Below are positions 1 through 64,000 of a stretch of 64,000 bases of DNA, piece by piece; the first letter of the stretch is position 1; each line of letters starts with the position of its first letter. The notes below the pieces were generated by a model. The model saw only the letters and a list, made by a program, of their open reading frames with translations, made no database searches and was not told the origin of the DNA. This DNA comes from a virus. Made by a program: the position numbers and the translations under genes. The DNA lies in the IMG/VR virus record IMGVR_UViG_3300037307_000721; one strand, given 5' to 3'.

Positions 1-712
1 ACCTGGGCGCCTGGTTCTCCCAGATCTGGAGATAGTCGAATGAGGCTGAGAACGAGGGCCACGCGGTCCAGTTTCGCACGAACACGCCGACGTCCCGGAT
101 GTCCATCGGGAGCGCGGCCGAGTAGTGGTAGGTCCAGGCCGAGCCATCGTTCACCGAGACGTAGACGGCGAACGAGAAGTAGGGGAGTCGCCTGTTGTCG
201 AGCGGGATGGTCGCTGGCTGGCCGGAGGCGTCCGTGTTCCAGTAGATCCGGTAGCGGTGTGGGCTCGTCACCGGCCCGGTGTAGGTCGCGCTCGAGGTGT
301 AGAGGCCCGAGCCGATGTCGCCGATCACCTGCTGCACGTACATCTTGGAGTCGGCCGGGTACCAACCGACCCAGAGCAGGTTGTCGAGATCGTAGCTCAG
401 GAGCAGGCCGCCCAGGAAGCAGGTGTTGGCGCTGTAGGTGAACGCGGTGACTCTGGACTCGGCGTAGTAGAATCCACCGAGGCGCACGCCGCTCGGATCG
501 CGCCCGGCGTCCGCGCCGAGCTCGTTTCGGTTGGACTGCCGCGCGATGGGGGCACGGTTCCAATAGGTCCACAGGTCACAGTAGGCGCCGGCAAGGGCAG
601 AGATGATCAGCGACCCGCCGGACTCGACGATGCTCCCGCCGCCGACGGAATCCTTGCGCCCCGGCGTCGTGCCGTCGAAGTTGTCCGCGAATATGCGCTT
701 GAACTCTGCCAC
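1..712 (-). CDS. Tail-associated lectin-like beta-sandwich protein (partial, runs off the left edge)
   Basis: Not in the ORF track. I read GTG at 712 with GGAG upstream and an open frame to base 1 (MAEFKRIFADNFDG...GVFVRNWTAWPSFSASFDYLQIW...). It resembles the middle domain of 724-3657. Confidence 0.7.
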   Translation of the reverse strand, partial: MAEFKRIFADNFDGTTPGRKDSVGGGSIVESGGSLIISALAGAYCDLWTYWNRAPIARQSNRNELGADAGRDPSGVRLGGFYYAESRVTAFTYSANTCFLGGLLLSYDLDNLLWVGWYPADSKMYVQQVIGDIGSGLYTSSATYTGPVTSPHRYRIYWNTDASGQPATIPLDNRRLPYFSFAVYVSVNDGSAWTYHYSAALPMDIRDVGVFVRNWTAWPSFSASFDYLQIWENQAPR

Positions 713-723
713 CTGGTTCTCTC

Positions 724-3657
724 CTAACGACTCATCACGAAGCCTTCGAGCGACTTCGGATCCGCCAAGGGCTCTTCAGCCCCGCCGTACTCGTGCGAGC
801 TGACCACGTGGTCGTCGTAGAGGCGAATCAGCGTGATCGCGCTGCCTGTCCAGGAGGCCACGATCAGGTAGCTCGACAGGGCCACGTTGATGCCTTGGAG
901 ATAGACCACGCGCGGGTCCTGGCCCGCGAGGATCTCGCCTGCCGGTGGCGCGTTGAGTCGGCCGCCACCACCCTTGCCCACGGTGGTGTAGGCGAGCCAC
1001 GAGCGCATGCTCTTGCGCTCGATTCGGTACACGCCTCCAAACTGCTCGGAGCCTGGCAGCGCGCCGGCCACGTAGATCTGGTCCCGAAGGTGTTTCAGGT
1101 CGTAGATCGTGTAGTCGATGGTGGCCCAGGCCGACCTGGGGTTGCTCTTGTCCGCGAGGATGACCCCCTGAAAGTAGTCGCGGAGGTTCCGGAAGACTGT
1201 GCCCTCTCGATCGGTGAAGTAGAACAGGCCGTAGTCGTCGAAGCACACGCAACTGGCGAAGGTGCCCGTTCCACCAACGTCCGGGCCTTCCGGTACCGTT
1301 CGCAGCTGCGGCGCGTTGTTGTAGTAGCGGAACACGTCGGGGGGTGCGCCGAGGCCACCGACGGCGATCATCTGGCCCTTCTCGCCATCCGGTGCCTCGC
1401 CTGCCTTCACGGCGTACTGCGACACGCGATAGTTGCCGGTAGCACCGAGTCTGAATTCAGGACTGATGCCGGACGTGGTGTAGTTGCCCGTCGTGTTGCG
1501 ATGCGTGATGTTGCGCCCGGTCGTCCCCTTCCAGTGGTCGTCAGAGCGAATCAGGTGTACGAAGTTCTGGTCGTTGGCCTTGAAGTTGACGATGCACAGT
1601 CCACCTGGCCCGGCCGCCTCGCGGGACACGACGCACAAGATGCCGTCCTTCATGCTCACGCCGCGGAGCGTGTCGGTCTCACCGCCAACCAGGTTGTAGG
1701 TCGTCGTGCCGCTGAGCAAGAAGCGCATCCAGACTCGGAACTGCGAGGGGAACGAGTCAAGGTCGTAGATCGTGAGCTCGTTCCTGTTGATCATGATGAG
1801 CGAGCGCACGGGGAAGTCCGGGCGCGCGCTCCGGTGCGCGCCGGAGGCCTCCGAGGCCCATGGTGCGAGCGAGCCCTGGTTCACGCCATTGATGTAGTAG
1901 TAGCCGCTTCGAGCATAGCCCGTGAGCAGGCTGGTCGCGGGGTCGGCCCAGTCCTCTCCCGTCGTGTCGTAGAAGAAGCTGTGCCCGGAGAAGTACTCCC
2001 CATTCACATGGACGTGCCCGTCGATGTCGTAGGTGTCGCGACGGAAGTTGACCAGCGCCACCTCGGTGAGCTTGGCGACATCGCGATCCACGTCGCCCCA
2101 GGCGCCCACGCCGTCGAGGTTCCCTGCGCGGCGAATCGTGCCGCCCGCAGCCGGGTCCGCGGCCGGAGTGCCGTCGAGCCAGATATGCGAATACGGAACG
2201 GGGTTCTCGACCTGCTGCGGCAGCCGCGCGCGCGAATGCGCGGCCACGCCGCCCTCATCGGCCCAGCCGTGCTGGCGACCCGACGTGGGGAAGAAGTGTC
2301 GGGCGAGCTGGTCTTGCGCCGTGGCCGGGAACTGGAAGCCGAAGTTGGTGCCCGACCCGCGGTCCGTGTATCCGCCGACGGATGGCTCGACCGCGTTCAG
2401 CGTGGGCTCGGCGCCGGGGCTCGTGTAGTCGTAGGTGATGCCCGTGCGCTCGTCGAGCTCGCCGTAGCCGTAGATCCAGTCCCAAGAGATCGTGTAGGCC
2501 GGGAAGTTGCTGCCCCAGTTCTTGCCGCCGAGGACGACCCTGGTGGGCGTGATGGCCGCCGGGGTGTTGGCGATCTCGAGCCACTGGTTGTTGGCCGCGT
2601 CCCAGACCTCGAAGAAGAAAACGCCGCGGACGCGGTCCCAGACATGTCGCACGCGGCTGCCGATGGGCGAACCACTCGGCCAGGGCAGGTAGCCGAGGTA
2701 GGTCTGCGAACTCGAGTAGACCTTGTAGGCGCGGACGTTGGAGCGGTCCGTTCCGTAGATCCACACCATGTTGTTGTCGGCCGCCCAGAGTCCGAAGATC
2801 CAGTTGTTGTAGCTGGTGTCGAGCGGGTTCCAGTCGTGGAGCTGGCACTCAATCACGACTCGGGTGAAGGCTGAGACGGAGCCGAGGTCGTAGTAGGCCG
2901 CGTGGCAGTGCCGGTATTGCGGCGAACCTCCGACGGATGGCCACCAGTCCGTGTCCGTGCCCATCGGCACGTGGTACCAGAGCACGCCGCCGCCCTCGGC
3001 CTCCTCGGTCCAGGTCCCATTTCCGCCGGGCAGGAAGCTCGGCAGGACTTCATCGTCGAAGGTGTCGTCGATGATCGGCATCCAGTAGTCCTGGATGTCA
3101 AACGTGTAGGTCGTGTCGAGCAGGTTGCCGAGCACGTCCCTGGCGATCACCCTGACGGAGATGGTGTCGAGCCGGGCCCAATTCGAGGTCTTCTGGATGT
3201 TGAAGTGGTGCCCGAGTGGGAGGTCCGAGCGCGTGGAGCCTGGCGCGTTGTAGGGACTCACGAACGAGTCGGTGGCGCCCACGTAGGCGTCGACGCCTTC
3301 GACCTTGATGACCACCGTCGAAAGGTCGATACCGCTCTCATCCACGATGTCGAGGGCGATGACCTTGTTCTTCGTGACACCGATCTGGGACGGCGCTGGG
3401 TCTCGATTCTCCAGGTGCGGCGGGGTGGAGTCCGCCCAGTAGATGAGCGCCTCGCCGAGGAACCAGTCGTAGAGTGGATGCGCCGTCGCCGCAAATCCGG
3501 TCAGCAGACCGGAGCCCACGCCCTCGGAGCCGGCCCACTCGCCTGGATTGTAGTTGACGGGTGCCGCCGCGGCGCCAGAACCGGCTTGCAGACTATCGCC
3601 GTCAGCCCATACACCCGGGCTGTAGTTCGTTGGCGAAGCGGAGACGTTCCAGGCCAT
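724..3657 (-). CDS. Large multidomain tail fibre/receptor-binding-like protein (Ig-like + lectin-like + probable beta-propeller)
   Basis: 977 aa, aromatic/Gly/Thr-rich. PPHLENRDPAP...DTTYTFDI resembles a bacterial Ig-like domain. Located distal to the baseplate genes. Confidence 0.65.
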   Translation of the reverse strand: MAWNVSASPTNYSPGVWADGDSLQAGSGAAAAPVNYNPGEWAGSEGVGSGLLTGFAATAHPLYDWFLGEALIYWADSTPPHLENRDPAPSQIGVTKNKVIALDIVDESGIDLSTVVIKVEGVDAYVGATDSFVSPYNAPGSTRSDLPLGHHFNIQKTSNWARLDTISVRVIARDVLGNLLDTTYTFDIQDYWMPIIDDTFDDEVLPSFLPGGNGTWTEEAEGGGVLWYHVPMGTDTDWWPSVGGSPQYRHCHAAYYDLGSVSAFTRVVIECQLHDWNPLDTSYNNWIFGLWAADNNMVWIYGTDRSNVRAYKVYSSSQTYLGYLPWPSGSPIGSRVRHVWDRVRGVFFFEVWDAANNQWLEIANTPAAITPTRVVLGGKNWGSNFPAYTISWDWIYGYGELDERTGITYDYTSPGAEPTLNAVEPSVGGYTDRGSGTNFGFQFPATAQDQLARHFFPTSGRQHGWADEGGVAAHSRARLPQQVENPVPYSHIWLDGTPAADPAAGGTIRRAGNLDGVGAWGDVDRDVAKLTEVALVNFRRDTYDIDGHVHVNGEYFSGHSFFYDTTGEDWADPATSLLTGYARSGYYYINGVNQGSLAPWASEASGAHRSARPDFPVRSLIMINRNELTIYDLDSFPSQFRVWMRFLLSGTTTYNLVGGETDTLRGVSMKDGILCVVSREAAGPGGLCIVNFKANDQNFVHLIRSDDHWKGTTGRNITHRNTTGNYTTSGISPEFRLGATGNYRVSQYAVKAGEAPDGEKGQMIAVGGLGAPPDVFRYYNNAPQLRTVPEGPDVGGTGTFASCVCFDDYGLFYFTDREGTVFRNLRDYFQGVILADKSNPRSAWATIDYTIYDLKHLRDQIYVAGALPGSEQFGGVYRIERKSMRSWLAYTTVGKGGGGRLNAPPAGEILAGQDPRVVYLQGINVALSSYLIVASWTGSAITLIRLYDDHVVSSHEYGGAEEPLADPKSLEGFVMSR

Positions 3658-3669
3658 CGGTCACCGATC

Positions 3670-4857
3670 CTATGACGGCAGGAATTGCGGGGTGGTTCCG
3701 GTCCACGGGATCACGAACCCGTCGTGGGCCATGAGCTTGTCCTTGGTGCCCGCGTCGTCGATCGTTTGCATCGCGCTGAAGTTGTTTCTGCACTCCTCGA
3801 ACGCCGGATAGGTGCCCAGGACCTCGTACAGGTTGTCGGAGTTGTCGCGATCCACGATGAACTGGGTGCCGGGCTTCAGGTCGTTCTTGCCGGTTCGGGC
3901 GTTCGCCTCGTTGGAAGCCCACTGCGTGAAGCCCTGCGTGGCGTCGGAGTAGCCCCACTCGAGCGGGTAGCACGAGTACGCCCTGCCTCGGCCATCGCGC
4001 CACACGAATCCGTGCCAGTAACCAGCGTTGCCCCCGCGCGTGAAGACCTGCCCGAGAGTTGGCGCATTGCCCAAGCCGGCGAGCACCCAGAGCTCGCTCG
4101 CGGAGTGCGCTGGAGCGGTCTCGTAGGGCACGAGCTTCGCAACGGAGATGGCGCAGTTGTTCGAAGGACTCTGGTTCGTGAAGAACCAGAAGTTGAGCCG
4201 CGTTCCCTCCGTCGTGCCTTCGACATAGAAATAGGTGTTGTTGGCGTACGAGGTCACGTTGTGCCCGAAGCGCTTGTACTCGGGGGTCGGAAGCTGCAAG
4301 ATCTTCCCCGTCGCCGTCCAGTCGGCGTTGAGCGACATCCGGATGCGCAGGTAGCAGTTGGCCTCGAGAAGCACTTCGATCTCCCAGCCATCAGCGTGCG
4401 GAGTGCGCAGACGCCAGTAGTCGCCCAGCGTGTCTGGGACGGAGCCGTCTTCCGGAATCATCCACCAGCTCAGACTGGAAGCGGTGGTAGGGTACTCGGT
4501 GGCCCCGGTTCGGAAGTCGATGGTGACCGTGTTCACGTCCACGTAGGCGATGATCTTGTACCAACCGCTGTTGATCGGATTGGTGAGATCCTTGATCAAC
4601 ACCCACTTGCCGACGTCGCCGCCTGCGAACGCGCCATAGGTCGAGTCGACCAGGTTGAAGTTCGCGTTGCTGAGAGCGCCGTTCGTGCCGGTGGCGGACC
4701 CAGTCGGGTCGTAGGTGCCCGACGTGACGCTTTGGGCGAAGTTGGTGTAGCCGAGGACGTTGTACATCCACCAGCACAGCATCTTCGAGAAGAAGCTCAT
4801 GCCCGAGCGCGGCGACGCGGCCTGCAATCTGACTTCACGCACCCAGTGGGTAGCCAT
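3670..4857 (-). CDS. Putative tail-associated structural protein (paralog of 4867-6069)
   Basis: 395 aa, high GC3, SD upstream, carries the FxxxDxG module. Confidence 0.65.
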   Translation of the reverse strand: MATHWVREVRLQAASPRSGMSFFSKMLCWWMYNVLGYTNFAQSVTSGTYDPTGSATGTNGALSNANFNLVDSTYGAFAGGDVGKWVLIKDLTNPINSGWYKIIAYVDVNTVTIDFRTGATEYPTTASSLSWWMIPEDGSVPDTLGDYWRLRTPHADGWEIEVLLEANCYLRIRMSLNADWTATGKILQLPTPEYKRFGHNVTSYANNTYFYVEGTTEGTRLNFWFFTNQSPSNNCAISVAKLVPYETAPAHSASELWVLAGLGNAPTLGQVFTRGGNAGYWHGFVWRDGRGRAYSCYPLEWGYSDATQGFTQWASNEANARTGKNDLKPGTQFIVDRDNSDNLYEVLGTYPAFEECRNNFSAMQTIDDAGTKDKLMAHDGFVIPWTGTTPQFLPS

Positions 4858-4866
4858 CGTGTTCTC

Positions 4867-6069
4867 CTATCGGTTGTTCCACTGGACGTGGACCTTGCTG
4901 CCGTTCCAGGGAATGCTGAGACCGCCGTTGAAGTGCAAGTACTCCATCGAGGTCCCGAATGGGATCAGGGCCTGGTAGAAGCCGCTGAGCCGAAGGCTCT
5001 TCGGCACTCCACGCGCCTCCATGTGCCCGGTCGTGCGGCACTGGAGCATGGGCTCGATCCTGTAGACGCCCTTGGACCACTGGCTCCACATGCGATTGCC
5101 GGTGAAGTGGTTCGTGGAGCCCGCGCCATTCGGCACGGTCGCGGGGCCCATGATGTAGGCGGCGACCTCGACGTTGTTGGACCCTCCGTTGTAGGCCATC
5201 ATTCGGCCTCCGGCCGAGATCTGCCCGGAGGAGCCGTAGCCCCAGTTAATCGCGCTGTAGGTGCCATAGCCGTGAATCAGAACGCCGGGGTTGGGGTCCG
5301 TGGTCGTGCCTGCCGTCGGCGTGATGGCCCCGATGTAGGCCATCATGGTTTGCGAGGCGTTGTAGGTGTCCCTGACGAGAACGACGAAGTGATCGTTGTC
5401 CGTCTCGTCACCGAAGGCCCAGACGTTGGCGTAGGCGCCGAATGAGCCGTTGGCACCGAAGACCAGGTTCGTCGTGTTTCGCGTGTCGTTCCAGGCATGC
5501 GAGGTGCTGTTCCAGGTGCCGAACGGTCCCATGGCCAACAGGGGATAGGCGGTGACGCCCGTGCCGCACGTGATCTTGACGTCCATGTTCGGCTCGGCCG
5601 GCGTGTGCAGGTAGGCCGTGCGAATGACGGCCCACGTGTTCGCGGCCGGAACGGTCGTGGAGCTCCAGAGCCGATAGCTCACGCTGGTCTTGCTGGCGGG
5701 GAGCCCGTTCTCGTGCACGCCCCGCAAGATGTCGAGGTAGGCGATCTGCGCGGCGACGTTCACCTTCAGGATGCGATAGATGCCAATCGTCTCCTTCTCC
5801 CCGGCGGACCACCCGGCGTTGCCCAGCATCGTGACGTAGCGGCCCTCATCGGCTGAGGTGAGCGTGTAGACGGCCCCGGAGAAGTCAAGCTCGTTCGGGT
5901 TGGCCGTGGTTGCGATGTCCGCTCCCGAAGCGACGACGCTGCTCCAGTTCGCGTCGTTGTTGTCGTGGAGCGTCCAGCCCAGCACCTGGGTGGCGAACTC
6001 CACGATCCAGCGACTGAACACCAGTCCGCCACTTGCGTCGATCCTCAATCCATTCTGAAAGCGGGCCAT
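4867..6069 (-). CDS. Putative tail-associated structural protein (paralog of 3670-4857)
   Basis: 400 aa. Shares the VLG(W/Y)T, xxxxDxG(R/K)(Y/W)V and GxYxI motifs with its neighbour. Confidence 0.65.
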   Translation of the reverse strand: MARFQNGLRIDASGGLVFSRWIVEFATQVLGWTLHDNNDANWSSVVASGADIATTANPNELDFSGAVYTLTSADEGRYVTMLGNAGWSAGEKETIGIYRILKVNVAAQIAYLDILRGVHENGLPASKTSVSYRLWSSTTVPAANTWAVIRTAYLHTPAEPNMDVKITCGTGVTAYPLLAMGPFGTWNSTSHAWNDTRNTTNLVFGANGSFGAYANVWAFGDETDNDHFVVLVRDTYNASQTMMAYIGAITPTAGTTTDPNPGVLIHGYGTYSAINWGYGSSGQISAGGRMMAYNGGSNNVEVAAYIMGPATVPNGAGSTNHFTGNRMWSQWSKGVYRIEPMLQCRTTGHMEARGVPKSLRLSGFYQALIPFGTSMEYLHFNGGLSIPWNGSKVHVQWNNR

Positions 6070-6079
6070 CGTCTACCTC

Positions 6080-6340
6080 TCAGGCGTAGGTACCGTCGTA
6101 CACGCGCTGCTTGGCGGCGCTCGGCGTCAGGGGCGTCTCGCCGTAGCACTCGTCGTTGGTGAACTGGATCACGGCGACCTCGGAGTCCCGGGAGACGCTC
6201 AAGTCCACACCGCCGGTCTCGGCGTCACCCGTGAGAACGAAGCCGGTGACGGTGTAGCGGTAGCCGGATTCGGGCCACGAGATGGGCAGCCAGTAGTGGA
6301 TGGCCGCCTCGATTGCCACTTGTCTCTCGAGCTCGGTCAT
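6080..6340 (-). CDS. Hypothetical protein (possible fibre assembly chaperone)
   Basis: 86 aa, tightly packed in the operon, high GC3. Confidence 0.55.
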   Translation of the reverse strand: MTELERQVAIEAAIHYWLPISWPESGYRYTVTGFVLTGDAETGGVDLSVSRDSEVAVIQFTNDECYGETPLTPSAAKQRVYDGTYA

Positions 6341-6343
6341 GGC

Positions 6344-6598
6344 CTACTCCTGCACGAGCTCTTGCGAGCCGTCGCTGAAGATGGCATAGCGCTCGGCGCC
6401 CATCGCGACGTAGCCGAGATGGATCGGCAGCGTGTAGCCCTCCTCCTTCTCGAACACGGCCGAGAACTCCTCCCCTGGCAGGTGCGAGACGTACTCGTCT
6501 CGCATCGCGTTGGCCGCGGCCTCGTCCTCGAAGGGACCCACGAGAGCGCGGTCGAATTGCTCCTCCGGGTCCCGCTTGCGAATGAAGAACCATGGCAT
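6344..6598 (-). CDS. Hypothetical protein
   Basis: 84 aa acidic ORF, GGAGG upstream, tight operon packing. Confidence 0.55.
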   Translation of the reverse strand: MPWFFIRKRDPEEQFDRALVGPFEDEAAANAMRDEYVSHLPGEEFSAVFEKEEGYTLPIHLGYVAMGAERYAIFSDGSQELVQE

Positions 6599-6614
6599 GG
6601 TCCTGCCTCCGTTC

Positions 6615-7286
6615 CTACACGCTATACAGCGTGAGCGCGTAGTCGATGAGCAGCGCCTGCGTGCTCAGCTTGTTGATGATGATCGGATTGCCAGCCGAGT
6701 CCTTCAGACGTACGCGAGCGCTTCGGCCGAGAACGTCCGAGTACGGCGTGCCGGTGGAATCGCCGTCCATGTTCACCCAGACCGCCGCCGAGTAGATGTT
6801 GCCCACGGCCTGCGAGGGCAGCCACAGCCAACGATTTCGAAAGAAGATGGCCTCGCGACCGTTCGGGTCCTTGGCGCACTGATAGGACTCGATCTGGTCC
6901 TCGACGAAGCGCTTCGAGCCTCCGGACGAGTCCACCGTGTCCGTTACCGCGTGGATGCTGATCGGCCCGTAGCCGGTCCAGCAGGTCGAGGCGTCCTGGT
7001 AGGACGGCTCGCCGCTCGTGCCGCTGCCCGACATGTTGATGAACGCCAGAATGGCGCCAGAGTCGCCGCAGTCCCAGCCTTCAGGCGGACTGCCGCCTCC
7101 GAAGAGGCGGTAGAAGATGTTCGCCACGGCGTTGTCGAAGAGCATGTTGCGACCGTGCCACTCACCGACGAGCGGGTGCTCGGTCAGCAACTGCCTGAGC
7201 TGCCCGTGCTTGCCAGCCGCAACGAATGCCGCATCGGGCAACTTGCCCGTGTCATGCAGGTAGAAGTCAAAGTGTCCGCAGAACAT
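6615..7286 (-). CDS. Putative baseplate/fibre-attachment protein
   Basis: 223 aa. N-terminal FxF...RNxxxD pattern resembles phage wedge/fibre-anchor proteins. Position fits. Confidence 0.5.
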   Translation of the reverse strand: MFCGHFDFYLHDTGKLPDAAFVAAGKHGQLRQLLTEHPLVGEWHGRNMLFDNAVANIFYRLFGGGSPPEGWDCGDSGAILAFINMSGSGTSGEPSYQDASTCWTGYGPISIHAVTDTVDSSGGSKRFVEDQIESYQCAKDPNGREAIFFRNRWLWLPSQAVGNIYSAAVWVNMDGDSTGTPYSDVLGRSARVRLKDSAGNPIIINKLSTQALLIDYALTLYSV

Positions 7287-7295
7287 CGTTGCACC

Positions 7296-9329
7296 TCACA
7301 GAGTGACCGACAGGTCGCCGGAGATGTTGGCGCGGTAGACGACCGCCAAGGCCTCCGTGGGTTCCTTCGCCACCGGCAGTGTGACGCCGGTGTGCGGACC
7401 CTCCGGGAAGTCCGTGGCGAAGTCGGAGCCGCAGTAGTACTGGCTGCCGCCGGTGTTCGGCGGAAAGAGCTTGTCGATGGTGGCCTGGAGCGAGCCCTCG
7501 GATGCGCCTCCGATGAAGGCGTCGGATCGACTGCCGGCCACCGTGCCGCGGATGACCAAGAAGCCGAAGGTCGTGCGGATGGCCTCGAGCTGCCAGCCGC
7601 GCAACACGGGGTTGAGCGCGTTGCAGACGTTGGTCACCGAGAACGGCGCACCGGAGACGTCCGACTGGAAGTAGTAGGTCCGGTAGGCGTGCGCGGTCTT
7701 GCACTTGAGCGCGATCTTGTCCACGTTCTTCGTGAACGTCTGCTCCGGCACGTAGCCCCAGATGTAGAACTCCAGAAGCTGCGCGTACCGCGTGGGGTTG
7801 TATGCGGTCATCGTTCCGATCCGGAAGCCCTTGCAGCTGAAGCTTTGAGTGAAGGTGTACTCGACGCCATAGGAGCCAGCGTTGTAGATGGCCGCGCCCT
7901 GGTCCGCTCCCGAACCGGTGAAGTCGCCGCCCTGACCGGAGGTGAGCCCCACCCAGTCCGGCTCGTAGTCGGGCCGCGGATTGCCGCCGTTCGCGTTCGG
8001 GTCCAGGTAGAAGAACCGGAACTTGTTGGGCGCGTAGTCCATGGGCACGTTGGGCGGCATCACGACGCGAACGCCGCGCACGTCGAAGGCGGTCTGCCAG
8101 CAACGTCCGAGGACGTGCGGCCCGCTGTCGTCGGCGGAAACCCACTTGTCGCCCTGGTCGAGCACGCCGTCGATGTACTGCTGCCGGACGTTGCCGTCGA
8201 ACCCGTTCGAGCCGACGTAGGTGCCGTCGTGCCCGGACTCCTGGTATCCGTCGCCGTAGGTGTTCACGTCCTCGTAGGGCGGAGTCGGCGTGGAATAGGG
8301 GTACTGGTGCAGACCAGTTCCCTCATGCCGATAGGCGCGGTCCGCGATGCCCTGGAAGCTCGGCGGGAATCCGATGATGGAGCGAACGCCCCACTGGGAA
8401 TTCGTCTCGGCATCACCCGCGTCGACGCCCCTGGCCATTCCAATGCCCTTGATCGGGAAGTAGTCGATGGCCTTGGCACTGCCCGAGGTGTTCGGCGCGT
8501 TGTAGACACCGTCGGGGAAGGAGATGTCCATGAAGCTGCGCGGCGTGCTCTCGGCGACGAGGTTCCCGTGCACGGTGGTGTCGAGGCGAACGCGCGTGGC
8601 GTCCCAGACCTGGGCGATGACCCGGTCCTTGTTGTTGGTCGCGTTGAGCGCGTTTCGGATGCGCAGAACCATGCCGATGTCGTCGGAGGTGAAAGAGCCG
8701 TTGGCGAGCTTGACCGAGTTCGGGTAGCTCGGGTCGGACGGCCCGTAGATGATGTCCTGTGCGGGGTCGCCGGTGATGGCGCGAATGAGCGCGACGGCCG
8801 AGGCGTAGAAGGTGTACTCGATCTCGCGATAGGGCGTCGTGCTCGGGTAGACGCTCGAGAGCCACTTGAAGATCCCGGAGGTGTCGCTGAGTGCGCAGCC
8901 GCGACGTCCCTCGTACGGGGTGGCCACATCGGTCGGAATCGCCGAGTTGTAAGCTCCATCGGACTCGTCCCATTCGACACGCGCGTCGCCGAACTTGACC
9001 TGGACCGTGTGATCGGCCACGAGGATGAGCGCTCCGAAGGGGTTGTAGGTCGGGTTCACGATCTCGCTGGGCGCGTAGGTGTTACCCGCGTGCCCGCTGA
9101 GGAGAAGGTGCATGACGCGCCCGAGGCCTCGCTTGAGCCACTTGTTCTTGACCCAGACCTCCTGCACGACCTTCGCCCGGGCGGGATTCACGCGAAGGGC
9201 ACCGTCCGGGCCAACCTCGAACATGTCCTTCCATTCGATCGGCGTGCCAGGCACTCGGCCCTTGGGGTCCAGGCGGATCAAGCCGAAAACGCCGCCGAAG
9301 CCGGTCCCGCCGGTGAGATCTAGTGTCAT
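7296..9329 (-). CDS. Putative baseplate/fibre-attachment protein with discoidin (F5/8C)-like domain
   Basis: 677 aa. The segment DGVLDQGDKWVS...DVRGVRVVMP...PNKFRFFY...KGFRI...QLLEFYIWG follows the discoidin pattern. Carries the FTxxDxG module. Confidence 0.55.
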   Translation of the reverse strand: MTLDLTGGTGFGGVFGLIRLDPKGRVPGTPIEWKDMFEVGPDGALRVNPARAKVVQEVWVKNKWLKRGLGRVMHLLLSGHAGNTYAPSEIVNPTYNPFGALILVADHTVQVKFGDARVEWDESDGAYNSAIPTDVATPYEGRRGCALSDTSGIFKWLSSVYPSTTPYREIEYTFYASAVALIRAITGDPAQDIIYGPSDPSYPNSVKLANGSFTSDDIGMVLRIRNALNATNNKDRVIAQVWDATRVRLDTTVHGNLVAESTPRSFMDISFPDGVYNAPNTSGSAKAIDYFPIKGIGMARGVDAGDAETNSQWGVRSIIGFPPSFQGIADRAYRHEGTGLHQYPYSTPTPPYEDVNTYGDGYQESGHDGTYVGSNGFDGNVRQQYIDGVLDQGDKWVSADDSGPHVLGRCWQTAFDVRGVRVVMPPNVPMDYAPNKFRFFYLDPNANGGNPRPDYEPDWVGLTSGQGGDFTGSGADQGAAIYNAGSYGVEYTFTQSFSCKGFRIGTMTAYNPTRYAQLLEFYIWGYVPEQTFTKNVDKIALKCKTAHAYRTYYFQSDVSGAPFSVTNVCNALNPVLRGWQLEAIRTTFGFLVIRGTVAGSRSDAFIGGASEGSLQATIDKLFPPNTGGSQYYCGSDFATDFPEGPHTGVTLPVAKEPTEALAVVYRANISGDLSVTL

Positions 9330-9401
9330 CTTCCAACTCCGCTCCAGCTAGTTTCTCTCGCGCCGCCGCCCGCTGGCTTGGACGACGGCGCCGATCTTAT
9401 C

Positions 9402-10703
9402 TCAGGTCAGCGCTGACACCAAGCTGATCGCGAACTTGACGCGATGCACCCCTGACAGCTTGGAGACGTTGACCGCGATGTCATTCGTCAACAATTTCTT
9501 ACCGTTATCCGGCGTGTGCGAGTAGCACAGGGTCGTGTCGATCCGTACTTCGGCCTTCCAGAGCGCTCCCACGATGAAGGCGTCGAACCCCGGGCCCTCC
9601 GAGGCGACGCCGTACTTCAAGATGGCGGTGTTTGAGTCCTGCACGCTCGTGATGAAGTTCACGAAGTTGTTGATCGGGTTCGTCGCTCCGGCGATGCGCA
9701 GGGGGAGGCCCGCGTCCGCCTCCGTGAAGTTTCCATCCGGAGCGATGATCGCCGACAGGTCGTCGCCGCCGTAGGCCACCCTCGGGTCGTACAGGCCGTC
9801 CTTCTTGCTGGAGAGCAGGAAGGGCCCAGTCTCGTCCGCGAGCGGGCCCGGTTCGAGCTCCGCGTCCTGCGGGCCGAACAGGGCCTTGATGTACGGGTAG
9901 CCGTTGTTGATGCTGGCCGAGCCGGTGATCTTGAGCTGGCGTCCGATGTCGGGGGCCGTGAAGTTGCCGTTCACCAGGTGCACGCGCTTCGTGCTGACCG
10001 TGAGCGTGTCCGCGGCGTCGCCGGCGATCTCTCGGACGATAGGGCCGAGAGGGAACCTGAGCGACCTGGTGAACGTGCCACCGATGACTCGTAGGGCCGC
10101 ATAGCGCCCCTTGTCGGACGGTGGAGGCTGGGCACCCCAGAGCTTCAGGTTGTCGCGAGGTGCACTCCCCACGACCGTCGTCGTGGCGTTGGTGAGCTTC
10201 GGGTTGAGCAGCGCGGAAAGCTCGTCCGCGTCGTAGAAGCCGGCGTCGCCGGGCATGAACGTGATGGTCACCGGGGCATCCCAGGACCACACGCCTCCGG
10301 AGTAGACCGTCATCTGATACCTGAGCGTGTCGCCGGAGTAGATCCGATACGGCGGGTAGCTCTCGCACACGAGCGCCGGGTAGTTGCGCGTGGCGCCCGT
10401 GTCGGCGCGGGGCAGAACCTCCTGGAACTTGAGGGAGGCGTTGGCGGGCAGTCCGGACACACGCCTTGCCACGGGCATGCCCGATGGCTGCCACAGGCCG
10501 GCCGCGATGCGCACCATGTAGATGTCGGTCAGGTCGACGTCCTGATAGACTTCCACCCGGTCGCCGGTCCGCACGTTGTGGATCTCGGCGCCCTCCGAGC
10601 CCAGGACGTAGACGTGTCGCTCGTCCTGGGGCGGGTACTCGGTGGGCGCAAGCCGGCCCTCCGTGACCCCGTAGCGGTAGATGAATGGGTTGAAGTCGGT
10701 CAT
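9402..10703 (-). CDS. Putative tail structural protein with two FTxxDxG modules
   Basis: Start moved to ATG 10703 (GAGAGG upstream, just after the stop of 10711-11412). 433 aa. Confidence 0.6.
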   Translation of the reverse strand: MTDFNPFIYRYGVTEGRLAPTEYPPQDERHVYVLGSEGAEIHNVRTGDRVEVYQDVDLTDIYMVRIAAGLWQPSGMPVARRVSGLPANASLKFQEVLPRADTGATRNYPALVCESYPPYRIYSGDTLRYQMTVYSGGVWSWDAPVTITFMPGDAGFYDADELSALLNPKLTNATTTVVGSAPRDNLKLWGAQPPPSDKGRYAALRVIGGTFTRSLRFPLGPIVREIAGDAADTLTVSTKRVHLVNGNFTAPDIGRQLKITGSASINNGYPYIKALFGPQDAELEPGPLADETGPFLLSSKKDGLYDPRVAYGGDDLSAIIAPDGNFTEADAGLPLRIAGATNPINNFVNFITSVQDSNTAILKYGVASEGPGFDAFIVGALWKAEVRIDTTLCYSHTPDNGKKLLTNDIAVNVSKLSGVHRVKFAISLVSALT

Positions 10704-10710
10704 CGTCCTC

Positions 10711-11412
10711 TCACATCTGCCGGTACATCTCGAACTGGTCGATGAAGCCGCGAGCGCCCGAGATGCTGGACATGAAGTACCAGCCGCCGTAGCCACCGGC
10801 CATCGGGCTCGACTCTGAGTTGATGCCGAGTGCGTCGTCGATGAAGTCCGTCATGCCTGGGATGGCCTCCCAGTTGGGGCTGGTGACCGGATAGGTCTCC
10901 AGGTCGTTCTGGAAGCACTTCAGGACGACGTCGCCATTCGGATTGACGATCACGTCCAGGCGAAGATGCAGCCAGGTCTCCCAGGTGAAGGTCTCCGACG
11001 AAGTTCGCAGCGTGGTCGTCGCCTCCTCGTCGAGGCCCGCGCTGAGGGCGACCTTGGCCAGCACGATGGCCGAGGGGTCGTTGTCGGACAGGCCCAGCAC
11101 GTAGGCCTTGTCGTCCTCGGTCGTGGCCTGCAGGCACATGAAGAGCCCGGTGGAGAATCCCACGGCAGCCACCGAGCGCCCACGTTGGACGGCGCCGCGG
11201 ACGGAGCCTCCGGTGGCGTTGGCCTCGTCGTCGCGCAAGGGCGCGAAGCCCGAGGCGTTGTAGTAGAGACCGACGGTCTTGTCCCCGGTCACCTTGGAGT
11301 TGAACCCGAAGATGAAGTTGCCGCCGCCGTTCGGTGGGGTGAAGCCAGCCGTCACGCCACGCGCGATGTCCGCTGCCGCCGCGCCGAAGATTCCGAAGTT
11401 GCTCTCAGCCAT
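10711..11412 (-). CDS. Hypothetical beta-sandwich virion protein
   Basis: 233 aa, GGAG upstream, operon context. Confidence 0.6.
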   Translation of the reverse strand: MAESNFGIFGAAAADIARGVTAGFTPPNGGGNFIFGFNSKVTGDKTVGLYYNASGFAPLRDDEANATGGSVRGAVQRGRSVAAVGFSTGLFMCLQATTEDDKAYVLGLSDNDPSAIVLAKVALSAGLDEEATTTLRTSSETFTWETWLHLRLDVIVNPNGDVVLKCFQNDLETYPVTSPNWEAIPGMTDFIDDALGINSESSPMAGGYGGWYFMSSISGARGFIDQFEMYRQM

Positions 11413-11424
11413 GATGACTCTCCA

Positions 11425-13203
11425 TCAAATCGTGAGCGTGAGGGTCCAGTCTTCTTCCTCGAAGGTATCCTTACAACCGAGGTAGCCGCGCACACCGATG
11501 GTGCCCGTGCCGCCGCTGATCACGCTCGCGCTCGTGATCTGGCGCATGCCACCCCATCTCTCAGCGAAGCCCGACCGCGTCGCCGTAAGACTCGGGCTCA
11601 TCGCGAAGCAGTCGAATAGGTAGTCGCCGGCAGCCTCTCCACCATCGAGGACGATGTAGCAATGGTCCGAGTCCCCGTCTGCATTCACGAAGTTCACTTG
11701 GACGATCGCCGAGCCGACGATTCCGCCACCGCTCACGATCTTGACGCAGACGTCGGGCGAGAAGCCCAGCTGCACAGGCAGCGGGTCGGCGTAGACGGTG
11801 GTCCTGGAGCCCCCGATGACGAAGTTCATGAAGCCATAGGTGTCGATGCCGCCGTACTCCTCGTGGTCCGTGACCTCGTACTGGCCCATGCCAGAGGCGT
11901 AGAGCTGCCGCGTCGGTGGGATGGGGGTGACTAGGAACCGCCACTCGCTCCCGTCCCAGTATCGTGTGGCGCCCTCCTCGTTGTCCTTCCAGCCACTCTC
12001 GAAGTTTTCGGTGATCCCTAGCAACGTGCGACCGTTGCGAAAGCGCCACTCTTCGTTCGTGATGTCCCAGAACTCTGCCACGAAGCGCTCGTTGTACCAG
12101 GTCCCACTCGTCCCCGGGAGCTTCCAGCCGTGTTCGAACCGCTCTCCGCCCGGGATGGCCTCCTCGATCATGATGTCGGACAGGTCGCCCAGGAACTCCT
12201 CGTGACCGGTCTTCCAGGACGGCGGCGTGCCGGCGCCCCACTTGATGTTGCCCCAGCCGGTGACGGGCCAGGGGCTGGTGAAGCCCCAGCCACCACCGCC
12301 GCCCACGCCCCAGTCTACCGTGACCATGTCGATCTGGCGCTCCTGGCGCTCGGGGAACGGAGGGTAGTCGAAGGTGTACGGCAGAATGTCTGGGATGGCC
12401 CAGCCGCGTTCGAAGTTCTCGTAGCGCAGGTCGCGCACGAGCATCTGCTCGAGGTCCGAGTTCTCGAAGGCGAACCTGGCGTCCTCGACGGTAGGTCCGT
12501 AGCTGGTAGTGGCCAGGTGTGCGTTGAACTTGGCCTTGAGGTGGTTGGCGAGCGCCACCATGGTGGCTTCGTTGTAGCATTCACCCAGCGTCGGCCTATT
12601 CAGCACGTCTTCCTTGTCGTGCACGCCGAGCAGGCCCCACATGGTGAAATGCCCGATCGGGTTCGTGCCAGTCCCGGGGAAGCCGTCCCAGTAGAGCAGG
12701 ACGCTGAACAGGTTGGTGAAGCCGATGGCCTGCACCAGATCGTCGGGGGCCGAGAGCGGGATGAAGTTGTCAGTGTCCAGCGAGAGGTGCACGTAACCCG
12801 TTGTCTGGATGTGCCCCTTGAACTGCTCCCATAGGTCGGAGATGAGCGCGCGCTGCGACGGCCAATCACCGACGGTGGCATCGGGCGCGGTCACCACGTT
12901 GACGGTGTCGGGCTCGGAGTGCACATGGTGGGGCAGGTTCCAGTACTCCTCGAAGTCCTCCCATGGATCCCAGCTCCAGAGAATGAGCCCCGTGGAGTAG
13001 TAGTCCTCGCCCCAGATGGATGAGCCCCAGAAGCTGTCGCCTGGCCCGTAGGTCTCATCGAACGCACCGATGCGCTCGTCGGAGGAGACCGTGTCGACGC
13101 TCCAGTCCTCCGCCGTGCCTTTGGCGACGCCCCGGAGCTCGAAGGAGAAGTTCCCCTCTGGAGCCCAGGTATCGTCACCCCATATTTCGGTGCCCCATGC
13201 CAT
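11425..13203 (-). CDS. Trp/acidic-rich putative baseplate-associated protein with ExFExxW repeats
   Basis: 592 aa. WGxxxWG motifs and five (E/D)xFExx(x)W repeats. Confidence 0.6.
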   Translation of the reverse strand: MAWGTEIWGDDTWAPEGNFSFELRGVAKGTAEDWSVDTVSSDERIGAFDETYGPGDSFWGSSIWGEDYYSTGLILWSWDPWEDFEEYWNLPHHVHSEPDTVNVVTAPDATVGDWPSQRALISDLWEQFKGHIQTTGYVHLSLDTDNFIPLSAPDDLVQAIGFTNLFSVLLYWDGFPGTGTNPIGHFTMWGLLGVHDKEDVLNRPTLGECYNEATMVALANHLKAKFNAHLATTSYGPTVEDARFAFENSDLEQMLVRDLRYENFERGWAIPDILPYTFDYPPFPERQERQIDMVTVDWGVGGGGGWGFTSPWPVTGWGNIKWGAGTPPSWKTGHEEFLGDLSDIMIEEAIPGGERFEHGWKLPGTSGTWYNERFVAEFWDITNEEWRFRNGRTLLGITENFESGWKDNEEGATRYWDGSEWRFLVTPIPPTRQLYASGMGQYEVTDHEEYGGIDTYGFMNFVIGGSRTTVYADPLPVQLGFSPDVCVKIVSGGGIVGSAIVQVNFVNADGDSDHCYIVLDGGEAAGDYLFDCFAMSPSLTATRSGFAERWGGMRQITSASVISGGTGTIGVRGYLGCKDTFEEEDWTLTLTI

Positions 13204-13206
13204 CGC

Positions 13207-13842
13207 TTACCCGATCGGAGTGAGCAGCGCGTGGATGCCCATCGTCTGGACGTAGAAGCTCGCCAGGGGCACATCGACGGAGCTGAAGCACCAGACGTAG
13301 AACGGACCGTAGGTCGGGCTTGGCGGGTTCCACGTGATCTGAGACTCGCCCCAGACGGGCGCGTCGCCGTAGAACCAGCACTCCCAGTCGAACACGAGGC
13401 CGGTGTTGTTCTGCACACTCACGTAGAGGTAGCCGGTCGCCGCCGGGTTGTCGCAGAAGCCGGAGGCGCACATGTGCACCATGTAGGGCTTCTGCTGACT
13501 GGGCATGGTGAAGGCCGAGACGTACAAGATGTCCAGAGAGTTCCAGTCGGTGCGCAGGTAGCCATCTCCAGGCACCGGCGTGGGAAAATGGTTCGGCGGC
13601 CAGAAGCCCCAGACGGGGAAGTAGTGCACACGCGCCACGAGGGCGTTCTGGATCTCGCGCAGGCAGCCGGCGGGCAGCATGCTGTCGTCGCCCACGAGCT
13701 GCGCGACCGAGTCCAGCTTGTTGCGCATCGTGTGGATCTGGCTGACCCTGGTGTCGTCCACGCCGTCGACGAGCGTCGGCTGGTCAGTCGCGACGACGTC
13801 CTGCGACGTCGGGTAGTGAGTGGTCCACTCCTTGATTGCCAT
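13207..13842 (-). CDS. Putative tail-fibre-proximal protein
   Basis: 211 aa, directly after baseplate J. N-terminal TxYPxxxD...LxDxxD...H...L pattern is common in phage tail proteins. Confidence 0.55.
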   Translation of the reverse strand: MAIKEWTTHYPTSQDVVATDQPTLVDGVDDTRVSQIHTMRNKLDSVAQLVGDDSMLPAGCLREIQNALVARVHYFPVWGFWPPNHFPTPVPGDGYLRTDWNSLDILYVSAFTMPSQQKPYMVHMCASGFCDNPAATGYLYVSVQNNTGLVFDWECWFYGDAPVWGESQITWNPPSPTYGPFYVWCFSSVDVPLASFYVQTMGIHALLTPIG

Positions 13843-13851
13843 GATCCGCTC

Positions 13852-15462
13852 CTACAGGGCCGAGCCGGTGTCGGCGTCCGTGATTGTCATCGTGTACAGC
13901 TTGGGAAACTCGATCGGCAGCAACTGCACCGATTGCCTGAGACCGTTCAGCAGCAAGCCCTGCTGCCCCTCGTCCACCTTGCGCACGCCGTCCACGTCCC
14001 GGATCACGTTGAAGACGTCACTCCACGCGAGCTCCGGAGTGGGCAACGAGGTCCCGGGCTCGTAGACGCCCTGCCAGTGCACGTCCTGCAGCAGCAGGTT
14101 GGCACCGAAGTCGATGTCCGGGTTGTTCGTGCCGTCCTCGAGCTGCGCCGCGAAAAAGTCCTTCAGCGCGGTGCGAATCGCCGCGGCTACCGTGGCCCCG
14201 ACGTAGCCGCGCTTCAGATAGATGCGCGTGCTGACGCTCACGTTCTTGAACACGCCCACCACGGTCTCGAAGGAGAACGTGATTGTGGGTGGCTTGTTGT
14301 CGATGATCTCGTCGTAGACCTCGGAGAGCAGGGACGACGACGGGGCAGCGGGCTCGATCCTGCCAGACGAGAGCTTGGTGCCCTGGGCCACGACGTACAG
14401 CCGACCCGTGTTCTCGGGGATGCCGGCGTACTCGTTGCTGGTCGCCATGAGAGCGCGGGCCACGCCGCGCACGCTGGTCGCCACGGTCTCGAAGTCCTCG
14501 CGCGTCACCGTGCGGTTGAGCACGCGGAGCGAGGCGGGTGCCTCGACTCTGGCCTCATCGAGCTCCATGCGTTCGGCCCCTCCGCTCGTGGCAGACAGGT
14601 TCTCGACCGTGACGTTCGCCGAGCTCCCGTCGCCGAAGAGGAGCGTCTCGTCCAGGATGGAGATCTTCCCGGCCTCGACATTGCCGCTGGTGCCACCGCC
14701 GACCTTGTAGCCGATCTTGATCTCACCCTGGGGAATGGCTCCCACGGCGCCGTTGCCGAAGCGAACGTGGGCGCGATCCAGATGGTCGACGAGCACGATG
14801 AACACACGGTCCGTGGACTTGTAGCCCAGGAACGACTCCACGCGCTCGTAGTCCCCATTCACCGCCGAGAGCCCAGTCCACAGCGTGGTGCCGGTCCAGT
14901 CGCACTCGTCGATCGAGCCGTCGAGAAATGGGGTGTAGCTCAGGACCAGCTCTTGATTCGGCTCACCCGTCGAGTAGAAGGTCTCGTACTGGCGCGTCGA
15001 TTGCTCCACCTCGACCGCGACCGAGGAACCACCCGCGGGGATCTCCTCGTCCTCGGTGGTCTGGAACTCGACGGGCTCTTCCGGATCCGCCGTTCGCAAC
15101 CGCGTGCCGCGTGGGATGGGAAGCTCGCTCGAGGAGTTCACAGGATTGACCGTGAAGGTCACGCTGCCCGTGGCCGCGCCGGCCGACGGCATGGTGAAAC
15201 CGATGAGCTGGCCGAGCCTGATCATCGAGATGCGCTGCGCCAGCGTGGGGATGAAGCACTCTCCTGCCTGGTTGTCCTGGTAGAAGTGCAACGTGTCCCC
15301 GACGAAGCAGAAGAGCTCGACGAGGATGTTGCCGAAGTTGGCCACGTTGAAGTCGGTCCAGTCGGGAAACACCGAGCGGATCAGGCCCTGCAGACGCAGC
15401 TTCAGGCTATCGAAATCCCGATCGGAGAAGTCGATCGAGCTTGGGATGATGCTGGTTGTCAC
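13852..15462 (-). CDS. Baseplate J / gp47-like wedge protein
   Basis: DFSDRDFDSL...WTDFNVANFGNILVELF, FGNGxxGAIP, GGAERMELDEAR, RTVTREDFE. Confidence 0.92.
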   Translation of the reverse strand: MTTSIIPSSIDFSDRDFDSLKLRLQGLIRSVFPDWTDFNVANFGNILVELFCFVGDTLHFYQDNQAGECFIPTLAQRISMIRLGQLIGFTMPSAGAATGSVTFTVNPVNSSSELPIPRGTRLRTADPEEPVEFQTTEDEEIPAGGSSVAVEVEQSTRQYETFYSTGEPNQELVLSYTPFLDGSIDECDWTGTTLWTGLSAVNGDYERVESFLGYKSTDRVFIVLVDHLDRAHVRFGNGAVGAIPQGEIKIGYKVGGGTSGNVEAGKISILDETLLFGDGSSANVTVENLSATSGGAERMELDEARVEAPASLRVLNRTVTREDFETVATSVRGVARALMATSNEYAGIPENTGRLYVVAQGTKLSSGRIEPAAPSSSLLSEVYDEIIDNKPPTITFSFETVVGVFKNVSVSTRIYLKRGYVGATVAAAIRTALKDFFAAQLEDGTNNPDIDFGANLLLQDVHWQGVYEPGTSLPTPELAWSDVFNVIRDVDGVRKVDEGQQGLLLNGLRQSVQLLPIEFPKLYTMTITDADTGSAL

Positions 15463-15896
15463 AGCGCGACCTCCTGCGAAACCGGGCCGATCAGCACGTT
15501 ATTCTCGCTGGGCGTCGCCCCCGACACAACAGCCCAATTCACCCGGACTCGAATCACGTTCTGCGTGTAGCTACCCTCCTCGGCTGCCTCGATTGTGGCC
15601 GAACAGGACGATACGGAGACACGCGGCTCCCAGTCCTGCAGGGCAGACGCGACGAGCAACGCGATCTCTTTCGCCAAGGCCTGGCTGTTCCCGTGGTGCC
15701 GATAGTGCTCCAGGTCGATACCGAAGTCAGGGCGCCACGGTAGCTCACCAGGCCGTGTGCCCAGGATTTGCGCGATGCAAGAGCGAACGAGCGCCTCGCC
15801 CTCGGCGGCCACGAAGTCGCTGCTGGCCAAACGGCGCAGTGGCCACGTGAGACCGTAGCCGAGGATGTTGCGACGAAACGCTTTGGATTCGCGCAT
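15459..15896 (-). CDS. Baseplate wedge subunit, T4 gp25/GPW family
   Basis: IAQILGTRPGELPWRPDFG and LQDWEPRV signatures. Confidence 0.92.
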   Translation of the reverse strand: MRESKAFRRNILGYGLTWPLRRLASSDFVAAEGEALVRSCIAQILGTRPGELPWRPDFGIDLEHYRHHGNSQALAKEIALLVASALQDWEPRVSVSSCSATIEAAEEGSYTQNVIRVRVNWAVVSGATPSENNVLIGPVSQEVAL

Positions 15897-15899
15897 GGC

Positions 15900-16727
15900 T
15901 CAGTTCTCCACCGTGATGTCGAGAATCTCAGGCATCGTGAACGACTGGCCCGTGACCGCCTTGCCGAACTGCTCGATGACGATCAAGATGTTCCTGATCG
16001 TAGTGAGCGCGGTGACGAGCGGCCCGAGTGGGATGAAGCCGGTGACATCTGCTGAGCCCAGACTGTCCGTCGCGCCGCCCATGGCCGCCTGCCACTCCGC
16101 CACCTTCTCGTCCGCCCCCGGAATGAGCGTGGCGATCGATTCCATGATGGTGAAGATGAGCCCGGTCAGCTTGCCGATCAGCTGGATGACCTGCATGATG
16201 CCGGCCATCTCCTGGTTCAAGTTCTCCCTGGCGCACTCGCCGATCTCGAGGAGCGTGTCGTCCTGCGTGCGCTGCGCATCGTCGAGGACCTGCTTGATCT
16301 TGCTGATCTCCTTGTCGATGATGGTGAAGACGTTCAGGAGGTCGTCGACGAGGTAGCGGATCAACACCACGATGTCCACGATCATGCGAATGTACGGCAT
16401 GGGCGGGACGAGAGCGATGAGCGCCGCCAGGGCCTTGAACAGCTTCTCGAAGCACTTGATGAGAGGCCCGGGGCTCAGCGTCATGAAGCACTTCGGAACC
16501 GCGGTGACACAGGTCACGATGGCCTGAATCATGTCGACGAGCTTAATGATGCTGTTGATCGGAGCGAGTGCCGGCGAGAGGCTGTTCAAGAACTTGAGCA
16601 GCAGCGACGAAGGGCGCGGCATGCTCTCGACGCTGTCGCGCAGATAGGCGAGCTCACCCATCCCAGGCAAGGTCAAGGTGAACTTGTCCGGGATCTCAGG
16701 GAGCTTCACGCAGACGACGGCGGCCAT
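15900..16727 (-). CDS. Hypothetical amphipathic all-helical protein within baseplate genes
   Basis: 275 aa, rich in L/I/M/A/F, between tube-initiator and gp25. Confidence 0.65.
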   Translation of the reverse strand: MAAVVCVKLPEIPDKFTLTLPGMGELAYLRDSVESMPRPSSLLLKFLNSLSPALAPINSIIKLVDMIQAIVTCVTAVPKCFMTLSPGPLIKCFEKLFKALAALIALVPPMPYIRMIVDIVVLIRYLVDDLLNVFTIIDKEISKIKQVLDDAQRTQDDTLLEIGECARENLNQEMAGIMQVIQLIGKLTGLIFTIMESIATLIPGADEKVAEWQAAMGGATDSLGSADVTGFIPLGPLVTALTTIRNILIVIEQFGKAVTGQSFTMPEILDITVEN

Positions 16728-16728
16728 C

Positions 16729-17343
16729 TCACTTCATCCCCGGAGTGATGCGCCCGCCACTCTCCTGCGCGGACACGAGCGAAGAGCCGCCGAAACCCTG
16801 CTTGAAGACGCTCTTCGTCGTCATCAGGCCGGTCATCACCTCGATCATGGACAGGTTCAGCTTCATCTCGATCGGCGCGCCGCGGTAGTCGAAGCGCTCG
16901 TAGTCGATGTCGAGGGTCTCGAGCACTCCGATGAAGTTGAACTCCGCGTGCGGCCAGATGACCGAGACGAGCGGCGGAGCCTTGCCGAGCCCCGACGGAA
17001 CCATCAATGATTCAAACCAGTTGCGCCACGTGAGCAGGTCCTCCGGCTTGACCGACTCGTCCATGTCGCCCTCGGTCTCGTTGCGTCGCTTCAGAATGTG
17101 CAGCGAGAGCCAGAGCTCCATCGAGAGCTTGCGCGAGCCGGTGCGCACGTACTGCACGACCTCGTGAGAGAGCCCGAGCACGGGTCGCAGCGAGTAGTGC
17201 GCCTGAACGGTCTCCTTGACCGAGGTCGGATTCACGATCGCCTGGCACTCGCCCTTGAACGAGGACTCGCCGGCCCGCTTGGCGCGAAAGGTCAGCAGGT
17301 ACCGCGGGTCAATGAAGGGCTGGAAGCTGTCTGCCATGTTCAA
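16729..17343 (-). CDS. Tube-initiator / CIS tube-like protein
   Basis: VNPTSVKETVQAHY...QYVRTGSRKLSMEL...PPLVSVIW...LETLDIDYERF. The true start may be ATG 17337. Confidence 0.75.
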   Translation of the reverse strand: MNMADSFQPFIDPRYLLTFRAKRAGESSFKGECQAIVNPTSVKETVQAHYSLRPVLGLSHEVVQYVRTGSRKLSMELWLSLHILKRRNETEGDMDESVKPEDLLTWRNWFESLMVPSGLGKAPPLVSVIWPHAEFNFIGVLETLDIDYERFDYRGAPIEMKLNLSMIEVMTGLMTTKSVFKQGFGGSSLVSAQESGGRITPGMK

Positions 17344-17346
17344 CCC

Positions 17347-17949
17347 TCAGATCGCCAGGCCCAATGCCGATACCGGCCGGTTCTTGAGCGTCACCCCAAC
17401 GCCGTCGATCTGGACGCCGGGGGCCTCGATGATGATGCTCTTCAGTGCCTTGAGATGGATGGAGCCGTCCTTGGCGTCCATCTCGATCATCGTGCTCCCT
17501 CCCAGCGTCTGCAACACGATCTTCTGCTCGGTCGCGGTGTCCTTGACGTAGATCTCGAACGTCTCCGTCTCGGCAAGGACGCGGACGTTCGGCGTCTCCT
17601 TGGCCGACTCGCCCTGGACCGCGTTCGGTGTCGCGGCCGTGCCCTTCACTTGTGGATAGTGCGCGCTGAAGTAGAACGGCTCCTCGAGCTTGCCGTGGAT
17701 GAAACCGACGAGCACCAGCGCGTTCACGCGCGGGACGAAGAAGCCGCCCTTGCTGTTGTAGCCGGAGCCAGCCATGCCGATGGGGTACGCCCACTCGGTC
17801 TCCTGGCGCGTCACGCCGGCGACGAAGGCCTTCACACGTCCCATCTTCAACGGGTCTTCGTTCTTCGTGACCTTGCCCCAGTAGAGCCCGTTGTAGGCCC
17901 CCGCGGCAATCTCACGATCCATCTCGCTGCCAAAGCCAAACTGGTCCAC
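17347..17949 (-). CDS. Baseplate central spike (gpV/gp5 OB-fold)
   Basis: GLYWGKVTKNEDPLKMGRVKA, TEWAYP, FFVPRVNALVLVGFIHG. GTG start with GAGGT SD. Confidence 0.9.
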   Translation of the reverse strand: MDQFGFGSEMDREIAAGAYNGLYWGKVTKNEDPLKMGRVKAFVAGVTRQETEWAYPIGMAGSGYNSKGGFFVPRVNALVLVGFIHGKLEEPFYFSAHYPQVKGTAATPNAVQGESAKETPNVRVLAETETFEIYVKDTATEQKIVLQTLGGSTMIEMDAKDGSIHLKALKSIIIEAPGVQIDGVGVTLKNRPVSALGLAI

Positions 17950-17960
17950 GTCTCTTTACC

Positions 17961-19376
17961 TCACTTCGGCCCTGGATTGCGCATGTGCGACGTCGTGCTG
18001 CCCCTGTAGAACAGAGGCGTGCCTGGCCGCGGACCCTTGGGCTTGTTCGGGTCGGTCTTGCGCTTGGCCTTCGGCCGAATCAGTTCGCCGTGCTTGCCTT
18101 GCTTCCACACACCTCCAGCCTGCGCGTGTAGCCCGACGTTGGTCCCGGTCCTCTCGTCGTAGACGTAGACTGGAAGGATCGGACCACTCGGGCCTCCACC
18201 CTTCTTGACATCCTTCATGGTCATGAGGGTCGTGTAGCCCTCTCCGTCGATGCGATGCTCGACCTCCGTCACGATCCAGATGCCGTCGATGATCGCCGAG
18301 AAGTTGTCGAGGACCACGGCGTCGCCCTCGAAGATGAGTGGGTTGCCGACCGTCGTCAGCTTGATGGTCCACTTCTTGTGCGCGTGCTCCCACATGCGCC
18401 TGGTTGTGGACTCGAGTAGCCGCGACGATACGTCGGACACGAGATCCGTGGGATTGATCACGTCCGGCACCTTCTGCGTGCCCGACGGGGTGCCGCCCGC
18501 GCCCTTGATCGGAAGGCTGCTTTGTCCTGTGTCGAGGGCCCACATGCCGGTGTTCGTGCCGGTCAGCGTGTGGTAGACGAACTGACCCAAACGCGGGTTG
18601 ATGGCCTTGCCCTTGACGTTATTCGCGTTGAGCGCGTAGTCCCCCTCGACGTTGAAGGACAGGACATCCGGCCCCTCGAAGTAGCTGATCACGTCGACGG
18701 GCTTGACCTGCCAGTCGAGCCGTCGGAAGTGAAAGCCGTCCTCGGTGGCAGAGAACCAGAATCCGCGCTGGACGGCCAGCTTTCGCAAGAACTGCATGGC
18801 CGTCTCGCCGTCGGGGATCTGCGACTCGGAAACCGTCTCCTCCTTGGGCCCACCGCCCGAGCCCATCCCGAGCCCGGTCTGGATGTGAATCTGGTCATCA
18901 CGGTAGCCGGCCCAGCGAGCGATCTTGCGCGCCATCTCGGAGATGCGAATCGGACCCTTGGAGTTGAGGTCGTTCTTCTCCGGATGCAGGTGCATGATGT
19001 GCTTGTGCAGGTGCATCTCCATGAGCACCGTGCCGTACACATCGGGCCGCGGGGAGTCCGGCTCGCGTCCCGGGTCGCGCATCGCCAGCGCCTTCACGCT
19101 CTTCACGGGGGCAGTGAAGGCTCGCGACATGTAGCCGTCGTAGCCGAAGCTGACCCTGAGCTTCAGACCGACGGCCATGACGAGCGGGTTGAAGACCTTG
19201 CCCGAGGAGTTGTCGAACTCCATGTTGATGCGAGGCACCTGGCCCTTGCCCTGGCGCGACACGTACTGAAGCTTCATGAGCGCGCCCTCGAGGATCGACG
19301 ACGACAGGCTCTTCGTGCCGGCCACGACCTCGATCTTCCACACGGGCTTGAGGGTGTCGATGCTCGCCAGACCCAC
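17961..19376 (-). CDS. Baseplate hub / late control gpD-like protein
   Basis: 471 aa. ETAMQFLRKLA..GFWF and GNP.I..G..V.L..F...DG.WIVTEVEHRI. Position fits. Confidence 0.85.
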   Translation of the reverse strand: MGLASIDTLKPVWKIEVVAGTKSLSSSILEGALMKLQYVSRQGKGQVPRINMEFDNSSGKVFNPLVMAVGLKLRVSFGYDGYMSRAFTAPVKSVKALAMRDPGREPDSPRPDVYGTVLMEMHLHKHIMHLHPEKNDLNSKGPIRISEMARKIARWAGYRDDQIHIQTGLGMGSGGGPKEETVSESQIPDGETAMQFLRKLAVQRGFWFSATEDGFHFRRLDWQVKPVDVISYFEGPDVLSFNVEGDYALNANNVKGKAINPRLGQFVYHTLTGTNTGMWALDTGQSSLPIKGAGGTPSGTQKVPDVINPTDLVSDVSSRLLESTTRRMWEHAHKKWTIKLTTVGNPLIFEGDAVVLDNFSAIIDGIWIVTEVEHRIDGEGYTTLMTMKDVKKGGGPSGPILPVYVYDERTGTNVGLHAQAGGVWKQGKHGELIRPKAKRKTDPNKPKGPRPGTPLFYRGSTTSHMRNPGPK

Positions 19377-19378
19377 GG

Positions 19379-19723
19379 CTACACCTCATCCTGCACGCCG
19401 TCGGTGACGGACATGAGCCAGTCCTGCACCACGTTCTGCGGCGGGATCACGACGACCGAACCTGGAGTCAGCACGATGGTCGGGTCGTTGATCGGCTCGG
19501 GCTGGTAGTCGGCGATGATCCACCAGAGCCTGGCCGGGTCTGGGAAGCCCTTGAAGTAGAACTGCGCCAGGTTCATCAGCGTGTCGCCGAGCTGAACCTT
19601 GTGCAAGGTCTCTCCGAGGCCGCCGACGTACCAGGGCCGCGGGCGCAGGCTGTAGTAGAGCACCGAGTCATCCGAGCGCCGGATGACCGTGGAGTGCTTG
19701 TACCGACTGTATTCGCCGTACAT
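19379..19723 (-). CDS. LysM / tail protein X-like
   Basis: HKVQLGDTLMNLAQFYF...LWWIIADYQ...LTPGSVVVIP. Confidence 0.88.
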   Translation of the reverse strand: MYGEYSRYKHSTVIRRSDDSVLYYSLRPRPWYVGGLGETLHKVQLGDTLMNLAQFYFKGFPDPARLWWIIADYQPEPINDPTIVLTPGSVVVIPPQNVVQDWLMSVTDGVQDEV

Positions 19724-19726
19724 GTG

Positions 19727-22700
19727 CTAGCCTCCACCGCCGCCCGCTGCCACGCTTCGACCGGCGCCCCACTGGCGCAGCAAGTACTCCTGAGCTTGCG
19801 TCGAGATCGACTCCTCTCCAATCTGGTTGTTGACGTTGATGTTGATCTTCTGGTTCTTGAGAAGCTCGTTCGTCGCCGCCGTGTTCGTCGCGATCGTCTG
19901 CAAGGTCCCCTGCGGTCCCTCGCCGCCCTTGGTCGGTGGCGGGACCGGCCCGGTGGCGGCGAGCATGGTCTCGGCGGTCGGAGCCTTGCGCCCGGCGCCG
20001 ATGTCGAGCCACTCAGCCCACTTCTTGATCGTGCCACTGAGGGCCGGCAGCTCGTACGCCATGGCGCCCTGGGCCTCGGTGATGGACTTGCCGGCGCCTG
20101 CCAGGTTTCGCGCTCCTTCGGGGCTCAGGAAGGGGACCGACTTCGACATCTCAGCCAGGGCTCTGACGGACTGGTCCGTGAGCTCCTTGGCCGGTATGCC
20201 GAGCATCTTGCGGAGCGCTGCAGTTTCCTGCTCCATGGCGACTTTCTTCTCGGCCGCAGCCGCCGCCGGACCCAAGCCCATCGGCGCCGTGATGTATGCC
20301 GACCTGGTACGCTCCTTCACGCTCTTGCCCGCTTCGGCAATCTGCGCCTGGAGCGCCACTCGCTTTGCCACCGGCATGGCGCCGATGTTGGCCATCCACT
20401 GCGTGAAGGCCATGACGGACATGCCCGCTTTCTCGGCTTGCTTGGTCATCTGCATGAAGCCGATGCCCGTGATGTCCGAGACCTTCTCCTGAGCCGCCAT
20501 GTTCTTGCGCCGCGCCGCGGCCATCTCCTCGTTCGCGTTGACCTGCGCCTGGCGCATGCGCTTCTCGCTCTCCTCCTGTCGGTAGCCCATCAGGGTGAAG
20601 ACCGTCGACATGGCCTTGCTCTCCTTCAGACCGCCGGTGAAGGAGGCGTTGACCTGGTCCAGGCCCTTGACGAAGTCCTTCTCGTGGGGGAACGCGCCCT
20701 TGAAGGCCAGCGTGACGAAGTTCATCGCCTGCTGGGCGTCAGCCATCTCCTTTTTGCTGACGTCCATGCCCGCGGCGTAGCGCTCGCGAACCAAGTTCAC
20801 TTTCGAGATTCGCTCCTCCAGGACCTTCATGCCGGCCTCGGTGAAACGACCGGTCTTGCGCAGCGCTTCCATGTGCGGCGTGAGCTGCCCGAAGATGCGC
20901 TCGGGTGCCACGGGGAGCTTGGCCTTCTCGACTGCCGCAGCGTCGCGGATCACGGAGGCGTAGGACGCCACCACGTCCTGGAGCACGCCCACGGACTGCT
21001 CACCGCGGCGCAGGGACTGCGCATAGATGCGGCTCGATTGCGCCAAGTCCACCTTGGCCGAGGCGACTTCCTTCGTGGCCTTGTAGCCGTACTCGCCGGC
21101 CAGGAACTTGACGCCCTCGATGGCGTCGGGCAGGAACTCGACGAGGGTCAGGATGAGACCGACAGGCCCCAGGAGGCTGCGCCAGAGGTTCTTTGCCGAG
21201 GAGCTCGCGAAGAGCAGCGACTTGCCGAGCCAGTTGGTTGGACCAACCGCCATGGCCGCCGTTCGCGCGTATGCCATGAGCTTGGTCGTCATGCCCATGA
21301 AGATCGCTCCGGCCATGGAACCCTCCTTCGTCAAGAAGGCCATGGCCGTGCCCGCGATTCGCCCAGCGGCACCAAGCGCCAGGAACGGGGTCAAGATGGT
21401 CAACGCGCCGACCCCGATGTTGACCATGAAGGCAAGGAGTACCTTGAAGACCTGCGCGAGAGCGCTTCCGGAATCCATCCAGCTGCGGAAGGCGTTGATG
21501 CCGCTCGCGATGCCTCCGACGATAGGCGACAGCGCGCTGGCCAGCGGCTGGAACGCCGTCACGAGGAGGTTGTTGATCGACTCGGACAGCCTCTCGATTT
21601 GCATCGAGAGAGGCTTCATCGCCTCCTCGTTCATCTGTTGCAGCAGCTCGCTGTTGTTCGCGATCTGGCTCATGATGTAGTCGTACGCATCCGCGCCGTA
21701 GCGAACAGCTCCACTCTGGTCGAGCACGCCTTTCACCATGCCCTGGATGTTGGCCATGATTGGCTTCACCGCCCGGTCGCCGAAAGCCAGGCGGATCTGG
21801 TTGGCCATGAACGTCCAGTTCTTGCCGTGCTTCACGGAGGCATCGGCGAGGCCGACCATGATGTCGCGCACGCTCGAGAACGCACCTCCCTGCGCCAGGG
21901 TCAAGCCCAGTCCAGCCTCGAGCTGCGCAATGTGCTTCGGGTCGGTGAGCCTGGCCATGGCCGTCTTCAAGCCTGTCGCCGCCTCGGACGCACCCAGACC
22001 GCCCTTGATGGCCATGAGGTAGGCTGGATAGATGTCGTCGAAGTTCGTGCCGACGAGCCCGGCGGCGACGCCGAGCTTGCCCATGCCCTCGCGGAGATCC
22101 TCCACCTGCACACCGACGGCGAGCGAGCCAGCTACGAGCTTGTTCAGCGTGGGCTCCAGCTCGTTGGCCCGGAGACGAAACGCGCCCATCGTGGTCGCCG
22201 CCAGGTCGGCCGCCTTGGTCACGTCCTTGCTCAGGTAGGTCTGAGCGAGCATGAGCACTGGCAGCATCGCCTCAGCCGTCGCCTTGGTGTCGCGCACGGC
22301 CAGATTCAACCGCTTGGCGGCCTCGATGGCCTCCGGCGGCGTGAACACGGTGTACTCGGCGGCCTGCATCGCCGCCTTGGTGAGAATCCCGATGTTCTCG
22401 GCGGTCAGGCCCGTAGAGACCTTGAGGTCCGTCTGCGCCTTCTCCAGCTCCATCGCTGGCTTCACCGCGCCAGCCAGGAGCCTGGCGGCCTGCTTGACCA
22501 CGATGAGCGCGTTGTACGCGCCTGCGAGCTCCTTGAGGGAGCCCTTGCCCGCCTTGGCCGCGTTGCTCACGTTGTTGATGCTGCCGGCCATCTGGTTGTT
22601 GCCGCCCGTGACCGCCGCGGCGATCGGCTGCAACGACGCAGCGATCTGCGCGCCCATGGTCTGCATCTGAGCGAACAGGGCGTTCAGGGCCGGCCCCTGC

Positions 22701-22837
22701 TTGATCGAACTGGAGGCCATGTTGGCGAAGGCCTTCTCCACGTTCTTGAGAGAGGCCGTCACCTTGTTGGCCACCGGCGTCAACGCATCGACGCCGCTGA
22801 AGGTGAAGGTGATGGTATGAGAGACGTTCCTTGCCAT
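19727..22837 (-). CDS. Tail tape measure protein
   Basis: 1036 aa Ala-rich helical protein with TP901-type core (GLGASEAATGLKTAM, LAFGDRA) and a central hydrophobic stretch. Follows the chaperone genes. Confidence 0.92.
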   Translation of the reverse strand: MARNVSHTITFTFSGVDALTPVANKVTASLKNVEKAFANMASSSIKQGPALNALFAQMQTMGAQIAASLQPIAAAVTGGNNQMAGSINNVSNAAKAGKGSLKELAGAYNALIVVKQAARLLAGAVKPAMELEKAQTDLKVSTGLTAENIGILTKAAMQAAEYTVFTPPEAIEAAKRLNLAVRDTKATAEAMLPVLMLAQTYLSKDVTKAADLAATTMGAFRLRANELEPTLNKLVAGSLAVGVQVEDLREGMGKLGVAAGLVGTNFDDIYPAYLMAIKGGLGASEAATGLKTAMARLTDPKHIAQLEAGLGLTLAQGGAFSSVRDIMVGLADASVKHGKNWTFMANQIRLAFGDRAVKPIMANIQGMVKGVLDQSGAVRYGADAYDYIMSQIANNSELLQQMNEEAMKPLSMQIERLSESINNLLVTAFQPLASALSPIVGGIASGINAFRSWMDSGSALAQVFKVLLAFMVNIGVGALTILTPFLALGAAGRIAGTAMAFLTKEGSMAGAIFMGMTTKLMAYARTAAMAVGPTNWLGKSLLFASSSAKNLWRSLLGPVGLILTLVEFLPDAIEGVKFLAGEYGYKATKEVASAKVDLAQSSRIYAQSLRRGEQSVGVLQDVVASYASVIRDAAAVEKAKLPVAPERIFGQLTPHMEALRKTGRFTEAGMKVLEERISKVNLVRERYAAGMDVSKKEMADAQQAMNFVTLAFKGAFPHEKDFVKGLDQVNASFTGGLKESKAMSTVFTLMGYRQEESEKRMRQAQVNANEEMAAARRKNMAAQEKVSDITGIGFMQMTKQAEKAGMSVMAFTQWMANIGAMPVAKRVALQAQIAEAGKSVKERTRSAYITAPMGLGPAAAAAEKKVAMEQETAALRKMLGIPAKELTDQSVRALAEMSKSVPFLSPEGARNLAGAGKSITEAQGAMAYELPALSGTIKKWAEWLDIGAGRKAPTAETMLAATGPVPPPTKGGEGPQGTLQTIATNTAATNELLKNQKININVNNQIGEESISTQAQEYLLRQWGAGRSVAAGGGGG

Positions 22838-23007
22838 CAGCGCCTTCTCATGGCCCTTTTCTGAGCCTGAATCTCCTGGGTCCGATGCTCGTCCAGGAGC
22901 TCAGCGAGCACGTCGCGTTGCCCCACCGAGAGCTCCATCCACTCCTGCCACGACAGCAGCAGGCTACTGAGCTCCGGGGGCTGCAGGCTCAGAGCGAAAT
23001 GGTACAT
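22837..23007 (-). CDS. Tail assembly chaperone, downstream (T-like) reading frame
   Basis: 56 aa from ATG 23007, overlapping the upstream TGA by 1 nt. The frame is open well upstream and is -1 relative to 23007-23759. Confidence 0.65.
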   Translation of the reverse strand: MYHFALSLQPPELSSLLLSWQEWMELSVGQRDVLAELLDEHRTQEIQAQKRAMRRR

Positions 23008-23759
23008 CAGCCATTCTCGCTCTGAGGCAAATTGGCAAAACGCTTGCGGCTCGAAAAGAACCCCGCTTCGAAAGGGAGGACGACTTGCTGGGCCTTGAAG
23101 CACGATGGGCACTCGATGTCGAACATCGTGTCCACGCCGCCCTCCAGCTCGTCGGTCACGTTCCAGAGGTGGTCGGCCTGCTTGGCCTCGAAGTCTTCCA
23201 CGACCGCCAGCACGTCCCGCCAGTGCGTCTTGCCGTCGACCTCGACGATGCGCCGAGCCAGATGGTAGGTGAGGAACTTGGACTCGTCCTTGCCAGCTAG
23301 GTTGGCGAAGAACTCCTCGTCGGCGCCCGTGAGCAGCCGGCACTTGATGTGCCGACCGTCGGGGAGCGGCACGAGCAACGGCTCGTTGCTCTTCACGTGC
23401 TGCCGTCCCTCGTTGGAGACGGGCTTCACGTCGAGCTGCGTCAGGTCTACGGTCCAGACGAAGTGGTGGCGACAGGCGCCGCAGGTCACGCGGAAGTCGT
23501 ACTTCTCGCCGTAGGAAGCGATTCGCAGCTGCAGAAGCAGGTAGGTGCGATCGGCCGAGAGCAGGTTGCCCCAGTCCGGCTTGGTCCCGTTGATCATGTA
23601 GGGGCCGGGATCGCGGGTCTCGAGCCAGCAGGCGTCGAGGATGGCCGAGATGACGCGCCCGGCCTTGACCAGCTTACGATCCGTGAAGAGCTGCTCGTCC
23701 TTGACCTTCATGCCGCGGAGGACACCGCGGAGCCCGGATGGGCAGGAAACCTCGAACAT
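23007..23759 (-). CDS. Tail assembly chaperone (G-like; T4 gp26-like with two CxxC pairs)
   Basis: LLSADRTYLLLQLRIASYG, CGAC and CPSC motifs. Sits between tube and tape measure. Confidence 0.8.
   Translation of the reverse strand: MFEVSCPSGLRGVLRGMKVKDEQLFTDRKLVKAGRVISAILDACWLETRDPGPYMINGTKPDWGNLLSADRTYLLLQLRIASYGEKYDFRVTCGACRHHFVWTVDLTQLDVKPVSNEGRQHVKSNEPLLVPLPDGRHIKCRLLTGADEEFFANLAGKDESKFLTYHLARRIVEVDGKTHWRDVLAVVEDFEAKQADHLWNVTDELEGGVDTMFDIECPSCFKAQQVVLPFEAGFFSSRKRFANLPQSENG
23070..23076 (-). other. Candidate -1 ribosomal slippery heptamer C CCT TTC
   Basis: X XXY YYZ pattern in the chaperone frame. A -1 shift enters the frame ending at 22837. Confidence 0.5.
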
Positions 23760-23786
23760 GTCTCTTTACCTCCATCTGTACCTCGG

Positions 23787-23815
23787 GGGGCCCAGGTCCT
23801 ACGGACCGGGGCCCC
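23787..23815. other. GC-rich stem-loop downstream of the tail tube gene
   Basis: GGGGCCC-A-GGTCC tac GGACC-G-GGGCCCC, 12 bp with one mismatch, no U-tract. Confidence 0.6.
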
Positions 23816-23842
23816 GTCTGTTGGTGACCGGTCCGACCTCAT

Positions 23843-24337
23843 CTACTCGATGAGCTCGAACCAGTCGAAGGTGAGCGTCATGGACTCGATCACGACCTCG
23901 TCGGCCGTGTTGTCCCACTCACCCGCGATGAACTTCTGCACCCAGCAGTTGTAGCAGCGGAAGACGCGAAGCTGGGTCTCCCCGTCGCGGTCGAGCTGGA
24001 TGATGTCGATGTCGTCGAGGTAGCCCGGCGTGGGATAGCCAGAGCCGCGCGTCGGGAACTTGCCCACCGTCGCGTTGCACACGGCGAGCGACCAGTCGTA
24101 GAACTTCCGCGACGTGGACGCCCCGCGCTCGAGGGTGACATCGGCCATGGTGACGCGGCCGGGCACCTTCCACGGGATCATGCTCCCGCCCTCCCAGTAC
24201 TCGATCTTGGCGACCTCGTAGGAGAGCTCGGAGCACTTCTGGAAGCCCGCGGACATGTCCGGTTCCACGTTCACGAGGAACTGGTGCTTCGGGAAAAGCT
24301 CGCGCTGGTTGCCGAGCATCTTGATGTCTGAAGCCAT
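23843..24337 (-). CDS. Tail tube protein (T4 gp19 family)
   Basis: GFQKCSELSYEVAKIEYWEGG...KVPG...DVTLERG, FIAGEWD...IESMTLTFD. Confidence 0.93.
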   Translation of the reverse strand: MASDIKMLGNQRELFPKHQFLVNVEPDMSAGFQKCSELSYEVAKIEYWEGGSMIPWKVPGRVTMADVTLERGASTSRKFYDWSLAVCNATVGKFPTRGSGYPTPGYLDDIDIIQLDRDGETQLRVFRCYNCWVQKFIAGEWDNTADEVVIESMTLTFDWFELIE

Positions 24338-24410
24338 CTTCTTGACCTCCGTTCCGAGGGCCTATACGGCCCAAGGAGCTGTCGTTACCTCGATTCGAGC
24401 TCCCGTGCTC

Positions 24411-26669
24411 CTACGTGCCGAACAGCTCCGCCTCGAGCGCCCGGGTGTCCTTGGTGACCTTGATGATGATGAACTCGGCCGGCGACGCCGTCGCCAGACC
24501 GACGCGGATGACCAGCTGTCCGGAGCGCTGCACGGACGGCGGGTTGAGCGCATCGCTGGTGTCGACGAAGAACGCGGTGTCCGGCGTGTTCGAGGCGAAG
24601 GCGCCCTTGCGCATCCAGCCGTGGAGCAAGGAGTAGACCTCCTTGTTCACCTGCTGGCGCAGCGTCGGCGTGTTGTTGCGATGCCGGACCCACTGCAGGC
24701 CGTTGACCAGCAACGCCTCGATGTAGCTCACGCCGCGGCGCTCGCCCACCGAGGGGAAGTTGCCATCGCCCTTGAGGGTTCGCGCGCCGTCGACGAAGAT
24801 GCCGTAGCCGCGCAGGTAGGTGATCGGATTGATGCGCTTCGGGAAGACCAGGTCGCGCTTCTCCTCGAACTTGACCTCGTCGGTCTCGAGGCCCACGACC
24901 CCGTACGGCTTGCCGCCCTCGGTGCCGGCGGGCTGGAAGAAGGGACCCTCGGTGTAGGTCCGGTCGTTGCGCGCCATGATGCCGGCGATGTACCCCGACG
25001 GGCACACGTTGATCGTGAGCACGTTCGAGCCGTACACCGTCTTCGACGGGTTCGCGATGACCAGCCGCGGCCAGTAGAGCGCCGCCATCTCCGTCTTGCC
25101 CTCGGAACCGAGAGCGCTGAGCTGCGAGATGATGTCCTGGGCGTCGAGGTTGGCCTGCGGGTCGAGGATGGAGAAGACCAGCTTGGCTCGGTCGACCTCG
25201 CAGTACTGGATCATGGCCTTCTGGGTGTTGAGGTCGGTCGCGTCCGGCACGGCGAGGATGGTGATGTCGTCGGCCGCGTCGAAGGCGTAGAGGCCCGTCT
25301 TGGCCGACTTGTCGCCGATGTAGTCGTTGTAGTCCAGACCGGACAGCCCGTCGTCACCACTCGCCAGCGCGGAGCCGGAGGTGTTCGCCGGACGGCGCGT
25401 CGTCGGCGTTCCGGCCGCCCCGAGGTCCTCGGCCGTGATGTACCAGGAGCCGGAGTCCTCGTGGTTGACGACCGTCTCGACGTACCTCGTCGCGGTGTCA
25501 TCCATCGTCACGTTGGCGAAGCTCTCGATGACGTCCGTGCCCTTGAGCACCTGGAGGTTGAACTCCGAGGCCTCACCCGAGCTCGCCGCCGTGATCTTGA
25601 TCTTGAGCGAGTTGGCGTAGGCGCCCGGGGTCTTGCCCCAGAGCTTGAGGGTCGGCACGGCCGCGGTGTCCGTGCCGGAGTGCAGGGTGTTGTCCAGACC
25701 GAGCACGCCGTCGAGGGTCGAGCTGACCTGCACCTGCAAGGTGGCCGTGGAACCCGTGTCGACGGTGGCGATGTGCACCGCGCCCGAGGCCGAGGTCACG
25801 CTCACGCCACCGCCGTTGGTCCACGCCGCCTCGACGATGGTCTCGATCTCGGAGACGGTGACCGAACGAATGTTGGCCACGTTGCCCGTGCCCTGGACCT
25901 CGCTGGTCGAGAACTGAAGGTTCGGCGTGCCGCTGTTGGCCGTGCCGCCGGTGATCTCGACGTAGGAGCCCGTGCCCGCCTTGTCGCTCTCGATGGTAAC
26001 CTTGGTGCCGGCCGTGGTGACCTTCGCCTTGCCGCCATAGATGGCCTTGTTGATGGCCTGCGCGACTTCCTCGGCGGTGCCTGCCGCCGGAGTGCCGAAA
26101 TCGCTCGTCTGGAAGGTGACCGTCTGCACCGGGCCCTGGTCGATCTTGAGCGTGAGGGTCTCGCCACCGGTGGAGAAGTCGTAGGTCTCGGCCGTCGCGC
26201 ACTCGACAGCGGCGGGAGTGCCGGTGAAAGTCGCCGTCTGGTCGCCCAGCCCGTCGATGCTGCCGACCAGCGTGTCGCCAGACTGCATGAGGAACGGCCC
26301 GGTGACGGAGCCCGTGACCTCGGCGGCGCCCGGAGCCACCGCGTCCGTGTCGAGCTCGACGTAGCCCTGCTCGGCGGTGGCGGTGGCCTTGCTGCTCGGG
26401 TCGGTGAAGTGGCAGGTCCGCACCACGTAGCAGCGCTGACCACCGTTCAGGAAGTAGCCCCGCACGGCCAGGGCCAGCTCGTAGTCCTCGATGAAGCCAC
26501 CGAAGTACCTCTCGTACTCGGAGTACGCCGTGAGAAGGGTCGCCTCGGCGATGGGCCCACGCTCCGCTATGCCCTCGATGGCGAGAACGGCCGTGGGCAG
26601 CGTGGGAAAGCCGCGAATGGTGGGCTCTTCCTCGCTGATGATGATCTTTGATGCAAGCAGCTCTGGCAT
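24411..26669 (-). CDS. Contractile tail sheath protein
   Basis: AERGPI, LAVRGYFLNGGQRCYVVR, ALYWPRL, PSGYIAGI.AR.D, RINPI, DGARTL, GLATASPAEFIII. Confidence 0.96.
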   Translation of the reverse strand: MPELLASKIIISEEEPTIRGFPTLPTAVLAIEGIAERGPIAEATLLTAYSEYERYFGGFIEDYELALAVRGYFLNGGQRCYVVRTCHFTDPSSKATATAEQGYVELDTDAVAPGAAEVTGSVTGPFLMQSGDTLVGSIDGLGDQTATFTGTPAAVECATAETYDFSTGGETLTLKIDQGPVQTVTFQTSDFGTPAAGTAEEVAQAINKAIYGGKAKVTTAGTKVTIESDKAGTGSYVEITGGTANSGTPNLQFSTSEVQGTGNVANIRSVTVSEIETIVEAAWTNGGGVSVTSASGAVHIATVDTGSTATLQVQVSSTLDGVLGLDNTLHSGTDTAAVPTLKLWGKTPGAYANSLKIKITAASSGEASEFNLQVLKGTDVIESFANVTMDDTATRYVETVVNHEDSGSWYITAEDLGAAGTPTTRRPANTSGSALASGDDGLSGLDYNDYIGDKSAKTGLYAFDAADDITILAVPDATDLNTQKAMIQYCEVDRAKLVFSILDPQANLDAQDIISQLSALGSEGKTEMAALYWPRLVIANPSKTVYGSNVLTINVCPSGYIAGIMARNDRTYTEGPFFQPAGTEGGKPYGVVGLETDEVKFEEKRDLVFPKRINPITYLRGYGIFVDGARTLKGDGNFPSVGERRGVSYIEALLVNGLQWVRHRNNTPTLRQQVNKEVYSLLHGWMRKGAFASNTPDTAFFVDTSDALNPPSVQRSGQLVIRVGLATASPAEFIIIKVTKDTRALEAELFGT

Positions 26670-26717
26670 TGGTGCCTCCCAAGCTCTGACGCCTCTCGGC
26701 GAACTTTGGCTACCCTA

Positions 26718-27683
26718 TCACAAAGTTTTTGTTTCCACCAGAGTCCCGGTTAGTTTTTGCGTGCCTAGGGTGAATGTGCCCACGCCCCAAGCCCTGAGAT
26801 AGGGTGGCAGGTAGAGAATTGGTACTCTGCGAATTTCCAGCTTTGCTGCAAACGTGTGCAGGTTGGCGTTCATGATGCCGGCGCCGGGCGACGGGTCGTC
26901 CGTGACCACGATGGGCAGGCGCAGCCGACTTCCCTGGGGCACGTCGCCCGGCATGACCAGGTACGGGTTCCGCCAAAACACTTTGCGAATCGCCGACATG
27001 AGCGTTATGAACTCGGGCTGCGCGTCCGAGTGCCCCGTGACCGTGTAGGTCAAGGTGTGCATGATCGGATTGGGCCAGATGAGCGAGCTTCCGTCCTGCT
27101 GCTCCTCCTGGATGGCCTCGTTCTCCCAACCGTAGGCGTCCTCCTTGATGTCCGGGCCGAGCAGGTACACGGTAGGAATACCCGCCTGGGCGATGTCCAC
27201 ACCGTCCGGTGAGTAGTCCGTGTGCGTTCGCGGGCTCGTCAGGAGCAGCACCTCGCGCTTGAGCATGCGCAACACGGCGCGCGTGATACGGGTGATTGGG
27301 GACTCGTCCTCGAGCGTCGGTGGGCGCAGGTTCTCACGCTCGAACGTGTAGGCGCTGGCCCTTGTCGCCACCTCGCCCGGAATTGGGTCTAGGTTGTCAT
27401 CGAGGTTCTTGACCACGACGCTGACGGCCGGGAAGGTCTCCAGGTCCACATCCCCGGGGTACGCCGGCGTGATGACCTCGAGCGCGGTCTCGCTGTAGAC
27501 GTAGACCTTGGGGCACGGCTCGCCGTCGAAGAGCACTTGCACGTAGCACGGCGCGGCGCTGTTCGGGTTGCCACTTGGCGGAGGTGTGTACTGCCGAAAG
27601 TTCGTGCCGGTGATCGACACGAGGTGTCCGCCACCAGCGGGTCCGCTCGTAGAAGAGATGGCCGTGATCGTAGGGATGGCCAT
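26718..27683 (-). CDS. Tail terminator/completion-like protein with N-terminal IPT/TIG domain
   Basis: PTITAISSTSGPAGGGHLVSITGTNF is an IPT/TIG motif. Located directly before the sheath. Confidence 0.7.
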   Translation of the reverse strand: MAIPTITAISSTSGPAGGGHLVSITGTNFRQYTPPPSGNPNSAAPCYVQVLFDGEPCPKVYVYSETALEVITPAYPGDVDLETFPAVSVVVKNLDDNLDPIPGEVATRASAYTFERENLRPPTLEDESPITRITRAVLRMLKREVLLLTSPRTHTDYSPDGVDIAQAGIPTVYLLGPDIKEDAYGWENEAIQEEQQDGSSLIWPNPIMHTLTYTVTGHSDAQPEFITLMSAIRKVFWRNPYLVMPGDVPQGSRLRLPIVVTDDPSPGAGIMNANLHTFAAKLEIRRVPILYLPPYLRAWGVGTFTLGTQKLTGTLVETKTL

Positions 27684-27687
27684 CGCG

Positions 27688-28371
27688 TCAGCTCCCCTTC
27701 AGTCCAAGGCGCATGTCGAACATCGTTGCGACGAAGTCCGGCGCCCACTGCGCGATCTGGTCGAACGTCTGGCCCCAGATGGGTCTCGCCGGGATCCAGG
27801 TCGAGATGGTCTGGCCCGTGTACTGATGCGGCAGGTGCCCGCCGGAAGCGCGGCCGACAACCTGCCCGTACAGCACCCGCAGGTAGTGGCGCATGCGCAG
27901 GGTCACGGGGACCGTTCGCACGAACCCGGTCTCCTGGAGCGCCGCGATCCACGACAGCGGAATCGTCTGGCCTCCGGAGAAGGCTCCCTTGATTCCCGCG
28001 AGCACACCGACGACGAAGCGGAGCGGTGCCATCTTCTCGTAGTCGATCGCCTTGGCGAGCTCTCCACTACGACGAAGGGGCCGCGCCGACGGGTACGCCG
28101 GGATCGGCGGCCATACCTCGCCCTGCGTCTTGCCGATCCTGTACTTGCTGCGCGACCCGAACGCGAGAGGCGGCTGGGCCGAGCCCTGCGAGACGGCCGC
28201 GGACACCGATAGCGTCGCACGCTGTGCGAGCTCTTCGAGCACTTGCGACAGAGCGGACTTGGTCCGCTCGCGAATCGTCTTCGGAGTGGCCTGCGCCTCG
28301 GCCATGCCCTTCATCTCGAAGCGCAAGTCGATCGAGCCGATAGAACCCGTGACGAGCGTCGAGCTTGCCAT
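27688..28371 (-). CDS. Neck/tail completion protein (HK97 gp10 / virion morphogenesis-like)
   Basis: Start moved to ATG 28371 (overlaps the upstream TGA). PLRRSGELAKAI and IPARPIW motifs. Confidence 0.7.
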   Translation of the reverse strand: MASSTLVTGSIGSIDLRFEMKGMAEAQATPKTIRERTKSALSQVLEELAQRATLSVSAAVSQGSAQPPLAFGSRSKYRIGKTQGEVWPPIPAYPSARPLRRSGELAKAIDYEKMAPLRFVVGVLAGIKGAFSGGQTIPLSWIAALQETGFVRTVPVTLRMRHYLRVLYGQVVGRASGGHLPHQYTGQTISTWIPARPIWGQTFDQIAQWAPDFVATMFDMRLGLKGS

Positions 28372-28898
28372 CAGGTCACCTTCTCGCGATCGGCCAGGTA
28401 CGCCAGGTATAGGTCGGTCCCGTCGACGCCGAAGCCGAACGAGGCCGGCTGGAGCTCCACGATGTAGAGCCCAGGCGGGTCGATGTGCACCGTCGGTACG
28501 CGCGGCTGCTTGAAGGATTCGATCGCCGAGATACGATCGTTGACCTTCAGCAAGAGCTTCTTCGTGCTCTTGTCGACCAGCTTCAGGCGCTTGAGGTCTG
28601 TCCGATGAAAGACGAGCGTGAAGCCCGTCTGCGGATCGTCGCCGGGCGGCACCTGGGCCAGACGCTCGAACCTGATCATCTCGACCTGACAGGGGATGCG
28701 AATGGCAGGCAGCTCGCTGCGCGCGTTCTCGCGCACGGTCTTGCCTTGGCGCGTGGCGTCGTAGGTGACGGGCTCGCGAAAGTCCTTGTCGTAGCCACTC
28801 GTCTGTCCAGCGGGTTGAAGCGAGCGAGTCGCCGACGGATTCAGTCGATGAACCACCGCGAGCGACTTCTCGAGAACGAGTGGTACGCTGAAGGGCAT
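28371..28898 (-). CDS. Head closure (stopper)-like protein
   Basis: 175 aa. GYDKDFREP...LKVNDRI...LYIVELQP. Position fits. Confidence 0.65.
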   Translation of the reverse strand: MPFSVPLVLEKSLAVVHRLNPSATRSLQPAGQTSGYDKDFREPVTYDATRQGKTVRENARSELPAIRIPCQVEMIRFERLAQVPPGDDPQTGFTLVFHRTDLKRLKLVDKSTKKLLLKVNDRISAIESFKQPRVPTVHIDPPGLYIVELQPASFGFGVDGTDLYLAYLADREKVT

Positions 28899-29959
28899 TA
28901 GCCGGCCACCCCCACGTGCGGAGGCCGGCAGTAACCGAGGAGGATGTTGTCGAGCCGCGGATCACCCGTCAGGCTCGAGCCCGGATCGCCCGCTGAGCCT
29001 GACGTGTCGAACTGAATCTGCTGGTCACGGGTCTTGGCCATCTTGACGCGACCCGGATTTTGCAGCATGGGATCGAGGCCCAACGGGTCCTGGAGCTGGC
29101 GGTAGGCCAGTCCCAGGATCACCTCTTGGAGCTGCAACGGCACCTGGCCGAACGGGCCACCGTCGGGATCGGTGTAGCCGAACACGCCAGTGATGAGCAC
29201 GTTCTTCGCACCCTCCGGGAATCGCGACACCGTCGGAAGTTCGCCCTCGGGCGTCGAGCCCACGAGCTGGATCTTCGGGTTGTCGCGATCGTCCGGGGAC
29301 AGAAGGTGCGTCAGATGACGATTGAAGATGCGCACCATCGAGATGTCGAGCTGGTAATCGGTCGGCGTCGTCACGTACAAACCGGAGATCTCCAGCGAGA
29401 TGGCGCCAACGCCGACGATGGGCTCGTCCAGCCAGACCTGGGAGCTGTCCGGACGCACGGTGTGCTTGATCGTCATGTACCGCGGGAAGAAGAACCGACC
29501 CGTGAGCCTCTCCACGTTTCGCGACGCGACCTCGATCGCCTTCTGCCGCTGCTCGAGAGAGAAATCCTCGAAGGCCTCGTGGTCCGAGCCCAGATAGGCC
29601 ACGTAGCGAGAGCTCACGCGGAAGTACTTCGGGTTGAGCACCTCGAAGCGGTACGCCGTGGAGACCTCCGCATCCGAGGACTCAGCCTTGTAGTACCAGA
29701 CGATCTCGTACGGTCCTGGGTCGAGACCCAAGGCCGCGGGGTCAAGCGGCGCGACGTAGTAGCCCAGCGCCTTGTGGTTGCCGCCGTGCTCGCACGGGTC
29801 GAGGTTCACCGTGGCCTCGTGGACCTTCACGCCAGAGCTCACGAAGTAGACCTCGAAGCGCAGAGCGGCAACGTCCTCGAGAAATCCGTCTTGCTGGTAG
29901 AAGAACGGGAGGAGTGGATTGGCGCAGGAGGATGCCTCTCCCTTCACGATGCCGGGCAT
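28898..29959 (-). CDS. Head-tail adaptor/connector protein
   Basis: AIEVASRNVERLTGRFF, FPEGAKNVLITGVFGYT, VPLQLQEVIL. Confidence 0.78.
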   Translation of the reverse strand: MPGIVKGEASSCANPLLPFFYQQDGFLEDVAALRFEVYFVSSGVKVHEATVNLDPCEHGGNHKALGYYVAPLDPAALGLDPGPYEIVWYYKAESSDAEVSTAYRFEVLNPKYFRVSSRYVAYLGSDHEAFEDFSLEQRQKAIEVASRNVERLTGRFFFPRYMTIKHTVRPDSSQVWLDEPIVGVGAISLEISGLYVTTPTDYQLDISMVRIFNRHLTHLLSPDDRDNPKIQLVGSTPEGELPTVSRFPEGAKNVLITGVFGYTDPDGGPFGQVPLQLQEVILGLAYRQLQDPLGLDPMLQNPGRVKMAKTRDQQIQFDTSGSAGDPGSSLTGDPRLDNILLGYCRPPHVGVAG

Positions 29960-30325
29960 CTATCCCTCCCGCGGGCAGGTCGATCGGATGGCCTTCTTCA
30001 GACGTCGCACGCAGTCCGCGAACTTCGCGCAGTCGGAGTTGGTGTAGCCCACGGACATCTTCTCGATGTCCTCCTTCGAGCCTTGGAAGGTGAACACGTA
30101 CTTCGGCGGCTGACCGTTTCGCTTCGGCCGCTCCTCCACCATGTCGGCCACGGGCAGGCCCGACATGAGGCAGTAGGCGGCAAAGTCGAGGTCGAAGACC
30201 TCGATCAGCCCATCGTCGTGCAGGCGATAGGCGAGGCTGTAGCTCAGCAGCTGGCGCTGCGACCGAGGGGTCCCGGGCCCTCGGTTTCGATACGGCATAT
30301 CCTGTGGCATGGGCTGCATGCTCAC
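29960..30325 (-). CDS. Hypothetical protein (small winged-helix/DUF5659-like)
   Basis: FDLDFAAYCLMSG...KYVFTF pattern. Start uncertain. Confidence 0.55.
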   Translation of the reverse strand: MSMQPMPQDMPYRNRGPGTPRSQRQLLSYSLAYRLHDDGLIEVFDLDFAAYCLMSGLPVADMVEERPKRNGQPPKYVFTFQGSKEDIEKMSVGYTNSDCAKFADCVRRLKKAIRSTCPREG

Positions 30326-30843
30326 TCGTCGTCGGAGCTCGGGATGTCGCTCGTGGTCAACGCGCCGGAGTCCGACCGCTCGGCCGTCGCTGCCCGCTCG
30401 GCCTTCGCCGCCCGCCGACCGCCGGACCGGGACGAGGGGATGGCCGCGGCGCGATCCGGAACGTCCGTCTTGACCGTCGACGCCGAGATGGGCGGCGGGG
30501 TCTTCGGCGGCTCGACCAGACTCACCGTGGGTGGCTCCGCGAACTGCTTGGGCAGCGTCACGGTCGCGGCCACGGCGCCGATGGCGGCCAGGTACTTCTC
30601 CTGCTCACCCCGCTCGAGACGGAGCTTGGTGTCCTTGTCGCAGACCTGGAACAGCGTCGGGCTCCGCGGGTTCCCGTCGATCTGGAAGAGCTTGCTGAGC
30701 TCCTCGGCCAGCTGGGCCGGAACCTCGTACCAGGTTGGGCGCTCGCCACCGCGAAAGGAGAACTCCCGGTAGCTGTAGCCCTGCACCGTGCACCCCTGCT
30801 TGGGGTTCACCGGCTGCAGGCGGACGAACATGGTCTTGCTCAT
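30322..30843 (-). CDS. Hypothetical head-associated protein with Pro-rich tail
   Basis: 173 aa, GAGGT SD, operon context. Confidence 0.65.
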   Translation of the reverse strand: MSKTMFVRLQPVNPKQGCTVQGYSYREFSFRGGERPTWYEVPAQLAEELSKLFQIDGNPRSPTLFQVCDKDTKLRLERGEQEKYLAAIGAVAATVTLPKQFAEPPTVSLVEPPKTPPPISASTVKTDVPDRAAAIPSSRSGGRRAAKAERAATAERSDSGALTTSDIPSSDDE

Positions 30844-30865
30844 CTCTATACCTCACGATGTCAGG

Positions 30866-30896
30866 GCGGCGGGCCCGGTCGAACCGGACCCGCCGC
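30866..30896 (-). other. Stem-loop downstream of the decoration gene
   Basis: Minus strand GCGGCGGGUCCGGU UCG ACCGGGCCCGCCGC. Fully paired with one U-G wobble only on the transcribed strand. No U-tract. Confidence 0.65.
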
Positions 30897-30927
30897 TGGT
30901 TTCGATCACGTCAGCCGCGGGTGGAGC

Positions 30928-31269
30928 CTAGATGCACTCCACCCAGAGGATGACGTCGGTGGCCGCGGTCAGCGCCGTGTTGGCGATCTCGACGCCGGTC
31001 GAGCCCATGAAGAACATGAGCTTGTCGTTGGCCTGGTCGTAGACCGGGTGCAGCAGGACGACGCCGCCGGCCGCGTCCTTGAGGGGCGTGGCCAGCTTCA
31101 CGCCGACGACCGTGACGTCGCGCTGCAGAGCGGCGCGCACGAAGTCCTGGAAGTCGGCGTAGCCGCCGGCCGGGTAGGCCGCGTCGGCCTTGAAGCTGAA
31201 CATGTGAACGTCGAGGGGCGCCGAAGCCGACTTCTTCAGCTGCGTGACGGTCGGGGTTCCGAGTGCCAT
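30928..31269 (-). CDS. Putative head decoration protein
   Basis: ATG 31269 with GGAGGA SD. 113 aa, DxxYPAGG motif, directly after the capsid gene. Confidence 0.65.
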   Translation of the reverse strand: MALGTPTVTQLKKSASAPLDVHMFSFKADAAYPAGGYADFQDFVRAALQRDVTVVGVKLATPLKDAAGGVVLLHPVYDQANDKLMFFMGSTGVEIANTALTAATDVILWVECI

Positions 31270-31292
31270 GGTTCTTCCTCCGTGCAGGCGGA

Positions 31293-31322
31293 GCTCGACC
31301 GGGGCTCGCACCCCGGTCGAGC
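31293..31322. other. Perfect 12-bp stem-loop downstream of the major capsid gene
   Basis: GCTCGACCGGGG ctcgca CCCCGGTCGAGC, no U-tract. Confidence 0.7.
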
Positions 31323-31369
31323 ACTCATCCTAGTTCAAGACACGAGGCTTCTGCTCAGCGCAGCTTGGC

Positions 31370-32293
31370 CTACGCGCCCTTGATGTTGATGCCCTTCACC
31401 ACCGCGTTCGCCTCGGCCAGCTTCACGTCGAACCGGACGGTCGCGACGATGATGACCACGCCCGCGGAGATGTCCTCGTCCACCTTCAGCCGGATCTGCC
31501 GCAGCACGCCCAGGTAGATGCCCGACGGGTCCGTGAGCAGCGCCTGGGTGTTGGAGGACAGGTCCACCGGGAACTCCGGCACCGCGTTGACCGGCATGTC
31601 GGCGTACTTCGCCACGTCGGACTGCTGGAGCATCGCGTCGCCGAGGCCGGTGGCGCGGTCCGCCAGGGAGTCCTTGTAGTCGATCCGGGCCTGCCGGTTC
31701 GTGAAGTACTGCATGCCGCCCAGCATGGCGAACTCGTCCGGCATCATGCGGAGCATGTCGCGCAGGATGGTCTTGGACAGCTTCGCCCCGGAGGCGTTGA
31801 CCGACCAGACGTTCGCCTGGACCAGGATGCCGTCCAGCTTGGCCAGCACGGGGTCGGTGGAGGTGACGTCGCCGTTGATGGCCACCCACTCCATGTCGCG
31901 GCCGATGGCCGCGGAGAGCTGCTGCATGAGGGTCTCGCGGAAGACGCCGCGCTCGATCTGGTCCTCGAGGACCTCGTCGGAGAGCCGGACCTCGGCCTTG
32001 AAGAGCTGAGCGTCCAGCGTGAACATCCCGAGCGCCGGCTTGGCCCAGGCCGCCGACGGCAGGGCCGTGGCCTCCTGGCCCGCACGCAGCACGCGGGAGG
32101 CGAAGCGCATCTTGTCGCGCTCCTCCTTGAAGTTCTTCATCGGAGTGACCGTGACCATCTTGAGGAGCACGGGCTCCTTGATCGCGAGCTGGATGAACTC
32201 GCTGGCCTGCGCTGGTTGAAGCAACCCACCTGCCGCGAAGTCAGCGACCGCGATCTCGGCCTTCCGGAGGAGGGTCCTGTTTTCCGTCGACAT
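31370..32293 (-). CDS. Major capsid protein (HK97 fold, PBSX XkdG/P2-like)
   Basis: GGLLQPAQASEFI, LSDEVLEDQIE, AIGRDMEWVAINGD, ALLTDPSGIYLGVLRQIRL. AGGAGG SD. Confidence 0.93.
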   Translation of the reverse strand: MSTENRTLLRKAEIAVADFAAGGLLQPAQASEFIQLAIKEPVLLKMVTVTPMKNFKEERDKMRFASRVLRAGQEATALPSAAWAKPALGMFTLDAQLFKAEVRLSDEVLEDQIERGVFRETLMQQLSAAIGRDMEWVAINGDVTSTDPVLAKLDGILVQANVWSVNASGAKLSKTILRDMLRMMPDEFAMLGGMQYFTNRQARIDYKDSLADRATGLGDAMLQQSDVAKYADMPVNAVPEFPVDLSSNTQALLTDPSGIYLGVLRQIRLKVDEDISAGVVIIVATVRFDVKLAEANAVVKGINIKGA

Positions 32294-32352
32294 TTTGTAT
32301 CCTCCTAGATCTCTTGAGGGTAACGCCCTCTTCCTGTGACTCCCGACTGCTG

Positions 32353-33993
32353 CTAGTTGCCCTTGCTGGCGCTTGCGCGCTTGGCCAGGGCCTCGCGGTA
32401 GGCGGGCGAGTTGAAGTTGTCCGGGAACAGCGGCGGTTCGACTTCCCCGCCACCATCGGTCGAGCCCTCATCCCCGGTCGAAGCCGGCGCCTGCACGGTC
32501 CCGCGGGCCTTCGCCACGAGGGTCTGCAGCTCGCCGATCTGCTTCTGCATGGCCTCCATCTTGGCCAGGAGCTCGGCGTTGGGGTTGTCCTTCGGCGGCT
32601 CGGTGACCGGCGCGGGCTCGCCGGCGGCCGGCGGCTCGGTGACCGGCGCGGCGGTCGGGGCCGGCTCGGCCTGGACCGGAGCGGGCTCGGCCGGCGCGGC
32701 CGCCTGGGCCGGCGCCGGGGCGGGCTCGCCCTGGCCGTCGGCCTTGATCATCTTGTGCTTGGCGAGCTGCTCCTCGAAGTCGGCCAGGAAGCGATCGACG
32801 CTGAGCAGCGAGCCCAGGTCGGCGAGCTCCATGTCGCCCGACTTCTTGATGCCCGGGTACTTCTCGATGAGCCCCTGGAGCAGCGCGGTGATCGCCTTCA
32901 TCTCCTTGATGGCCCGGGCCTCGTTGAAGCCCGACAGCTGGGCCTTCTTCGAGAGGGAGAGCGCGCGCTCGGCCACCTCACGCAGCGTGACCGCGAAGCG
33001 GTTGGCGGCCTTCTCGATCTTGTCGGGCAGAGCGGCCCCCAGGGCCTCGACGGTGTTCAGCACGGCGCCCACCTCGGCGGCCACGGGCTCCGCCAGGGTC
33101 TCCACCGTCTCCTCGTCGTCGGCCACCTTCGAGACCAGGCCCAGGCGCTCGGCCACCTCGCGAAGCACGGAGACCGCGGCCTCGGCGACCTTGTCGTCGT
33201 CCGGGTCCTCGGCGCTCATCACCTCGGGCAGCGCCGCCGCGGCCTCGCTCTTGGCCACCTTGTAGTCGGTGGCGAAGGTCTTGAGCGTGCTCACCAGGTC
33301 CTTGACCTTGGCGATGGTCTCGGGGGCGACCTTGCCGCGGCCGCACTCGCCGGCGAGCGCGAGGGCGGTCTGGGCCACGCTCTTGAGCTGCTTGGCCGGC
33401 GACATCTTCTTGCCCTTGCCCTTGTCCTTCTCGTCGCCGGGAGCGCACGGCGCCGCGGCCTTGGCCGCCGGGGCCGGGTAGGACCCGTCCCCCGAACCGG
33501 GGCTGGGATACTTCTCGCAGACGCCCTTGAGCACACCGATGAGGCTCTGGGCCTCGTCGTTGAGCTTCTTGACGTCCATCTTGGCGCCCTGCTCCTCGAG
33601 AGCCTTGGCGATGGAGAGCGCCTTCTCGGCGACCTCGCGGAACGCCGCGGCGGCCGCGCCCGCCTTCTCGATGTCGACGGCCTGGGGCTCGCCGGCGCCG
33701 GTGGTGTCCTTCTGCAGCTCCGTGACCAGAGCCCCGATCTGGGTCGTCATGCTCTCCAGAGCCGCCGCAGCCCTCTCGAGCTCAGACGCCGTCTCGGGGG
33801 TGTGAAGCCCACCTTCGCCTTCGATGAGCTCCGGCCCCATGTTCTCGTTCGACATTGCGTCCTCCTTAAAGACGATGAACCTCCGCTTGTTAGCGGCTCT
33901 GTCGACTAGATCGACCTTGTAGGGTTCGATTTCACTCAGCCGTCGCTGCTTTCGACCGTCCGGCACTTTACGCGAGTCAAACGGCATCGTCAA
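32353..33993 (-). CDS. Scaffold-like protein with helical repeats; two possible in-frame starts (33993 and 33855)
   Basis: N-terminal V(D/S)LVDRAANKRRF motif of phage scaffold/protease proteins, Ala/Glu helical repeats, Pro-rich C-terminus. Directly upstream of the capsid gene. Confidence 0.8.
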   Translation of the reverse strand: MTMPFDSRKVPDGRKQRRLSEIEPYKVDLVDRAANKRRFIVFKEDAMSNENMGPELIEGEGGLHTPETASELERAAAALESMTTQIGALVTELQKDTTGAGEPQAVDIEKAGAAAAAFREVAEKALSIAKALEEQGAKMDVKKLNDEAQSLIGVLKGVCEKYPSPGSGDGSYPAPAAKAAAPCAPGDEKDKGKGKKMSPAKQLKSVAQTALALAGECGRGKVAPETIAKVKDLVSTLKTFATDYKVAKSEAAAALPEVMSAEDPDDDKVAEAAVSVLREVAERLGLVSKVADDEETVETLAEPVAAEVGAVLNTVEALGAALPDKIEKAANRFAVTLREVAERALSLSKKAQLSGFNEARAIKEMKAITALLQGLIEKYPGIKKSGDMELADLGSLLSVDRFLADFEEQLAKHKMIKADGQGEPAPAPAQAAAPAEPAPVQAEPAPTAAPVTEPPAAGEPAPVTEPPKDNPNAELLAKMEAMQKQIGELQTLVAKARGTVQAPASTGDEGSTDGGGEVEPPLFPDNFNSPAYREALAKRASASKGN

Positions 33994-34012
33994 CCACGGC
34001 CTCGTTCAGCGC

Positions 34013-34041
34013 AGTATAATAGAAGTGGAGGGACATTGCTA
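34013..34041 (-). promoter_or_regulatory. Possible sigma70-type promoter for scaffold/capsid (TAGCAA-N17-TATACT)
   Basis: Good -10, weak -35, in an AT-enriched intergenic gap. Confidence 0.4.
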
Positions 34042-34164
34042 GGGTTTCTGATTACACCAATTGGCCGAGGCCGTCAAGAACCTTCTGCGACTAATTCTAC
34101 AGATGTCGCCGACGTCGGCTAAAGCGTCCTAAGTAGTGACGCACACTGAAGAATTACACGGAGC

Positions 34165-37100
34165 CTAGTCGAGGTTGGCGGCGAGCGCGAAGCCCTCGAT
34201 GCTCCAACCGGTGAGCCGGCCATCCTTGACAGCCTGCCAGAGCGCATCGTCCAGGACGCGCGCGGCCAGGAGCCAGGTGCCCTTCTTGACGAAGTGCCCG
34301 TCGAGGTGCAAGTCCGTCGGGGCGATGTAGCTCTCCAGCACGCGGACCTTGTCCCGGGCGAGCGTGCGCTGGTGCATGAGCCCGAGACGCTGCGTCTCCT
34401 CCATGAAGTAGAACGCCGCCTTGCGCACCGATTCAGCGTCGTAGATGTCGCCCTGGCTGTCGAACTCGTCCGGGACGAGCACGACTCCGAGAACGTAGCG
34501 CTCGTCTTCCTGCTTCACGAGCTCGACCCGATGCGAGCACGCGCCGAACGACTTCGCCAGCGCGTCCGAGTACTCGTCTGCCGACTTCTTCAGCTCGCCT
34601 GAGCCGAGCATCTCGTGCACGTCCTTCAACGACGAAGGACCGCCGTCGGCCTTGTCGACGACGACGGGCGTGAAGCCACGTAGGCGCTTCTTCTCCGCGT
34701 TGGACTCGTCCCAGAGGATCTCGGTCACCTCGATTCGGATGACGTCGCCGACCTTGGCCGCGACCTTCGTGTTGAACGTGCGGCCCGCCTTCACGTAGGT
34801 CTTCCCCGCGACCTCGACGGTCTCGGCCCAGGACCCTGCCTCCTTGCCCGACACGGGGCCAACCGCATAGAAGAAGTTGTGCACACCGGGCGAACCCTTG
34901 ACCGGGTGCGCGTCCCAGATGATGCCGCGGATCTCGCGAATCATCTTGAGCTTGGCCCACGAGTCGGTCTCGCGCAGCGTGACCGTGCTCTGGCTGCTCT
35001 TGAACATGGCGCCCTCGGACCCAATGTACCGACGAGCCCATTCGATCGCCGAGCGCAGCTCCTCCTTGTTGCGGACGAGCTTGTGCGGCACGTAGACGAG
35101 CCGTGTGAAGTCGTGCCCGCGCAGGAAGTCGCGAAGCAGCGCGTTGCGCTCCTCGAGAGGCTTCGCAACCACGTTGCCCTTCTTCGGGTGGTACAGGATG
35201 TCGAACACACGCACTCTGGCGCCCTTGTCCTCGGCCGGGGTCCGGCCGCGAAAGGTGGCCAGCTCGCGACGAGGTACCGGGCCACCGCCCGGCTCGAGCG
35301 CCGTGAACTCGGCATCGAGGATGAATGGTCCGGGCAGCTTGTCGAGCTCCTCCTTCAATCCAGGGAGCTGGTCGATCATGTTGGTGATCGGCGTCTTGCG
35401 ATCCCAGATGTCCTCGGTGATCATCAGGTAGCGGCCGTCCTCGGTCTTCTGGATCGAGGAGCGGAAGCCGTTGAACTTGGGCTCGACTAGGATGCCGCTC
35501 TTGAGCATCTCCGGCGTGGCGAAATCGGTGAACAGCCTATCGAGCTCGTTGGAACGGAACTCGTTCGACTCTCTGCTCGCCGTCTTCATCGGCTTGTAGA
35601 TCGCGAAGGGGCGCAGCCGTTCGCGATCGTGAGTCTTGTCGTCGCCCGGCTTGATGGTCTTCGGATCCCACACCTGCACGTCGGCGATCTTCTTGCCCGA
35701 GGCCAAGGTGATGGTCTCGAGCTTCTCCGCCTTCTCGATGCCCGCGGGAAGCTCGTGCGTGTGACCCTCGGGCTTGTCGTGCGCGTGCCCACGCGCGGGC
35801 TTGACCTTGCGCCCGGAGATCTCGTGCGTGTGGTCGTCCGCCCGGCGCTCCGACCCCTCGCTGATGACGGTGTCGGTCGTCTTGCCATTGCCCTGCGCAT
35901 CGACATGGAAATGGTGCGCATGTCGATGGCTTCGCCCGGCCTCACCCGTCATCGGGGCCGCCGCGCGCTGCACGGGCTCGCCCACGCCCTCGCTCTTCTC
36001 CCAGATCCAGATGGAACCCTCACCAGTCTCCTTCGTCTCGGCACGAAGCACGAGCAGGCCAGAGAGGCCCTTGGGCAAGTCCTTGCCCTTGAGCTTGAAC
36101 TTCTTGAACGCCGGCCCGTCCTCGAGGAACTCGATCGAACCACGAGCCAGGACGGAGATGGACGACGGCGTGTCCTTGGTCGGATTGAGCTCGAGGCCGC
36201 CATAGGACTTGCCCGGCTCCACGTCGCCATCGAGCTTCAAGAGCTCGCCGGCGCCCGCGCCTGTCGCCATCCGATGCACACCGGAGACGCGCTGGCCCGA
36301 GCTCGGGTCCTCCAAGAGCTGGAAGTCCTCGACCTTACCTCCTCGGTCGATGAAGAGGTGGTAGAGCATCCGGCTCGGTGCGGCCCGGATGACCTGCTGG
36401 CCCTTCCAGCGCTGCCAGGACAACGTGAACGGCGCCGAGCTCACGCCCTCCGCTTTTTCTTGACAGGTGAGAGTCTCACCTGTATCGTGGATGGCGGTGG
36501 GCGGGCGAGGCATGTTGCTAGGGCTATGCCCTGTCGCCTCGGTCGGCTCGTAGAGGTAGTACTTCGTCACCACCCGGCGGAACTCGTGGTCGACCAGCTT
36601 CACGTTGCTCGGCGTGAAGAAGTGCTCGGCGACAAGGGCATCGCGAATCTGCTTGCGCTCCTTCTCGTCCTTGGCGTGCCAGTACTGGAACTCCTTGGGC
36701 ACGACGGCCTTGAGCTTGGGTGGTAGGTAGGAATAGCCCTGGGGCGGGATGCGTCCGACCTCGACGGCGCGTGGCTTGAGCACCGAAGGCACCAGGTCCT
36801 TGGCGAACATGGCGACCCAGAAGGGCACGCCCTTGGGCATCTTGCGGCCGGCCTCGACCTCGGGGTCCGAGGGCTTGCCAGCCTCGGAGACCAGGAGCCG
36901 GAAGGTGAGCAGCCCGGAGAACTTGGGGTCCTTCTCGAGGAAGTACTCGTGGAAGTAGGGCGTCCGCTCGCCCCAGGTGACCCGCGGCTCGGCGAGGATC
37001 ACCATGACGCCCGCCTCTTCGCGAGTCGCGCCCACGGTCCCGGGCTCGAAGGCTTCCTCTACGCCCAGCCATTGCTTGGGCTCGGGAGCCTTCGTGGCCG

Positions 37101-39558
37101 CGTAGACCCGGTTGGGCGCGTTGAAAGGCTTGTTCCAGGACGAGCCCTCGACGCTGAAGGTGGCACCGATCTTCTTGGCCTCGGGCAGGGTGTTCACGTC
37201 GGGGACCTTGCCGGCGACCTGCATGGCGAGCGTGTAGCCGATGAGATAGCCGTTGGCGGCGATGCGGAAATCGCCGTGCACGCTCTTGCCCCGGAAGTGC
37301 GCCTGCAGCACAGAGCGCATCGGCTTCTCGCTGTGCGGCGGCTTGAGGAACGGGTCCTCCTTGGCCATGAGCTCGGCGATCGGTTCGACAGGGAGGTCCG
37401 CCTCTCGCATCTCCACGATCGTCTGGTAGTCGTCGCGCCGGCGCACGACGAGGTCGTAGATGGGCACGTTGGCGGTGAAGGGACCGGCCAGGCCGCTCGC
37501 CACATCGTCATCGTCTTTGCCGATGACGCCGCCGTGGAAGGACATGCGCTGCGAGATCTCCTCCGGCATCATGCGGCCGATGCGAAACTTCACGATGTGG
37601 CTCGTGGCTGGATCGAGCGGGCCGCGAACGAGCATGTCGACGTCGTTCTTGGTCACACCGTTGTTGGCCGTCGAGCCCACGATGTAGACAAAGGGGCTGC
37701 GGAGCAGGAACTCCTTGTGAAAGTGCGGCAGGAGCTCCTTGAGCGTGAGCTCGGGGAACTCGCCGTCGCTGCCCGGATGCACCGGGGCGTAGCGGTCGCT
37801 GGGCCCGGCCTTGTAGAGCGAGGCGAGCTGGGCCGGGTTCGGGATGGCGATGCCGCGACGCTTCAGCTCCTCCTCGATGAAGACGATGCCGTTCTCCACG
37901 TCCTCGCGAGAGAGGCCGCCGCCCGCGGTCGTCTTGCCCTCGGCGAAGACCGTCTCGAGCAACTGCTTCGCCTGCGCGTAGAGAGCCAGCAGCACGCCAT
38001 CGTCCATGCCCTTGAGCGCGTTGGGCGTGAGCCCGCGGAAGCTCATCCAGGGCTCCTCGTCCTCCGCGGGCGGGTCTTCGGCCTTCTTGAGTGCGGCGGG
38101 CAGCTCGATGACGGGACCGTAGCGACGCGAGAGGAGAGGCTTGGCGAGCTGCAGCGGCGGATCGTAGGCCGCCACGAGGTGCATCTTCATGTAGAAGACG
38201 GGGCCCTCGGTCGAGAACTCCTCCCGGGAGAACTTGTCGATGCCGGCGAGGACTTCCGCTGGCAGCTTGCTCATGTCCTCGTACTCGGCGCCCTCATTCA
38301 GGGTGATCACGCCCCAGACGTACTGGGCGCCCGCCTTGGTGGGCTGCACCTCGTTGAGCAAGAACTGGCGCTGGCCCACGCGGCCAGTGCGGCGCAGGCG
38401 AGAAAGGACGCCCGTCTCCTCGTCCGCCTTGAGTCGGCGCAGGTTGAACGCCGGGTCGGGCAGCTTCAGAGTCGGCAGTTTGCCCTTGGGCTGCTCGGCC
38501 ATGGCCACCTCGACGAACGTCTCGTCCTCCCGAATGGGCTTGAGGCCCTGAGCATCCAAGATGTAGAGCGCATCGGGGGCGAGGCCGGACGGCGCCCAGT
38601 CCTTGCCGATCGTGGCGCCCTCCTGGCCGAAGCTCTCCTCGAGCTCGAGGAAGGCCTCCAGGTAGTCGATGGCGTCCTCGGTGAGAGCGAGCGCCCGGGT
38701 CTTCTCGGGCAACGAGCCGACCGTGCGATGCAGCTGCTCGAGCAGGCGCTCGGCCAGGATGAACGGGTTGCCCATGTTCACGGGCGCCGGCGCCGCGACG
38801 CCGAGCATGTCGGCGACCTCGCTGTAGGCGGCGGTCAGCATGGGCCCGATCTGCCCCAGGGCTTTGAGCAGGCGCTGGGCGTGGCCGACGGGCTCCATGA
38901 GCCTTTCGGCCTGCTCGCAGATGTCCGGCATGCGCTGGGCGAAGGCCTGCGCCAGGCCGAGCGCGCGCTGGACGGCAGCCTTCTGGGGCCGGGTCATGCC
39001 GGCGAGCTCTTCGGCCTTGGGCGAACGCTTGAAGCGCGGCTCGAGCACGAAGGTCTGTGCACCCTGCGGGGCTTCCCATGCCTTCGGCTTGTCGAAGGGC
39101 TCGAGCTCCTCGATGCGATAGGCATAGAGACGACGAGCCTTCGGCCACCACTTCTTGCGCTCCTCCTCGGTGATCTTGTGCTGCGAGCGGAGCCGACGGA
39201 ATTCGGCGAGCGAGATGGGCTTGGGCTTGGCCAGCGACATCACGCCGTACACGAACTCCTTGTCGCCGAAGTAGAGCTTCTCGCCGACGACGTTGTAGAC
39301 GCGCGCGTGCACGATGAGCTTCTTCGCTCCCTCCCACACGAGCTTGGCATGCGGCTCGACCAGGATACGAAGGCGCCTCGGCTTGTCGTCTGAGACCTGA
39401 GAAGTCGCCGCCAGGGGCACGTCGGCCGTCGTGATCTCGTCCTTGGCAATCTCCGCCTTGATGGCGGCCGTGCGCACGAGCCGGGAAAGGCCTTGCAGGC
39501 CAGTCGCCAGCTGCTCCAGGCGCTTGCGAACGTCGTCTCTGCTGTTCCGTTCCATCAT
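34165..39558 (-). CDS. Multidomain polyprotein: 2x ASCH/PUA-like, Pol-beta nucleotidyltransferase, 2x LigD-type 3'-phosphoesterase, HxH repeats, ATP-dependent ligase + OB, XkdF prohead protease
   Basis: Ligase motifs EPKFNG, FILDAEF, RVFDILY, EGAMFK, WAKLK. XkdF motifs RYVLGVVLVPDEFDSQGD, GLMH, TGWSIEG. NTase VGS-x8-DVD. PE motif QAH..HGDFR. Confidence 0.85.
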   Translation of the reverse strand: MMERNSRDDVRKRLEQLATGLQGLSRLVRTAAIKAEIAKDEITTADVPLAATSQVSDDKPRRLRILVEPHAKLVWEGAKKLIVHARVYNVVGEKLYFGDKEFVYGVMSLAKPKPISLAEFRRLRSQHKITEEERKKWWPKARRLYAYRIEELEPFDKPKAWEAPQGAQTFVLEPRFKRSPKAEELAGMTRPQKAAVQRALGLAQAFAQRMPDICEQAERLMEPVGHAQRLLKALGQIGPMLTAAYSEVADMLGVAAPAPVNMGNPFILAERLLEQLHRTVGSLPEKTRALALTEDAIDYLEAFLELEESFGQEGATIGKDWAPSGLAPDALYILDAQGLKPIREDETFVEVAMAEQPKGKLPTLKLPDPAFNLRRLKADEETGVLSRLRRTGRVGQRQFLLNEVQPTKAGAQYVWGVITLNEGAEYEDMSKLPAEVLAGIDKFSREEFSTEGPVFYMKMHLVAAYDPPLQLAKPLLSRRYGPVIELPAALKKAEDPPAEDEEPWMSFRGLTPNALKGMDDGVLLALYAQAKQLLETVFAEGKTTAGGGLSREDVENGIVFIEEELKRRGIAIPNPAQLASLYKAGPSDRYAPVHPGSDGEFPELTLKELLPHFHKEFLLRSPFVYIVGSTANNGVTKNDVDMLVRGPLDPATSHIVKFRIGRMMPEEISQRMSFHGGVIGKDDDDVASGLAGPFTANVPIYDLVVRRRDDYQTIVEMREADLPVEPIAELMAKEDPFLKPPHSEKPMRSVLQAHFRGKSVHGDFRIAANGYLIGYTLAMQVAGKVPDVNTLPEAKKIGATFSVEGSSWNKPFNAPNRVYAATKAPEPKQWLGVEEAFEPGTVGATREEAGVMVILAEPRVTWGERTPYFHEYFLEKDPKFSGLLTFRLLVSEAGKPSDPEVEAGRKMPKGVPFWVAMFAKDLVPSVLKPRAVEVGRIPPQGYSYLPPKLKAVVPKEFQYWHAKDEKERKQIRDALVAEHFFTPSNVKLVDHEFRRVVTKYYLYEPTEATGHSPSNMPRPPTAIHDTGETLTCQEKAEGVSSAPFTLSWQRWKGQQVIRAAPSRMLYHLFIDRGGKVEDFQLLEDPSSGQRVSGVHRMATGAGAGELLKLDGDVEPGKSYGGLELNPTKDTPSSISVLARGSIEFLEDGPAFKKFKLKGKDLPKGLSGLLVLRAETKETGEGSIWIWEKSEGVGEPVQRAAAPMTGEAGRSHRHAHHFHVDAQGNGKTTDTVISEGSERRADDHTHEISGRKVKPARGHAHDKPEGHTHELPAGIEKAEKLETITLASGKKIADVQVWDPKTIKPGDDKTHDRERLRPFAIYKPMKTASRESNEFRSNELDRLFTDFATPEMLKSGILVEPKFNGFRSSIQKTEDGRYLMITEDIWDRKTPITNMIDQLPGLKEELDKLPGPFILDAEFTALEPGGGPVPRRELATFRGRTPAEDKGARVRVFDILYHPKKGNVVAKPLEERNALLRDFLRGHDFTRLVYVPHKLVRNKEELRSAIEWARRYIGSEGAMFKSSQSTVTLRETDSWAKLKMIREIRGIIWDAHPVKGSPGVHNFFYAVGPVSGKEAGSWAETVEVAGKTYVKAGRTFNTKVAAKVGDVIRIEVTEILWDESNAEKKRLRGFTPVVVDKADGGPSSLKDVHEMLGSGELKKSADEYSDALAKSFGACSHRVELVKQEDERYVLGVVLVPDEFDSQGDIYDAESVRKAAFYFMEETQRLGLMHQRTLARDKVRVLESYIAPTDLHLDGHFVKKGTWLLAARVLDDALWQAVKDGRLTGWSIEGFALAANLD
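36460..36488 (+). promoter_or_regulatory. Antisense sigma70-like promoter TTGACA-N17-TATCGT with embedded 10-bp inverted repeat (36463-36483)
   Basis: Exact -35, 17-nt spacer, TAnnnT -10. ACAGGTGAGA g TCTCACCTGT fills the spacer. Lies in a low-GC3 linker of the polyprotein gene. Confidence 0.6.
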
Positions 39559-39616
39559 GAGCCCTTTTCGCAGGATTGGCTTTCGGGGAAGAGGTGTCGC
39601 CGCATGACTCGTGCCG

Positions 39617-40057
39617 CTAGGTCGGGGTCCAGATGCGAGAGCCAGGCTTCGGTGGATCGAAGGCCTTGCCGTCGAGCTCGGCGCGAAGCGCGTGGCCCAT
39701 CAGGTCGAGGGTCTGCTCGAGCGAGTAGCCGACGTCTCCACGTGCGTGCCTGATCCAGTTCTCGCAGATCTTGAAGCGGCGCTTGACCTCGCTGACGGTC
39801 GGCTTGGTGTAGCCGAACGGGTTGCGCCGGACGTCTTCGGCGAAGCTTCGCCAGATCACGCCCTCGAGCGTCTCGAAAACCCGGCGTAGGTCATCGTCGC
39901 TCTTGACCAGCGCGGCGAACGGCTTGCGGTCGAACTCGAGCTGCGGGACTCCGTCCTCGGCCAGCTTCTTGGTGATCTCGACGCGCTCGTCCACCTTCTT
40001 CGCGCTCTCCACCTCACTCTCGACGAATTGCTCTACTGCTTCCTTTACCTCGCTCAT
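39617..40057 (-). CDS. Hypothetical protein between portal and protease polyprotein
   Basis: True start ATG 40057 (ATGA overlap with the portal stop, AGGAGG SD). 146 aa. Confidence 0.75.
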   Translation of the reverse strand: MSEVKEAVEQFVESEVESAKKVDERVEITKKLAEDGVPQLEFDRKPFAALVKSDDDLRRVFETLEGVIWRSFAEDVRRNPFGYTKPTVSEVKRRFKICENWIRHARGDVGYSLEQTLDLMGHALRAELDGKAFDPPKPGSRIWTPT

Positions 40058-41847
40058 TGAGCATCCTCCTCGGTCAGGCCGCCGCCGATGGCTTGCAACG
40101 GCGTGCCGGCCCGACGGATCTGGAGCGGCGCGGGCGCGGGCCCGCGGTTCATGTCCGCCTCGGGTGGCACGGACTCCTCCGGTTTCACCGGCACGGGGCT
40201 CGTGCCGATGCCAAGCTGATCTGGACTCGTCGCAGTGTGCAGCTGCGCCAGGATGTAGGGCAGCGGCTTGTTCGTCCACTCCTCTGCGAGGTCCTCGAAC
40301 GTGCGGTTGAAGATGTCTGCGCAGAGCTCGCGCGCCTCGGAGATCATCAACACGCCGGCCTTGACCAGGTTGACGACCATCTCGGCCATGGCCTCTGGGT
40401 CGCGCACGATCGGCGAGTTCGAGCGGAAGATCCAGAACGTGATGTCGAGCTCGGGGAAGAGCTCGCGGTTGATGAACGAGTCGAAGTGCTCGCGCTCCGG
40501 CTCGAAGACCTGCTCCTCGGCGAACTTGAGCGCGGCGTAGGCCGTGGCGCGGTTCATCTGCTTGTCGTCGCCGCGCAAGATGCGTGGCAGGCGGAAGGCA
40601 CGCGCCACCTTCTCCTCGTTGCGCACGTCGTAGTTCTGGAACAGCGCGTCCTGCAGCTGCGCGTCGCGCAGCGGTACGAACATGACCTTGGGCACCGTGC
40701 GTGGCCCGACGTCCCCGGCGCCCTTCTGGCTCTCCGCCTCGAGGACCAGGATGCGGTGCACGCTCTTCTTGCCCTTGAGGTGCTCCTCGATGAACTCCTC
40801 GATCTTGGTGGCCACGCCCTTGCCGAGACGGCCACCGGATACGAGCAGCGCCAGTGGAGGCACGACGTTGTTCTTGAAGTAGTTGAGGTTGACCTCGTCG
40901 AGCTCGCGGCTGCCCATGACGCCGGGCAGGTTGGAGATCCACCGCGGCACACCGTAGGGCGTGTCCGGGGTGAAGATCGCGAAGTGCGCGATCTCCGTCG
41001 CCGGCGCGACGCCGGGCTCTTTCGCCTCGAGGTCCTCGATGGACTCGTAGTACTTGCCGCTCTTCTGCGAGACCACGCGCGGGTCGCCGAACTGCTTGAA
41101 GTAGACCGTCTTGCCGCGCGGCGCGAGCTTGACGTACCGGCGGAAGTGCTTGCGTACCTTGTAGCTCCGCCAGGTGATGTCGGTGACCTTGGCCTTCTCC
41201 TCGACGACGATGGGCTCCTCGTCTTCCTTGAGGAGGCGCATGTTCATCGGGTTCGCGTAGTAGATGCGCGAGACCTCGCCGAGGGCGTTGCGCACGATCT
41301 CCCAGAAGGCATTGCCCAGGACTTCGTAGTCCTGGCGCGTGCGCCGTCGGAGCTCGATGAAGGAGAAGGTGGGACAGACGTAGGAGAAGAAGGCCTTGAG
41401 CCGCGAGTACTCGATGCGCGCGACGCGCCGGAGCTCCTCGATCTTGGCCCCCACCTCCTTCGGGTCCGGCGGCATGCCTGAGGCGGACGCCCCGCCCCGG
41501 TCGTGCGCGTCGAGCGCGTCCTCGTAAAGCATTGCGTCTGAGACGCGCTCGGGCGCCCCCTTGCCGGCGAGGTCGATCGAGGGCACCAGATGGTGCCCAA
41601 ACGAGTCGATGTTCGTCACGTAGGCGTCGATGTTGGGACGCAGGATGGTCGACTGCTCGTAGAGCGTGTACAACTTCTTGAAATCGTAGGGAGGAGCGAG
41701 CGCACCGCCTGGCAGGTTGCCCTCCTTCGACGCGAGGAAGTCGAGCAGCTCCGTTGTCCGGCGCTCGCCACTCCCCAGAATCTCGGCCTTGACGATGGGC
41801 GCCGGGGCCCCTCTCTTGCGAACCACTCTTCGGGTTTTAGTCGCCAC
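40054..41847 (-). CDS. Portal protein (PBSX XkdE-like)
   Basis: DYEVLGNAFWEIVRN, TPYGVPRW, NLNYFKNNVVPPLALLVSGG, KVARAFRLP. Start moved to GTG 41847 (GGAG SD, downstream of the promoter). Confidence 0.92.
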   Translation of the reverse strand: MATKTRRVVRKRGAPAPIVKAEILGSGERRTTELLDFLASKEGNLPGGALAPPYDFKKLYTLYEQSTILRPNIDAYVTNIDSFGHHLVPSIDLAGKGAPERVSDAMLYEDALDAHDRGGASASGMPPDPKEVGAKIEELRRVARIEYSRLKAFFSYVCPTFSFIELRRRTRQDYEVLGNAFWEIVRNALGEVSRIYYANPMNMRLLKEDEEPIVVEEKAKVTDITWRSYKVRKHFRRYVKLAPRGKTVYFKQFGDPRVVSQKSGKYYESIEDLEAKEPGVAPATEIAHFAIFTPDTPYGVPRWISNLPGVMGSRELDEVNLNYFKNNVVPPLALLVSGGRLGKGVATKIEEFIEEHLKGKKSVHRILVLEAESQKGAGDVGPRTVPKVMFVPLRDAQLQDALFQNYDVRNEEKVARAFRLPRILRGDDKQMNRATAYAALKFAEEQVFEPEREHFDSFINRELFPELDITFWIFRSNSPIVRDPEAMAEMVVNLVKAGVLMISEARELCADIFNRTFEDLAEEWTNKPLPYILAQLHTATSPDQLGIGTSPVPVKPEESVPPEADMNRGPAPAPLQIRRAGTPLQAIGGGLTEEDAQ

Positions 41848-41887
41848 CTGATAGTTCTCCCGCATTCTGGAAGGAAGTTCTGCGGCT

Positions 41888-41916
41888 ATGATAGTTAGAG
41901 TGCTCTGGACAGTCAA
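41888..41916 (-). promoter_or_regulatory. Sigma70-type promoter for the head-tail operon (TTGACT-N17-TATCAT)
   Basis: Near-consensus hexamers with 17-nt spacing, about 40 nt upstream of the portal GTG. Confidence 0.7.
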
Positions 41917-41986
41917 ACCCATTTCGTGGCAGCATGTGGACGTCTAAGTCGCAAGCTCGACTTGCCCAAACTGCGGAGGATCTTCC

Positions 41987-42463
41987 ATGACAACGATGCT
42001 TGCCCACGTCCACAAGCCGTGCGCCATCCGGCAGCAAATCAAGGCGGGCAGCCAGTTCGACGGTCTGGCGCCGGCGGACGGGGCCACCGCTCTGGACCCG
42101 GCAGCCAGCCTGGACTACTTCAACTTCGACCCGGGCACGCACGGGGGGCTCTTCGACCCCACGGCGAGCTACTACAGCTTCTACGAGCGGGACGCCTTGA
42201 ACCTGCTCGGGATGGACTTCAAGAGCGGGGGCCAGTCAAGCTGGAGTCTCTCGCTCGTCGACAAGTTCGGCACCGAGTACGTCATCTGGAGTGGGACCAC
42301 CGGGGACACGGTGCAGGGACCCTCGGCCGCGAGCGGACCCGTCATCCTCATCTGGGGGACCAAGCTGAAGTTCGTCACCGTCGGTGCCTCAGCCGCCATG
42401 GTGTGCACCATCAAGCTCGGGCCGCAGGAGTGGTGCATCGAAGACTCAGACCGTGCCGTGTAG
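41987..42463 (+). CDS. Hypothetical beta-rich protein
   Basis: 158 aa, GGAGG SD, high GC3. Confidence 0.65.
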   Translation: MTTMLAHVHKPCAIRQQIKAGSQFDGLAPADGATALDPAASLDYFNFDPGTHGGLFDPTASYYSFYERDALNLLGMDFKSGGQSSWSLSLVDKFGTEYVIWSGTTGDTVQGPSAASGPVILIWGTKLKFVTVGASAAMVCTIKLGPQEWCIEDSDRAV

Positions 42464-42539
42464 TGACGGAAAAGGCGTAGCGGGTCGGGCGCTTGTGACG
42501 TAGACTGCACGGAAGTACTTGAGTCGCTGGCCGAAATTC

Positions 42540-42568
42540 TTGGCAGCAAACGCTTTTTCGGGTATGCT
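42540..42568 (+). promoter_or_regulatory. Sigma70-type promoter (TTGGCA-N17-TATGCT)
   Basis: 17-nt spacing in an AT-enriched gap upstream of 42597. Confidence 0.6.
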
Positions 42569-42596
42569 GCCGGCTGGCGGCTGTTAGGAAGACGGG

Positions 42597-42899
42597 ATGA
42601 TCCTTCAACCGGCGGCCGCCACTGGTGCGGGTATTTCAGCGAGGTTCCGATGGAACAAGCCGCTCGTCGGTGCGAAGGATGGCGTGAACCTCACGTTCCA
42701 CACGCCCGAGCCGTTCCTGCAGGTCGAGGCGACGGCTATCCGTGTGCACCGGAACGGCGTGCTGCTGGAGATGGGCTCGGGCGCGGACTACACCATCGAC
42801 GAGAGCGGTGGTCCAGGTACAGGCTGGGACACAATCGTGCTCGAGGCTTTCGCGCCTCGGAGCTGGGAAAAGCTGACCGCGGACTACGTCGCGGCCTAG
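42597..42899 (+). CDS. Small beta-sandwich virion-type protein
   Basis: 100 aa. RNGVLL...G...DYT...P...EKLTADY pattern seen in phage structural modules. Confidence 0.6.
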   Translation: MILQPAAATGAGISARFRWNKPLVGAKDGVNLTFHTPEPFLQVEATAIRVHRNGVLLEMGSGADYTIDESGGPGTGWDTIVLEAFAPRSWEKLTADYVAA

Positions 42900-42938
42900 A
42901 TAGCTAACACGGCCCCGAGGCCGAGGGAGAGAACAGCA

Positions 42939-44558
42939 ATGTCAAGGACGTTCATTCGGCAGGACGCACAGATCGCGCAGTCGTTCTCGTACGACGACAC
43001 TCGGGCGCCGACCGAGGCCAACTACGAGACCAACGCAACCGACATCGAGTACGATCTCAACAGCATCCGGTCGGCGCTGCAGAGCGCGCTGAACCGGACC
43101 GGCGACAGCATGCCGTCGGGCAACTGGTGGGACAACATCGTCCAGCCGACCACGCTCGAGAACGGCACCCGGCGCGGCGTCTCGGCGCTCAACAGCGCCC
43201 TGCACCTCGTCGAGAAGAAGCGCGTTCTGCGCGACCGCTATCGCCCCGGCAACGACGTGGCGGTCACCGCCGCGCAGAACTGGGAAGTGCTGGCCGCCGG
43301 AGAACTGCCGACCAACACCACCGCTGCCGTCGGTTCGGTCACGACGTTGGGCACGGTTGCGGCGTTCCACACGGGAACTTTCGGCACCCACTCGCTCGAC
43401 GAGGTTTCGGGAACGAACAGCCTCAACCCGAAGAACCTCTGCATCGTCACCGACGCCGCTTCCGGCGACCCGATCCTCTCCAGCGGTCGGACGATCTACG
43501 CGCTCTTCCAGACGGAGATCGCCACGGACGGGCACGTGATGAACGGCACGGACCAGCGTGCGCAGCTCTCGTTCGTCCGGCCGAACGCGACCTTCGACGA
43601 CCTCGAGGCCTGCCCGGTCGCCGACATCGCCGGCAAGACCATCAACTACGCCACCCGTGAGCGCGTCCGGCTCGAAGACCTCAACGAGCAGGACTTCCTC
43701 AAGGGCGCCGTCGTCGACGTGCCGGCCGGCTCGACCCCGACCCGGCAGACCATCTACGACAACCAGGGCACGACGCCGGTCGACCTCACGACCAACGCGA
43801 TCCTCGACCTCGAAGGCGCTGGCCTCGAGTGGCAGATTCGCGATGACCTGGAAGCCATCCTCTTCCGCATCATCGAGGGCTCGGCGGGCGGCACCTCCAA
43901 GGTCGCGATCGAGGACGACGTCGATGAGTTCGACGTCGACGCGGTGGTCTCCGACTTCCTCAACGGCATCAAGGTCGACACCGGAGCGGCCGGCACCACG
44001 ATCCAGATCGGCGTGACGGCGAACCAGATCGACAGCGGCGGTGCGCTCACCATCGCGACCGGAGCCACCGGCGATCTGAAGCTCGACTCCGTGGCCGGCG
44101 AGATCCTCTTCGACGACGTGAACCGCACCGGGTCCACCTGGGCAGCCACGGCGATCAAGCTCTCCGAGACCACCCAGGAGTGGGACGACTACGAGACCTA
44201 CTTCGGCGAGGTCTCCCTCATGAACGCCATCGTCCAGGCGAGCAAGAAGGCGCGGCGCTGGAAGGCCTACGCCAAGCTCACCGCGGATGTGCCGGCGGAC
44301 ACCAACGTCACGGGCGCGGGCGGCACGCCCAACCTCGACGCGCAGCTGCCGGACTACGACCTCGTGGGGCTCACGTTCGTCGAGGACGTGGACGTCTACC
44401 TGAACGGCGAGCTTCTGCGCAACGGCGCGGACGCCTCGGCGAACCATGACGTCTACCCGGGCACGACGCGCGCCAACGGCGACCTCATGTTCGAGTTCGC
44501 CCTCAAGGGCACCGGTTCCAAGCCGGACCAGCTCTGCATGGTCGTCTACGGCAGCTAG
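42939..44558 (+). CDS. Putative abundant virion structural protein (decoration/fibre-like)
   Basis: 539 aa, very high GC3, T/D/G-rich, C-terminal YLNGELLRNG beta-domain, followed by a strong hairpin. Confidence 0.65.
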   Translation: MSRTFIRQDAQIAQSFSYDDTRAPTEANYETNATDIEYDLNSIRSALQSALNRTGDSMPSGNWWDNIVQPTTLENGTRRGVSALNSALHLVEKKRVLRDRYRPGNDVAVTAAQNWEVLAAGELPTNTTAAVGSVTTLGTVAAFHTGTFGTHSLDEVSGTNSLNPKNLCIVTDAASGDPILSSGRTIYALFQTEIATDGHVMNGTDQRAQLSFVRPNATFDDLEACPVADIAGKTINYATRERVRLEDLNEQDFLKGAVVDVPAGSTPTRQTIYDNQGTTPVDLTTNAILDLEGAGLEWQIRDDLEAILFRIIEGSAGGTSKVAIEDDVDEFDVDAVVSDFLNGIKVDTGAAGTTIQIGVTANQIDSGGALTIATGATGDLKLDSVAGEILFDDVNRTGSTWAATAIKLSETTQEWDDYETYFGEVSLMNAIVQASKKARRWKAYAKLTADVPADTNVTGAGGTPNLDAQLPDYDLVGLTFVEDVDVYLNGELLRNGADASANHDVYPGTTRANGDLMFEFALKGTGSKPDQLCMVVYGS

Positions 44559-44571
44559 TAGCCCCGGCGAG

Positions 44572-44606
44572 GTGGGCCGGAGGGGCCTCGCGCTCCTCCG
44601 GCCCAC
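44572..44606 (+). other. 14-bp stem-loop downstream of 42939-44558
   Basis: GTGGGCCGGAGGGG cctcgcg CTCCTCCGGCCCAC, one G-U pair on the plus strand, no U-tract. Confidence 0.65.
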
Positions 44607-44639
44607 GCAGCCGCTATAGGTACAGAAAGGTACAGCGAA

Positions 44640-45269
44640 ATGGCGATCGACAAGGCTCAACTGAAAATCCTGATCGCGAACGACCTGGGGGCCACGATCG
44701 AGGACCGTCTGGAAGGCGAGCGCAAGAGCCAGTACGAGCTCCAGGGCGCAGCGGTTGCCCTCAAGCAGGCGGCGCAGAAGGTCCCTCGGGACTTGATCGC
44801 AAAGCTCGAGCGCGAGCAGACCGAGGGCACGAACGTCATCAAGGACGGGCTCGAGGCGCACCACGTCATCGGGCTCATCAAGCTCTGGCTGACCAAGGCC
44901 AGCGACTACCTCGGGCACCTGGCCGACGTGGAACAGCAGAAGGCCATCATCCAGGGCGGTCGAGCCGCGGGGCTCGAGGACGCCATGAAGATCGTGCAGC
45001 GCATGCGCGATGAAACCGTCCAGCGCGTGCAGGAGATCGCGGCGGCTGCCGATTCAGACGCGCCGCCGCCGCTCGTGGACCGCCGGTCCGAGGCGGCTGC
45101 CGCACGCGCCGAACACGGGAGCGTCGCCGAGCGTCGCGCGGCGGCGGAGGCTGGCCGGAAGAGCGAGCCGCCGGCGCAAGACATTCCCGCGCCGACGCCT
45201 CCACCTCCGGCACCCGAGCCCGCGCAGGCGCCGGCCAGGCCGAAGCGCAAGAGGAAGAAGGCAAGCTGA
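44640..45269 (+). CDS. Hypothetical coiled-coil protein with Pro-rich, basic C-terminus
   Basis: 209 aa, AAGG SD. Confidence 0.65.
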   Translation: MAIDKAQLKILIANDLGATIEDRLEGERKSQYELQGAAVALKQAAQKVPRDLIAKLEREQTEGTNVIKDGLEAHHVIGLIKLWLTKASDYLGHLADVEQQKAIIQGGRAAGLEDAMKIVQRMRDETVQRVQEIAAAADSDAPPPLVDRRSEAAAARAEHGSVAERRAAAEAGRKSEPPAQDIPAPTPPPPAPEPAQAPARPKRKRKKAS

Positions 45270-45727
45270 TGGCAGACGACGGGTCCGGAGTTCGTGGCGA
45301 GACCGTAGACGAGGTCCTCTGGCTCGACCAGACAGCGGACCCGTCCGAGCTCGGCATGACCCGGATGGTCAACGGCGTCTTCAGGTTCGTCGACAAGGAC
45401 GGAGTCTTCAATCTGCGCACGGGCGGCTCGGGCATCACCGAGGCCCAGCACGAGGCGCTCGACACGCTGGTCCACTGGATCGACGAGACCAACTGGCAGG
45501 AGATCGTGCGGAGCGGAGGCAAGGTCACCAACGTCATCAACTGGGAGACCGATGCCAAGCTGAAGAAGGTTCGCGAGTGCATCATCACCCGATCTGGCGG
45601 CAAAGTGTCGCAGCTCGATGCCATCCAGTACGACGGGGCTGGCGTGGAGAAGATGCGGTTGACCGGCGTGATCACCAGGGCAGGTGGCAAAGTGGCGTCC
45701 ATCGCATGGACTAAGACGGTGGCCTGA
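45269..45727 (+). CDS. Hypothetical protein with three (I/V)xR(S/A)GGKV beta-hairpin repeats
   Basis: 152 aa, TGATG coupling at both ends. Confidence 0.65.
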   Translation: MADDGSGVRGETVDEVLWLDQTADPSELGMTRMVNGVFRFVDKDGVFNLRTGGSGITEAQHEALDTLVHWIDETNWQEIVRSGGKVTNVINWETDAKLKKVRECIITRSGGKVSQLDAIQYDGAGVEKMRLTGVITRAGGKVASIAWTKTVA

Positions 45728-46515
45728 TGTTCTTCGTCATCGAAGTCGACAATGATGGGTTCAAGGTCTACGACTCCGCCGGGAATCTGATCGACCCCGC
45801 CAAGGACTCGTCCGTTCAGTCCGTGCTGACCACGCTCGCTGCCATCAAGGACACGGACGGTATCAAGAAGATCGTAGATGCTCTACCCGTTGGTGACAAC
45901 GGCATTGGCCGAGTGAAGATCTGGGACGGTACGACGGTCGCGGATGTTCTGAATTACGCCAACATCCGAAGACTACGTGTGGAGTCGCAGGAGTATGAGC
46001 TGAACACCTTTGTCGCCACAGCTCAGGGTGTCGTTCTGGGCAATGGCAAGTCGCTGCTGTCTCTCGTCAACGCGACTGGCAGCCCGGTAGTGGCGAGGGT
46101 GCGGGAGATCTGGATCTCTAATGCAGCGACCACAGCGGTGACCGGCATTGCTGCATTGTTTGAGGGACGGAGAATCACGGGACATTCAGGCGGTACGGTT
46201 GTTACGCCACTCTCTCACGATACCGTTGACTCCTTGAGCGTTAGTCTGAGTGCTCGGACAGCGGCGACTGTTACGGGCGAAGATACCTCGGGGCTGTTTG
46301 CTCGTCGGGTGTCCACCGACGAGTGGGGACCTGGTACGCTGGATGTCGAGGGTCTGGCTCAAGGGTTGTTCACAATGGGCCCGGTGTGGCGCGTGGCCCC
46401 GCCCTTGAAGCCCATCGTGTTGAGGGCAAACGAGGGGGTCAGTCTCAAGTGCGTCTCCAATACGACCGCTGGATCGTTTGATGTGACCTTCATCTTCACA
46501 CAGGAAACCCCATGA
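45727..46515 (+). CDS. Hypothetical virion-type protein
   Basis: 262 aa, visibly lower GC3 than neighbours. IKKIVDALPVGDNGIGRV motif. Confidence 0.6.
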   Translation: MFFVIEVDNDGFKVYDSAGNLIDPAKDSSVQSVLTTLAAIKDTDGIKKIVDALPVGDNGIGRVKIWDGTTVADVLNYANIRRLRVESQEYELNTFVATAQGVVLGNGKSLLSLVNATGSPVVARVREIWISNAATTAVTGIAALFEGRRITGHSGGTVVTPLSHDTVDSLSVSLSARTAATVTGEDTSGLFARRVSTDEWGPGTLDVEGLAQGLFTMGPVWRVAPPLKPIVLRANEGVSLKCVSNTTAGSFDVTFIFTQETP

Positions 46516-46838
46516 GATGGCTGTTCTGGAGAAAACGCATGCACGTCAAAGAACTCCTCAAGACCGACAAGGACACCGAGGGCAAAGCGATCAACGTCGA
46601 GGACTCGCAGGATTTGACCGTCCAGGTGGCTTCGACCGACAAGGCCAAGCCCTTCTCCGGGTCCGTGATCATCGAAGGGACGCAGGATGACCCAGAGCAT
46701 CCCGTTCGCTGGTCTACGGTGGCCACGATCAGCAAGGCTGACCTGGTTCGTTTATCGGGCTACACGCTGCGAGCCGTTCGGGCAGTGACCACTCTGATGG
46801 TTGCTGGTGAAGTGCATGTGACGGCTGCCTGGAGGTAG
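46512..46838 (+). CDS. Hypothetical small beta-sandwich protein
   Basis: 108 aa, ATGA overlap. G.V.IEGT.D...W pattern. Confidence 0.55.
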   Translation: MRWLFWRKRMHVKELLKTDKDTEGKAINVEDSQDLTVQVASTDKAKPFSGSVIIEGTQDDPEHPVRWSTVATISKADLVRLSGYTLRAVRAVTTLMVAGEVHVTAAWR

Positions 46839-46842
46839 ACCT

Positions 46843-47712
46843 GTGGGCGTCCCGAAGACACCAGATGGAAAGCCGATCATAGCGCAGATCAAACCATCTG
46901 CGCCCAAGCTCACGTTCATCACACCCAACTGGTGTGATCGGACAAGCTGGTATCCTAGCTCTGTCTACGTCGAAGAGGAAGTTGCCGCCGACAGTGGCGA
47001 CCACACGACCTACAACCTCACGCATCAGGATGTGATCGATACCTTTCACGGCAAGGTCACATTCGAGGACTTCCTGAAGGATTCGCAGGGTCGCAGCTAC
47101 CGCGTAACGGTGAAGGTTGACGACGAACTCCAGTTCGAGCAGGACCCGCACACAGGGTCCGGCGGCGACTTCACTGTGAACTACGCTGCGGGGACTATCA
47201 CCTTCCTCACCCTGCTCCAAGGGACAGAGGTGGTGAAGGTCACCTACCACTATGCCAACGGCAGTTCCTTCACCGTGGCCCCGATTGCAGGCAAGACGCT
47301 CGTGATCGAGAAGGTGGAAGTCCAGTGCTCGGACGACCTGGTGATGAACGACACGTTCGTCTTCCAGGCGTACGGGCTGGTGGACGTGTTCGCGCCCCAG
47401 CTCATGGAGCCGCCGTACAACCTGCCATCGGGGACCAAGATCCCTCTCGGCGACCCACTGAAGTACAAGACGATCAACGACATCATCAACGACAGCAACC
47501 ACAGCTACCCGGCATACCCTGCCCTCGGCGGCAGTGGGTGGCGGGCGAACAAGAAGCCGCTCTGGATCTTCGCCTGGGACTACGACGTGGGCTCGACTCT
47601 GCTCCACTCCAGCTACGGGATGGAGGTCAGGATCAGCCTGGAGCACGAGGCAAAGAGTGGCGGAACCAGTGCCACTGCAACTCTATACTGCACGAGCGAG
47701 GACGAGGCGTGA
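46843..47712 (+). CDS. Hypothetical beta-rich protein
   Basis: 289 aa, GTG start after GGAGG. Confidence 0.6.
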   Translation: MGVPKTPDGKPIIAQIKPSAPKLTFITPNWCDRTSWYPSSVYVEEEVAADSGDHTTYNLTHQDVIDTFHGKVTFEDFLKDSQGRSYRVTVKVDDELQFEQDPHTGSGGDFTVNYAAGTITFLTLLQGTEVVKVTYHYANGSSFTVAPIAGKTLVIEKVEVQCSDDLVMNDTFVFQAYGLVDVFAPQLMEPPYNLPSGTKIPLGDPLKYKTINDIINDSNHSYPAYPALGGSGWRANKKPLWIFAWDYDVGSTLLHSSYGMEVRISLEHEAKSGGTSATATLYCTSEDEA

Positions 47713-48044
47713 CCGGACAGCTTCCGAAGATCACCATCGCTCCGATTGCTGACCTGTGGTCGCTCATCCACTTCGGTTTCTGGGCGTTCATCTCGAGCTC
47801 CGTCGGTGCGATGTGGGAGCCGCCCCTCTGGGTGCATCTGCTCTACACGCTCGTCGGAAGCTACGTCTGGGAGGGAGTTGAATACCCGCTCCAGCGGAAG
47901 TATCCGGCGAGGTGGAGCTACCGGTTGGAGGGCAAGCTCAACGCCTTCGTGGGCGATCCGATCTCCAACTTGCTGGGCGCCGCCTTCGGCTGGTTCGTCG
48001 TGGCCTACTACCGGAAGCACTTCTGGGTCTGGAGGCGGAAGTGA
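47709..48044 (+). CDS. Small multi-pass membrane protein (H...WExxE...D..N pattern)
   Basis: GTGA overlap start, about 3 hydrophobic segments. Confidence 0.6.
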   Translation: MTGQLPKITIAPIADLWSLIHFGFWAFISSSVGAMWEPPLWVHLLYTLVGSYVWEGVEYPLQRKYPARWSYRLEGKLNAFVGDPISNLLGAAFGWFVVAYYRKHFWVWRRK

Positions 48045-48694
48045 GCCGTGACCCGAAAACGCATCATCCGACGAACCCTTTGGGAGTGCCCCTTCTGTCA
48101 TCGGGTGAGCCTGAAGATGCTCCAACCCCGGTCGAGCTGCCCAACCTGTGGGGCCCTGGTCGAGGACAGGGGTTGGATGTCACGGCTGGATACTCCACCA
48201 CCAACCGGCTCATCTCCAGGATCATCCGGTTCATCACCCGCGGAAGGGTGAGCCACGCCTGGATCGCGTTCCACGACGACGTTCTCGACACTCGCCTGGT
48301 CATGCAGGCCGAGTGGTGGGGCTTCGAACTTCGCCCATGGCCGCGCTGGGCGCGAGAGAACATCCTCGTCGCGGAGTTTCAGCTCCTCGTTCCCGCCGAG
48401 ATGCAGCTCCGGGCGGTGCGGCGCATGCGCGATCACCTGGGCGAGAAGTACGACAAGATCGGCGCGCTGTGGGCCGGTTTCACCGCCTGGCTCAAGCGCT
48501 GGTGGCGCGCGCGGCTCACCATCCGTCCGCGCAGAACCCCGCACAAGCTCATGTGTGCCGAGGCCCAGCTCGTGTGCCTGAAAGCAGCCGGCATCGAGGT
48601 GGTGGCGGACTGCTACGAGGAAACCGTGGACCCGCAGACGCTCCTCGAGCGACTGTCGTCGAGCGGGCAAGTGACGCGAGTCTACCCGAGGTGA
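48041..48694 (+). CDS. Permuted papain-like (NlpC/P60, YiiX/YebB C92-like) peptidase/amidase
   Basis: His precedes Cys: SRIIRFITRGRVSHAWI...GEKYD...LMCAE...VDP. GTG 48041 with GGAGG SD. Confidence 0.78.
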   Translation: MSRDPKTHHPTNPLGVPLLSSGEPEDAPTPVELPNLWGPGRGQGLDVTAGYSTTNRLISRIIRFITRGRVSHAWIAFHDDVLDTRLVMQAEWWGFELRPWPRWARENILVAEFQLLVPAEMQLRAVRRMRDHLGEKYDKIGALWAGFTAWLKRWWRARLTIRPRRTPHKLMCAEAQLVCLKAAGIEVVADCYEETVDPQTLLERLSSSGQVTRVYPR

Positions 48695-48697
48695 GTC

Positions 48698-49159
48698 ATG
48701 GCTGAGATGATCGAAGCGCAGGGAAACGCCTTCTTCGCCAAGTGCAAGGGCGCCGCCGTCATCATCACGGCGCTCACTGGCCTGGTGCTCGGCGTCCTGA
48801 ACTGGTTCAAGGACGTCAGGGACCCACGGGTGAAGGTCGGCTACGAGGAGCTCTCGAAGCAGGTGGTGGGCCTGTCGAGTGACGTGCAGAAGCTGGCCAC
48901 GGCCGTACGCCTGCAAGCGGAGGAGATCTCGACCATCCAGAACTGGATCATCTCCGAGCAGCACAAGCCAGCTCCGCCCGTGCGGCCGATTCGACCCGGG
49001 ACGGGCCCTGGCACGGACGCGGCCAGGCCGAGTCCGGAGGTCGCGAAGATCATGAAGTCGGTCAAGGCAGCCAAGGCGGCGAAGCCCGCGCCGGCGCCGC
49101 CTACGCGCAAGCCGGCGAGCTGGGAACAGGTACAGACCCAGGTGCCCAAAGGCCTCTGA
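48698..49159 (+). CDS. Single-TM coiled-coil protein with Pro-rich tail (holin-like?)
   Basis: AAVIITALTGLVLGVLNWF transmembrane segment, then heptads. Confidence 0.55.
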   Translation: MAEMIEAQGNAFFAKCKGAAVIITALTGLVLGVLNWFKDVRDPRVKVGYEELSKQVVGLSSDVQKLATAVRLQAEEISTIQNWIISEQHKPAPPVRPIRPGTGPGTDAARPSPEVAKIMKSVKAAKAAKPAPAPPTRKPASWEQVQTQVPKGL

Positions 49160-49171
49160 GAGGAGAACACC

Positions 49172-49954
49172 ATGAGACGCGCGCTGTGCATCGGCATCAA
49201 CAACTACCCGGGGTCGCAGAACGACCTCACGGGTTGCGTCAACGACATGATCGACTGGGCCAAGCTCTTTCGGGACCGTGGCTTCGACGAGGTCGTGACG
49301 CTGCAGGACAGCCAGGCGACCAAGAAGAACATCCTGGATGCCATGGAGCACGGCATCACGCAGACCGGGGCGAAGGACCTCTTCGCCACAACCTTCAGCG
49401 GGCACGGCACCTGGGTGCCCGACGAGGACCACGACGAGGCGGACGGCCGCGACGAGTGCCTGTGCCCGCACGACTTCGACAAGAACCTCATCACCGATGA
49501 CGAGCTCTTCGAGCTCTTCTCCACCCGCCACTTCGGCTCACGCATCGTGATGCTCTCCGACTCGTGTCACTCGGGCTCGGTCGCCCGCATGGCTCCGGCG
49601 CTCGGAACCTCTCGCCGCCTCGTTCGCTTCATGCCGCCGTCGATCTTCCTGCCGGACCGTCGCATCGCGGTGGCCAAACGCCTCGAGAAGGCGCCGTCCA
49701 AGGGCAAGATGCGCTCGACGTGCCTGCTCATCTCGGGCTGCAAGGACACCGAGTACTCCTACGACGCCTGCTTCAACAACCGGCCCAACGGCGCCTTCAC
49801 CTACGCGGCGTTGCAGGCCCTCCAGCACAACCCCGCGACCTACCGGGACTGGTACCTGTGCGTTCGCCAGGCACTGCCCTCGGTGTCGCATCCGCAGACG
49901 CCGCAGTTCACCGCGACGAGCTCGCAGAAGAAGTGGAAGATCCTGGAGGACTAG
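49172..49954 (+). CDS. Metacaspase (peptidase C14)
   Basis: RALCIGINNY, LTGCVND, FSGHG (catalytic His), DEADGRDE, SDSCHSG (catalytic Cys), ISGCKDTEYSYDA, GAFT, QTPQ. Confidence 0.95.
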   Translation: MRRALCIGINNYPGSQNDLTGCVNDMIDWAKLFRDRGFDEVVTLQDSQATKKNILDAMEHGITQTGAKDLFATTFSGHGTWVPDEDHDEADGRDECLCPHDFDKNLITDDELFELFSTRHFGSRIVMLSDSCHSGSVARMAPALGTSRRLVRFMPPSIFLPDRRIAVAKRLEKAPSKGKMRSTCLLISGCKDTEYSYDACFNNRPNGAFTYAALQALQHNPATYRDWYLCVRQALPSVSHPQTPQFTATSSQKKWKILED

Positions 49955-49957
49955 AAG

Positions 49958-50776
49958 GTGCAGGCCGAGCGCATACAGACCGGATCGACCGAGCCCATCA
50001 TCGCCATGGTGCTCGACCAACTAGGTGCGCCCCTGACGGGCAAGACGGACATCGTGCTCTCGATGCGCCGCCAGTCTGACGGCAAGTACCTCGACTGGTC
50101 CGACATGCGCTTCAAGAACGGCGGCCCGATCGTCCAGCTCTACCAGGTGATGACGGAGGTGAACCCGACACGCTCGCCCGGTGAGTACCAGCTCAGCCTC
50201 GACACCTCGGCGATCGTGAATGCCATCGACGACGACATCTACGAGACCAGGGCTGAGCAGTTGGGCGGCACGGACGCAGGCAACCTGCCCCAGATCGGCG
50301 AGCTCAAGGTCGACGCCTGGCTGCAGAAGATCTCCGAGGGCGAGCAGATCGTCCGGGACTTCGGCCTCGACCACCTGGTCTCGGTGAACCCCGGCATCGT
50401 GCCGCCCGCAGCGAACACGTACATCCGCCAGATCCTGGACAAGGAGGACCGGCTGCTCATCGGCGGGGACGTCTGCGTCGTCAAGCAGAGCTACGCCTAC
50501 GACGCGGTCGCCGACAAGGTCACGGGTCAGGTCTGGGTAGAGAAGAACAACCAAGTCGCGACCGATGCGCTGGCTGTGACCGTCACCTGGTACAACGAGG
50601 ACGGGACGGCGCTCTTCGCCATGACGGACTCGGCACCCGACGCACAGGGCGTCTTCAAGGTGAGCAAGCAGACCCCGGGGCTGGTTCGCAATCGGTCCTA
50701 CTACATGGTGGCCCTGGTGAACATGGCCACGCTCGGGCTGATCACGTCGGCCAAGGGCACCTTCACGATCGGATAG
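49958..50776 (+). CDS. Hypothetical two-domain Ig-like virion protein
   Basis: 272 aa, GTG start, DxxGxPLTG-type N-terminal motif. Confidence 0.55.
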   Translation: MQAERIQTGSTEPIIAMVLDQLGAPLTGKTDIVLSMRRQSDGKYLDWSDMRFKNGGPIVQLYQVMTEVNPTRSPGEYQLSLDTSAIVNAIDDDIYETRAEQLGGTDAGNLPQIGELKVDAWLQKISEGEQIVRDFGLDHLVSVNPGIVPPAANTYIRQILDKEDRLLIGGDVCVVKQSYAYDAVADKVTGQVWVEKNNQVATDALAVTVTWYNEDGTALFAMTDSAPDAQGVFKVSKQTPGLVRNRSYYMVALVNMATLGLITSAKGTFTIG

Positions 50777-50783
50777 GTTTCGG

Positions 50784-51308
50784 ATGGAGCTACGCACCTA
50801 CAGCGATCGAACGTCCCAGGCTCTGCACCTGAGTCCAGCTCTGTGGGGCGACACGCTCATCACGACGTGCGACCGTGAGACCCAGCCACTCTGGCTGCAG
50901 GTCGTCATCACCGTCTACTACCCGGATGCGTGCCGCACGCTCCGGTTCGGCCCGGACGCCACGCTCCTCATCGACCTCCTGCCGGAGATGCTGCAGGACC
51001 TGCGCATCGGTCCCGATGCGGTCCGCCAGCTACAGGACGAAGGCTACGCGAGCGTCGAGCTGGCCATCGGACCCGACGCCAACGTCACGGTGGAGCTCAG
51101 CACGACGGCCCCGGGCTTCGCCGAGCGCAAGCTGGTCATCGGCGCCCAGGTCGAGGCGCACCTGCAGCTTCTGGCGGACGGCTCGGCCCAGATCTGCATC
51201 GAACCGGATGCGTTGGCCAAGCTGGAAGCCGGAGGCGGCAGCCGAACGCTCCGAATCGGCCCCGACGCCGAGCTGAAGATCATCCTCGACATCTGTGGAG
51301 ACGAATAG
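50784..51308 (+). CDS. Hypothetical protein with LxIGPDA repeats
   Basis: 174 aa with six to seven copies of the motif. Confidence 0.6.
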   Translation: MELRTYSDRTSQALHLSPALWGDTLITTCDRETQPLWLQVVITVYYPDACRTLRFGPDATLLIDLLPEMLQDLRIGPDAVRQLQDEGYASVELAIGPDANVTVELSTTAPGFAERKLVIGAQVEAHLQLLADGSAQICIEPDALAKLEAGGGSRTLRIGPDAELKIILDICGDE

Positions 51309-51701
51309 ATGAGCGCGCAATACGACATCACCGCCGACTTCCTGATCAAGTCAGGCTACCGGCCCATCCACGCCGGCGACGACTACGACCATTCCTTCAC
51401 CGTCGAGCGCGCTGGCCTCCCGCTGAACAACATGGCCAAGATCTGGTTCACGGTGAAGGAAGACTTCGTCGACCCGGACTCCGAGGCCAAGCTGCAGTAC
51501 TCGACGGACGATACGTCGGAGATCGAGATCACGGATCCGGCCAACGGCGCCTTCGTCGTCCACCTGCAGGCGGCGGATACCGACGAGCTGGCTGGCACCT
51601 GGCAGTACGACCTGCAGGCCCGGCTGAACACCGGCAAGATCATCACCCTCGCCAGAGGCGTCGTGGAGTTCCTGCCCCACGTCACCCAGGCGCGGACCTA
51701 G
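51309..51701 (+). CDS. BppU N-terminal-like (Ig-fold) baseplate/fibre accessory protein
   Basis: GDD..F.V...WFTVKE...IEITD..NG.F.V.L...DT...YDLQ...G.I.TL..G. Confidence 0.65.
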   Translation: MSAQYDITADFLIKSGYRPIHAGDDYDHSFTVERAGLPLNNMAKIWFTVKEDFVDPDSEAKLQYSTDDTSEIEITDPANGAFVVHLQAADTDELAGTWQYDLQARLNTGKIITLARGVVEFLPHVTQART

Positions 51702-51716
51702 GAGAGGAGAATAGCC

Positions 51717-52328
51717 ATGAGGACCAAGCACATCGCATTGCTGCTGGCGCTCACGTTGGGCGCCGGAACCGCGTTCGCGCAAGAGACCAAGAAGACCGAG
51801 CCGGCGAAGGTCAAGGTCAAGAAGGAGGAGGCCAAGCCGGCGCCCGCGCCCACGCCCGCGCCCGTCGCCGCCCCAGCGGCGCCGAAGGCCAAGGAGGCCG
51901 CAGCCAGCCAGCCGGTGGCCTCGCAGCCCGCGGCGCAGCCCGACATCGCCCCGGTCAAGCCGCCGGCGGGCGTGACGCAGGTCGACCCGGACGACATCGG
52001 TTCGCTCATCAAGGCCATCATCGAGTCGGCCAAGACGGGCAAATGGGCGCTCCTCGTCGGCTTCATCATGATGCTGCTGACCTGGCTCGTGAACAAGGTG
52101 CTCAAGAGCAAGATCCCGACGAAGGTGCTGCCCTGGCTTGCCATCGGCCTGTCGACCGTGACCGCGGTCGCCTTCGCCTTGGGCACAGGAGTCGGCTGGA
52201 TCAACGCGCTCGTCGTGGGCGTACAAACGGGGCTCATGGCGGCCGGTAGCTGGAGCGCCCTCGGCAAGTACCTGCCGGGGATCGCCAAGAAGGCCGAGCC
52301 CGCGCCGGCTGAAGAGGCCAAGCCATGA
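51717..52328 (+). CDS. Holin-like membrane protein with cleavable signal peptide and Pro/Ala linker
   Basis: MRTKHIALLLALTLGAGTAFA signal, PAPAPT linker, three C-terminal hydrophobic helices. Confidence 0.55.
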   Translation: MRTKHIALLLALTLGAGTAFAQETKKTEPAKVKVKKEEAKPAPAPTPAPVAAPAAPKAKEAAASQPVASQPAAQPDIAPVKPPAGVTQVDPDDIGSLIKAIIESAKTGKWALLVGFIMMLLTWLVNKVLKSKIPTKVLPWLAIGLSTVTAVAFALGTGVGWINALVVGVQTGLMAAGSWSALGKYLPGIAKKAEPAPAEEAKP

Positions 52329-52660
52329 GCTGGTGGCGACAGCACTGGAGACTCGGGCTGGCGCTCATCGCCACCGGGCTGGGCCTCGTGCTCCTGCTCG
52401 TCCTCTACGCGCTGCACAAGCGCAAAGAGGCCGAGGAACTCAAGACCCAGCTCGGGCTGATGAACACGACGGTGAAGGTGGCCGGCCTGGAGGCCGACAA
52501 GAAGGCCCGAGAGAAGGAGCTCCAGGCCAACGCGGAGGAGGCGGCCAAGCTCGATGCAGCCATCCTCCAGGCGAAGAAGGACACCGTCGCTGTGGTACAA
52601 TCGGTCAAGGAGATGTCCGATGAGGAAGTCCTCGAGGCATTCAAGAAGCTGGGCTACTAG
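52325..52660 (+). CDS. Inner-membrane spanin (Rz)-like protein
   Basis: N-terminal TM followed by a periplasmic coiled coil. Confidence 0.6.
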   Translation: MSWWRQHWRLGLALIATGLGLVLLLVLYALHKRKEAEELKTQLGLMNTTVKVAGLEADKKAREKELQANAEEAAKLDAAILQAKKDTVAVVQSVKEMSDEEVLEAFKKLGY

Positions 52661-53063
52661 CCTGGCGCTGGTGTGCTTGCTGGCCGCGCCCGTGCGCGCC
52701 CAGACCGCGCCGGACACCCAGCTCCTGGAGGTCGGCGGGCAAAAGGGCATGTGGTTCCCCATGGCCAAGGCCAAGCAGCTCCTCTCGGACGTCTCGGAGC
52801 TGCCCAAGATCAAGGACCAACTGGCCCTCATCGAGAAGCGCCTCGAGCTCGAGAAGTCGCGCTCGGAGCTCCTCGACCGGAACGTCAAGACCGTCGAGCA
52901 GATCGCGGTGAACTGGAAGACCACCGCGGAGGGCCAGGCCAAGCTCTTGGCCAACAAGGACCCCTGGTGGCGGCACCCCTACCTCTGGACAGCGGTGGGC
53001 CTGGTCGTGGGCGTCGGGACAACCGTCGGCATCACCTATGCCGTCAAGCACGGGACGAACTGA
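52620..53063 (+). CDS. Spanin partner-like protein (signal peptide, coiled coil, C-terminal TM)
   Basis: ATG 52620 with AAGGAG SD inside the upstream gene (41-nt overlap). PWWRHPYLW..VG.V.G tail. Confidence 0.55.
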   Translation: MRKSSRHSRSWATSLALVCLLAAPVRAQTAPDTQLLEVGGQKGMWFPMAKAKQLLSDVSELPKIKDQLALIEKRLELEKSRSELLDRNVKTVEQIAVNWKTTAEGQAKLLANKDPWWRHPYLWTAVGLVVGVGTTVGITYAVKHGTN

Positions 53064-53711
53064 ATGGCCTACGATGACGACGACGAGAACGGCGATCTCG
53101 CGAAGACGGACCGGCTGGCGGCCATCCTGGTCCACGTGGGCGCCACGCGGAAGGGGATTCGCCGTCTCGAGGGGGACGTCAAGGAGGTCAAGGACAAGCT
53201 CGAGGACCTTCGAAGCAAGTCCGTCGACAAGGCGCATTGCACCAGCGAGCACGCCAAGGTAGACCAGAGCCTGCGTGACCTATCGCAAGAGCTTCGCAAG
53301 AAGGCGACCGGCACCGCGCACCCGGCGGTAGGCTCGCCCGCGGCGCAGCACATGGCCCAGCAGATGGCCCAAGGCAACACCGGCCAGATGCAGATCCCCA
53401 AGTCGGCCGAGGAGGTCATCGAGGAGCAGCGCGAGAAGACACGCCGCAGTCTCAGCTTCTGGATCGGTCTCATCGCCACGGCGAGTGGTCTGCTCGGCGG
53501 AGCGGTCTTCGGCCTGATGAAGCTCGGGCGCTACTTCGACCGCATGGACCAGGTTGTCGAGGAGTCCGAGGCGCGCACACGCAAGCTCCGGGAGCAGATC
53601 CGGGAGGAGCTCAAGGAGCCCAAGATCATCTACGTCAAAGTACCTGTGGCGCCGGACGGCGGAACCACGCCGCCAGCAAACCGATACGCTCCGCGACGAC
53701 CGAAACGATAG
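53064..53711 (+). CDS. Coiled-coil protein with a single late TM segment (holin/antiholin-like)
   Basis: 215 aa. FWIGLIATASGLLGGAVFGLM transmembrane segment. Confidence 0.55.
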   Translation: MAYDDDDENGDLAKTDRLAAILVHVGATRKGIRRLEGDVKEVKDKLEDLRSKSVDKAHCTSEHAKVDQSLRDLSQELRKKATGTAHPAVGSPAAQHMAQQMAQGNTGQMQIPKSAEEVIEEQREKTRRSLSFWIGLIATASGLLGGAVFGLMKLGRYFDRMDQVVEESEARTRKLREQIREELKEPKIIYVKVPVAPDGGTTPPANRYAPRRPKR

Positions 53712-54207
53712 ACGGCCTGGTCGGCCGGCGCCGAATCCGCTCCCGCCTGGGCAGGAAGAGCAGGGAGACGTGGGACAGGCCCCGCGGCCGGCCCAGCTTG
53801 CGCCAGAGCCCCACGGAGAGGTCGACGACCGCGCGATAGCGCCAGCCCTTGGGCGGCCGGCCCGGGCCCGTGAAGACCTTCCAGCGGCCCTCCCGGTAGG
53901 CGTTCTTGAGCGGCCCGGTGTAGATGCCGAACGGACCGGCGTCCTGCACCGTGGCCATGACGCATCGCGACGTGTCCCGGGCGCAGACCAGCACGCGCCG
54001 CCCGCAGCCCACCTTCCGCCACTTCCGGTAGGCGATGTGGACCTGGTCCTGCGTGAATCGCCCACCGCACGCTAGCTCGCCGGCATTCCAGCCGTCCCCC
54101 GGGTAGTACATGGACAGCGGCCCGGCGTCGTACAGCGCACCCTTGGCGCCCTCGGCCGGCACCAAAGATACAAGTGCTGCCACCAGAATCCCAAGCAAGT
54201 ACTCCAC
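53635..54207 (-). CDS. RlpA-like double-psi beta-barrel lytic transglycosylase with signal peptide (candidate endolysin)
   Basis: SMYYPG...LACGGRF...HIAYR...V.V...V.ATVQDAGPF...VVDLS...LG. Hydrophobic N-terminus, GGAGG SD. Confidence 0.75.
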   Translation of the reverse strand: MEYLLGILVAALVSLVPAEGAKGALYDAGPLSMYYPGDGWNAGELACGGRFTQDQVHIAYRKWRKVGCGRRVLVCARDTSRCVMATVQDAGPFGIYTGPLKNAYREGRWKVFTGPGRPPKGWRYRAVVDLSVGLWRKLGRPRGLSHVSLLFLPRRERIRRRPTRPSIVSVVAERIGLLAAWFRRPAPQVL

Positions 54208-54240
54208 TTTGCCCTCCTTCGGCGCGAGTCGGGAGGTTCG

Positions 54241-54269
54241 ATCGTATCGAGGATCTGGGCTGCTTGCAA
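54241..54269 (-). promoter_or_regulatory. Sigma70-type promoter for the RlpA-like gene (TTGCAA-N17-TACGAT)
   Basis: 17-nt spacing, 34 nt upstream of the GTG. Confidence 0.6.
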
Positions 54270-54276
54270 CCCGAAA

Positions 54277-54849
54277 TCAGGTGGTCGAGCTTACGATCGC
54301 CTGTACCTTCTGCGCGAGCTGGTCGACGGTGCCGTCGTTCAAGATGACCGCGTCCCAGCCGTCGTAGCCGTCGAGCGCCGTCTCGGACAGGTGCGTGTCC
54401 TCATCCGGGCTGGTAGCCGGCGGCAGCAGGTGCGCCGGGCGCTCGACCTTGATGGCCAAGCCGCCGATCCGGTGGATGGCTTCCGCCTCGTTGGGAAACC
54501 GGAGGTCGCAGACCACCACCGAGGTCTCAGGGTTCGCCAGAGCGCGCCGCTCGAGCGTCTTGACCCAGATGTCTTCGCCGAACACGCGGCGCATGGCCTC
54601 CGTGCCACCCACCTGCAGCGCCCAGCGCGGGGTGAAGCCCCAGAAGGGGTCCACCTCGAACTTCCGGTCGCCATAGAGCTGGTCCTGGTCGAAGCCGAAG
54701 ACGACGCGCGCCATCTCCTTCAACGAGGCGGCGAACCAGTCCTGGCGGACAGGTCGACCCTGCTCACGCAGCAGCCGACAGGCGATCTCGCCGCACAGGT
54801 CCTTGCCGCGACGTCTCTTGTGCCCGAAACCGATGATGAGCCTGGCCAT
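54277..54849 (-). CDS. Deoxynucleoside monophosphate kinase
   Basis: IIGFGHKRRRGKD (P-loop variant), FAASLKE, TPRWALQVGGTE, WV, DLRFPNEA, HLSE. Confidence 0.88.
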   Translation of the reverse strand: MARLIIGFGHKRRRGKDLCGEIACRLLREQGRPVRQDWFAASLKEMARVVFGFDQDQLYGDRKFEVDPFWGFTPRWALQVGGTEAMRRVFGEDIWVKTLERRALANPETSVVVCDLRFPNEAEAIHRIGGLAIKVERPAHLLPPATSPDEDTHLSETALDGYDGWDAVILNDGTVDQLAQKVQAIVSSTT

Positions 54850-54858
54850 GGCTCACCT

Positions 54859-55125
54859 CTACGGCGCGGGTGGGATGTCGAGTGCCACGGTGCCCTTGGC
54901 CTTCGTGTCCACGTAGACCCGGCCACCACCCTTGATGTGAGCCATGAGCTCGGCGATCTTGCGCACCGAGTATCGCACCGCCTCGGAGGCCGTGGTCGCC
55001 CGGATCGCCTGCTTCACCAGGCCGGCCTCGCGCTCGGTGTCTTCGTCGAACATGAACGTACGTCGTCGGTATCGCACCTCCGCCTTCTTGTTGTTCTTGG
55101 GCTTGCGCTTTCTCGGTGTGGCCAT
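54859..55125 (-). CDS. Ribbon-helix-helix (CopG/Arc-like) DNA-binding protein
   Basis: ATG 55125 after GGAG. RRTFMFDEDT...L..A...TASEAVRYSVR. Confidence 0.6.
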   Translation of the reverse strand: MATPRKRKPKNNKKAEVRYRRRTFMFDEDTEREAGLVKQAIRATTASEAVRYSVRKIAELMAHIKGGGRVYVDTKAKGTVALDIPPAP

Positions 55126-55168
55126 TCTTCGTCTCCATCGCAAGACTGCTCGGAGCGCATCGCGGAGA

Positions 55169-55197
55169 AATCTAGTATATGATTCTGCGCGAGTCAA
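55169..55197 (-). promoter_or_regulatory. Leftward promoter TTGACT-N17-TAGATT
   Basis: AT-rich divergent intergenic region, 17-nt spacer. Confidence 0.65.
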
Positions 55198-55252
55198 GCT
55201 CGATTCAAATTCGACAGCGAAAAACAGTTGCAAAAAATTCGCACCTGGGGTA

Positions 55253-55281
55253 TTGACAAAGAGGCTGGTCTCGCGTATATC
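55253..55281 (+). promoter_or_regulatory. Rightward promoter TTGACA-N17-TATATC
   Basis: Exact -35, A-tracts upstream, AAGGAGG downstream. Confidence 0.65.
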
Positions 55282-55311
55282 TTTACGCAAGGAGGCGCAA
55301 AGAAGAACGCC

Positions 55312-55719
55312 ATGAAACCTACGCTACCACCACCACAGAGGGGACCCGAAGCCCTGCCGAAACTCGAGGACATTCCCGGTGCTTTGCCGGAGAACGCCCG
55401 CCTGCGCCGGCAGAAGAAGCTGCCCACCCGCGTGTCCAAGCGCGCAGAGGAGAACGAGCCCTCGGCCGACTACATCGCCCGGATGGAAAAGCTCGGCCCC
55501 CGGCCGGGCGAGAGCTTCCTGGCCTTTCGGAAGCGGATGTGCATGATTACCGGCATCCGGGCGCTCTGGGTCGAGACCTGGCGCAAGTTCGGCGGCAATC
55601 GGGTCGACGCGGCACGGGCTCTGGGCATCCCGACGAACAACATCGCGTTCGAGCTGCGTGCGGTCGGTCTCTCCGTGCCCATGCTCAACGACATGCTCCT
55701 CGGGAAGGTGAAGCTGTGA
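55312..55719 (+). CDS. Fis-type HTH DNA-binding protein
   Basis: C-terminal WRKFGGNRVDAARALGIPTNNIAFELRAVG. Start moved to ATG 55312, downstream of the promoter. Confidence 0.7.
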   Translation: MKPTLPPPQRGPEALPKLEDIPGALPENARLRRQKKLPTRVSKRAEENEPSADYIARMEKLGPRPGESFLAFRKRMCMITGIRALWVETWRKFGGNRVDAARALGIPTNNIAFELRAVGLSVPMLNDMLLGKVKL

Positions 55720-55985
55720 AGAAGGAAAGTCGCAAGCCCCAGGTCTCCATCCGCGGCGAGACCTACGCCAAGGTCAAGGCCTACGTCGAGAGGCTCAAGA
55801 AGGGCAACCCCGACCTCGAGCACCTGTCCATCGCGGGCTTCATCGAGAACCTGTGCACGGGCTTCTTCGCTCGCGGCGAGAAGAACTCGCACGCGAGTCG
55901 GGCCCGGGCCGCGAAGAAGGCGCCGAGCAAGGGCAACGGAGCAGCGCATCACGAGGACCTGGACGTCCGTTCGTTCAGATTCTGA
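55716..55985 (+). CDS. Putative ribbon-helix-helix protein
   Basis: GTGA overlap. KPQVSIRGETYAKVKAY...LSIAGFIENL. Confidence 0.5.
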   Translation: MKKESRKPQVSIRGETYAKVKAYVERLKKGNPDLEHLSIAGFIENLCTGFFARGEKNSHASRARAAKKAPSKGNGAAHHEDLDVRSFRF

Positions 55986-55997
55986 GGAGAACCAGCC

Positions 55998-56141
55998 ATG
56001 GCACAGCGAGAGCTCACAACCCTGAACGACGTCGCCGACCGAATGGTCGAGCTCGAGAGCGAAAATCGCCTCCTGCGCATCTTCCTCGGCATCGCCATCG
56101 TCGCTGACGTCTGTTTCGTGCTGGCCAAGCTGCTCGGCTAG
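55998..56141 (+). CDS. Small membrane protein (47 aa)
   Basis: GAGGAG SD, C-terminal hydrophobic helix. Not in the ORF track. Confidence 0.55.
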   Translation: MAQRELTTLNDVADRMVELESENRLLRIFLGIAIVADVCFVLAKLLG

Positions 56142-56181
56142 AGCCAGCCCTTCATCTGAGGTATAGAGGAGAACCACGCTC

Positions 56182-57033
56182 ATGCAGCTCGCCATCGAAA
56201 TCGTCCAGCCGTCCGCCAAGCTCATCACGCCTCCCGAGTACTTCGACGGCATGATCAAGATCGCCGAGTACTTCGGCCGTCTCGCGCACAAGAGCGAGGA
56301 CAAGCAGACCGAGGAGTCCGCCTCGATCTTCTTGCACAAGTGGTGCCTCGACGGTGAGCGCAAGCAGGAGCGGCACGAGTCCGTCCTCGAGCACATGGGC
56401 CAGGTGAGCTTCCACATGGTCATGTCGCGCGCGGCGAGCCACCAGCTCGTACGGCACCGCCTCTGCGCCTTCACCCAGGAGTCGCAACGCTACTGCGACT
56501 ACTCCAAGCCCAAGTTCGGCCAGACCCTGCGGGTCATCTGCCCGCCGTCCATCTTCGCGCCCGGTGAAGGCGACGCGCGCGTGCCGCATGGCTTGATGGT
56601 CGTCGCCGAGACGACCCCGACCAGCCAAGGCACGACCTGGAACGGCATGGGCGACCCGCGCGCCTGGGAGGACAACCTCGACTACACCTACAAGCTCGTG
56701 GCGCCGGACGCGATGGCCGCGGCTGACCGGCTCATCAACATCGAGCCCTTCCGGCGCTGGGCCTTCGCCATCATCCGGGCCTATGGGCGCTACCTCTGGC
56801 TGCGCGAGCAGCGCGTACCGGCCGAGGACGCTCGCTTCGTCCTGCCCAACGCGGCGAAGACCGAGATCGGCGTGACCGCCAACGCGCGCCAGTGGCTCCA
56901 CATGTTCGACATGCGCCTGGACAAGCACGCGCAATGGGAGATCAAGAAGGTGATGCGCGAGGCCTGGGTCGCGCTCTGCGCGGTCTGCCCCATCGTCTTC
57001 GACAACCCCCGGACGCGCGAGCTGCAGGGATGA
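56182..57033 (+). CDS. thyX: FAD-dependent thymidylate synthase
   Basis: RHESVLEH, SHQLVRHRLCAFTQESQRY (RHRx7S), EDARFVLPNA, HAQWEI. Confidence 0.96.
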   Translation: MQLAIEIVQPSAKLITPPEYFDGMIKIAEYFGRLAHKSEDKQTEESASIFLHKWCLDGERKQERHESVLEHMGQVSFHMVMSRAASHQLVRHRLCAFTQESQRYCDYSKPKFGQTLRVICPPSIFAPGEGDARVPHGLMVVAETTPTSQGTTWNGMGDPRAWEDNLDYTYKLVAPDAMAAADRLINIEPFRRWAFAIIRAYGRYLWLREQRVPAEDARFVLPNAAKTEIGVTANARQWLHMFDMRLDKHAQWEIKKVMREAWVALCAVCPIVFDNPRTRELQG

Positions 57034-57860
57034 TCGAGCCAAGCAAGGAGAGCTGGGACTGCCTGGTCCTCGTCGGTGACTGCCTGGCGTGGCTGCCTCA
57101 GCTGGCGCCGGGCAGCGTCCACCTGACCGTCACGGATCCACCCTACGAGTCCCTCGAGCGGCATCGGGCGGTCGGAACCACGACCAGGCTCAAGGAGTCG
57201 AAGGCTTCCTCCAACCCCTGGTTCGCGTGCTTTCCCAACACGGGCTACTTCCGCCTGTTCCGAGAGCTGCACCAGGCCCACGCGACGAACTCGCACTGCT
57301 ACGTCTTCTGCGACTCGGAGACCGAGCACGTCATCCTGAGCGGTCGCAACCCCTACGACAAGCGGCTCGACGAGAGCCTGGTGGCGTTCACGCTCGAAGC
57401 GAAGACCTCTCGCGAGCCCAAGGGGCCGTGGACCGCGTGGCCCACGCTCTCCTGGCTCAAGACCAAACGCGGCATCGAGACCCAGGACGGCGACGAGGCC
57501 GAGTACGACATGCTCTCGCCGGGCATGGGCTACCACTGGCGCAGGACCGGCGAGCGCATCCTCTTCCTCGAGAAGGGCAAGCGCAAGCTCAACAACCTGG
57601 GCTGGCCCGACGCGCTCCTCGGACAGAAGGCCGGCCGCGCGGACTTCCCGACGACCAAGCCGGACAAGGTCCTGACGCGGCTCATCGCGAACTCGAGCGA
57701 GGAGCACGAAGTCGTGCTCGACCCCTTCGCGGGCAGCGGCAGCACCGGCAGAATCGCCTGCCAGATCGGGCGGCGCGCCATTCTCATCGAGAAGCATCCC
57801 ACCGACTGGCTCAAGCGCGCCGTCGAGCATCTGGGGCAAGTCGAATGGCGGGAGCTGTAA
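57030..57860 (+). CDS. DNA N6-adenine/N4-cytosine methyltransferase, beta class
   Basis: GDCL...TDPPY (motif IV) precedes VVLDPFAGSGST (motif I). PTTKP. ATGA overlap with thyX. Confidence 0.9.
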   Translation: MIEPSKESWDCLVLVGDCLAWLPQLAPGSVHLTVTDPPYESLERHRAVGTTTRLKESKASSNPWFACFPNTGYFRLFRELHQAHATNSHCYVFCDSETEHVILSGRNPYDKRLDESLVAFTLEAKTSREPKGPWTAWPTLSWLKTKRGIETQDGDEAEYDMLSPGMGYHWRRTGERILFLEKGKRKLNNLGWPDALLGQKAGRADFPTTKPDKVLTRLIANSSEEHEVVLDPFAGSGSTGRIACQIGRRAILIEKHPTDWLKRAVEHLGQVEWREL

Positions 57861-57865
57861 CAGCG

Positions 57866-58288
57866 ATGGGTTTCAACGTCGGACCGGCGCCTCGTGGGAT
57901 TCCGGGCGGCATGCCCCGGCGATGCCTCATCGAGATGGATGATGGGCGTTGGATCGAAGGCTACGTGCAGCGCATGGACTGGATGCAGCGCCCGCGCATC
58001 TACGACTACGTGCTCGACGACAGAGAAGGGGCGCGCTTCGCGGTGCCCGGTCGTACCCCACCCATCGAGATCGAGCTGCGACTCTTCGTCGCGAACATGG
58101 ACGGCCCCGAGCCGACCGATCTGAGCGCAGCGCTCGAGGCGGTGAAGACCGACTACCGGATCCCCGTGCCCGTGCCGCCCCCGGGGATGAGCCCCGAACC
58201 GGTCCCGGAGCCTGAGCCTGAACCCGAGCCTGAGCCGGCGCTGCGTCGCTTCAGCGAACTCGAGATCGACGAGGAGCCCAAGAAGTGA
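57866..58288 (+). CDS. Hypothetical protein with PE dipeptide repeat tail
   Basis: ATG 57866, 140 aa. Confidence 0.55.
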   Translation: MGFNVGPAPRGIPGGMPRRCLIEMDDGRWIEGYVQRMDWMQRPRIYDYVLDDREGARFAVPGRTPPIEIELRLFVANMDGPEPTDLSAALEAVKTDYRIPVPVPPPGMSPEPVPEPEPEPEPEPALRRFSELEIDEEPKK

Positions 58289-58560
58289 CCGGCGCGCAGG
58301 AACAGCGGCGAGAGGAGCTCGCCATCGTGATGCACCAGCACTGGACGCTCGCGGTGCGCACGGCACTCACGGCCCTCGAGCCTCTCATCCGAACCGTGCC
58401 GAGGTGTGCGACCTTCCGTGGGGCCTGGCAGGAATTCGACCGCCTGCTCCTGCTCTCGACCAAGAAGTTCGAGTGCCTCAAGGGCAACGAGTCCTTCCTC
58501 GCACTGGCTCAGGCCGACGAGGTCATCAAGCTCCTACAGGAGCTGGGAGAGCTGACATGA
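58285..58560 (+). CDS. Hypothetical protein
   Basis: GTGA overlap, 91 aa. Confidence 0.55.
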   Translation: MTGAQEQRREELAIVMHQHWTLAVRTALTALEPLIRTVPRCATFRGAWQEFDRLLLLSTKKFECLKGNESFLALAQADEVIKLLQELGELT

Positions 58561-58823
58561 ACGACCTGAAGCACGTGCCCCAGTGCCAGGGGAGCCACCT
58601 TCGGCCGAACTCCATCATGGAGCGCAAGCTCCTGTTCGATGGGGTCATGGCCTTCTGCAAGAAGATCAAGGCCTGTCCGGCCTGCGCCACCGCGGCCATC
58701 CTCTACGCGGCCACGCTGCCGGCCATCAAGGGCCTGAACATGTCGAAGGAGGCCTTTCTCGACGCGGCCCGGGAGATCTACGAGGACGCGGAGAAACAGC
58801 TTCAGCATCGGGTGCTCTCGTGA
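58557..58823 (+). CDS. Hypothetical protein (CPAC motif)
   Basis: ATGA overlap, GGAG SD, 88 aa. Confidence 0.55.
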   Translation: MNDLKHVPQCQGSHLRPNSIMERKLLFDGVMAFCKKIKACPACATAAILYAATLPAIKGLNMSKEAFLDAAREIYEDAEKQLQHRVLS

Positions 58824-59446
58824 AAAAGCCGACCATCATCGTGTCGGACCTCGACGGCACGCTCACCAACACGATGGACGAGGTCTGCGCCATCATGTGG
58901 GATCGACTTCGCGTCGCGCTCTGCGAGAAGGATGTCGCGCAATACGACGTGGCCGCCTCGTTCTGGCAAAACCACGGCGTGCGCTACTTCTTCCAGCACC
59001 TCGAGGCGCTGACCGAGTTTCTCGAGCTCAACATCTGGAGCAATCCGGACGTGTATGCCCGGGTCAAGCCCTACTTCAACTGGCATCAGGAGCTGCAGCA
59101 CGCCATCCGCTCGACGGACGTCGAGGTGATCTTGCTCACCTCGCGCCCGCCGGTCCCGCGCATCACGCAGGCCACCGAGCTGTGGTGCTCGCTCTGGGGC
59201 TACGACGACTGCAAGCTCCTCTTCGCCAAGGCCTACGAGCGCGGCAAGCTTGAGGCACTGCAGGAAATCCTCGCCGCGTCGCACGAGGAGGCCTTCATCT
59301 GGTTCGTCGACGACGACCCAGCCTTGTGCGACCACGTGCGCCAGAACCTGCCGCCGGACAAGGTCTGGGTCGCCTCGCCCGTGCGCCCCTGGACAGGGAG
59401 CGCGCTGAACTTCCTCAACAACCTGTCGCCGATGAGCCTGCTATGA
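58820..59446 (+). CDS. HAD-family 5'(3')-deoxyribonucleotidase-like phosphatase
   Basis: IIVSDLDGTL (motif I), LLTSRP (motif II), K (motif III), FVDDDP (motif IV). Confidence 0.85.
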   Translation: MKKPTIIVSDLDGTLTNTMDEVCAIMWDRLRVALCEKDVAQYDVAASFWQNHGVRYFFQHLEALTEFLELNIWSNPDVYARVKPYFNWHQELQHAIRSTDVEVILLTSRPPVPRITQATELWCSLWGYDDCKLLFAKAYERGKLEALQEILAASHEEAFIWFVDDDPALCDHVRQNLPPDKVWVASPVRPWTGSALNFLNNLSPMSLL

Positions 59447-59904
59447 CCGAGACCGAGCCCATGCGCCCCGAGACCATCTACTACCGCCGCGAGGCGATCA
59501 AGCCGCCCGCGGGCGCCGCGTCCGGCGAATGGGTGCGCGTGCAGGCAGGCTGCAACGCCTGCCGCTACGGGAACACGTCCGAAGGCCTGGTGCGCAAGGA
59601 CTTCAACCACGAGGCCGGCGTGCTCGAGATGCTCTTCTTCGGCGCGGCGAGTGCGCATTGCGCGCACCTCGAACCCTTCTTGAGAAAGCAGAAAGAACTT
59701 GGCGGCCAGCCCGCCGACCACTGGATTGACCTACTGCGGAGACGACAACGTGAGCACGATGACGCTAGAAAAGCTGAGGCCGGTAGCCGATCACGCAAGC
59801 GAGCTCGACGAGTTCGACAAAAAGAACCTGGCAAGCGCGCTGGCCAAGGCGTACCAGGACGAGACCGGAAGCAACCTCGACGTCCTCGCCGAGAAGATCG
59901 GTGA
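59443..59904 (+). CDS. Hypothetical protein (Cys/His motifs; C-terminal third overlaps the next gene)
   Basis: ATGA overlap start. CNAC...HCAH. Confidence 0.45.
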   Translation: MTETEPMRPETIYYRREAIKPPAGAASGEWVRVQAGCNACRYGNTSEGLVRKDFNHEAGVLEMLFFGAASAHCAHLEPFLRKQKELGGQPADHWIDLLRRRQREHDDARKAEAGSRSRKRARRVRQKEPGKRAGQGVPGRDRKQPRRPRREDR

Positions 59905-60232
59905 GTGGCGCCGGCGCAAGCAGTTCGACACGTCCTGGTTCATCGTGCCGGAGAAGCTGATGCTCGTCGTCTCCGAGCTCGGCGAGGCGATGGAGGCGTT
60001 TCGGCACCTGCCCAAGCCCATCGTGCGCTGGCTCGACGCAGGCCCGGGTCAGGAGCCTCCCGAGTCGGGCGAGTGGTGCGTCTGGGAGGAGAACTTCGAG
60101 GAGGAGATCGCCGACACGTTCATTCGCCTCTTCGACCTGTGCGACGCGCTCAGGATTCCGATCTCCACCCGCATCTTCGCCAAGATGGCCAAGAACGAGA
60201 TGCGACCGATCAAGCACGGGAAGGAGTGCTGA
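59750..60232 (+). CDS. MazG-like NTP pyrophosphohydrolase
   Basis: EKLMLVVSELGEAMEA...EEEIADTFIRLFDL...KMAKNEMRP..HGK. GTG 59750 after GGAG. Confidence 0.88.
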   Translation: MSTMTLEKLRPVADHASELDEFDKKNLASALAKAYQDETGSNLDVLAEKIGEWRRRKQFDTSWFIVPEKLMLVVSELGEAMEAFRHLPKPIVRWLDAGPGQEPPESGEWCVWEENFEEEIADTFIRLFDLCDALRIPISTRIFAKMAKNEMRPIKHGKEC

Positions 60233-60525
60233 TGCAGTCCCAACCGCCGCTGAGCTGGAAGAGTGTCGTACTGGACCTCGTCGCGGAGCCGCACCGCGCG
60301 CGGTTGGGGCAGCTGCTCGACGCGCTCGACCCGCCCTCGGACACGGAGCTCAGCGACTTCCACAAGGAGCTCGAGCTCGCCCGAGCGCGGGTCATCACCA
60401 GCAAGACGTTCCTGCACCCTTCCTTCGTGCACCTGCTTGGCGACCTCGCCGGAGTGGCTGGCGTCGTCGCCGTGCTCCGCGGCATCACGCTCGTCGCACC
60501 ACGGCGAGAGGGAGAACCACCATGA
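60232..60525 (+). CDS. Hypothetical protein
   Basis: TGATG coupling, 97 aa. Confidence 0.5.
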   Translation: MQSQPPLSWKSVVLDLVAEPHRARLGQLLDALDPPSDTELSDFHKELELARARVITSKTFLHPSFVHLLGDLAGVAGVVAVLRGITLVAPRREGEPP

Positions 60526-60767
60526 CGGGTAGCAATGGGAAGGGGGCGCTGGAGCCACGAGAGACCATCGTAGAGTTCCTCGACGACGAGGACGCCCAGG
60601 ACTTTCCCTTGGCCTTCAAGGCCGCGGGGTACCGAGGGCCGGGGTGGTACTACTGGAATCGCGAATGGACGCAGTGCCACGGTCCATTCACCGACGAGCT
60701 GGGCTGCGAAGCCGCGTGGAAGGTGTACGCGGCCGCGGCAGAAAGGCCGACGTGCGATATGCCTTGA
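60522..60767 (+). CDS. Hypothetical protein (GWYYW..GPF motif)
   Basis: 81 aa, GGAG SD. Confidence 0.6.
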   Translation: MTGSNGKGALEPRETIVEFLDDEDAQDFPLAFKAAGYRGPGWYYWNREWTQCHGPFTDELGCEAAWKVYAAAAERPTCDMP

Positions 60768-60991
60768 CGGCGCTCCTACTGGCCGGCTGCTGCGCCTCGG
60801 ATGTCCATGACGCGCGCCGGGCACTGGAGCTCCGAGGTTGGCGAGTGGTCTCGACGTGGTCCGAAACCTGGACCTTGCCGGCCCTGTGCCGGACCCGGAC
60901 CCTCGCACGCTTGAGCCTGCGTCGCGGGACGCAGAGGACCACGGCCTACGTGTGTGAAGGCCGAACGATCGCCATGAGGAATGAGGAATGA
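60752..60991 (+). CDS. Small phage lipoprotein
   Basis: GTG 60752. MRYALTALLLAG-C is a canonical lipobox. Two further Cys residues. Confidence 0.65.
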   Translation: MRYALTALLLAGCCASDVHDARRALELRGWRVVSTWSETWTLPALCRTRTLARLSLRRGTQRTTAYVCEGRTIAMRNEE

Positions 60992-61479
60992 AATCGCTGA
61001 ATGAAGTGGGCGCCGCCTTCGCCTGGCAGGCGAATGCCATCGAGCGACTCGCCGCCCTGGCGCACGAGCAGTGGTCCGGTTGGATGCGCTACCTTTTCTC
61101 GAAGTGCGTCGGCGTCATTCCGCACCCCGAGCAACAGCCAGGCGTTCCGGAGGTCGCGGCCATCCCGCCCGACCTCGAGAAGCGATGGCAGCGCCAGCTC
61201 TCCACGCCCTACGCGGACCTGCCCGAGCACGAGAAGGAGAGCGACCGCATCGAGGCGCGCAAAGTCCTCGCCTTGCTGGTGGAGCTCCTGAACGCCACGG
61301 ACACGCCCCGGTTCGACATCAAGGTGCACGCGATCGGCGGCGCGACGATCACATGCGACTGCCCGCCGCCCGCGAGCTGGGAGACCGGACCCGACGGCCT
61401 CTCCACCTGTACGTGCTGTGGCAGCAAGCTCGTCGTAGGCGAGCGCCACATCTCCATCATCCCAGGGAAGCGCGCATGA
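60988..61479 (+). CDS. RyR-like domain protein with C-terminal zinc ribbon
   Basis: LAALAHEQW...PYADLPEHEKESDR, then CDC...CTCCG. Confidence 0.6.
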   Translation: MKSLNEVGAAFAWQANAIERLAALAHEQWSGWMRYLFSKCVGVIPHPEQQPGVPEVAAIPPDLEKRWQRQLSTPYADLPEHEKESDRIEARKVLALLVELLNATDTPRFDIKVHAIGGATITCDCPPPASWETGPDGLSTCTCCGSKLVVGERHISIIPGKRA

Positions 61480-61988
61480 AAAGCGTCAAGGGCGACATCT
61501 GGACGGTAGCGACCAAGGACGACGCCATCGTCGTCACGACGAACGTGGGCTGGCGCAAGAACGGCACGGGTGTCCTGGGCGCCGGCCTGGCGCGCCAGGC
61601 CGCGCGTCGCTTTCTGTGGCTCTCGGAGAAGTGGGGGCAGTACTGTCAACAGGAGGGCGCGAACACTGGTCCCGTCGCCTGGCGCGTCGACTCGAAGTGG
61701 TGCCGCTACTTGATCCCGTTCCCGACCAAGGCGCTCAATGAGACCGAGCCCTGGCTGTCCTGGCGCGCGGACTCCTCTCTCGAGCTCATCGAGCGCTGCC
61801 TTGAGCTCCTCGCTGGTCTGGCGCCGGCGCTCTGCGCCTACGCGACCCAGAAGGGCGAGAAGAAGCCCCTCATCCTGGTGCCAAGTCTCGGCTGCCAGAA
61901 CGGAAACCTACTCGAGAAGGACGTGGTGCCGGTGATGCAGAAGCACCTCACGCACCCGGCCTTCGTCCACGTGAGGTATGGAACATGA
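61476..61988 (+). CDS. Macrodomain (ADP-ribose binding/hydrolase) protein
   Basis: KGDIW...AIVVTTN...GVLGAGLARQAARRF...IPFPTK...PSLGCQNG.L. Confidence 0.85.
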   Translation: MKSVKGDIWTVATKDDAIVVTTNVGWRKNGTGVLGAGLARQAARRFLWLSEKWGQYCQQEGANTGPVAWRVDSKWCRYLIPFPTKALNETEPWLSWRADSSLELIERCLELLAGLAPALCAYATQKGEKKPLILVPSLGCQNGNLLEKDVVPVMQKHLTHPAFVHVRYGT

Positions 61989-62293
61989 TCGAAATCACCG
62001 TCACCCACGAGGCGATGGGCGTGAAGGTCTCGGCGAGCGCCAAGATCGGCCCGCACGACGTCGATGGCATCGCCGAGATGGTCCGGCAGCTCAACGACGC
62101 CCTGCGCGAGAAGTCGAAGGTCAAGCGCTGCGCGCTGTGCCTTCGCGCGCTCAAGGACGTTGCGATGCTGGTGACCTCGTCGACGGGCAACTACGTCTGC
62201 GACGACTGCGCCGAGGAAGCCATGAGGCTCGTCACCGAGGACCGCGAGCGCAAGAACAACGCCCTGAAGGAGAACGCCGATGAACCCGGATAG
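61985..62293 (+). CDS. Protein with ClpX-type C4 zinc-binding domain
   Basis: CALC.......V..LV......Y(V)CDDC matches the ClpX N-terminal zinc finger pattern. Confidence 0.7.
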   Translation: MIEITVTHEAMGVKVSASAKIGPHDVDGIAEMVRQLNDALREKSKVKRCALCLRALKDVAMLVTSSTGNYVCDDCAEEAMRLVTEDRERKNNALKENADEPG

Positions 62294-62567
62294 TGGCAAG
62301 CTGCACGGAGTCGATGAGACATTCAAGGCTCTCTACGGGCGCGTGAACCCGCGCCCCGAGGAGTCCATCGCGGAGCGTCTCGAGCGTGCCAAGAAGCGGC
62401 ACGCAGAACTCGCCGACGGTGAGCCGGCCCCGGGCTCGCCGGTCCCCGCGGGCTGGCCCATCCTGGTCGTCGGCCAGGAGCTCAAGCAGGTCAAGGGCTG
62501 GAAGATGGTCATCGAGTCCGTCGACCTCGAGAAGCAGGTCATCATCGTCAAGCCCGTGCGGAGGTAG
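62280..62567 (+). CDS. Hypothetical protein
   Basis: 95 aa, AAGGAG SD. Confidence 0.55.
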   Translation: MNPDSGKLHGVDETFKALYGRVNPRPEESIAERLERAKKRHAELADGEPAPGSPVPAGWPILVVGQELKQVKGWKMVIESVDLEKQVIIVKPVRR

Positions 62568-62571
62568 GGTC

Positions 62572-62766
62572 GTGGCCGAGACCGAGAAAGAGCTTCCGTT
62601 CGGAGCCCATGGGTTCCAACCACCGCCGTGGACGCCGACGCCCTCGGTGCTTGGCGACCACCTCATCGACATCCTGCCGTCAGGGCGACCCGGCGTCGTG
62701 CTCTACGGCGTGCCGAAGAAGCTCGCGCGCAAGTTGATCTTGACGGCCAACAGCTTCAGCAGGTGA
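62572..62766 (+). CDS. Hypothetical protein
   Basis: GTG after GGAGGT, 64 aa. Confidence 0.45.
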   Translation: MAETEKELPFGAHGFQPPPWTPTPSVLGDHLIDILPSGRPGVVLYGVPKKLARKLILTANSFSR

Positions 62767-62769
62767 CCC

Positions 62770-63024
62770 ATGCCCAAGTGCTTGCTCACACCGACGCAGA
62801 AGGCGAAGTACACCAAGACGTTCTTCATCCGCGTTCAGCTCTGGACACCCGAGGGCAATCGCATCGAGATGGAGATGCCCTGGGTCTCGAAGCGCGAGGG
62901 TGGCCAGCTCCTGAAGCGCATGACCCTGATCTGCGGCGCGACCCACGAGGGCCGGACCAACGAGGACTGGGAAGCCCTCGCGATGGAGGGACTCGCCCGG
63001 GACAAGAAAGCGAGAGCGAAATGA
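62770..63024 (+). CDS. Hypothetical protein
   Basis: 84 aa, AGGT SD. Confidence 0.5.
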   Translation: MPKCLLTPTQKAKYTKTFFIRVQLWTPEGNRIEMEMPWVSKREGGQLLKRMTLICGATHEGRTNEDWEALAMEGLARDKKARAK

Positions 63025-63968
63025 ACGACAAACCGATCGTCTTCTACCACAGCGCGGACCTCGACGGGAAGGGCTCGGCGGCCATCGTCGCCTACCACGA
63101 GAAGAAGCTCTGGGACCGCGAGTGCGAGTTCTACGGGATCAACTACGGAGACCCCTTCCCGTGGGACAAGATCACCGAGGGCCGCAAGGTCTACATGGTG
63201 GACTTCTCGCTCCAGCCCTACCCCGAGATGATCAAGCTGGGAGAGCTCTGCGACCGACTCGGCGGCGAGCTCCACTGGATCGACCATCACCGCTCCGCCA
63301 TCGTCGAGATGGAGAAGCTCGGCAGGCCCAAGGCCTTCACCGCGGTCGAGGAGGGCAAGGCCGGCTGCGAGCTGACCTGGCTCTACTTCAACCAGGACAA
63401 GGAGCTCAAGGACATTCCACACCCGGTCATGCTGCTCGGCCGCTACGACGTCTGGGACGAGAAGTGCGCCATCGTCCCCTGGGACCACATTCTGGCCTTC
63501 CAGTACGGCATGCGCCTGCAGGAGACGGAGCCCGAGAGCGAGCTCTGGCCGTGGCTCTTCGGCGCGCATGGCATCGACGCCGAGGTCGACCGGACCAAGG
63601 CCATCGTCGCTGGAGGCCACGCGGTCCTCAAGTATGAGGCCAAGCAGAACGAGATCGCGATGTCGGCCCTGTCCTTCGAGACCGAGTTCGAGGGCCTGCG
63701 CGCCCTTGCCGCCAACCGCGGCCCTACCAACTCGAAGCTCTTCGACTCGAAGTGGGACCCCGAGCGGCACGACATCATGATCAGCTTCTACTGGTCGCAT
63801 CGCGGCGAGTGGAAGCTCTCGCTCTACACCACCAAGGAAGGAATCGACTGCGGAGACATCTGCAAGAAGCACGGCGGCGGTGGGCACCCCAAGGCCGCGG
63901 GCTTCCAGTGCAAGACGCTCCCCTTTGCCATGGAGAAGAGAGATGCAAGTGCCCAGACTGCCCTCTGA
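63021..63968 (+). CDS. DHH/DHHA1 phosphoesterase (oligoribonuclease NrnB-like)
   Basis: YHSADLDG, MVDFS, WIDHH, GRYDVW, SLYT, GGGGHPKAAGF. Confidence 0.92.
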   Translation: MNDKPIVFYHSADLDGKGSAAIVAYHEKKLWDRECEFYGINYGDPFPWDKITEGRKVYMVDFSLQPYPEMIKLGELCDRLGGELHWIDHHRSAIVEMEKLGRPKAFTAVEEGKAGCELTWLYFNQDKELKDIPHPVMLLGRYDVWDEKCAIVPWDHILAFQYGMRLQETEPESELWPWLFGAHGIDAEVDRTKAIVAGGHAVLKYEAKQNEIAMSALSFETEFEGLRALAANRGPTNSKLFDSKWDPERHDIMISFYWSHRGEWKLSLYTTKEGIDCGDICKKHGGGGHPKAAGFQCKTLPFAMEKRDASAQTAL

Positions 63969-64000
63969 TCAGCTTCTGAAGCTGAAGGCGATGATCGAGC

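Follow-up and report, generated by a model that had tools for sequence, protein, structure and literature searches.

A phage head protein that joins putative break-healing enzymes to a prohead protease, with a predicted route into the capsid

Why would a phage place its prohead protease at the end of a long chain of enzymes that appear suited to healing and sealing nucleic-acid ends? The question arises from one open reading frame in IMG/VR virus record IMGVR_UViG_3300037307_000721, of which we analyzed a stretch of 64,000 nucleotides (the window). An earlier note, made from the sequence alone, had read this ORF as a prohead protease fused to a complete end-repair toolkit. The ORF proved to be intact, with a product of 1797 amino acids (P0001), and all positions that the note had given for its domains fell on domains that we found (Table 1). 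The gene order of the head operon is portal, 144-aa ORF, 1797-aa ORF, scaffold, capsid, and this synteny is kept in a 154-kb relative. Syntenic full-length homologues (36-64% identity) come from independent assemblies. An assembly chimera, which the note had raised as a concern, is contradicted by these homologues; because identical architecture and synteny recur across many independent samples and assemblers, we assign an almost negligible probability to the ORF having arisen by chimeric assembly or by read-through from one gene into another. Comparison of the homologues also located variable inserts at aa 495 and aa 1034. A search of 50,697 phage records yielded no cultured phage in which the whole architecture is present, and the family core is present in 938 metagenomic protein clusters (50% identity), which are almost without annotation.

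Table 1. Features of the 1797-aa ORF and of its neighbors in the head operon, in the order of transcription
Feature	Residues	Coordinates	Strand	Basis or remarks
Portal protein		40054..41922	(-)	Upstream in head operon; Pfam PF04860, E 1e-20; PHROG_12
Whole ORF, polyvalent protein P0001	1797 aa	34165..39558	(-)	Cargo enzymes, then prohead protease; full-length homologues
N-terminal long helix	6-43	39430..39543	(-)	AF2 secondary structure; poorly conserved
ASCH/PUA-like domain 1 (ASCH1)	60-160	39079..39381	(-)	Foldseek, VIA, language-model lead
Four-helix bundle, generic ferritin/Dps-like shape	182-324	38587..39015	(-)	AF2 pLDDT about 90; VIA Z about 10
Second, divergent ASCH-like beta domain (ASCH2)	358-488	38095..38487	(-)	Secondary-structure order; HMM cross-match
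Short helical module (helB)	512-570	37849..38025	(-)	Travels with NTase in relatives
Minimal Pol-beta-fold nucleotidyltransferase (NTase); G628-S629, D639, D641, D702	613-708	37435..37722	(-)	Motif; weak fold; language model
PE1, LigD-type 3'-phosphoesterase barrel; H754, H761, D763, R765, H870, E871	746-920	36799..37323	(-)	Fold and residues
Conserved extension of PE1, motif IPPxGxSxLPxxL..VPxxFxYW	921-1004	36547..36798	(-)	pLDDT 93-97; invariant residues
PE2, degenerate second PE-like domain	1043-1195	35974..36432	(-)	Weak profile and BLAST links
His-rich HxH repeat stretch	1208-1270	35749..35946	(-)	Sequence; variable between homologues
ATP-dependent ligase nucleotidyltransferase domain; K1361 in EPKFNGFR	1336-1545	34924..35553	(-)	Pfam; profile; motif table
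Probable OB domain of ligase, motif VI-like DK	1546-1640	34639..34923	(-)	Aligns with ANMV-1 ligase C-terminal part
XkdF (Peptidase_S78_2) prohead serine protease	1676-1797	34168..34533	(-)	Pfam; PHROG head maturation protease
Scaffold N-terminal docking motif, here KQRRLSEIEPYKVDLVDRAANKRRFIVFK		33865..33951	(-)	Conserved; predicted to bind XkdF active-site face
Scaffold-like A/E/K-rich helical protein P0020	546 aa	32353..33993	(-)	Between protease and capsid genes
HK97-fold major capsid protein without delta domain	307 aa	31370..32293	(-)	Pfam PF05065, match over residues 22-301

Pfam identified the C-terminal domain as XkdF/Peptidase_S78_2 (aa 1681-1791; E 3e-25, 89.1 bits against a cut-off of 24), as the note had claimed. 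The gene lies between the portal and the scaffold and capsid genes, and its XkdF domain is the only one in the window. Within this domain, D1700, D1704, H1729, and S1786 are invariant, with H1729 and S1786 invariant in sets of 18 and of 45 sequences. The ATP-dependent ligase was likewise borne out: DNA_ligase_A_M (PF01068) matched aa 1350-1538 (E 6e-13, 49.3 bits against a cut-off of 26.2), the family profile matched human LIG1 structures (E 1e-8), and motifs I, III, IIIa, IV, and V are all present and conserved in 15 of 15 ligase-bearing homologues. Motif I reads K[FWY]NG[FW]R throughout the family, with Asn in place of the Asp of KxDGxR. The region that follows the ligase had no match to Pfam DNA_ligase_A_C; its position, a motif VI-like DK at aa 1635-1636, and its alignment to the ligase of the archaeal virus ANMV-1 make it a probable OB domain.

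Scans of single segments with Pfam, NCBIfam, and PHROG returned no match for the ASCH, NTase, PE1, and PE2 domains, the HxH stretch, or the OB region; fold comparison was needed. For PE1, the best seven Foldseek matches were all LigD phosphoesterases (E 6e-7 to 8e-4). VIA aligned 117 of 118 residues to 3p4h (Z 15.5, rmsd 1.9 A) and also matched 3n9b (Z 13.2), and comparison with an Atlas LigD_N cluster gave a TM of 0.70 by target. PE1 has the eight-stranded beta-barrel fold of the LigD 3'-phosphoesterase superfamily, and the candidates for its metal and phosphate ligands, H754-x6-H761-x-D763-x-R765 and H870-E871, show either no variation or at least 90% conservation. The spacing between the two His residues is one residue longer than in LigD; in the P. 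aeruginosa LigD phosphoesterase, we take the ligands to be His-x5-His-x-Asp-x-Arg and a later His (H42, H48, D50, R52, and H84). Pfam PF13298 (LigD_N) gave no match to PE1 of P0001 at E values up to 10. Relatives gave sub-threshold PF13298 matches, with 13.8 and 11.6 bits on the motif, 24.8 bits in a further case, and, at a best E of 1e-6, matches in 2 of 49 relatives. In BFVD, just one viral protein has the PE fold. The best explanation described below, to which we give roughly balanced confidence as a whole, includes PE1 as an active LigD-type 3'-phosphoesterase. The extension of PE1 was detected in many shorter XkdF fusions.

The family profile of PE2 aligned to LigD phosphoesterase chains 3p4h and 3p43 with an E of about 0.1, and BLAST linked PE2 to PE1 of ANMV-1 (E 0.002). 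PE2 does not have the His/Asp/Arg set and is probably inactive. The HxH repeats that the note had listed are real, though variable among homologues; in P0012 the stretch is expanded and replaces the ligase core.

In the NTase, 17 of 18 homologues keep the motif VG[SG]-x9-DxD and YD702L, in agreement with the pattern hG[GS]-x9-13-DhD plus a third carboxylate. The region had no Pfam match, a language-model search led to NTP_transf_2 clusters, and BLAST aligned it with 34% identity to the N-terminus of the ANMV-1 protein. In VIA, the model of aa 613-708 (pLDDT 50-70) was matched only by minimal NTases (1no5, 8xeh, 1wot, and 1ylq; Z 3.6-4.3). The NTase and helB occur together in relatives L006, L047, and L059.

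The best nine Foldseek matches of ASCH1 were ASCH proteins (E 4.5e-5 to 8.5e-4), namely eight chains of a Zymomonas ASCH protein and TTHA0113, which we take to be ASCH/PUA-like. VIA gave Z values of 11.3, 10.4, 8.8, and 7.9 over aa 57-155, the first for 5guq and the second for YqfB (9kyf; 93 residues aligned, rmsd 2.3). Both comparisons indicate a PUA-like ASCH beta-barrel, and the Pfam scan had no match to it, PF04266 included. The family consensus does not keep the Lys that follows Gly in the GxKxxExR-type motif, which suggests that ASCH1 is a binding module rather than a hydrolase. ASCH2 is predicted by AF2 with pLDDT above 90 to have its secondary-structure elements in the same order as ASCH1, and its HMM cross-matches the ASCH1 region of L004. 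Alignments with hhalign were weak both for ASCH1 against ASCH2 (E 0.02, low probability) and for PE1 against PE2 (E 0.06, low probability); the case for these internal duplications is built on other evidence. We also considered the four-helix bundle as a ferritin or Dps; its matches lie below the threshold of the tool for helical folds, and it is therefore treated as generic.

The domain calls of the earlier note were thus almost entirely right, with weaker support for the NTase, the degenerate second ASCH copy, the second PE, and the OB fold than for the first ASCH domain, the LigD-type phosphoesterase, the ligase, and the protease. "Complete toolkit" was an overstatement. Bacterial LigD, an NHEJ ligase with PE, POL, and LIG domains, works with Ku. 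We found no 5'-kinase domain in P0001, no Pfam match to LigD_Prim-Pol or another AEP family in P0001 or 18 homologues, and no Ku (PF02735) in four related viral records, one of which is 100% complete. With 5'-kinase and templated polymerase missing, and no Ku in those records, only some kinds of breaks would be repairable.

How might such a chain reach the prohead? The scaffold-like protein encoded by the next gene has an N-terminal motif (consensus RLxDIxVxEVSLVDRAANKRxFLxVKR) that we found in 77 of 82 loci; in 70 of these it opens the next ORF, and in the other 7 it immediately precedes XkdF in a single chain. Docking of XkdF to this motif was predicted with an ipSAE of 0.85 against 0.01 for the best control, a model score that derives from our own alignments and concerns a pair resembling a split or permuted domain, a case prone to pass. 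Of 80 solved complexes, 58 pass the mark applied to ipSAE, as do 2 of 110 mismatched pairs; across docking runs, at least 72% of contacts agreed, and partner pLDDT was at least 51. In the model, scaffold residues 13-38 are placed over S1786, the stretch 1724-1729, and D1704-Y1706. The XkdF domain is thus predicted to dock on the motif through its active-site face, and this docking, together with the cis fusions of motif and XkdF, suggests a route into the prohead. The earlier note had proposed that the protease targets the whole chain there. Gene order, the sole XkdF domain of the window, the predicted docking, and the cis fusion in seven loci favor this proposal, as does the early-acting cargo of relatives (Dam methylase, Tad3, and InPase). 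As a code for cleavage in linkers, the pattern h-x-K-[ASEDQG] was rejected, with no enrichment in linkers (6 of 29 Lys) over domains (23 of 102); all six linker sites (K492, K583, K733, K1276, K1658, and K1669) are conserved, and we keep the pattern as a lead only.

In most IMG/VR loci examined, XkdF lies C-terminal to variable cargo, and in the seven cis fusions it is N-terminal, in the order motif-XkdF-scaffold. Among 45 fusions with XkdF at the C-terminus, the cargo includes a Dam methylase (19), a ligase (9), an InPase (4), and a 2H domain (1). Relatives of the core carry Dam methylase, pyrimidine-dimer glycosylase, the Thoeris inhibitor Tad3, and others; the three named are DNA-directed or early anti-defense functions. 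One relative has direct terminal repeats and hence no obvious need for the sealing of cohesive ends. Records of "DNA methyltransferase-XkdF" fusions in cultured Pseudomonas phages were rejected as examples, these being misnamed 151-aa proteins that consist of XkdF only. Database names erred elsewhere as well, with a portal recorded as a "MutT-like hydrolase."

We give about even weight to the explanation that P0001 is a polyvalent head protein that loads break-healing enzymes through XkdF-scaffold docking for delivery to the next host. The XkdF domain would bind the conserved N-terminal motif of the scaffold made from the next gene, and procapsid assembly would therefore carry the protease and its fused cargo into the prohead. 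There, the protease would degrade the scaffold and probably cut its own linkers, and the folded enzyme domains would remain with the DNA in the head and then enter the next host. PE1 would clean 3' ends, the NTase would perhaps add a nucleotide, and the ligase would seal breaks in the phage's own DNA, which host nucleases may have made or which may reflect damage built up while the virion was extracellular. We infer that P0001 cleaves itself, that its enzymes are retained in the virion and injected, and that their substrate is DNA. Weighing against this explanation are the missing 5'-kinase and templated polymerase, the Asn in motif I of the ligase, the lack of enrichment of the cleavage pattern in linkers, and the direct terminal repeats of one relative. 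Tentatively, and with confidence somewhat short of even, we extend this explanation to a virion-borne, Ku-independent, LigD-like break-repair set of 3'-phosphoesterase, Pol-beta NTase, and ligase, serving as a genome self-repair or anti-nuclease system, in which XkdF clamps the split-off N-terminal motif of the scaffold and so could load any cargo fused upstream, in hundreds of lineages.

Were the enzymes to travel into the host together with the DNA, the phage would have break-healing and sealing chemistry in the cell before any gene expression, a new counter to nucleases and environmental DNA damage beside the known injected methylases and inhibitors. The predicted docking is also a testable rule for the entry of enzymes into HK97-type capsids and might be put to use for packing proteins of choice into phage heads; if the extended reading is true, it would be a natural form of modular cargo loading into capsids.

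Other explanations share parts of this evidence. The enzymes may act in the producing cell or in the filling capsid, sealing nicks or processing ends around packaging, without delivery; the fusion would then merely place them at the head. Position in the head module and the predicted docking fit this explanation, the ANMV-1 module adjoins the portal gene without a protease, and a pre-adenylated ligase can seal one nick without ATP. The capsid interior, however, has no nucleotides or ATP for the NTase or for repeated ligation, and Tad3 and, more weakly, Dam methylase make sense only in a new host; we consider this explanation unlikely. Loss of function is a further alternative, in which the N-terminal 1675 residues are bulk core or scaffold material degraded on maturation, with the enzyme folds as relics. 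The large helical parts, the variable inserts, and the degenerate appearance of PE2 and ASCH2 would suit such material. Yet in PE1, the NTase, the ligase, and the protease, catalytic residues vary hardly or not at all among 18 homologues, even at the identities given above, and a separate 546-aa scaffold gene is present, which together make this alternative very improbable.

The remaining alternative concerns the substrate. After anticodon nucleases or RNases of the HEPN type have cleaved host tRNA or phage RNA, the injected enzymes could heal and rejoin it, as T4 Pnkp and Rnl1 do. A link to RNA is known for the ASCH superfamily, and a ribonuclease-type ASCH protein is among the structural matches of ASCH1, as is YqfB, an ac4C amidohydrolase. 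In addition, motif I of the ligase is KxNG rather than KxDG, the LigD phosphoesterase is known to work on 3' ribonucleotides, a few relatives have weak Pfam RNA_ligase matches, and a 2H phosphoesterase occurs in one XkdF fusion. Against this, ligation of classical RNase products requires a 5'-kinase, a domain not found in P0001; the matches of the ligase are to DNA_ligase_A_M and LIG1/LigD, and an OB domain probably follows it; and the co-occurring domains of relatives (Dam methylase and pyrimidine-dimer glycosylase) act on DNA. We therefore regard RNA repair as quite unlikely.

The architecture, which the earlier note had not known to be characterized, falls in a class described in 2017. Iyer, Burroughs, Anand, de Souza, and Aravind defined polyvalent phage proteins, in which an assemblin-like peptidase is always C-terminal, predicted their delivery with DNA and processing into units, and gave Dam methylase, InPase, 2H, and Pol-beta NTase among their domains (PMC5512222). 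P0001 resembles these proteins in its many unrelated enzyme domains (at least two of them disparate catalytic domains), its head gene neighborhood, and its prohead-type peptidase in last place. The cargo here, in contrast, is a break-healing and sealing set, whereas the effectors of the 2017 polyvalent proteins are aimed at host proteins. The terms "DNA ligase," "LigD," and "ASCH" do not occur in the text of that paper, and the XkdF-scaffold docking motif is absent from it (PMC5512222). The class has thus been known since 2017, and the ligase, LigD-type PE, and ASCH cargo is new.

Like LigD, P0001 combines in one chain the PE fold with its catalytic pattern, a domain for adding nucleotides, and an ATP-dependent ligase. 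Where LigD adds nucleotides with an archaeo-eukaryotic primase-polymerase, P0001 has a minimal Pol-beta-fold NTase, and it further differs in its second, degenerate PE, its KxNG motif I, and its fusion to ASCH domains and a capsid protease. A closer relative is the "ATP-dependent DNA ligase" of ANMV-1 (KP703175; AJP62006.1; 866 aa), encoded directly after the portal gene. Its NTase, ligase and OB, PE1 and extension, and PE2 are homologous to those of P0001 module by module (28-34% identity); however, its arrangement is a permutation in which the ligase separates the NTase from PE1. ASCH and XkdF are absent, and motif I is the canonical KFDG. The gene downstream of it (1166 aa) had no Pfam match. 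Under the extended reading, the set would occur in tailed phages and, in this permuted form, in an archaeal virus.

Capsid-targeted proteins that are injected include T4 Alt and internal proteins, P1 DarA/DarB, SPN3US ejection proteins, and the N4 virion RNA polymerase; phage enzymes of this kind are taken into the prohead, are in many cases trimmed by its protease, and act as the next infection begins (PMC7697877, PMC7411985, PMC12810830, and PMC12373910). These examples use short targeting peptides or partner proteins, whereas the cargo here is covalently fused to the protease, and its predicted link to the scaffold is the split N-terminal motif of XkdF. Canonical motif-XkdF-scaffold chains (e.g., L077 and L079-L082) have the same protease domain, N-terminal motif, and position between portal and capsid as P0001. 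They differ in that the motif here has moved with the scaffold to the next gene, which leaves the N-terminus of the protease free for about 1675 residues of cargo.

The ORF under study is a single open frame of 1797 codons without interruption (window positions 34165-39558, minus strand), and the minus-strand gene order around it is portal, a 144-aa ORF, the 1797-aa ORF, a 546-aa helical protein, and the major capsid protein. A 154-kb metagenomic contig has an identical gene order around an 1818-aa homolog (59% identity), with T4 gp19-type tail genes next. Because the architecture is common to 18 proteins (1027-2181 aa; assemblies of JGI, ENA, and Logan origin), an assembly chimera is ruled out. 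The AT skew changes sign at window ~42000, where the leftward head operon begins with the portal; within the window, no terminase gene adjoins the portal, and the ORFs at 42.9-44.9 kb on both strands had no match in Pfam or PHROG.

Window coordinates of head genes and of the scaffold motif near the 1797-aa ORF
Feature	Position	Strand	Match or remark
Portal	40054-41922	-	PF04860
Scaffold N-terminal motif	33865-33951	-	also in the ORF after XkdF, loci L002-L078
Ala/Glu/Lys-rich helical protein, 546 aa	32353-33993	-	adjoins the XkdF ORF
HK97-fold major capsid protein without delta domain	31370-32293	-	PF05065
Head-tail adaptor, downstream of capsid gene	28898-29959	-	phrog_442
Conserved protein of unknown function, downstream of capsid gene	28371-28898	-	phrog_14218

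Pfam assigned aa 1681-1791 to Peptidase_S78_2 (XkdF; E = 3e-25) and aa 1350-1538 to DNA_ligase_A_M (E = 6e-13). Residues D1700, D1704, H1729, and S1786 of XkdF are invariant in the homolog alignment, and the family profile search identified no solved homolog of XkdF by sequence. For the ligase, the family profile had matches to human LIG1 structures (E = 1e-8) and to Mycobacterium tuberculosis LigD (2e-4). All 15 homologs with a ligase retain motifs I, IIIa, IV, and V; family-wide, the motif I sequence is K[FWY]NG[FW]R, in which Asn occupies the position of the canonical Asp. From position, a DK at residues 1635-1636, and alignment to the ANMV-1 ligase, we infer a putative OB domain after the ligase.

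When aa 575-1010 were modeled with AlphaFold2, pLDDT exceeded 90 across aa 739-1004. The best seven Foldseek matches in the PDB to the first phosphoesterase-like domain (PE1) were LigD 3'-phosphoesterases (E = 6e-7 to 8e-4), and VIA, a Foldseek-independent aligner, aligned PE1 with 3p4h over 117 of 118 residues (Z 15.5, rmsd 1.9 Å) and with the Pseudomonas aeruginosa LigD PE (Z 13.2; next-best match, Z 5.5). LigD_N clusters were also retrieved by ESM Atlas search. Residues H754, H761, D763, R765, H870, and E871 are invariant or near-invariant among homologs, and they follow the LigD PE His-His-Asp-Arg-His pattern, except that the first and second His are one residue further apart. On the 1797-aa protein, Pfam LigD_N was below threshold; it overlaps the PE1 motif in relatives, reaching 1e-6 in 2 of 49 sampled. 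The 84 residues that extend PE1 (aa 921-1004, IPPxGxSxLP...YW) match the barrel in conservation.

The putative minimal Pol-beta-fold nucleotidyltransferase (NTase, aa 613-708) contains VG[SG]-x9-DxD and a conserved D702. In this range, where the model is only moderately confident, the sole chains aligned by VIA were minimal nucleotidyltransferases (Z 3.6-4.3), and a language-model search led to NTP_transf_2/Polbeta clusters. The second phosphoesterase-like domain (PE2, aa 1043-1195) matched two LigD PE structures at E of about 0.1 by family profile, and ANMV-1 PE1 at E = 0.002; because it lacks the PE1-type catalytic set, it is probably an inactive duplicate. A His-rich HxH repeat (aa 1208-1270; window 35749-35946, minus strand) differs among homologs and may bind metal. 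In the homolog P0012, a longer segment of this kind stands in place of the ligase core. Homologs bear 40-230 additional residues at two insertion hot spots, window ~38070 and ~36455 (ORF residues 495 and 1034); at aa 1034, Cys pairs are frequent, and single homologs match Pfam zinc-ribbon families.

The N-terminal 590 residues were modeled by AlphaFold with mean pLDDT 80.7. Based on this model, aa 60-160 is an ASCH domain (ASCH1): the best nine Foldseek matches were eight chains of a Zymomonas ASCH protein plus TTHA0113, and VIA gave Z 11.3 to Zymomonas ASCH and 10.4 to YqfB. Residues 182-324 form a generic four-helix bundle in the model. At aa 358-488, secondary-structure elements again occur in ASCH order, and an HMM of these residues cross-matches an ASCH1 region of a relative.

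By Pfam, Foldseek, VIA, and motif conservation, the domain list in the earlier note was essentially correct, with NTase, the second ASCH-like domain, PE2, and OB on weaker evidence. Its description of a "complete" end-repair toolkit was too strong, as we found neither a 5'-kinase nor a LigD-type primase-polymerase in the ORF product and its homologs, and a check of four related viral records, one of them complete with direct terminal repeats, revealed no Ku. The enzyme set fits 3'-end cleaning, possibly nucleotide addition, and sealing, of breaks that could come from damage accrued outside the cell or from host-nuclease cuts. DNA seems a likelier substrate than RNA, since the co-occurring cargo is DNA-directed and a kinase is absent.

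The scaffold-like 546-aa protein, encoded by the gene after the ORF, begins with a strongly conserved motif, RLxDIxVxEVSLVDRAANKRxFLxVKR; V28, A32, N33, and K41 do not vary among 38 sequences. A motif HMM matched 77 of 82 loci: 70 at the start of the ORF following the XkdF ORF, and 7 directly N-terminal of XkdF in one chain, an arrangement equivalent to permuting motif and protease at the gene level. XkdF lies at the C-terminus of 150-2310-aa ORFs in most IMG/VR loci examined, and N-terminally, in a motif-XkdF-scaffold chain, in 7. XkdF aa 1650-1797 paired with scaffold residues 1-66 scored 0.85 in the complex predictor (best control, 0.01), although XkdF and the motif resemble one domain that has been split or permuted, and such pairs are prone to pass. 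Of 80 solved complexes, 58 attained that mark, as did 2 of 110 mismatched pairs; these counts are rough because our own alignments were used. Contact agreement between runs was at least 72%, partner pLDDT was at least 51, and scaffold residues 13-38 cover S1786, residues 1724-1729, and D1704-Y1706. The prediction supports XkdF binding to the scaffold motif; if this docking takes place, the protease would enter the prohead in the course of assembly driven by the scaffold, and its cargo of 1675 residues would enter with it. A proposed linker cleavage code showed no enrichment, and six conserved linker lysines remain candidate cleavage leads.

In a phmmer search of 1.84 billion cluster representatives, with aa 575-1010 as the query, we identified a core family of 938 clusters at E ≤1e-3 (178 at 1e-30 or better), with members mostly 400-2241 aa long. 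Among 49 sampled relatives, 27 have XkdF, 22 ligase, 5 Dam methylase, 2 AdoMet decarboxylase, and 1 pyrimidine-dimer glycosylase; individual relatives also carry the Thoeris inhibitor Tad3, inteins, or a metallo-beta-lactamase domain. Inteins (Hint plus LAGLIDADG) occupy aa 374-1031 of P0049 and aa 1482-1535 of P0119, both homologous polyproteins, and in P0049 a Tad3 domain lies immediately N-terminal to the ligase. Cargo in 45 fusions with C-terminal XkdF included Dam methylase (19), ligase (9), InPase (4), SAM methyltransferase (2), and 2H phosphoesterase (1). Prohead proteases of 151 aa consisting of XkdF only, in phiPsa374 (gp161, L084:4974-5429), PPSC2, VCM, and PHROG_1530, are named "DNA methyltransferase"; this label on proteins of cultured Pseudomonas phages probably stems from metagenomic Dam-XkdF fusions in the same PHROG.

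Iyer et al. 2017 (PMC5512222) had already described the polyvalent phage protein class. A term search of that article had no hit for "DNA ligase," "LigD," or "ASCH," and the ligase discussion retrieved deals with ATP-grasp RNA ligases; therefore, the class is known and this cargo appears new to it, LigD-like in its predicted action and not a LigD. Among 50,697 phage records, no cultured phage with the full architecture was found. In the archaeal virus ANMV-1, the protein at L001:1913-3193 (AJP62005.1), annotated "MutT-like phage hydrolase," is a portal judging from its Phage_portal_3 match (E = 3e-22). The ANMV-1 gene directly after the portal codes for a product of 866 aa that contains NTase, ligase-OB, PE1, and PE2 modules in permuted order and lacks the protease.

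Follow-up and report, generated by a model that had tools for sequence, protein, structure and literature searches.

The XkdF-type protease located at the C-terminal end of a large polyprotein encoded in the window, i.e., the whole 64,000-nucleotide stretch of viral DNA analysed, is probably the head-maturation protease of this phage, cutting after the Lys of [L/I/V]-x-K↓[A/S/Q]-[E/D/G] (the arrow marks the putative scissile bond) in exposed unstructured stretches. This reading relies on the conservation of the signal in the polyprotein linkers, at the N-termini of the capsid and portal proteins, in the scaffold and ahead of the XkdF module, and on an excess of the motif that is both Lys- and head-specific. 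The chances appear evenly balanced for a broader proposal, namely that proteases of the XkdF/Peptidase_S78_2 type recognize a code common to the whole family, [L/I/V]-x-K↓A-[D/E], and that phages thereby load swappable enzyme modules into the capsid from a single gene; more than a thousand capsid clusters display this code at the capsid N-terminus.

The polyprotein comprises about 11 predicted modules joined by low-confidence linkers, as judged from two AlphaFold2 models (Table 1). From the N-terminus these are a helix, an ASCH-like fold, a helical bundle, a second ASCH-like beta module, a small helical module, a small alpha/beta module, two beta modules, a His-rich mini-module, an ATP-dependent DNA ligase, and the XkdF protease. 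Pfam recognizes the last two (PF01068 and PF14550), and the ASCH and ligase folds were matched by fold search, the ligase module having Foldseek matches to DNA ligases at ~1e-15. The identity of the two beta modules as LigD phosphoesterases could not be confirmed, with no Pfam match at E ≤ 0.01 and a fold search dominated by the ligase. Eighteen homologues of the polyprotein served for comparison; some of them contain extra zinc-ribbon modules, inserted with motif sites on either side. The gene order portal, small ORF, polyprotein, scaffold, capsid is common to the window and five related contigs, while in a sixth relative (L005) further genes separate the portal from the polyprotein, and another contig stops short of the capsid gene. 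The cultured phages PBP180, RcTiptonus, and DLP5 have the same portal-to-capsid gene order as the window.

The protease module matches PF14550 (Peptidase_S78_2) over aa 1681–1791 (3e-25; 89.1 bits, the curated cut-off being 24) and, at 4e-32, the PHROG families of head maturation proteases; no match to PF04586, the HK97-type Peptidase_S78, was found at E ≤ 0.01. His1729 (in GLMHQ) and Ser1786 (in TGWSIEG), invariant in the 18 homologues, are candidate catalytic residues, judging from the family to which the module belongs. In the stand-alone XkdF proteins of DLP5 and PBP180 the same signal lies directly ahead of the XkdF fold. When the PDB was searched by sequence and by profile, neither the capsid protein nor the XkdF module found a solved relative, and therefore no mature N-terminus can be read from a structure. 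The literature searched yielded no published specificity of an XkdF-type prohead protease or Lys-type code, no experimental report of cleavage by such a protease or in this phage, and nothing relevant on PBSX XkdG processing, SIO-2 capsid processing, or the predicted mature N-terminal peptides.

Table 1. Features of the head module and candidate cleavage sites in the window (arrow, putative scissile bond).
Feature	Position	Strand	Size or residues	Basis or remark
Polyprotein gene	34165..39558	−	1797 aa, ~197 kDa	ORF and translation
Candidate site IAK↓DE, weakly supported	39436..39450	−	K39	end of N-terminal helix
Lost site VAMAE	38494..38508	−	residue 353	alignment; Met at P1
Candidate site LKK↓AE	38077..38091	−	K492	low-pLDDT linker 487–504
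Candidate site LYK↓AG	37804..37818	−	K583	low-pLDDT linker 578–598
Candidate site MAK↓ED	37354..37368	−	K733	low-pLDDT linker 702–741
Candidate site QEK↓AE	36448..36462	−	K1035	low-pLDDT linker 998–1038; Gln at P3
Doubtful site WEK↓SE	35989..36003	−	K1188	end of predicted beta strand
Candidate site IEK↓AE	35725..35739	−	K1276	low-pLDDT 1272–1276, adjoins ligase module
ATP-dependent DNA ligase module	34594..35721	−	aa 1280–1655	PF01068 at 6e-13
Conserved candidate sites LKK↓SA, LAK↓SF, LVK↓QE	34507..34593	−	K1658, K1669, K1682	precede XkdF
XkdF-type prohead serine protease module	34168..34506	−	aa 1685–1797	C-terminal end of polyprotein
Major capsid protein, XkdG-like	31370..32293	−	307 aa	PF05065, phrog_1623
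Candidate capsid maturation site LRK↓AE	32255–32269	−	K11	conserved in 6/6 relatives
Portal protein	40054..41922	−		PF04860
Candidate portal site IVK↓AE	41782–41796	−	K45	after variable basic N-terminal stretch
Scaffold-like protein	32353..33993	−	546 aa	nine [LIV]-x-K-[ASQEDGT] matches
Conserved scaffold site VFK↓ED	33859–33873	−
Conserved scaffold site VAK↓SE	33244–33258	−
Conserved scaffold site IKK↓SG	32836–32850	−
Conserved scaffold site VAK↓AR	32503–32517	−
Rejected: LKKSA, decoration protein	31225..31239	−	113 aa (protein)	gene after capsid gene
Rejected: LVKSD, 146-aa ORF	39896..39910	−	146 aa (ORF)
Probably not a site: L-E-K-S, neck/tail protein	28371–28898 (gene)			near N-terminus
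Caspase-family protein	49172–49954			Peptidase_C14, 3e-32

The initial annotation had proposed that a hydrophobic-x-K-[A/S/E/D/Q] motif marks nearly every linker, and all the motif strings it listed were found in their places. In this form the motif occurs 22 times in the window's polyprotein, against 12.6 expected (z 2.8). A logo built from 122 sites, with L, V, or I at P3 in 92%, A/S/Q at P1′ and E/D/G at P2′, leads to [L/I/V]-x-K↓[A/S/Q]-[E/D/G] as the refined consensus of the candidate cut site. About seven of the ten linkers carry a strict site, i.e., most but not nearly all; it is missing from the linker 161–181 and, in this phage, from 324–358. The linkers were defined independently of the motif, from the two AlphaFold2 models, which are of medium confidence (mean pLDDT 68 and 76), the underlying alignments being shallow. 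Across the ten linkers in 18 homologues the motif was found 159 times, compared with 67.5 ± 7.4 in shuffles preserving the composition of each linker, a statistic that overstates independence since the homologues are related to each other. The predicted difference between linkers and folded domains was borne out, with ratios of 2.36 and 1.18, respectively, and the linker excess is seen only with Lys at P1 (Arg 0.90, Glu 0.83, Asp 0.87). A mere Lys background is disfavoured as its source: the motif exceeds the composition-matched shuffles, and Lys per se is not enriched in the linkers, which make up 15% of the residues and contain 18 of the 131 Lys. A hydrophobic P3 accompanies all seven family-conserved Lys of the linkers (K492, K583, K733, K1276, K1658, K1669, and K1682), compared with 10 of 34 in the folded parts (Fisher p = 0.0009). 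Conserved h-x-K triplets occur within folded modules as well, e.g., in the ligase motifs at K1520 and K1536, and thus the sequence alone is insufficient to specify a site and accessibility is assumed. The expected contrast between head and tail genes was also found, the pooled head proteins containing 38 motifs against 22.9 expected (P < 0.001) and the tail proteins 21 against 16.9, which is not a significant enrichment.

The individual sites of the polyprotein differ in their conservation. At K733 Lys is present in 17 of 18 homologues and a hydrophobic P3 in all 18, as is the motif in that linker; the corresponding figures for Lys and P3 are 16/17 and 15/17 at K492, and 12/13 and 11/13 at K1276, while the K583 site is conserved as h-x-K↓AGPS. 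The three sites preceding XkdF lie in a region whose pLDDT is low over 1666–1684. K39 borders a low-pLDDT stretch, 40–61, and the motif is present in that linker in 5 of 14 homologues. The site QEKAE, named in the initial annotation, departs from the consensus by its P3, but a proper motif occupies the same linker in 13 of 18 homologues, mostly about 7 aa ahead of the next module. WEKSE, also named there, is weak, being located at a strand end just ahead of low-pLDDT residues 1191–1201, with a Lys that is only partly conserved and the motif in 8 of 15 homologues. FKRS/PKAE was rejected as an instance, as it misfits the motif and is conserved in only 2 of 15 homologues. At residue 353, within a stretch of low pLDDT (324–358), the family consensus is h-x-K↓AE-x-P-x-G, and the motif is found in this linker in 10 of 17 homologues. 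Downstream of some sites lies another short motif, [ST]-T-x-D-V-P.

Outside the polyprotein, the instance in the capsid protein is near-invariant. The proposed LRKAE proved to be conserved family-wide: of 143 diverse homologues, 141 have Lys at the aligned position of a signal 9–20 residues from the N-terminus, 125 have Ala at P1′, and 110 have Asp or Glu at P2′. The signal is also present in the cultured phages PBP180, RcTiptonus, and DLP5, the XkdF proteins of which have it immediately ahead of the fold as well. These 143 capsid clusters, regarded as independent, had no part in defining the motif. The Pfam match of the capsid protein begins only at residue 22, its scaffold being encoded by a separate gene, and the mature N-terminus predicted earlier, AEIAVADF, agrees with the family-wide site. 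The portal signal likewise held, h-h-K-A being kept in 6 of 7 relatives, although the stretch upstream varies in both length and sequence. Repetition of the motif in the scaffold was confirmed too, with 10 instances of its initial form against 4.6 expected (P = 0.013), several of them conserved. Two other sites put forward for the head module were not retained: in the LKKSA of the decoration protein P3 varies (L, L, N, E, Q, A) among six relatives, and the Lys of LVKSD in the 146-aa ORF occurs, among six relatives, in the window's copy only. A conserved L-E-K-S in the neck/tail protein is probably part of the fold and not a site.

The idea that one protease processes the entire head module is thus supported by comparison as far as a shared signal is concerned, but not for the sites in the decoration protein and the 146-aa ORF or for FKRS/PKAE and WEKSE. 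In the mechanism proposed, the polyprotein would be built into the prohead core alongside the scaffold, and the activated protease would trim the capsid protein by 11 residues and the portal by about 45, and chop the scaffold. The polyprotein would be divided into pieces 1–39 (~4 kDa), 40–492 (~50 kDa), 493–583 (~10 kDa), 584–733 (~17 kDa), 734–1035 (~33 kDa), 1036–1276 (~27 kDa), 1277–1658 (~42 kDa), and 1683–1797 (~13 kDa). The claim that each enzyme is freed separately would not hold for this phage: with Met in place of Lys at residue 353, the three folded modules nearest the N-terminus would remain linked to one another, and hence not every module would be released. The ligase, ASCH-like, and other nucleic-acid-directed pieces may be retained in the capsid and pass into the host along with the DNA.

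How far the cleavage extends is a matter on which a narrower reading can be offered, in which cleavage is confined to the propeptide of the capsid protein, the scaffold, and the junction at which the protease is released, and the cargo is either kept as one large polyvalent protein or degraded. It fits with the three sites ahead of XkdF being the best conserved, with the lack of a site in some linkers, and with the known delivery of some polyvalent proteins at full length (PMC5512222). Yet K492, K583, K733, and K1276 are conserved islands in variable disordered linkers, which is hard to explain if they are unused, and modules inserted in the homologues come with their own flanking sites, so this restriction to the classical substrates is unlikely. 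Still less probable is a non-scissile role of the signal in docking or assembly, for example by contact with the capsid interior, scaffold, or portal. A near-invariant signal at the capsid N-terminus would suit a structural contact, and [ST]-T-x-D-V-P could be a docking element; a contact would, however, have no need for repeats in every linker and many more in the scaffold, and the strict Lys, for which Arg is not tolerated, followed by a small residue and located in unstructured stretches, is a pattern typical of protease subsites.

If the signal is indeed cut, the cutter might be another enzyme, either the caspase-family protein of the phage, since the window contains a gene with an intact Peptidase_C14 domain and metacaspases cleave after basic residues, or a trypsin-like enzyme of the host. 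This seems very improbable: Peptidase_C14 is absent from the three cultured phages that have the same capsid signal and XkdF, the signal of stand-alone XkdF proteins directly precedes the XkdF fold, and Arg, usually accepted by both metacaspases and trypsin-like enzymes, shows no excess at P1. Most strongly disfavoured is a functionless product of chance and composition, even though Ala, Glu, and Lys abound in the linkers and the motif was defined only after inspection of the window's sequence, because the count in the linkers is more than matched shuffles give, other P1 residues show no excess, and the capsid test is independent of the motif definition. Cleavage by XkdF accordingly remains the preferred reading.

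The XkdF-type proteases have a wide distribution that takes in PBSX-like elements and many siphophages and myophages. The code is testable and, if true, would make mature capsid, portal, and cargo proteins, and thereby virion proteomes, predictable from genomes; it would mark the starts and ends of modules in such polyproteins, account for the loading of many separate enzymes into the capsid by one gene, and provide a handle for packaging chosen cargo. Ordinary tryptic proteomics is blind to cuts after Lys, which may be why such processing went unreported. What is already known, from the parts of the sources drawn on here, comprises the C-terminal assemblin-like peptidase of polyvalent proteins and the shared cleavage motifs of T4 and phiKZ; a published Lys-type XkdF code was not found.

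According to the passages of Iyer, Burroughs, Anand, de Souza and Aravind (2017, PMC5512222) used here, the assemblin-like peptidase of polyvalent proteins is always C-terminal and probably processes them, and the 2H domains of such proteins were never seen associated with RNA ligases. The window's polyprotein resembles the proteins described there in that a single phage polypeptide, encoded beside virion genes, unites numerous unrelated enzyme domains (PMC5512222). It differs from them in having an ATP-dependent DNA ligase among its cargo and a Lys-type signal at its joints, whereas those passages contain no cleavage signal and do not name XkdF (PMC5512222). Polyvalent proteins have 2 to 15 distinct domains and a C-terminal assemblin-like peptidase; here there are about 11 modules, and XkdF forms the last ~115 residues.

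In T4 (gp21) and in phiKZ/SPN3US (gp175/gp245), the pertinent passages describe one head protease and a short signal that the capsid and scaffold share with proteins that are packaged or ejected, T4 having capsid-targeting sequences and the internal proteins IPI–III and Alt, with cleaved cargo staying in the head (PMC10052503, PMC7411985). In the same way, [LIV]-x-K↓[ASQ]-[EDG] is common to the capsid, scaffold, and polyprotein cargo in the window. T4 gp21 cleaves after Glu, in L/I-x-E, and phiKZ-like phages use S/A/G-x-E; their proteases are from a different family, and separate genes encode their cargo. In the window's phage, by contrast, P1 is Lys, and the protease is of the XkdF type and fused to the cargo. 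With Lys at P1, no excess of Glu, and a PF14550 protease, the system resembles those of T4 and phiKZ without being a member of their group.

In Staphylococcus phage 80alpha a short signal shared by the capsid and scaffold N-termini directs removal of a short propeptide, the cleavage being performed by a host protease after Phe; unlike the window's phage, 80alpha has no polyprotein cargo. A precedent for cutting after Lys, correctly invoked in the initial annotation, is HK97, whose gp4, a herpesvirus-assemblin-like serine protease, cuts gp5 in an unstructured stretch at K103/S104 (PMC10275583). HK97 gp5 loses a fused 103-residue scaffolding domain, whereas in the window's phage, with its separate scaffold gene, just 11 residues would be removed, and by a protease that matches PF14550 and not PF04586, the family of HK97 gp4.

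The polyprotein encoded in the window matches two Pfam families, an ATP-dependent DNA ligase domain and, at its C terminus, the putative phage serine protease XkdF; for the latter PHROGs concur, with matches to head maturation protease families (4e-32). Eighteen homologues of 1027-2181 residues were found in metagenomes, and the gene order is that of the window in five of the six homologue contigs examined, while the sixth, L005, has extra genes between portal and polyprotein. Two AlphaFold2 models, built from 18-sequence alignments and covering residues 1-800 (mean pLDDT 68) and 700-1797 (mean pLDDT 76), contain about 11 folded modules with low-confidence stretches between them. Fold searches returned ASCH-like folds in the first half of the protein and DNA ligases in the second; identification of two beta modules as LigD-phosphoesterase was not confirmed. 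A His-rich mini-module with repeated H-x-H is weakly similar to a C-terminal extension found on the stand-alone XkdF proteases of the cultured phages RcTiptonus and DLP5 (E about 0.003-0.006 in pairwise comparison); it might bind metal as a partner of XkdF.

The initial annotation held that a motif, hydrophobic-x-K-[A/S/E/D/Q], marks nearly every inter-domain linker and that one protease processes the entire head module after Lys. All the strings it listed are present where it placed them. The window's polyprotein has 22 matches to the motif where its composition predicts 12.6 (z 2.8), and five to K-A-E where 1.1 are expected. Lys as such is not enriched in these linkers, which make up 15% of the residues and hold 18 of 131 Lys; a hydrophobic residue two positions before the Lys (P3, the candidate scissile Lys being P1) is commoner there, at 11 of 18 Lys versus 35 of 113 elsewhere. 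Among the 41 alignment columns of the homologue family with at least 70% Lys, P3 is conserved as hydrophobic in all seven linker columns and in 10 of 34 folded ones (Fisher p=0.0009). An alignment-free count over ten linkers of all homologues gave 159 motifs versus 67.5±7.4 in shuffles preserving the composition of each linker. The excess is specific to Lys (ratio 2.36, versus 0.90 for Arg, 0.83 for Glu, 0.87 for Asp and 1.05 for Gln), and the Lys ratio within folded modules is 1.18. In the logo of 122 aligned sites P3 is L/V/I in 92%, followed by A/K/E/Q at P2, K at P1, A/S/Q at P1', E/D/G at P2' and D/P/E at P3'. Conserved hydrophobic-x-K triplets also lie within folds, e.g., at K1520 and K1536 of the ligase core, so the signal can work only where the chain is exposed.

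Features of the window and of related sequences (linker rows: position in polyprotein residues; details give the low-confidence stretch of the AlphaFold2 models, then homologues with the motif)
Feature	Position	Strand	Details
Polyprotein ORF	34165-39558	minus	5394 bases, 1797 residues; encloses the stretch under study
XkdF (PF14550, Peptidase_S78_2)	residues 1681-1791		Pfam, 89 bits vs cut-off 24
ATP-dependent DNA ligase domain	residues 1350-1538		Pfam
Portal protein	40054-41922	minus	polyprotein neighbour
146-aa ORF		as polyprotein	neighbour
Scaffold-like protein, 546 aa	32353-33993	minus	neighbour
XkdG-like major capsid protein	31370-32293	minus	neighbour
Neck, sheath, tape-measure genes	beyond capsid gene	same
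Caspase-family protease gene	49172-49954	plus	Peptidase_C14, 3e-32; intact; divergent late cluster
Linker	34-62		40-61; 5/14
Linker	158-184		161-181; 2/15
Linker	318-360		324-358; 10/17
Linker	484-508		487-504; 15/18
Linker	574-600		578-598; 13/18
Linker	700-745		702-741; 18/18
Linker	996-1042		998-1038; 13/18
Linker	1184-1204		1191-1201; 8/15
Linker	1266-1282		1272-1276; 8/13
Linker	1650-1688		1666-1684; 17/18
Second motif, E-I-T-T-A-D-V-P	39421-39438 (aa 41-46)
Site with Met for Lys	38494-38508
His-rich mini-module	35746-35955 (aa 1202-1271)
Scaffold N-terminal segment	33859-33930 (aa 22-45)
Same segment, other phages	L007 4890-5981; L008 7639-8958; L009 4125-5351		PBP180 fusion; RcTiptonus and DLP5 scaffold proteins
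Neck/tail protein, 175 aa	28371-28898		L-x-L-E-K-S at 28866-28880 (aa 7-11)
PBP180 capsid gene start	L007 6004-6036		KC847113.1
Portal start, related contig	L003 7802

At linker 484-508 zinc-ribbon modules are inserted in several homologues, each flanked by its own motif sites; one or more such zinc-ribbon-like Cys-x-x-Cys inserts occur in P0003, P0005, P0006, P0007, P0009 and P0012. The equivalent of linker 996-1042 holds large extra regions (130-310 aa) in other relatives. Seven of 18 polyproteins, those of the window and of P0003, P0005, P0006, P0008, P0011 and P0012, also have exactly one copy, in differing linkers, of another short motif, [S/T]-T-x-[D/E]-[V/A]-P. Five of these copies follow a Lys site by a few residues, and the motif may be a docking or targeting element that can shift position.

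Several listed sites fared less well. F-K-R-S and P-K-A-E, which follow the first module, fall outside the motif and lack conservation. W-E-K-S-E is located where a strand ends, and its Lys is conserved only in part; the sites in the 146-aa ORF and in the 113-aa protein encoded next to the capsid gene, on its far side, are not conserved either. Q-E-K-A-E has Gln at P3 in the window, but a proper site is present at this place in most homologues. Before the second ASCH-like module, a site conserved in the family reads V-A-M-A-E here; with Met for Lys the first three folded modules would stay joined in this phage, as a product of about 50 kDa.

The capsid protein offers a test that is independent of the sequence in which the motif was originally noticed. 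Its N-terminal sequence is N-R-x-L-L-x-K-A-[E/D] in each of the six relatives. Searched against 1.8 billion cluster representatives, it matched 1082 proteins at E<=0.001, and among 143 aligned full-length homologues, all below 50% pairwise identity, Lys is found in 141, then Ala in 125 and Asp or Glu in 110, with I/L/V at P3 in 122, the site lying 9-20 residues from the N-terminus. Cultured phages with XkdF and this type of capsid protein carry the signal as well: L-I-R-K-A-E in the PBSX-like Bacillus phage PBP180, L-L-A-K-A-D in RcTiptonus and L-I-K-K-A-D in DLP5. In the deposited PBP180 record the capsid gene starts at the ATG that immediately follows K-A-E. Starting instead from a GTG further upstream gives back the family-conserved N-terminus V-R-N-Q-E-L-I-R-K-A-E, so the annotation probably places the start 11 codons too far downstream.

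In the XkdF proteins of these cultured phages the signal stands directly ahead of the fold (M-S-D-L-I-I-K-K-A-D at the start of the DLP5 protein, V-L-T-K-A-E-D in that of PBP180). Portal proteins have two hydrophobic residues and K-A behind a variable basic N-terminal stretch in six of seven relatives; one apparent exception is probably a gene-start miscall. The called GTG start of the L003 portal coincides with the conserved V-V-K-A; the frame is open upstream and resembles the N-terminus of the L001 portal, so this start was probably miscalled. The scaffold contains ten motifs where 4.6 would be expected (P=0.013); among relatives, five or six sites are conserved. Its conserved N-terminal segment V-D-L-V-D-R-A-A-N-K-R-R-F-x-V-F-K, with a Lys site at its end, is also found at the start of PBP180's XkdF-scaffold fusion and of the scaffold proteins in RcTiptonus and DLP5.

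Head proteins as a group are enriched in the motif, with 38 versus 22.9 expected (P<0.001); nine tail/neck proteins have a non-significant 21 versus 16.9. The refined motif, [L/I/V]-x-K-[A/S/Q]-[E/D/G], gave 12 versus 1.9 in head and 1 versus 1.3 in tail proteins; because head sites served to derive it, the tail count alone is a fair control. L-x-L-E-K-S near the N-terminus of a 175-aa neck/tail protein, conserved in five of five relatives, is probably part of the fold despite its likeness to the signal.

The observation of a linker motif is confirmed, apart from four weak or failed instances, and the one-protease reading is partly supported by a conserved signal shared across head proteins. 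XkdF is the only head protease found in the head module, its cutting after Lys is the most economical reading, and cleavage at these sites by XkdF appears reasonably probable from the sequences. A weaker candidate is the caspase-family protein, whose intact gene lies in the window; three cultured phages have the same signal without such a gene, and the signal accepts no Arg at P1, so its part in head processing is unlikely. XkdF, cutting after the Lys of the signal, would trim the capsid protein by 11 residues and the portal by about 45, fragment the scaffold, release itself and split the polyprotein into pieces of module size. These might be packaged and delivered to the host, by analogy with T4 internal proteins and SPN3US ejection proteins.

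No published Lys-type code for the XkdF family, near-invariant Lys signal at the capsid N-terminus or ligase-bearing polyprotein delimited by such a code was found in the literature. The principle of one head protease, one short signal and cargo cut within the capsid is already known. The HK97 protease likewise cuts after Lys in an unstructured stretch, at K103/S104 (PMC10275583), which supports the XkdF reading, as does the likeness to polyvalent proteins, whose C-terminal assemblin-like peptidases, according to Iyer et al., probably process them during assembly (PMC5512222).
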